Below are positions 1 to 18,163 of a stretch of 18,163 nt of DNA, one piece after another. The notes under the pieces were generated by a model that saw only the letters and a list, made by a program, of their open reading frames with translations, had not been told where the DNA came from and ran no database searches. Source of the stretch: an uncultured Bacilli bacterium (GTDB lineage: Bacteria > Bacillota_I > Bacilli_A > RF39 > UBA660); the NCBI GenBank assembly GCA_944368805.1, contig CALVXC010000026.1:1-18163 (forward strand), written 5' to 3'. Numbering within the stretch: the stretch's first letter is position 1; each line of letters begins with the position of its first letter. The translations under genes and the position numbers were made by a program.

Positions 1-14
1 TGTTTTTTTTGCCG

Positions 15-49
15 AAAAGTACCTATCTTGTTGAGTTGGTACTTTTTTT
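15..49 (+). terminator. Putative rho-independent terminator of a plus-strand gene lying left of the window
   Basis: Stem AAAAGTACC (15-23) pairs with GGTACTTTT (38-46) around a 14-nt loop, and the T-run continues to 49. The sequence here is unrelated to the ABC ATPase fragment that ends at about 69. Confidence 0.4.
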
Positions 50-62
50 ATATGATAACCAA

Positions 63-137
63 TTAATATGCACCTAAAGGTTCATCTAATAAAAGAATGT
101 CAGGTTTAGTAGCTAATGTTCTAATTAAAGCTACTCT
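63..137 (-). pseudogene. Internal fragment of the ABC-transporter ATPase gene (post-signature helix plus Walker B), separated from its 5' part by the IME and truncated again at about 69
   Basis: The minus-strand frame reads R-V-A-L-I-R-T-L-A-T-K-P-D-I-L-L-L-D-E-P-L-G-A then Y-stop. This continues ...LSGGMRQRV from 10986-11400 exactly, in frame. LLLDEP is the Walker B motif. The D-loop, H-loop and C-terminus are missing. Confidence 0.85.
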
Positions 138-156
138 ATGAATACAGTAAAGACAC
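131..156. repeat. Left attachment site (att) of the IME: 7-bp core CTACTCT (131-137) plus element-internal arm (138-156)
   Basis: Core CTACTCT is identical to 10986-10992. Arm ATGAATACAGTAAAGACAC (138-156) is the imperfect inverted repeat (15/19) of GTGTCTATACTAAATGCAT at 10966-10984. Confidence 0.8.
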
Positions 157-363
157 TTAATTTCTTAATCCCTTATAAAATAAGGGTTTGCGTGTGTTTC
201 ACATTCAAGCATTAAAATTAACTTGAATTTTGAAAATCATTATTTTTTATAGTATTTACAATAGTTTAAGCGTATGTCCTGAAACAACCTTAAATTATTG
301 TCTTTTTTTAGTTTAACTTAATATTTTTAAGAGTTATTTAATTGTCTAGAAGTACTAGACATT

Positions 364-1224
364 TTATTGTTTACTTTCTATTTGTTTATTTTCATCTATA
401 TATTGATAGTTTAAAGCATTTTGATTTGATATAGCTTTCTTTTTAGTTGCTTTTTCATAAGATTTTCTAGCATCGTTAGCAACTTGTCCACCTTTACGAG
501 CAACTTTCATATTTTCTTTAAATCCTTGTGGATGTTCAGATTCTGCAATATCACGAGTAGCAATTTCCCCTAAATCAGTAAGAAGAACTTCTATATCAGT
601 CATATTATCTCTTAAAGATTCTTTTCTAATACCTTTAAATGCTTTATATTCATTTGCTTTCATACCAGACCAACTTTTATATATTTCATTAGTAAGCATT
701 GCATATTCTAAATTACTTTCAACGCCACCATCTTTCCAAACATCAGTTAATCTTTTTCTTTCTTGAATACCTTTAATTCTTTTAAAAATCCATGCCTCAT
801 CATAACCTTTAGCACGATATGTATCTATTGCTCTTTGCATTGTTAATGATGGGTCAAATACTTCATCAATTCTTTCTTTACCTAAATGTGCTAACCATTG
901 TTTTATAGGTTCAGCATTTTTACTTGGAATAGATTCAATAATTCTAAACATTCCTTCAATATCGCATACATCAGTATTATAATATTTACCATCTGATGCT
1001 TTTAATTTCAGTTGTCTAGTAATTCTAGACAACTCAAAATCTTCTTCTTTCTTTAGTTTTGTTTTAAGCCAACTCCAATATTTTCTAGGTTCTTTACTAT
1101 CTGCTAAAACACCAACAATATCAACAATACTTATATAATATTTTTCATCATCTTTATCCCAAATAGTTCTAATTGTTTCATTGTTAAATATTTTATTAAT
1201 TAAATGCATATTATCTTGTTTCAT
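364..1224 (-). CDS. Bro-N domain protein with DinD-like (DNA-damage-inducible protein D type) C-terminal region; antirepressor-like
   Basis: The N-terminus FNNETIRTIWDKDDEKYYISIVDIVGVLA fits the Bro-N pattern. The C-terminal half (...SLRDNMTDIEVLLTDLGEIATRDIAE...KVARKGGQVANDARK...) resembles the E. coli DinD C-terminus from memory. An SD-like AAGGATGGTG lies upstream of the ATG. Confidence 0.6.
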   Translation of the reverse strand: MKQDNMHLINKIFNNETIRTIWDKDDEKYYISIVDIVGVLADSKEPRKYWSWLKTKLKKEEDFELSRITRQLKLKASDGKYYNTDVCDIEGMFRIIESIPSKNAEPIKQWLAHLGKERIDEVFDPSLTMQRAIDTYRAKGYDEAWIFKRIKGIQERKRLTDVWKDGGVESNLEYAMLTNEIYKSWSGMKANEYKAFKGIRKESLRDNMTDIEVLLTDLGEIATRDIAESEHPQGFKENMKVARKGGQVANDARKSYEKATKKKAISNQNALNYQYIDENKQIESKQ

Positions 1225-1345
1225 TTATTCACCATCCTTTACTATTTATTTTTAATATGTATTAAGCAAAAGGTTATAGAAGTGTATAACCCCTCACTTA
1301 TATTATTCTACAAAAGTTTTGTATTTCCTTTTTTTATTTTGAAAT

Positions 1346-2959
1346 TTATTCAAAATTCCATTTAATTTGAATATCTCTAGTATTCGTTTCCTCATTTAAT
1401 TTACCAATATAGATTTTATCAATAAACTCATCAATAATAACTCTGTTTAAACTTTCAAGAGTTTTATATTTGCTAAATATTTTTTTATTATCATTTGTAG
1501 CAATTTCTTTCTTTTTATAAAATTCAATTTCATTATCAATAGATTTAATTTGGCCATTATAGATAGATTCATTACTATTATAATCACTAACTAATTCTTT
1601 AAATTGTTCTGCAGTAATTATTCCATTAACTTTATCTTCATATAATGACTTTAGATATTTTCTAGTTTCTGATACTTTTTTTATAGTTTCTAGTTTTTGA
1701 TTTTCTAATGATTTAATTTTATCTGAAAATCTACTTTTCTTATTTTTAGTTTCAATTTTAGATAATGATACTTCATCATAATACATTTGAATTTTCTTAT
1801 TTATTGCCTCTAATACAATATTTTCTAAAACATCATATCTAATAGAACTTTTGTTAATACAATCATCATATCCATCTCTATTGTTAGAGCAGACTAGATA
1901 TTCGTGTAATTTAGAATTCTTTTTTCTCATATATCTTTTACATTCTAAACAAAACACTTTACCAGAGAAGTTATGAACAACTCCTGTTGATTTCATAGGC
2001 TTTGTTCTTTCTTTCATAGCGATTTGAACTTTATTAAAAGTTTCACTATCAATAATTGCTTCGTGAGTATTTTCTTTTCGTACCCAATCTTTTTCATTTT
2101 TCTTTTTGATTTTATGATTTTTATAACTAACAGTAGTTCTTTTACCTTGTATTAGATGACCAACATATAATTCATTCGTTAAAATCGTTTTTATGGCGTT
2201 TGTAGACCATTTTATTTGCTCTCTAGGTCTATTGCTTATCACGTTCAGTTTGATGCCTTTTTGATACTTATAAAGTGAAGGAGAAGGTATCTTTTTCTCA
2301 TTTAAATACTTTGCTATACCCGTAAATCCCATACCTTTTAAATATAAGTCAAAAATATCTTTTACTATTTCAGAAGCAATAGGATCTACTACTATTTTGT
2401 TATTATCTTCTTTAGATACTTCATAACCAAATGAGGCGAAAGGAGAAATGAATTCTCCTTGCTTCATTTTTGCTTGGAAAGCACTTCTAATATTATTAGA
2501 AGTATCTTCTAAATACCATTCATTAACAAGTCCATTTATTTGTCTAGATTTTTTATTACCTTCAACATTGGTATCAGCATTATCTGCTAAACCTATAAAT
2601 CTAATATTCCATTCAATAAACTTATTATGAATATATTTTTCAACAACTTCCATATCTCTAGAGAATCTTGATTGACTTTTACATAAAATTACATCAATTT
2701 TTCCATTTTCACAATCTCTAATTAGTCTTTCAAATTCAGGTCTAAAAGTACCAGCACCAGATAAATCTTCATCACAATATTCATCTACTAACATAAATTC
2801 AGGTCTTTTTTCAATTTCTTCTAAAAGTAAATTCCTTTGATTTTTAATTGATTCACTATCATCTAATTTATTTGCTTTGTCTTTGTCTTCATCAGATAAT
2901 CTTAAATAAATAGCAACTCTTAAATATTTCTTTTCCTCAACACTCTCCATTTCATACAT
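1346..2959 (-). CDS. Large serine recombinase (element integrase)
   Basis: The resolvase-type N-terminus VAIYLRLSDED...SIKNQR contains the catalytic Ser. It is followed by a recombinase domain, a Cys-rich zinc ribbon (FCLECKRY...LVCSNN...C) and a coiled-coil C-terminus. The start is set at ATG 2959 (MYEMES...), 7 nt after SD GGAGGT. The tracked TTG at 2974 overlaps the SD. Confidence 0.9.
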   Translation of the reverse strand: MYEMESVEEKKYLRVAIYLRLSDEDKDKANKLDDSESIKNQRNLLLEEIEKRPEFMLVDEYCDEDLSGAGTFRPEFERLIRDCENGKIDVILCKSQSRFSRDMEVVEKYIHNKFIEWNIRFIGLADNADTNVEGNKKSRQINGLVNEWYLEDTSNNIRSAFQAKMKQGEFISPFASFGYEVSKEDNNKIVVDPIASEIVKDIFDLYLKGMGFTGIAKYLNEKKIPSPSLYKYQKGIKLNVISNRPREQIKWSTNAIKTILTNELYVGHLIQGKRTTVSYKNHKIKKKNEKDWVRKENTHEAIIDSETFNKVQIAMKERTKPMKSTGVVHNFSGKVFCLECKRYMRKKNSKLHEYLVCSNNRDGYDDCINKSSIRYDVLENIVLEAINKKIQMYYDEVSLSKIETKNKKSRFSDKIKSLENQKLETIKKVSETRKYLKSLYEDKVNGIITAEQFKELVSDYNSNESIYNGQIKSIDNEIEFYKKKEIATNDNKKIFSKYKTLESLNRVIIDEFIDKIYIGKLNEETNTRDIQIKWNFE

Positions 2960-3382
2960 AACTATTACCTCCAATACTTCGGTAATAATTAAGTTTTAAG
3001 CTAAACTTATAACCAATACCATTATACCATTTAATTGACTTCATTACACGAAAGTTCCATTAATTTTATAATATTAAATAGTTTTTCGTTAATTAGTTGT
3101 TTTAAATCGGTATCAGTTATCTTCTCATCTACAACATCAATAACATTGTATATAGTGTCTATAAAAATGCCTCCTTATAATTTTATTAACTTGAGGAGTA
3201 AACTCGGTAGTCATATTTGAATCTATTTTTAATTGCTTTAATCATAATATCAACCTCCAATCATTACTATATTAATTTTTCTTTATTATTCTTTTTCTAT
3301 ACGATATTTGTTTTTAATCAATTAAATTTATTATTATTTTAAATTATACGGCTACACAAGTTTACTTAAATTTTAAGAGTGT

Positions 3383-4816
3383 CTATCTTCCAATTTCAAA
3401 ATCATCTGATTTGTCTTTATAAGCATAGTTACGATTAATTTTATTTGCATACATTTCCATTTCATCATAATCTATATCATCATTTTTATTATAGTGAATT
3501 CCAATTTTATGACCTAAAGCTCTGCAGAACTTATCACAAAGACTATACATTTTTTCTTTGAATTCTTTTAGATGTTTCATTAATTTTTCAACCTGATTTT
3601 CTAAACTTTCAATAATACTATTTTTTTCTTTAATAATTTGTTTTTGTTTTTCTATTAATTCATCTCGTTCTTTAATACCGCGACCATCTTTTAGTTTTGT
3701 GTTTTCTAAACTTAATGTTTCAATCTTTTTAGTCATAGTTTCAATAGTGTAATCTTTTTCTTTGATATATTTAGTATTTAAGATATTTTGCTTTTTAATT
3801 TGTTTTGAATAATCAATCAAATTATCAACATCTTTTCCTTTATATAGAGATATTTTGTTTTTCTGTGGATTAAGAACTTCATTATCGTCTAAATCTTTTA
3901 TTTGATTAATTGTTTCTAGTTCTATTTGATTTAGTTTTTTATTTCTTTCAAATTCAAGTTTCATTTCTTCAATTTGTTTATTCATATCTTCAATTTCTTT
4001 TTGTGCTTTTGTTTTATGATAAACATTATCTCCGATATTACCTCTGAATAAATTATATCCTTTATCATTAATATACTTATTATAATCATCTTGAATTTTG
4101 GCGTATGATGCTTTACCACCTTTTTCTTTCCAAAACTGATCGCAATTTACAAACTTTCCTTTTTCAATTGTATACATATTTTTACCATTTGCATCTTTCT
4201 TTTGAATAGGTAATAATTTTTTAATACCATCTTTTCCTGTTACTTCATGTTTAATAAGATTTCCTTTTGAATCAGTTTCAAATACTTTTCTTTTAACCTC
4301 ATTAACAACAGGAATAAAATAGAAGTGCATGTGTGGTGTATCTTCATCATAATGAACTTCTGCATATACTATATTTTCTTTACCAACGAAATCTTCTAAA
4401 AAATCATAACTATCTTTGAAAAAAATTTTTACTTTCTCTGGAATATCTTTTTCATCTTTAATATCAGGAATTAAAATATCTTCGTCTTTATTTTTTCCGT
4501 ATTCAATTTTACGACCACTTGGTTTAAAATTCATTCCTAATGTTTGAAAAAATTCTTTTCCACTTGTAACGACAGCGCCATTTAGTAAATTAACATTTTT
4601 ACTATCGTTATAATATATTTTATTTTTATTTATATTAGAATAGACTTGTTCTTTTAAAGTTGACTTTTCTAAAGGAACAAAAGAAAAATTAAATTTAGTT
4701 CGTTCTTTATCATAATTTCCTGTTCCTTTTCTTTCAGTTAATTCAACACCAAGTCCACCTAAATCGCTTGCTTTAAATTTGTTTTCAAATCTTAATACTT
4801 GGTTTCCATCGTGCAT
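3383..4816 (-). CDS. MobV-family (Pre/Mob) relaxase
   Basis: Signature HxDExxPHxH is present as VHYDEDTPHMHFYFIPV. The N-terminal VLRFENKFKASDLGGLGVELTER aligns by eye with pMV158 MobM VARMQKMKAGNLGGAFKHNER. The C-terminal half is a long coiled coil. SD AAGGAGGT lies 5 nt before the ATG. Confidence 0.88.
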   Translation of the reverse strand: MHDGNQVLRFENKFKASDLGGLGVELTERKGTGNYDKERTKFNFSFVPLEKSTLKEQVYSNINKNKIYYNDSKNVNLLNGAVVTSGKEFFQTLGMNFKPSGRKIEYGKNKDEDILIPDIKDEKDIPEKVKIFFKDSYDFLEDFVGKENIVYAEVHYDEDTPHMHFYFIPVVNEVKRKVFETDSKGNLIKHEVTGKDGIKKLLPIQKKDANGKNMYTIEKGKFVNCDQFWKEKGGKASYAKIQDDYNKYINDKGYNLFRGNIGDNVYHKTKAQKEIEDMNKQIEEMKLEFERNKKLNQIELETINQIKDLDDNEVLNPQKNKISLYKGKDVDNLIDYSKQIKKQNILNTKYIKEKDYTIETMTKKIETLSLENTKLKDGRGIKERDELIEKQKQIIKEKNSIIESLENQVEKLMKHLKEFKEKMYSLCDKFCRALGHKIGIHYNKNDDIDYDEMEMYANKINRNYAYKDKSDDFEIGR

Positions 4817-4850
4817 TTATTACCTCCTTTGCATTACTTTTTTTGATGGA

Positions 4851-4915
4851 GGACAATTTATTGTCCTATCTCACTAGGGCATAGCCCACGTGAGTTTAGG
4901 GATATTACCCCTAAA
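4851..4915. other. Candidate oriT: three consecutive GC-containing stem-loops immediately upstream of the relaxase gene
   Basis: GGACAAT/ATTGTCC (4851-4866). Nested CTCAC-ta-GGGC-ata-GCCC-ac-GTGAG (4870-4894). TTTAGGG-atattac-CCCTAAA (4895-4915). These are unusually GC-rich for this DNA and sit where MobV oriTs normally lie. Confidence 0.4.
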
Positions 4916-4983
4916 AACCCCAATACTTGTTTAAGCTAATGCCAATGATAAATCAAAGGCAAAAGCTATAAACAAGATTAAAT

Positions 4984-5040
4984 AATAAGTATCTACTAGA
5001 TACTTATTTAATAAATTATTAAAATCTAGTTTTAATAATT
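4984..5040. repeat. Two adjacent perfect palindromes (12-bp and 11-bp arms) downstream of the RepA-like gene
   Basis: AATAAGTATCTA-c-TAGATACTTATT (4984-5008) and AATTATTAAAA-tctag-TTTTAATAATT (5014-5040). Neither is followed by a T-run on the minus strand, so they are not classic terminators. Confidence 0.6.
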
Positions 5041-5119
5041 GTAAAAATATTCGTTATCGCCACTTCCAACCTTGCAGGTCAGAACGTGCCACACTCATTT
5101 TTTACTTTGATGAAAATAA

Positions 5120-6070
5120 TTAATTTTCAAGGGTAGGTTCTTCATATTTAGCATAATAAATTCTATCAGTACCTGTTCTTTTTAATTCAATATGAAGACC
5201 TTCTTTTTCTAATTTATCTAAATTATTTTTTAATAATTTTCCAAATACTGATGGTACAATTTGTAAATTTAATTTACTAGTTATATCAGATATGGTAAAT
5301 GAAAATTCTTTTTGCTTAATAGCGTAATTTAGAAAAATTAATAAATTAGGATTTAAATCATCAAATTCCATTTCTGATTTTTCAAAAATTAAATTTTCAT
5401 TTCTTTTAAGAACAAAATCTACACTTTCATAATCTCTACTTTCGTAAGTGAATAAAATTTTGCTTTTTAAATTTTGATCTAACTTTAAAGTTATAATTCC
5501 ATCAACAGAACCATCTATTGCAGTTGAACCTAATGATTTATTATTCTTATTTAGATGATGAATTAAAAGAATAGTAAAGTTATATTTTTTACATAACTCT
5601 CTAAATTTAGGGATAACATATTGTCCCATATCTTGATAGTTATTTAAATCATAACCATTATTCATATCAATTCCACTAAACATATCTATAATTACAAATC
5701 TACCATTAAGGTCATTTGCAAACTCTTGAAATTCTAATTGTAAATCCATTAAATTTAATTTTCTTTCGTTTATTTCCTGTTCTTTTAATCTAAAATTATC
5801 ATCATCAAATTCTAGATTCATTTTGTCAATTCTATCTAAAATTTGTGAAAAATTCATTTCTGTGCTAATATATAAGACAGGAGAAGGACTTGTTCTAAAT
5901 CCTAGAAAATTTGTTCCTGTTGCAATTGCATTAGCAAGTTGAAGTGCCAACAATGACTTGCCAACTTTAGGTCTAGCAACAAGACAATATAATCCATTAG
6001 ATTTCATAAGATTATCTACTATGAAATCTTTTTTTGTGGAATTCTTCCTCATTTCACTTATGCATTTCAA
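5120..6070 (-). CDS. RepA/DnaB-like P-loop ATPase (AAA_25-type; putative element replication helicase)
   Basis: Walker A is VARPKVGKSLLALQLA and Walker B is FVIIDMFSG. LLIHHLNK resembles a sensor motif, and there is a C-terminal winged-helix-like tail. The start is TTG at 6070, 6 nt after SD GGAGG. Confidence 0.75.
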   Translation of the reverse strand: MKCISEMRKNSTKKDFIVDNLMKSNGLYCLVARPKVGKSLLALQLANAIATGTNFLGFRTSPSPVLYISTEMNFSQILDRIDKMNLEFDDDNFRLKEQEINERKLNLMDLQLEFQEFANDLNGRFVIIDMFSGIDMNNGYDLNNYQDMGQYVIPKFRELCKKYNFTILLIHHLNKNNKSLGSTAIDGSVDGIITLKLDQNLKSKILFTYESRDYESVDFVLKRNENLIFEKSEMEFDDLNPNLLIFLNYAIKQKEFSFTISDITSKLNLQIVPSVFGKLLKNNLDKLEKEGLHIELKRTGTDRIYYAKYEEPTLEN

Positions 6071-6093
6071 ATTTACACCTCCTTTCCAACATT

Positions 6094-6117
6094 AAAAAAA
6101 CTTGTATTATCTACAAG
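6094..6117 (-). terminator. Weak terminator/attenuator-like hairpin between the small wHTH-like gene and the RepA-like gene
   Basis: On the minus strand, CTTGTA-gataa-TACAAG is followed by T7 (6100-6094). The stem is only 6 bp and AT-rich. Confidence 0.3.
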
Positions 6118-6278
6118 TACACGAGAAAAAAAGCAGAATTATCCTGGGAACATTATTTTAAATCTTGTTCCTCAAGATTGTTATTGATTCAGCCTAATGG
6201 CTAGGTACTAAATAAATCTACGAACATTTACTGTACCTTATTTACTAACGATTATTACTTTTACATATAACATCTTTT

Positions 6279-6539
6279 TTAGTAAATGTGATATTCATAT
6301 AACCCTTTATCATATTCTTTATATATTAGATATTTAAATTGTTCTAATATTTTAAGATTATTTTTGAAGCCTACATTTGTTATATGAATCTTATTTTGGA
6401 TATCTCCAATGTTGATATGGGCTATATATTTATCAAAAGCATTTGAGTGAAGAATTGCATATATCTCTTTTGCCTCTGGCTTGATATTTTTATCTCTCCA
6501 TATCTTGTGTTTAGATAGGTCTAGCTTTTTACTAGGCAT
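6279..6539 (-). CDS. Small (86 aa) putative winged-helix DNA-binding protein, first gene of the minus-strand mobility operon
   Basis: The start is reassigned to ATG 6539 (MPSKKLDL...), 8 nt after a strong SD AGGAGGTG. The pattern ...EAKEIYAILHS...IGDIQNKIHITNVGFKNNLKILEQFKYLIYKE...YEY resembles wHTH proteins. The family is not identified. Confidence 0.5.
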   Translation of the reverse strand: MPSKKLDLSKHKIWRDKNIKPEAKEIYAILHSNAFDKYIAHINIGDIQNKIHITNVGFKNNLKILEQFKYLIYKEYDKGLYEYHIY

Positions 6540-6562
6540 ATATTTTATCACCTCCTGACTTT

Positions 6563-6578
6563 TGGAAATTAGTTTCCA
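6563..6578. promoter_or_regulatory. Operator-like palindrome TGGAAATTAGTTTCCA; half-site TAGTTTCCA repeated at 6616-6624
   Basis: This is a 16-bp near-perfect palindrome (7 of 8 pairs) located at about +1 to +16 of the predicted minus-strand promoter. A 9-bp direct copy of the right half lies immediately upstream of the -35 box. Confidence 0.5.
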
Positions 6579-6585
6579 TAAATAT

Positions 6586-6614
6586 AATCTATCATATAAA
6601 AACAACTTTGTCAA
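6586..6614 (-). promoter_or_regulatory. Predicted sigma-A-type promoter for the minus-strand operon (wHTH, RepA-like, Mob...)
   Basis: On the minus strand, -35 is TTGACA (6614-6609), followed by a 17-nt spacer and -10 TAGATT (6591-6586). Confidence 0.45.
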
Positions 6615-6632
6615 CTAGTTTCCAAAAAATAC

Positions 6633-6661
6633 TTTATTTTTTTAAAAAAGTGTGTTATACT
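6633..6661 (+). promoter_or_regulatory. Predicted promoter of the XRE regulator gene
   Basis: Extended -10 TGtTATACT spans 6653-6661. The -35 TTTATT (6633-6638) is weak, with a 17-nt spacer. Confidence 0.35.
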
Positions 6662-6679
6662 TAATATGTCGTTGGGAGA

Positions 6680-7207
6680 ATGGATATGTTTAAGAAGAAA
6701 AATAATGAATTAGAAATAAACAATGATATTGCTATGTTAGTTAAAGAAGCAAGACTAAAAAAAGGTCTTTCAGCACGTAAATTAGCAGAATTATGTGATA
6801 TTAGTCATACTGAAATAAATAATATAGAACGAGGTATAAGAGTTAAACCTGCTATATTAACATTAAAAGGATTTGAAAAGTATTTGGATTTACCATTTGA
6901 ACAAACTGCTAAATTAGTTGGTTATTCTGATGTAACAATAGAATATGGGGAAGAAAATATTATTGTATCCTATGAAAAATACGATAAAATGCGTGAACAA
7001 TATAAAACTGAATTTGAACATATGCAACATTTTATAGAACAAAAAAGACATCTAGGAATGGATATAGAAGAATATTTTTCAGTTATACATAAATATTTAA
7101 AAGAACAAGAAAACATAAATGAAGATATTTTAAATAAAGCTGAAGCAATAGAAAAGTTTTTAAAAGAATTACAAAGAAAATATGAATTTATCACAAAAGA
7201 AAAATAA
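6680..7207 (+). CDS. XRE/Cro-CI family HTH transcriptional regulator with a coiled-coil C-terminal extension
   Basis: IAMLVKEARLKKGLSARKLAELCDISHTEINNIERG is a canonical HTH_XRE. The gene is divergent from the minus-strand operon. The second ATG (6686) is better spaced from SD GGGAGA and may be the true start. Confidence 0.85.
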   Translation: MDMFKKKNNELEINNDIAMLVKEARLKKGLSARKLAELCDISHTEINNIERGIRVKPAILTLKGFEKYLDLPFEQTAKLVGYSDVTIEYGEENIIVSYEKYDKMREQYKTEFEHMQHFIEQKRHLGMDIEEYFSVIHKYLKEQENINEDILNKAEAIEKFLKELQRKYEFITKEK

Positions 7208-7286
7208 TGACACGAGTGACAGAAAAAATTATGAGGTACCCACCCAAAATGTGCTGTCATGCTGTCATTTGACATAATAAGAATAG

Positions 7287-7313
7287 TATGAATTTAATTC
7301 ATATTATTTTTTT
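7287..7313 (+). terminator. Putative rho-independent terminator after the XRE gene
   Basis: Palindrome TATGAATTtAATTCATA (7287-7303) is followed by TTATTTTTTT (7304-7313). The stem is AT-rich, so predicted stability is modest. Confidence 0.4.
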
Positions 7314-7354
7314 GCTAATTTTATAATAGTTTTCTTTAAAAATAAGGACAAAAG

Positions 7355-7383
7355 TTGTAAAATTTTCAATTTTATGTTATCAT
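7355..7383 (+). promoter_or_regulatory. Predicted dedicated promoter of the AAA+/vWA cargo operon
   Basis: The -35 is TTGTAA (7355-7360), followed by a 17-nt spacer ending in TGt (extended -10) and -10 TATCAT (7378-7383). SD AAGGGGG follows, 7 nt before ATG 7409. Confidence 0.5.
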
Positions 7384-7408
7384 AACTGAACGTTAAGGGG
7401 GAAACTTT

Positions 7409-9250
7409 ATGAAAATAAATAAAATAGGAATTTTAAAAGAACAGCAAATGGAAGAATCTTCAATGATTGAAACATTAAAAAGTATAGGATTAGGTTGTTA
7501 TTGTTCAGATCTAGGACGTATATCTGGTGTTGATTTTGAACCAACAACTGGTAATGGTGATTATTGGTATGATGGATTACCAAATAATGATAAAAGAAAA
7601 GTTAGAACAACAAAACACATTACTAAAAATAATAGTATGTCATTTGCATATTCTGAAAAAGAAAAGATTGGTGTCAGAATAGCTGTTTCTTTTGATGATA
7701 TAGAAGATTTTGATATCGATAAAATAGATGATTTAGTTTGTGAATATCCATTACATGCAATAACTGGTATGGGTGGAAATACTATAAATAAATTGTTTGA
7801 AACAAAAAGCAAACTATTAATAAAAACAGGTAGAGTTCATAATATAAATGATGTTGAATATGAAGAATATGAAGTTTTTGGAATAAGATTTATTAAATTT
7901 CAAAATAAAGTTGATAAATGTGTATTAAGTGATGGTACAATAGCAGAATTAGATAAAGATATTTATCTTAAAGTTGATAAAATACCATTTATTGTTGATA
8001 AAGAAGCAAGAATGATATATTCATCTGCTATTTTGATGGCAGCACCATTTGATAGTAAAGAAAGAAATTATGACCATAGTGACTTAAGAAGATATTTAAA
8101 TAATGGTTTTATTAAAAGTATTAATGATGAATTAGAACATAAAAGTCCTTCTGTAGTATTTAAAGATGAAACTGTTGAAAACAATAGATATAAATTTAAT
8201 TTTAATCCACTAACTGAAGAAGAAATAATTGAAATTTGTATAAATTGTAACATAGCAGTATTCTTACATGGTAAAACTGGTACTGGTAAAACAGAAAGAA
8301 TGATTGCTTTAGATAGAAACTTAGAATTAGTGGATTTTGGATGTACTAGTTCAGATGGATTTACAGGTATTATTGCTAAAGATTTTAATTCTAAAGAATT
8401 ATTTATATATGAACCATATTGGTATAAAAATCTTTGCAAAAAGTGTGAAGAAGAACCTGAATTATTACATATATTATTTCTTGAAGAATTAACAAATGCC
8501 AAAAATGATATTCAAAAAGTTGCATTCGAGGTAACACTTAACAAAACATTAACTAATAGTGGTTTTAGATTGAAATTACCTGAAAATGCAGTTGTTTGCG
8601 CTGCTGGTAACGAAGCTAATGAATCAAGATCTGCAAATGCTATGAGTGAGCCATTATTTGGAAGATTTGCTCATGTTTATATTGATACAGATTCAGATGA
8701 GTGGCTAAAATGGGCTATGAGAAGAAAAAAACAAGGAAAAGTTTTAAAATACAAAAAATATGAAGAAAAAGAAACTATACATCCTGCAATAATAGATTAT
8801 ATTAAAGTAAAAGGTAATGAAGTTTTAAGAACTCAATATAATGGAACAACACCTAATGCAGACCCAAGAAAATGGGCTATGGCTTCAAAAGCATTATATC
8901 AAAGTAATAATCCAAATGTTTTACGTGCATTTGTAGGCACTGAACTTGCTGAAGATTTTATAAAATTCTGCAAAATCAATTTAATAACTGTTGATGATGT
9001 ATTAAACGATAAAGTATCTCCTAATGAAGTGCCAGTAGATAGTTCAATAAGATGGTTCACTATATTATGTTTAAGTAATGTAGCTGATGAAAATGTTGAT
9101 AAAGTTAGAGAATTTGTCGGTAATTTGGGTAAAGAATATTTAGCAACATTTGATTATGAATGGTCAAAAGATAACGATGAAAGAATAATGAAACTATATA
9201 ATACACAACCGACTTATGTAAAAAGGTTAACGTTAAATGGAAATAAATAA
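7409..9250 (+). CDS. AAA+ ATPase of the MoxR/AAA_5 (dynein-related) type with a ~270-aa N-terminal domain of unknown function
   Basis: Walker A is FLHGKTGTGKT (nt 8270-8293 encode GKTGTGKT). Walker B and its following segment, ILFLEELTNAKNDIQKVAFEV, align by eye with MoxR LLADEINRAPPKTQSALLEAM. VVCAAGNE is sensor-1-like and LFGRFAHVYID resembles the MoxR LDRF motif. No catalytic motif is recognised in residues 1-270. Confidence 0.8.
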   Translation: MKINKIGILKEQQMEESSMIETLKSIGLGCYCSDLGRISGVDFEPTTGNGDYWYDGLPNNDKRKVRTTKHITKNNSMSFAYSEKEKIGVRIAVSFDDIEDFDIDKIDDLVCEYPLHAITGMGGNTINKLFETKSKLLIKTGRVHNINDVEYEEYEVFGIRFIKFQNKVDKCVLSDGTIAELDKDIYLKVDKIPFIVDKEARMIYSSAILMAAPFDSKERNYDHSDLRRYLNNGFIKSINDELEHKSPSVVFKDETVENNRYKFNFNPLTEEEIIEICINCNIAVFLHGKTGTGKTERMIALDRNLELVDFGCTSSDGFTGIIAKDFNSKELFIYEPYWYKNLCKKCEEEPELLHILFLEELTNAKNDIQKVAFEVTLNKTLTNSGFRLKLPENAVVCAAGNEANESRSANAMSEPLFGRFAHVYIDTDSDEWLKWAMRRKKQGKVLKYKKYEEKETIHPAIIDYIKVKGNEVLRTQYNGTTPNADPRKWAMASKALYQSNNPNVLRAFVGTELAEDFIKFCKINLITVDDVLNDKVSPNEVPVDSSIRWFTILCLSNVADENVDKVREFVGNLGKEYLATFDYEWSKDNDERIMKLYNTQPTYVKRLTLNGNK

Positions 9251-10487
9251 TATTATTAAGAAAGTTCTTTTTCGATACCCAATATTTGGTAATGTGATAG
9301 CAAATTTAAAATTTCAATTTACTACAGAACCAGTACCAGCTCCTGCTTTTACTGATGGAGGAACTATTTATTATAAACAAGATTTTTTTACTGATTTTAA
9401 TGATGATGAAAAAGAATTTGTTATTTCACACGAGATATTCCACATTGTATTAAATCATTTGTTTAGAAATCTTGGTAAAGATAGAGATTTGTTAAATTAT
9501 GTGGAAGATGCTATTATTAATCAATTATTAATTAGAGATGGATTAGTAATGCCTGAAGGACTTGTATATGTAGAAGACGCTCTTGATTATTCAGTAGATG
9601 AATTATATTTAAAATTTTTACCTAAATTAGATGAAATAAAAGAATGGATGGGTTCCAATACCTATCATATAGAATTAACCGATGAAGAAATAAATGAACT
9701 AAATGATAAATTAAATGAGATTTTAAATAATTCTTATAGTAGTTATAGTAGAGATTTACAAGAATTAATGAATGATAATCAACAACTTAGAGAAGAATTG
9801 ATTGATGATTTTCAAGAAAAATTAAAACAAGAAGCAGAATCTACAGGGTATGGAAAATATGCCGGTAGACAAGAATTTCCAAGTGTAGCAGTTGGAAAAG
9901 CAGCACCATTACTTTATTGGCAAGAATTGCTTAAACAAACTTTAGTGGTTCCAGATGAAGTAACAACATCATTTTATGAAGTTGAAATGGATGGAATTAT
10001 AAGAAAAGAAGAAAAAGCAGATGTAGGTTATTCTGAAAGTGAAATAATCATTGATAGTAGTGGTTCTATGAATATGCAAAAAATTAAAGCTATTTTAAGA
10101 GAATGTAAAAACATTTTATCTTCAAGTAGTATTAGAGTAGGTTTTTGTGATACTGAATTTTATGGTTGGAATGAAATTAGAAATGAAAGTGATATTGATA
10201 ACTTGCGAATAATTGGTCGTGGAGGAACTAATTTTGATAATATGGCTAATAGTTTTTCTATAGATGCCGATAATAAAATTGTTATTACAGATGGGGAATG
10301 TACTTTTCCAAAAGATAGACCAGATATACTATGGGTAATAATAAATTACCGTAAACCATATTTTTATTCAGATAATGCGGAAAATAATTCTAATAAAATT
10401 AATTCTATATTTATAAATGAAAGAGATATACCTATACCAACCAATAGTAAAAGATTGACATTAAAAAAAATACCTAGTAAGCATTAA
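9237..10487 (+). CDS. Putative zincin metallopeptidase (HExxH) fused to a vWA domain with a complete MIDAS motif (DUF2201_N + VWA-like DUF2201 architecture)
   Basis: VISHEIFHIVLNH carries HExxH (nt 9429-9443). An acidic coiled-coil linker covers about aa 140-200. MIDAS residues are IIIDSSGSM (DxSxS, nt 10053-10067), GRGGTNF (Thr) and VITDGE (Asp). The start overlaps the ATPase stop by 14 nt (ATGGAAATAAATAA). Confidence 0.8.
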   Translation: MEINNIIKKVLFRYPIFGNVIANLKFQFTTEPVPAPAFTDGGTIYYKQDFFTDFNDDEKEFVISHEIFHIVLNHLFRNLGKDRDLLNYVEDAIINQLLIRDGLVMPEGLVYVEDALDYSVDELYLKFLPKLDEIKEWMGSNTYHIELTDEEINELNDKLNEILNNSYSSYSRDLQELMNDNQQLREELIDDFQEKLKQEAESTGYGKYAGRQEFPSVAVGKAAPLLYWQELLKQTLVVPDEVTTSFYEVEMDGIIRKEEKADVGYSESEIIIDSSGSMNMQKIKAILRECKNILSSSSIRVGFCDTEFYGWNEIRNESDIDNLRIIGRGGTNFDNMANSFSIDADNKIVITDGECTFPKDRPDILWVIINYRKPYFYSDNAENNSNKINSIFINERDIPIPTNSKRLTLKKIPSKH

Positions 10488-10505
10488 TGCCTACTAGGTA
10501 TTTTT
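10463..10505. terminator. Bidirectional rho-independent terminator between the convergent vWA gene and the 132-aa ORF
   Basis: A-run (10463-10470), then stem ATACCTAGTAAGCAT (10470-10484) pairing with ATGCCTACTAGGTAT (10487-10501) with one mismatch, then T-run 10501-10505. Confidence 0.7.
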
Positions 10506-10904
10506 CTATTCATTATTAATTAAAGAATAACAATAATCATATACTAATAAATGGTTATTAATTTCTTCATTAATAATTTTATCTTTAAAATCATTTTCAT
10601 ATATATTAAATATCATTTCAATAGAGAAATGCTTTTTTTCTTTTTCAGTAAGTTCTAAATACTTGGCTGAAAAGAATAATAAATGTTTATATTTACTAAA
10701 ATTAGTTATTACTTTAGTATAATTCGGATCTAATGCACTTAAAACTTGTTTTAATAAAATAATCATATCTCTTACATTAAAATCTACACTAAAATTTTTA
10801 TTTTCTAATAAATATATTGCTAATCTTACTTTGTCAATATCACTTAAATTATCAAATTGATGTATTAAATCAATTACTTTTTTTGTATTACTTTCTAATA
10901 ACAT
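10506..10904 (-). CDS. Hypothetical protein (132 aa), predicted helical, no recognisable domain; last gene inside the IME
   Basis: The ORF is clean, with SD GAGGT 6 nt before the ATG, and it ends at the bidirectional terminator. It is co-oriented with, and immediately downstream of, the truncated host ABC operon. Confidence 0.55.
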   Translation of the reverse strand: MLLESNTKKVIDLIHQFDNLSDIDKVRLAIYLLENKNFSVDFNVRDMIILLKQVLSALDPNYTKVITNFSKYKHLLFFSAKYLELTEKEKKHFSIEMIFNIYENDFKDKIINEEINNHLLVYDYCYSLINNE

Positions 10905-10965
10905 AGTTTTACCTCATTTCCTTTATTTACAATGGTTATAAGTAGCTTTTACTTAATTATTACTC

Positions 10966-10992
10966 GTGTCTATACTAAATGCATACTACTCT
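10966..10992. repeat. Right attachment site (att) of the IME: element-internal arm (10966-10984) plus 7-bp core CTACTCT (10986-10992)
   Basis: The core is identical to 131-137. The arm is the inverted partner (15/19) of 138-156. The host reading frame diverges exactly here (QRV then VCI-stop instead of ALIRTL). Confidence 0.8.
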
Positions 10993-11400
10993 CTGTCTCA
11001 TACCTCCAGATAGGTTATTTGGATAACTTTCGATAAAATCTTTTAAGCCATATGTTTCTAATAAATTAACGACGTTTTGTTTGTTTTCTTCCGTAAGATT
11101 GTTATTTAATTCTAAACCTAGTAAACAATTATCAATTATATTACGCCAATTAAATAAACTATCGTATTGCAACATATAACCAATTTTAGTTCCTTCTTTA
11201 AATTTAAAAGAACCATCTGATTTATTTTCTAACCCACATAAAATTGATAAAATAGTCGATTTGCCACAACCACTTGGGCCCACGATAGCAACGAATTCAC
11301 CATCGTGTAAACTAAAAGAAAAATTATCGACAGCTAAGGTTTCACCATGCTTATTGTGATAAATTTTCTTTAAATTCTTAATTCTTAAAATTTCATTCAT
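10975..11400 (-). pseudogene. 5' part of the ABC-transporter ATPase gene (NitT/TauT SsuB-like), truncated by IME insertion after the signature motif
   Basis: MNEILRIKNLKKIYH..., Walker A GPSGCGKST, Q-loop MLQ and signature LSGGMRQRV are followed by 3 element-encoded codons and a stop. ATG 11400 overlaps the upstream SBP stop (ATGAATGA). Confidence 0.9.
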
Positions 11401-12382
11401 TTTTAGAATATGTATTATCAACTATTTTGTCATATGGTGCTTTTTTGTCTAATTCACCAGCATTTTCCATAATGGTTTGAATATGATTGAAATCTTCTTC
11501 ATTTATATAAGTTGTATCATACCAAGAATCAATATCTTTATAACGGTCGATAATTGTTACTAAATCATTCATCGATGTATCAGGGAAATAATCGATAATT
11601 GTTTCAGCAATTGTTTCAGAATCATTGTTATGAACAAAATCTAAACCTTTTTGGATGGCTTTAGTAAAACCTTCGATTACATCAGGGTTTTCCTCGATAT
11701 AACTTTTTTTAGCATGGTAAGCAGTATAAGGCACTGTTCCACCTAGTTCACCTACAGAAGCGACAACATGACCATATCCTTGTTGCTCTAATTGTAAAGC
11801 TTGTGGTTCAAATAATGATACAAAATCACCATAACCACCAATAAAAGTTCCTGACATAGCAGAAAAGGCTATACTAGTATCAAAATTTACATCATCTGTT
11901 TTTAAGCTGTTTTGATTTAAAGCCCACTCTAGTGTCATAGCAGGCATACCACCTTGACGACCAGCAATAATGTGTTTACCTTTTAAATCTTCAACCTCAA
12001 AATCTTTTATTTCTTCTCTAGCTACAAGAAAACTACCATCTTTTTTAGTTAAACCAGCAAAAGTAACTAAATAATCTTCCTCGCCTTGATTATAAACATA
12101 GACAGTTACTTCACTACCAGAAAAACCAATATTAACATCACCAGATAATACAGCAGATGATACTTTATCTGCTCCAGCAGTTAGAATTATTTCAACATCT
12201 AAGCCTTCGTCTTCAAAATATCCTAAAGCGTGGGCTGCATATTGTGGAGCATAAAAGATGCTATGAGCAACTTCGGCAACAGTAATCTTTTTAAGATCAT
12301 TATCTTTATTTTTCAAGATAATTCCTAATACTACTAAAATAGCTATAATTAAGATAAAAAATCCAACAATAAATTTTTTCAA
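11393..12382 (-). CDS. ABC-transporter substrate-binding protein, NMT1/THI5-SsuA/TauA-like (nitrate/sulfonate/bicarbonate family)
   Basis: An N-terminal TM/signal anchor is followed by ITVAEVAHSIFYAPQYAAHALGYFEDEGLDVEI...GDVNIGFSG, typical of the NMT1/SsuA fold. The start is TTG, after SD AAGGAGGAG. Confidence 0.8.
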   Translation of the reverse strand: MKKFIVGFFILIIAILVVLGIILKNKDNDLKKITVAEVAHSIFYAPQYAAHALGYFEDEGLDVEIILTAGADKVSSAVLSGDVNIGFSGSEVTVYVYNQGEEDYLVTFAGLTKKDGSFLVAREEIKDFEVEDLKGKHIIAGRQGGMPAMTLEWALNQNSLKTDDVNFDTSIAFSAMSGTFIGGYGDFVSLFEPQALQLEQQGYGHVVASVGELGGTVPYTAYHAKKSYIEENPDVIEGFTKAIQKGLDFVHNNDSETIAETIIDYFPDTSMNDLVTIIDRYKDIDSWYDTTYINEEDFNHIQTIMENAGELDKKAPYDKIVDNTYSKNE

Positions 12383-12455
12383 AAATATATCTCCTCCTTT
12401 TTTCTAATTTATTATATTCAACTTAAAAAAAGGGGTGAGACTATTAAAGATTAAA

Positions 12456-12484
12456 TTTACATCTTAGCTTATAAGTGATATAAT
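12456..12484 (+). promoter_or_regulatory. Strong predicted sigma-A promoter upstream of the HipS-like ORF
   Basis: The -35 is TTTACA (12456-12461), with a 17-nt spacer and an extended -10 TGaTATAAT (12476-12484). Confidence 0.6.
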
Positions 12485-12510
12485 ATTAAATAATTGTTAG
12501 GAGGGTTAAT

Positions 12511-12819
12511 GTGGAAAAATATAATATTATTTGGAATAGACATGATGAAGAAAAAGAATATGTCATTGGAACGTTAATTCATGCTGAATTTTGGAGTTTT
12601 TTTTACAATAGAAAAGTATTTGACGAAGCATTTGATAAAGGTTTTAGACCTTTTCCAGAATTTCCTGATAAAGATAAGTACTATGTTAAAGAAGCATGCT
12701 TTAAAACTTTTGAAAGTCGATTAAACAATGATATAGTAACTGACAATATAAAATGTGAATTAGAAACAGGTGGTTACAGTGAAGCGAAAGGACATAGTCA
12801 ATATTCCAAAAATAGGTAA
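12511..12819 (+). CDS. HipA N-terminal subdomain-like protein (HipS-like, 102 aa)
   Basis: GTG start lies 5 nt after SD AGGAGGG. YVIGTLIHAEFWSFFYNRKVF...FPEFP...CFKTFESRLNN follows the HipA N-subdomain pattern (vGeL...F.Y...W...P.S..LP...FF.NLLP). Confidence 0.6.
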   Translation: MEKYNIIWNRHDEEKEYVIGTLIHAEFWSFFYNRKVFDEAFDKGFRPFPEFPDKDKYYVKEACFKTFESRLNNDIVTDNIKCELETGGYSEAKGHSQYSKNR

Positions 12820-13600
12820 AGAGCCAAGAGGAACAAATAATAAATATTGGATCAAAGATAAAGGAATTAATAAATTAGTTAAATATAATAGTGATATTTA
12901 TCCTGATTTAGATGTTATGGAAAGTTTAGCTTCAGATATTTTAAAGAAAATTAAAATAGATTGTGTTAATGTTGAACTTGGTTATAATTCTGATATTAAG
13001 CAAAATTGTTGTATAATTGATAGTTTTTTATTAAAAGATTGTGAAGTTTTATATGAAATAGATATTGATTGGCCAGAAAGAGAGATTAAAGATATAAATA
13101 GAGAAATTGAAATGAGTTTTGGTAGAGTATTTGGAATTTTTTATAAATTGTGTTCTGAAGAGGAATTAAAGCAATTAATAAAACAATATATACGTAAAAC
13201 TCTAGGAGATATTATTATTGGTAATGAAGACGGTAAATTAAAAAACACAGGTCTTATTTTTAATGAAGAAACTCACAGATATCGTTTAACTCCCAATTTT
13301 GATAATGGTTTGGCATTTCATAGTTATATATTTGGCCAATCTAATGAACCAATTTGTTATATTGGAAATCAAGGTTTTACTTCAAATGAAGTTTTAACTT
13401 ATATTTTAAATAATAAGTATGATGATGTTTCTGATATTATTGATAGTTTTAACGATTTTATGGAAAATGATTATATACAATTGATCGATACATATCAGCC
13501 TGTTTTAGAACCCCAAAAATATCATTATATTATAAAACATCTTGATTGGATTAAGTATAATATAGATACACTTTTACCTAAAAATCATAAAGCTAGGTGA
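12770..13600 (+). CDS. HipA-family serine/threonine kinase core (HipT-like); start uncertain (GTG 12770 or GTG 12779)
   Basis: IIIGNEDGKLKNTGLIFNEETHRYRLTPNFDNGLAF aligns by eye with E. coli HipA WLIGATDGHAKNFSVFIQAGGSYRLTPFYDIISAF. The catalytic Asp, the Asn and the Mg-binding Asp are kept. PRGTNNKYWIK occupies the position of the Gly-rich AGAQEK loop. The ORF overlaps the preceding ORF in the +1 frame. Confidence 0.75.
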   Translation: MVTVKRKDIVNIPKIGKEPRGTNNKYWIKDKGINKLVKYNSDIYPDLDVMESLASDILKKIKIDCVNVELGYNSDIKQNCCIIDSFLLKDCEVLYEIDIDWPEREIKDINREIEMSFGRVFGIFYKLCSEEELKQLIKQYIRKTLGDIIIGNEDGKLKNTGLIFNEETHRYRLTPNFDNGLAFHSYIFGQSNEPICYIGNQGFTSNEVLTYILNNKYDDVSDIIDSFNDFMENDYIQLIDTYQPVLEPQKYHYIIKHLDWIKYNIDTLLPKNHKAR

Positions 13601-13605
13601 TTTAA

Positions 13606-14265
13606 ATGAAAATATTAATTATTGAAGACGATATTAAATTAAGAGAAGAACTTAAAAAATCTTTAAAGAATAATGGTTATGAAGTTGAATTAATAACACA
13701 ATTCAATAATCTAGTTAATGATGTTGTTAAATTTAAAGTTGATTTAATATTACTAGATTTAAATTTACCTAATGTTGATGGTAAATTTATATGCAAAAAA
13801 ATTAGACAAATTAGTAATACTCCGATAATTATTTTAACAAGTAGTAATTCAGAGATTGATGAGATTATTAGTTTAAATTATGGTGCGGATGATTATATTA
13901 CTAAACCATATAATTTACAAATATTGCTTTTACATATTGAAGCTGTTTTGAAAAGATTTAATCCAAAATCATTAATAATTCCTTATAAAAATATTAAACT
14001 AGATGTTTCTAAAAGTATTATTGAAACAAATGATAAAAATATTGATCTTAGTAAAAACGAAAGTAAAATATTATTTTATTTATTAAAAAATAAAGGTAAA
14101 ATCGTATCTAGAGAAGAAATAATGTCATATTTATGGGATAGTGAAATGTTTGTTGATGATAATACTTTAACTGTTAATATCAATCGTTTACGTAATAAAC
14201 TATCAATGATTGGTTTAGATAAAGTAATTGAAACTAAACGAGGATTAGGATATATAATCAAATGA
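13606..14265 (+). CDS. OmpR-family response regulator, BceR-like
   Basis: The receiver domain contains DLILLDLNLPNVDG (phospho-acceptor Asp). The C-terminal winged helix is LTVNINRLRNKL...ETKRGLGYII. It sits in a Bce-type gene neighbourhood. Confidence 0.9.
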   Translation: MKILIIEDDIKLREELKKSLKNNGYEVELITQFNNLVNDVVKFKVDLILLDLNLPNVDGKFICKKIRQISNTPIIILTSSNSEIDEIISLNYGADDYITKPYNLQILLLHIEAVLKRFNPKSLIIPYKNIKLDVSKSIIETNDKNIDLSKNESKILFYLLKNKGKIVSREEIMSYLWDSEMFVDDNTLTVNINRLRNKLSMIGLDKVIETKRGLGYIIK

Positions 14266-15281
14266 AATTTAATAAGTATTTAAAAGACAAAATCTTTGAA
14301 ATAGTTTTATATGTTATTTTAATAATGATTATTTTAATAATGCTTTATTCTTTTTCAGTTAATTCTTTCTTATTTTTCTATATTACAATTTTACTAATTA
14401 CTTTTGGCTTAATTATGTTATTATATAATTTTTTTAGAAGAAAAAAATTTTATGATAATTTAATTCAAACACTAAATAAAATAGATCAAAAATATCTATT
14501 ACAAGAAATGATTAATAGACCTAATTTTATTGAAGGCAAGATATTATATGATACTTTATATGAAACTAATAAAGCGATGTTAGATGTTATTAAAAAATAT
14601 AAATTAAAAGAAAAAGATTTTAAAGAATATATTGAGCTATGGCTTCATGAAATAAAAACACCATTAGCGACATCTAATTTAATAATTCAAAATAATCATA
14701 ACGCTATTGACGAAAGTGTTTTAGAACAATTAAATAGAATTGATAATTTAGTTGAACAAGTAATGTTTTATGTTAAAAGTGGTAATGCTAATAAAGATTA
14801 TTTAATTAAAAAACATAAACTTGATACAATTATTAAAAAAATAGTTAAACGTAATAAAAAGAGCTTTATTTTAAAACAAATAACTTTAGAATTAAAAGAT
14901 TTAAATGTTTTAGTTAATACTGATAGTAAATGGTTAGAATTTATTATTAATCAAATTATTAATAATAGTATTAAATATAGTAAAGAGAAAAATAGTTTTA
15001 TTAAAATTTATACTAAAAAAGAAAAGAATAGAATTATTTTATATATTGAAGATAATGGGATTGGTATTGATAAGAAAGATATTGATCGTGTTTTTGATAA
15101 AGGTTTTACTGGTTCAAATGGACGTTTAAAATATAACTCGACAGGAATTGGACTATATTTATGTCATGAACTATGTCAAAAATTAGGATATGATATTGCT
15201 ATTAGTTCTATTTTAAATAAAGGAACAATTGTAAAAATAATTTTTCCACTTAATTCGTTAGTTATTGAAAACCTTACATAA
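14262..15281 (+). CDS. Intramembrane-sensing histidine kinase, BceS-like
   Basis: Two N-terminal TM helices are joined by a few-residue loop, so there is no extracellular sensor domain. H-box WLHEIKTPLA, N-box IINNSIKYS, G1 EDNGIGI and G2 GIGLYL are present. The start overlaps the response-regulator stop by 4 nt (ATGA). Confidence 0.9.
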   Translation: MKFNKYLKDKIFEIVLYVILIMIILIMLYSFSVNSFLFFYITILLITFGLIMLLYNFFRRKKFYDNLIQTLNKIDQKYLLQEMINRPNFIEGKILYDTLYETNKAMLDVIKKYKLKEKDFKEYIELWLHEIKTPLATSNLIIQNNHNAIDESVLEQLNRIDNLVEQVMFYVKSGNANKDYLIKKHKLDTIIKKIVKRNKKSFILKQITLELKDLNVLVNTDSKWLEFIINQIINNSIKYSKEKNSFIKIYTKKEKNRIILYIEDNGIGIDKKDIDRVFDKGFTGSNGRLKYNSTGIGLYLCHELCQKLGYDIAISSILNKGTIVKIIFPLNSLVIENLT

Positions 15282-15293
15282 TTGTAAGGTTTT
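15268..15293 (+). terminator. Stem-loop after the histidine kinase gene (11-bp perfect stem), a possible terminator and/or response-regulator box
   Basis: AAAACCTTACA (15268-15278), loop taat, TGTAAGGTTTT (15283-15293). The loop contains the stop codon and the T-run is part of the stem. Confidence 0.55.
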
Positions 15294-15354
15294 GTAATAT
15301 AAATCGATTGTTATATAATACTATTTTGTTTATAATTAGTGTGAGGTGAAGATT

Positions 15355-16119
15355 ATGAAAGTTTTACAACTTAAAAATGTTGAAAAGTATTATGGTAGTC
15401 GATCAAGTTTAACTAAAGCAATTGATGATATCAGTTTTGAAGTTTCAGATGGTGAATTTGTTGGAATTATGGGCGCGAGTGGAAGTGGAAAAACAACTTT
15501 GTTAAATTGTATTTCAACTATTGATAGGGTAACTAGTGGTCACATTATAATTAATGATCAAGATATTACTAAATTAAAAAACAATCAGTTAAATCGCTTT
15601 CGACGTGAAGAATTAGGTTTTATTTTTCAAGATTTTAATTTATTAGATACCTTAACTGCATATGAAAATATAGCTTTAGCTTTAACGATTCAAAAAGTAA
15701 ATCATTTAGAAATTGATAGCCGTGTTAAGAAAATAGCTAAAAAGTTAAATATTACAAATATTTTAAAAAAATATCCTTATCAAATGTCTGGTGGGGAGAA
15801 ACAAAGAGTTGCTTCAGCGCGAGCTATTATAACTAATCCTAAATTAGTTTTAGCTGATGAACCAACTGGTGCTTTAGATTCTAAATCAGCTAGAATGTTA
15901 CTAGAAAATTTTGAGTATTTAAATCAAGAATTAAAAGCAACTATTTTAATGGTAACTCACGATGCTTTTACAGCTAGTTATTGTAAGCGTATTTTATTTA
16001 TTAAAGACGGTAAAATATTTAATGAATTAATTAGAGGCGATGATACACGTAAAGAATTTTTTAATCGAATTATTGAAGTTGTTACCCTTTTGGGTGGTGA
16101 ATTAAATGATGTTGTTTAA
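15355..16119 (+). CDS. ABC-transporter ATP-binding protein, BceA-like (MacB/FtsE-type)
   Basis: Walker A GASGSGKTT, signature MSGGEKQRV, Walker B LVLADEPTGALD and H-loop VTHD are present. The start is set at ATG 15355, 5 nt after SD GAGGTGA. The tracked GTG at 15346 lies inside the SD. Confidence 0.9.
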   Translation: MKVLQLKNVEKYYGSRSSLTKAIDDISFEVSDGEFVGIMGASGSGKTTLLNCISTIDRVTSGHIIINDQDITKLKNNQLNRFRREELGFIFQDFNLLDTLTAYENIALALTIQKVNHLEIDSRVKKIAKKLNITNILKKYPYQMSGGEKQRVASARAIITNPKLVLADEPTGALDSKSARMLLENFEYLNQELKATILMVTHDAFTASYCKRILFIKDGKIFNELIRGDDTRKEFFNRIIEVVTLLGGELNDVV

Positions 16120-18163
16120 ATTATCTTTAAAAAACATGAAAAAAAGTTTTAAAGATTATACAATCTATTTTTTAACTCTTATTTTAGGGGTAGCTATTTT
16201 TTATGTTTTTAATTCAATCGATTCACAACAAGCAATGTTAGAACTTAGCGATTCACAATATCAAATTATCGATTTAATGATAAGTATTTTAAGCGGTTTT
16301 TCTGTTTTTGTTTCGTTTGTTTTAGGTTTTTTAATTATTTATGCGAATAAATTTTTAATTAAAAGGCGTAAAAAAGAATTTGGTATTTATATGACTTTAG
16401 GAATGAGTAAAGGGAAAATATCCAAAATATTATTTTTAGAAACTTTATTAATAGGCGTTTTATCTTTATTTGTTGGTTTAGTTTTAGGTGTTTTTTTATC
16501 ACAAATGATGTCTGTTTTGGTTGCTAAAATGTTTGAAGCTGATATGAGTACCTACCAATTTATTTTTTCCACAAGTGCGATGTGGAAAACTATTATATAT
16601 TTTGGTGTTATGTATATTTTAGTTATGATTTTTAATGTTATTTCGGTATCTAAGTGTAAATTAATTGATTTAATAAATGCTAAAAAAAGAACCGAAAAAG
16701 TAAAAATCAAAAATACTTTTCTTTCAATTTTATTATTTTTATTGTCACTTTTTATTTTAGGTTATGATTATTATTTAGTAACCGAAAAATTATCAACATT
16801 AAGTGGTAGAGAGTTTATTGCTTGTATTATCGTTGGAATATTAGCTACAATCTTATTTTTCTTTTCTTTATCAGGTTTTTTACTTAAATTAATTCAATCA
16901 AGAAAGAAAACTTATTTTAAAGGTTTAAATATGTTTGTCGTTAGACAAATTAATAGTCAAATTAATACAGCAGTATTTTCGATGAGTATTATTTGTATTT
17001 TGTTATTTTTTACAATTTGTATTTCTTCAACAGCTGTTTCAATAAATAATTCATATAAAAAAGATTTAGATAAATTAACACCAGTAGATTTAAATATAGT
17101 TAAAAATACCGAATATTATGATAATAATGGTAATTTAATTAAAAATGATGATGATAAAATTGTCGATGATTTAAAAGAATATGGTTTTGATGTAGAAAAC
17201 AGTTTCACTGATCAAGTTCAAATAACAGGATATTATGAATCAAGTATTACTTATAAGTCTACTTTAGGTAAATATGCTGATCAATTAGAAGATTTACAAC
17301 GAAGTTTTTTGTTTAATGAAACAGAGTTAATTTTAACTGAATCGGATTATAATAAAATCGCACAGTTATATGGTAATGAATTAGTAAATTTAGATGAAAA
17401 TAAATACGCTATTGTAGCTAATTTTGATCAAATGATAACTTATCATAATAAAGCTTTGAAAGATAATAATGTAATTGTTATTGGAAATAAAAAATATTAT
17501 CCACAAAGTGATGAGTGCCTTTATGGTTTTGTTGAGATTTCTAACAGTGAAATGAGTTTAGGAATTATCATTGTTCCTGATGAAGCTAAAAACGATTTAA
17601 CTGTTCAGTCTTATTTATTAGCAGCTAATTATCAAGGAAATAGTCGTCAAGATAAGCAAGAAGTTGAAGATAAAATTTCATCTCTTGATACTAATCATTC
17701 TTTAGGTAGTATAACTAAAATTGAACTATATGATTCTAGTATTGGTCTTGGTATGATTGTTACTTTTATAGGATTATATTTAGGAATTATCTTCTTGATT
17801 TGTGGAGCAGCTATTTTAGCTTTAAAGGAATTATCAGAAAGTTCTGATAATAAAGAGCGCTACAACGTTTTAAGAAACATTGGAGCTGATCAAAAAATGC
17901 TTAATAAAGCGTTATTTATTCAAATTGCGGTTTTCTTTGGCTTTCCATTATTTCTAGCAATTATTCACTCTATTTTTGGTATTAAAGTTGCTAATTTAAT
18001 GTTAGTTAATTTTGCTAATCAAAGTCTACTTACTTCAATAATTTTAACAGCTATTTTCATAATAATTATTTATGGAGGTTATTTTATAGCTACTTATTTA
18101 TGTAGTAAAAATATTATAAAAGAAACAATTAAAAAAGGGGCTGTCTCAAAATTAAGTGATTGA
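16106..18163 (+). CDS. BceB-like FtsX-domain permease (10 TM, large extracellular domain between TM7 and TM8)
   Basis: At 685 aa, the hydrophobic segment layout is 4 TM, 3 TM, a ~230-aa hydrophilic domain and 3 TM. The start overlaps the ATPase stop and the gene ends with TGA at 18161-18163. Confidence 0.9.
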   Translation: MMLFKLSLKNMKKSFKDYTIYFLTLILGVAIFYVFNSIDSQQAMLELSDSQYQIIDLMISILSGFSVFVSFVLGFLIIYANKFLIKRRKKEFGIYMTLGMSKGKISKILFLETLLIGVLSLFVGLVLGVFLSQMMSVLVAKMFEADMSTYQFIFSTSAMWKTIIYFGVMYILVMIFNVISVSKCKLIDLINAKKRTEKVKIKNTFLSILLFLLSLFILGYDYYLVTEKLSTLSGREFIACIIVGILATILFFFSLSGFLLKLIQSRKKTYFKGLNMFVVRQINSQINTAVFSMSIICILLFFTICISSTAVSINNSYKKDLDKLTPVDLNIVKNTEYYDNNGNLIKNDDDKIVDDLKEYGFDVENSFTDQVQITGYYESSITYKSTLGKYADQLEDLQRSFLFNETELILTESDYNKIAQLYGNELVNLDENKYAIVANFDQMITYHNKALKDNNVIVIGNKKYYPQSDECLYGFVEISNSEMSLGIIIVPDEAKNDLTVQSYLLAANYQGNSRQDKQEVEDKISSLDTNHSLGSITKIELYDSSIGLGMIVTFIGLYLGIIFLICGAAILALKELSESSDNKERYNVLRNIGADQKMLNKALFIQIAVFFGFPLFLAIIHSIFGIKVANLMLVNFANQSLLTSIILTAIFIIIIYGGYFIATYLCSKNIIKETIKKGAVSKLSD

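Follow-up and report, generated by a model that had tools for sequence, protein, structure and literature searches.

The stretch of DNA analysed here (the window, 18,163 nt) carries an integrative mobilizable element with a compact 3.2-kb module of two genes, the first encoding an AAA+ ATPase and the second a zincin-vWA protein. The pair is not new in kind and belongs to a very large family known from phages. What is new is the assignment of the 270-residue extension of the ATPase, which is predicted to be a DUF6273-type, C-type-lectin-like domain homologous to one that is hypermutated by DGRs (diversity-generating retroelements) at 4-5 of 79 related loci. The pair most likely acts in conflicts among host, element and other invaders, and we tentatively regard it as a target-recognising, ATP-driven proteolytic module serving in either defence or counter-defence.

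The element and its insertion site

140..10990, strand not assigned: integrative mobilizable element, ~10.9 kb (ends approximate, to within a few bases)
6680..7207, plus strand: XRE-family HTH regulator (HTH_3, E=3e-11; CapH-like in PADLOC, E=9e-8)
10506..10904, minus strand: orphan gene orf132, placed at the element's right end and running convergently to the ATPase/vWA pair

The element encodes Bro-N, a large serine recombinase, a MobV relaxase and an AAA_25 RepA-like ATPase (all by Pfam), together with a small ORF, the XRE regulator, the ATPase/vWA pair and orf132. It is classed as an integrative mobilizable element on the strength of its recombinase and relaxase, the lack of a conjugation apparatus, and its defined insertion junctions. 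The insertion site is an ABC-ATPase gene, the reading frame of which is split by the element: LSGGMRQR stops at the right junction and RVALIRTLATKPDILLLDEP picks up at the left one, the core common to both junctions being CTACTCT. The right end (~10990) is also where near-identical copies on other contigs cease to match. With the ends mapped on both sides of the pair, its description as cargo of a mobile element holds. The XRE gene shares the strand of the pair, lies 5' of it and is divergent from the replication, mobilization and recombinase genes. Profile searches of Pfam, PADLOC, PHROG and NCBIfam gave no family match for orf132, which also adjoins other versions of the module at loci L052 and L080.

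Serine-recombinase islands at the same ABC-gene site bear other versions of the module (L048, L052, L080). Since these related islands occur both with and without mobilization genes, the module is a payload and not part of the transfer machinery. Three or more kinds of serine-recombinase element carry the pair.

Gene layout and expression signals

7281..7316, plus strand: AT-only hairpin (13-bp stem) followed by a T-run, terminator-like, between the HTH gene and the pair
7355..7383, plus strand: promoter-like site (TTGTAA, 17-nt spacer, TATCAT, upstream TG; 9/12 positions match)
7409..9250, plus strand: ATPase gene, 613 aa (AAA_5, PHROG 1297, AlphaFold2, Foldseek)
9237..10487, plus strand: zincin-vWA gene, 416 aa (DUF2201_N, DUF2201, PHROG 1314)
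10466..10505, strand not assigned: long palindromic hairpin, bidirectional-terminator-like, bordered by an A-run and, at the opposite side, a T-run

The two ORFs overlap by 14 nt, and the ATPase gene is preceded by a strong Shine-Dalgarno sequence (AAGGGGGA, 7395-7402) and the zincin-vWA gene by AAAGG alone, 10 nt before its ATG; the overlap and the weak second ribosome-binding site of the preliminary description were thus both seen again. The overlap is retained in the close clade, where in loci L010-L020 the ATPase match ends at 10011 and the vWA match begins at 10001. Both of the flanking hairpins proposed as terminators are real as judged by the z-scores of their folding energies, the upstream one (~7281-7309; -9.8 kcal/mol, z = -4.5) being weaker than the downstream one (-19.5 and -26 kcal/mol on the two strands; z = -6.8 and -8.8), which includes the final codons and stop codon of the zincin-vWA gene. 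The promoter-like site is well placed relative to the ATPase gene. To call it near-consensus is too strong, since it matches at 9/12 positions plus the TG and such sites are no commoner in the AT-rich DNA of the window (36 found) than in shuffled sequence (44 expected). That the two genes form a self-contained unit was borne out by the presence of an ATPase homologue beside the vWA gene in essentially every flanked related locus.

The ATPase core

8270..8293, plus strand: Walker A, GKTGTGKT, aa 288-295 (G288, G293 and K294 invariant in 60 homologues)
8471..8488, plus strand: Walker B, ILFLEE, aa 355-360 (E360 invariant in 60 homologues)

By its sequence the ATPase is an AAA_5-like AAA+ protein with all motifs conserved. 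The match to Pfam AAA_5 is marginal (22.5 bits against a cut-off of 22; residues 284-420, profile positions 2-139 of 139), and that to the PHROG 1297 "ATPase" family is strong (E=4e-45, residues 269-596). The sensor-1 asparagine (N401), R419 and R487 are invariant in 60/60 homologues, and so the intact Walker and sensor motifs first noted by eye are upheld by conservation. The accompanying MoxR label needs correction to AAA_5-like: the protein, matched neither by AAA_3 of Pfam nor by the MoxR models of NCBIfam, is MoxR-like in the broad sense only. An AlphaFold2 model (mean pLDDT 87) has MCM-type AAA+ proteins and phage AAA_5 ATPases as its Foldseek neighbours.

The N-terminal domain and its link to DGRs

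7409..8218, plus strand: N-terminal domain of the ATPase, aa 1-270, putative target-binding module (DUF6273-related, C-type-lectin-like)
7580..7687, plus strand: equivalent of the DGR variable region, aa ~58-93, ending in an invariant G-V-R90 (from alignments to relatives)

DUF6273 is matched by 8/25 members of the family (best E among relatives 5e-7); the window domain itself scores 17.9 bits, below the cut-off of 23.5. Its alignment by hhalign to the clade targeted by DGRs has a probability of 99.9% (E=2e-31, 274 columns), and on these profile comparisons the domain is securely homologous to the one hypermutated in relatives. DUF6273 is C-type-lectin-like, with DGR variable regions mapping to its C-terminal end (PMC10743442, PMC11792537), and the putative lectin-like fold of the window domain is assigned through this homology. 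Foldseek with the full-length ATPase was dominated by AAA+ (MCM) matches, which do not classify the N-domain. Searches of PDB sequences with both proteins and with the N-domain profile gave nothing meaningful, and an N-domain search of a large protein database, restricted by a word filter, gave five proteins and no new architectures.

At four of 79 species-level loci (L042, L066, L067, L070) a complete DGR, consisting of bAvd, a template repeat and an RVT_1 reverse transcriptase, lies directly 5' of the ATPase gene, and its variable repeat falls inside the N-domain. In L042 and L067 nearly every mismatch is at a template adenine, and the mismatches are less adenine-exclusive in L066 and L070 (11/18 and 6/10, respectively). 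A fifth locus (L061) has a reverse transcriptase at the contig edge. The DGR-linked copies of the module look chromosomal. A DGR in the window itself was rejected, as its 18,163 nt contain neither a reverse transcriptase nor a template repeat of the N-domain coding region.

The N-domain changes faster than the AAA+ core. Among near-identical copies about 55-80% of the substitutions fall within the N-terminal 44% of the ATPase, and conservation in the protein is lowest at aa 61-80 (identity 0.25), a block that coincides with the position of the DGR variable region in relatives. Since a retroelement in sister genomes diversifies the domain, recognition of variable targets is suggested. Members with an ATPase that lacks the N-domain encode a ~650-aa WG-repeat-like protein downstream, and the two were never found together at the 79 loci (none with both, six with the repeat protein only, 59 with the N-domain only, 14 with neither; Fisher p=1.4e-4, a statistic that ignores phylogeny). 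This mutual exclusion suggests that they are interchangeable specificity components. The earlier idea of a sensor/remodeller gains support from an N-terminal extension that appears to be lectin-like and is diversified in relatives.

The zincin-vWA partner

9429..9443, plus strand: HEIFH, H65-E66-x-x-H69 (H69 invariant; H65 and E66 in at least 90% of sequences)
10053..10067, plus strand: MIDAS, D273-S-S275-G-S277 (D273, S275 and S277 invariant)

The protein comprises a zincin domain (aa ~1-140), a helical linker (aa ~141-235) that is poorly conserved and modelled at low confidence by AlphaFold2, and a vWA domain (aa ~240-395). The expected Pfam families were found, with DUF2201_N at E=3e-18 (67.0 bits, cut-off 23.2) and, C-terminal to it, DUF2201 at E=8e-8 (32.8 bits, cut-off 26.4), both above their cut-offs; PHROG 1314 also matches (E=1e-44). 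Foldseek with the AlphaFold2 model (mean pLDDT 74) returned integrin I-domains, and the mini-zincin selecase at rank 46. H74 is invariant or nearly so, and the MIDAS is completed by T331 (invariant in alignment A1, at least 90% conserved in A3) and the invariant D352, in agreement with the intact HExxH and complete DxSxS...T...D that had been claimed. The HExxH glutamate and histidine are missing in some members of the family (P0238). No functional study turned up in the literature under DUF2201 or the Pfam accessions, as the preliminary description had supposed.

Distribution and genomic surroundings

Clustering at 50% identity resolves the zincin-vWA family (E≤1e-10) into about 12,000 clusters, with members on chromosomes, plasmids and mobilizable elements as well as in lytic phages. 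Across 53-60 homologues the same domains recur with their motifs intact, and the ATPase and vWA genes are linked in essentially all of the 79 species-level loci whatever their surroundings, as conserved linkage would have it. On the Synechocystis plasmid pSYSA a homologous pair lies among toxin-antitoxin genes and a DUF262 gene.

The expected concentration on mobile elements and in defence islands was not evident. Only 7/79 loci have a recombinase or relaxase inside 10 kb. Of the 137 immediate neighbours at 26 loci most are housekeeping genes and few have defence matches, with no evident enrichment in defence islands. PADLOC gave no match for the ATPase and for its partner only a weak one to LeoC (E=5e-4), inside the helical linker. 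A defence role, as originally put forward, is not supported by these data. A core metabolic operon was likewise rejected, cobaltochelatase- or NorQD-type neighbours being absent at related loci.

Comparison with known systems

Searches of PADLOC, NCBIfam, PDB sequences and the literature found no characterised match to the pair, and it can still be called an uncharacterised system. The closest parallels are in phages. Genes gp24 and gp25 of the N4-like phages (PHROG 1297/1314) likewise encode an AAA_5-type ATPase followed by a zincin and vWA protein, at 22-27% tblastn identity to the window pair, and lie next to a helicase gene. The phage ATPases, however, measure only ~340 aa and have no lectin-like N-domain, the two phage genes are separated by one of ~135 aa, and gp24 (ATPase) and gp25 (vWFA) are core middle genes of lytic phages, whereas the window pair has no middle gene and is cargo of an element. 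This middle gene, found in phage XC38 and 34 bacterial loci, encodes a degenerate AAA-like fragment in relatives. It is absent from the window, where an HMM search gave only a weak match inside the ATPase itself; fusion of the ~133-aa protein into the window ATPase was rejected since this match covers the Walker-B/sensor-1 region only. In jumbo phages a "MoxR + metallopeptidase-vWA" pair with the same vWA subunit architecture and gene pairing has already been described by Iyer et al. (2021, PMC7824862), who hypothesize a role in virion-protein processing or assembly; unlike it, the window ATPase has an extra binding domain and the element has no virion genes.

The vWA-MoxR ternary conflict systems (Kaur et al. 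2020) resemble the window pair in having an AAA+/vWA core and peptidase effectors, and their DGR-diversified forms (Dore et al. 2024) carry a variable lectin sensor in some loci, as do the window relatives. They differ in having three components (including VMAP, iSTAND, FtsH or beta-propeller proteins), in bearing the lectin domain on the vWA or target protein and not on the ATPase, and in occurring mainly in multicellular bacteria, the window module being from Bacillota. A third conserved component was sought in the window, where only two genes lie between the hairpins and orf132 is convergent and without family match. As cited by Dore et al. (2024), a C-type-lectin domain fused to an AAA/Midasin-type ATPase is a DGR target (Wu et al. 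2018; Paul et al. 2017). These targets in CPR bacteria and DPANN archaea, likened here by description, have a diversified binding domain on an AAA_5/Midasin-like ATPase as in the window relatives; they belong to other lineages, and the available text does not mention a DUF2201 zincin-vWA partner.

Proposed mechanism and alternative explanations

In the conflict module that we favour, the ATPase would assemble into an AAA+ ring, as is expected of its family, and its N-terminal C-type-lectin-like domains would capture a specific ligand, presumably a protein. The partner would then dock through its MIDAS-bearing vWA domain, probably by a MIDAS contact. By analogy with other MoxR/AAA_5-vWA pairs, it would bind either the ATPase itself or the ligand just captured. 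ATP hydrolysis would remodel the complex, whereupon the fused HExxH zincin would cleave the captured target or a cellular substrate. The conflict may run in either direction, as defence of host or element or as counter-defence on entry. A dedicated anti-phage role fits poorly, because distant homologues belong to the core gene set of N4-like phages, which are strictly lytic; such homologues occur in jumbo phages too. We also entertain, as a more doubtful proposition, a widespread programmable class of machines acting inside the cell, in which the AAA+-fused lectin-like receptor captures a foreign protein, the zincin partner is activated or fed, and a DGR rewrites the receptor in some lineages.

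The characterised MoxR-vWA pairs RavA-ViaA, CbbQO, NorQD and CoxDE are maturation factors. Together with ATV p618/p892 they share with the window pair an AAA+ motor and a MIDAS vWA adaptor; they differ from it in having neither peptidase nor lectin-like domain and in lying beside their client genes in a dedicated operon, and NCBIfam and PDB searches gave no sequence-level match between them and the window proteins. The pair could by analogy be a chaperone or maturation machine that assembles or proteolytically processes a complex of element or host and has no role in conflict. The interpretation given to the jumbo-phage pair of the same architecture (PMC7824862), the precedent set by the MoxR/vWA pair of Acidianus two-tailed virus, the ATV ORF618 protein among the Foldseek neighbours of the ATPase, the core status of the pair beside a helicase gene in N4-like phages and the many chromosomal copies among housekeeping genes all point this way. 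We nonetheless consider it unlikely: neither the element nor its related islands code for a virion or for any other large assembly, the location of the pair varies among species with no conserved client gene nearby, and a fast-evolving, DGR-diversified binding domain is hard to square with a fixed client.

The favoured conflict module has a directional version, in which the pair is a counter-defence or establishment factor that mobile elements make after entry and that recognises and degrades proteins of the host, whether of its defences or others; taken by itself we hold this version to be improbable to a similar degree. Such a function would account for the presence of the pair in jumbo phages, in lytic N4-like phages and on serine-recombinase elements of three or more kinds; at L088 the pair follows MobV directly and in the same orientation, and ArdC and other zincin peptidases serve anti-restriction on conjugative elements (PMC7824862). 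Most genome copies, however, have no mobile-element gene within 10 kb, the copies linked to DGRs look chromosomal, and the window pair follows a regulator gene and not transfer genes.

An induction switch modelled on ImmA/ImmR and CapP/CapH, with the zincin cleaving the XRE repressor upon an ATPase-sensed signal and so derepressing the replication, mobilization and recombinase genes, would suit the CapH-resembling gene immediately 5' on the same strand and the HTH gene near the pair in L088, but is very improbable given that DUF2201_N is distinct from the ImmA/IrrE/CapP peptidase family, that most family loci, phage and chromosomal included, have no adjacent repressor, and that L048 has the module while the XRE gene was not found there.

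Significance

The new link joins a DGR-diversifiable, putatively lectin-like domain of the ATPase to a vWA partner that bears a protease, and it offers the hypothesis of target capture followed by ATP-driven remodelling and cleavage. The same reading might also explain the enigmatic conserved gp24/gp25 genes of the N4-like phages. If variable proteins are recognised, hypermutated "antigen sensors" would extend from STAND and ternary MoxR systems to a binary one, found in gut Bacillota and their mobile elements and not only in multicellular bacteria. Were the programmable form of the idea true, bacteria and mobile elements would possess an antibody-like, adaptable immunity or counter-immunity based on a protease.

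The gene pair and its signals

Genes of the element and of the pair that it carries, in window coordinates
364-1224, minus strand: Bro-N gene, in the left part of the element
left of the pair, minus strand: genes for a large serine recombinase, a MobV relaxase and an AAA_25 RepA-like ATPase
6680-7207, plus strand: XRE-family HTH gene, directly upstream of the pair
7409-9250, plus strand: ATPase ORF (613 aa)
9237-10487, plus strand: zincin-vWA ORF (416 aa)
10506-10904, minus strand: orf132

The ATPase and zincin-vWA ORFs overlap by 14 nt. The ATPase has a strong match to PHROG 1297 "ATPase" (residues 269-596, E=4e-45), while Pfam AAA_5 (residues 284-420) is barely above its threshold (22.5 bits against 22). 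Its Walker A (G288-T295), the Walker B glutamate E360, N401, R419 and R487 are invariant in an alignment of 60 homologues. Neither AAA_3 nor any NCBIfam MoxR model is matched, and the label "MoxR" used in the preliminary description was too strong. The partner protein matches DUF2201_N (E=3e-18), DUF2201 (E=8e-8) and PHROG 1314 (E=1e-44), on which the label "HNH endonuclease" is a misnomer; its H65-E66-x-x-H69 and H74, and the MIDAS residues D273, S275, S277, T331 and D352, show little or no variation among homologues. A PADLOC search gave no meaningful match to either protein, and no sequence-related solved structure was found for either.

The palindrome downstream of the pair (10466-10505) has a strong fold on either strand (z = -6.8 and -8.8), and the AT-only hairpin upstream (ca. 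7281-7309) is weaker yet real (z = -4.5). ORFs, profile matches, conserved residues and folding scores together bear out the original account of two overlapping genes with intact motifs between hairpins. The promoter proposed for them, formerly called near-consensus, matches 9 of 12 positions plus a TG; in this AT-rich DNA (G+C ca. 25%) such sites are no commoner than shuffled sequence would give (36 against an expected 44), and that wording also went too far.

AlphaFold2 modelled the ATPase with confidence (mean pLDDT 87) and its partner with moderate confidence (mean 74, with a poor linker). Foldseek related the former to MCM-type AAA+ proteins and short phage AAA_5 ATPases, including the RaK2 "Gp24-like" protein and Acidianus two-tailed virus ORF618. 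The C-terminal domain of the zincin-vWA protein resembles integrin I-domains, and the mini-zincin selecase is a weak match to its N-terminal domain.

The element and its insertion site

Other metagenome contigs carry the element in near-identical form beside different genes, and aligning these copies puts its ends at about 140 (left) and 10990 (right). The insertion splits an ABC-transporter ATPase gene inside the signature motif (LSGG): the right-hand fragment terminates in LSGGMRQR, its continuation, RVALIRTLATKPDILLLDEP, lies on the left, and the core CTACTCT is common to both junctions. The pair is cargo within an integrative mobilizable element of ca. 10.9 kb, as had been proposed.

The split gene flanks the element at 68-146 and 10975-11421; related loci relevant here (loci elsewhere are numbered L001-L094) are L001, L002, L003, L007 and L048. 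Near-identical copies adjoin differing truncated ABC genes (137-148 aa), whose own neighbours encode an NMT1-type binding protein or DUF308; a conserved ABC motif is therefore the apparent target of the recombinase. The short remnant on the left (68-139) stops just after Walker B; L001 has it too, with a second serine recombinase gene abutting it, an arrangement which may represent tandem insertions. Over nearly its whole length the Bro-N gene matches PDC-S13, a candidate defence family in PADLOC (E=3e-109), and it is also present in the related islands L014, L015 and L048. There were no matches to orf132 in any library searched. The host flank (12511-18163) comprises two overlapping ORFs (12511-13600), a response regulator and histidine kinase, an ABC ATPase and a large FtsX-type permease; the regulator, kinase, ABC and permease genes look like a Bce-type peptide-sensing module.

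Distribution and modularity of related loci

Both proteins have full-length homologues that are common in Bacilli metagenomes, including those of Erysipelotrichales. Searched against 1.84 billion representatives, the zincin-vWA profile hit 20,855 clusters (50% identity), and 12,233 of these reached E≤1e-10. When each species was represented by a single genome, 79 loci were recovered, and in essentially every flanked locus an ATPase homologue adjoins the vWA gene, the order of the two differing. The pair lies on another small MobV/serine-recombinase element in L088, in an island terminated by a serine recombinase in L090, and alone amid housekeeping genes close to a ribosomal protein operon in L091. 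The 137 immediate neighbours from 26 loci are mostly housekeeping genes with few defence matches, and include no conserved partner gene. A recombinase or relaxase was found within 10 kb of the pair in only 7/79 loci, a figure from single-sequence searches of low sensitivity which may be an undercount.

Two further proteins accompany some of the pairs. Between the ATPase and vWA genes of 34 bacterial loci (L028-L085, e.g. L042 9590-9991) lies a third, conserved gene of ca. 133 codons, absent from the window, whose product looks like a degenerate AAA fragment covering the Walker-B to sensor-1 region without a P-loop; N4-like phages have a gene of similar size in this position, for ca. 135 aa in phage XC38 (L093, 4508-4915). 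Six loci (L034, L040, L048, L050, L052, L080) have a short ATPase without the N-domain (residues 1-270 of the window's protein), and in all six a protein of ca. 650 aa is encoded immediately downstream of the vWA gene (e.g. L040 11329-13290), with a WG-repeat match below threshold (L040, E=4.5e-5). N-domain and repeat protein never occur together in the 79 loci (59 have only the former, six only the latter and 14 neither), a mutual exclusion with Fisher p=1.4e-4, not corrected for phylogeny. The putative specificity component of the module is, on this pattern, interchangeable.

Three of the short-ATPase loci are islands akin to the element. The L048 recombinase is 74% identical to the window's and the insertion is likewise in a truncated ABC-ATPase gene; the island contains little beyond the recombinase, the alternative module and a Bro-N gene, MobV and AAA_25 genes being absent. 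L052 and L080 carry orf132 at their right end; L080 also retains the ABC/NMT1 genes next to it, whereas the contig of L052 breaks off within orf132. These islands bear alternative modules, and the module is therefore what this family of serine-recombinase islands carries repeatedly as payload. It was also observed that orf132 keeps its right-end position in L052 and L080 despite the different module version there.

The N-domain and diversity-generating retroelements

Apart from a weak DUF6273 match, ATPase residues 1-270 have no family assignment; among relatives DUF6273 is detected in 8 of 25 sequences (best E=5e-7). In a sister clade (L042, L066, L067, L070) complete diversity-generating retroelement (DGR) cassettes, each with a bAvd-like gene, a template repeat and an RVT_1 reverse transcriptase, lie directly upstream of the ATPase gene; L061 has a reverse transcriptase at the contig edge. 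In these four loci the variable repeat falls inside the N-domain, at about residues 71-98, and differs from the template mostly at template adenines.

Repeat pairs of the DGR-bearing loci, and mismatches at template adenines out of all mismatches
L042: 6329-6412 and 7897-7980; 9/11
L067: 6298-6380 and 7875-7957; 9/12
L066: 6287-6369 and 7867-7949; 11/18
L070: 6/10

The window holds neither a reverse transcriptase nor a template repeat. Profile-profile comparison (probability 99.9%, E=2e-31, 274 columns) indicates that its N-domain is homologous over the whole length to the domain targeted in the sister clade. In the window's clade, evolution is much faster in the N-domain than in the AAA+ core (column identity 0.25-0.54 vs 0.66-0.85); the least conserved block of the ATPase, residues 61-80, is the counterpart of the DGR variable region, and the N-terminal 44% of the protein holds about 55-80% of the substitutions among near-identical copies.

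Read in the variable region's frame, the template repeats contain stop codons (TAG, TAA, TGA). A faithful copy would therefore end the ATPase early, and the frame would stay open only after mutation of those adenines, which may serve as a built-in on/off switch or as a means of forcing diversification. The variable repeat itself holds a stop in two assemblies, L042 and L067; at the corresponding positions L066 has TTA and TGG.

Phage and plasmid counterparts and the proposed function

Distant relatives (22-27% identity) occur in N4-like phages, jumbo phages and the Synechocystis plasmid pSYSA, and the type of pair is already known from the Pfam and PHROG families, the N4 core genes and a remark on jumbo phages. 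The N4-like counterparts, the gp24-like and gp25-like genes, are two of 14 core genes, transcribed in the middle phase and of unknown function (PMC4193335); in XC38 they adjoin a DNA helicase gene. For the jumbo-phage "MoxR + metallopeptidase-vWA" pair a role in virion maturation has been proposed (PMC7824862). The homologues on pSYSA (L094, record 26352-28630), genes for a MoxR-family ATPase and a VWA-like protein that overlap by 4 nt, are surrounded by toxin-antitoxin pairs (DUF433/PIN-like, HepT, DUF1778/GNAT) and a DUF262 gene. The plasmid is CRISPR-rich.

The best supported reading, which we put forward tentatively, is a two-component machine in which the putatively lectin-like N-domains of the ATPase would capture a specific protein, the vWA/MIDAS subunit would dock, and the fused zincin would cut once ATP-driven remodelling had taken place. 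The pointers to its direction conflict: occurrence in lytic phages speaks for counter-defence or a maturation role, and chromosomal copies linked to a DGR, like the setting on pSYSA, speak for defence. Two rival readings, a chaperone or maturation machine and an establishment or counter-defence factor taken as a directional reading in its own right, we consider unlikely, and equally so. That the pair is an induction switch cleaving a repressor is very improbable.

There are earlier reports of DGR-diversified lectin domains on MoxR-vWA systems and on AAA/Midasin ATPases. The literature searched contained no description of a putatively lectin-like DUF6273 domain fused N-terminally to the ATPase of a binary zincin-vWA system, of DGR targeting of such an N-domain in gut Bacillota, or of its alternation with a repeat protein, and these three features are apparently new. 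As for the capture and cleavage machine, the N-domain is a DGR target in relatives, the equivalent stretch evolves fast in the window's clade, the "third" components are interchangeable and the module recurs as island payload; together these observations suggest that variable targets are recognised, which would imply a role in genetic conflict.
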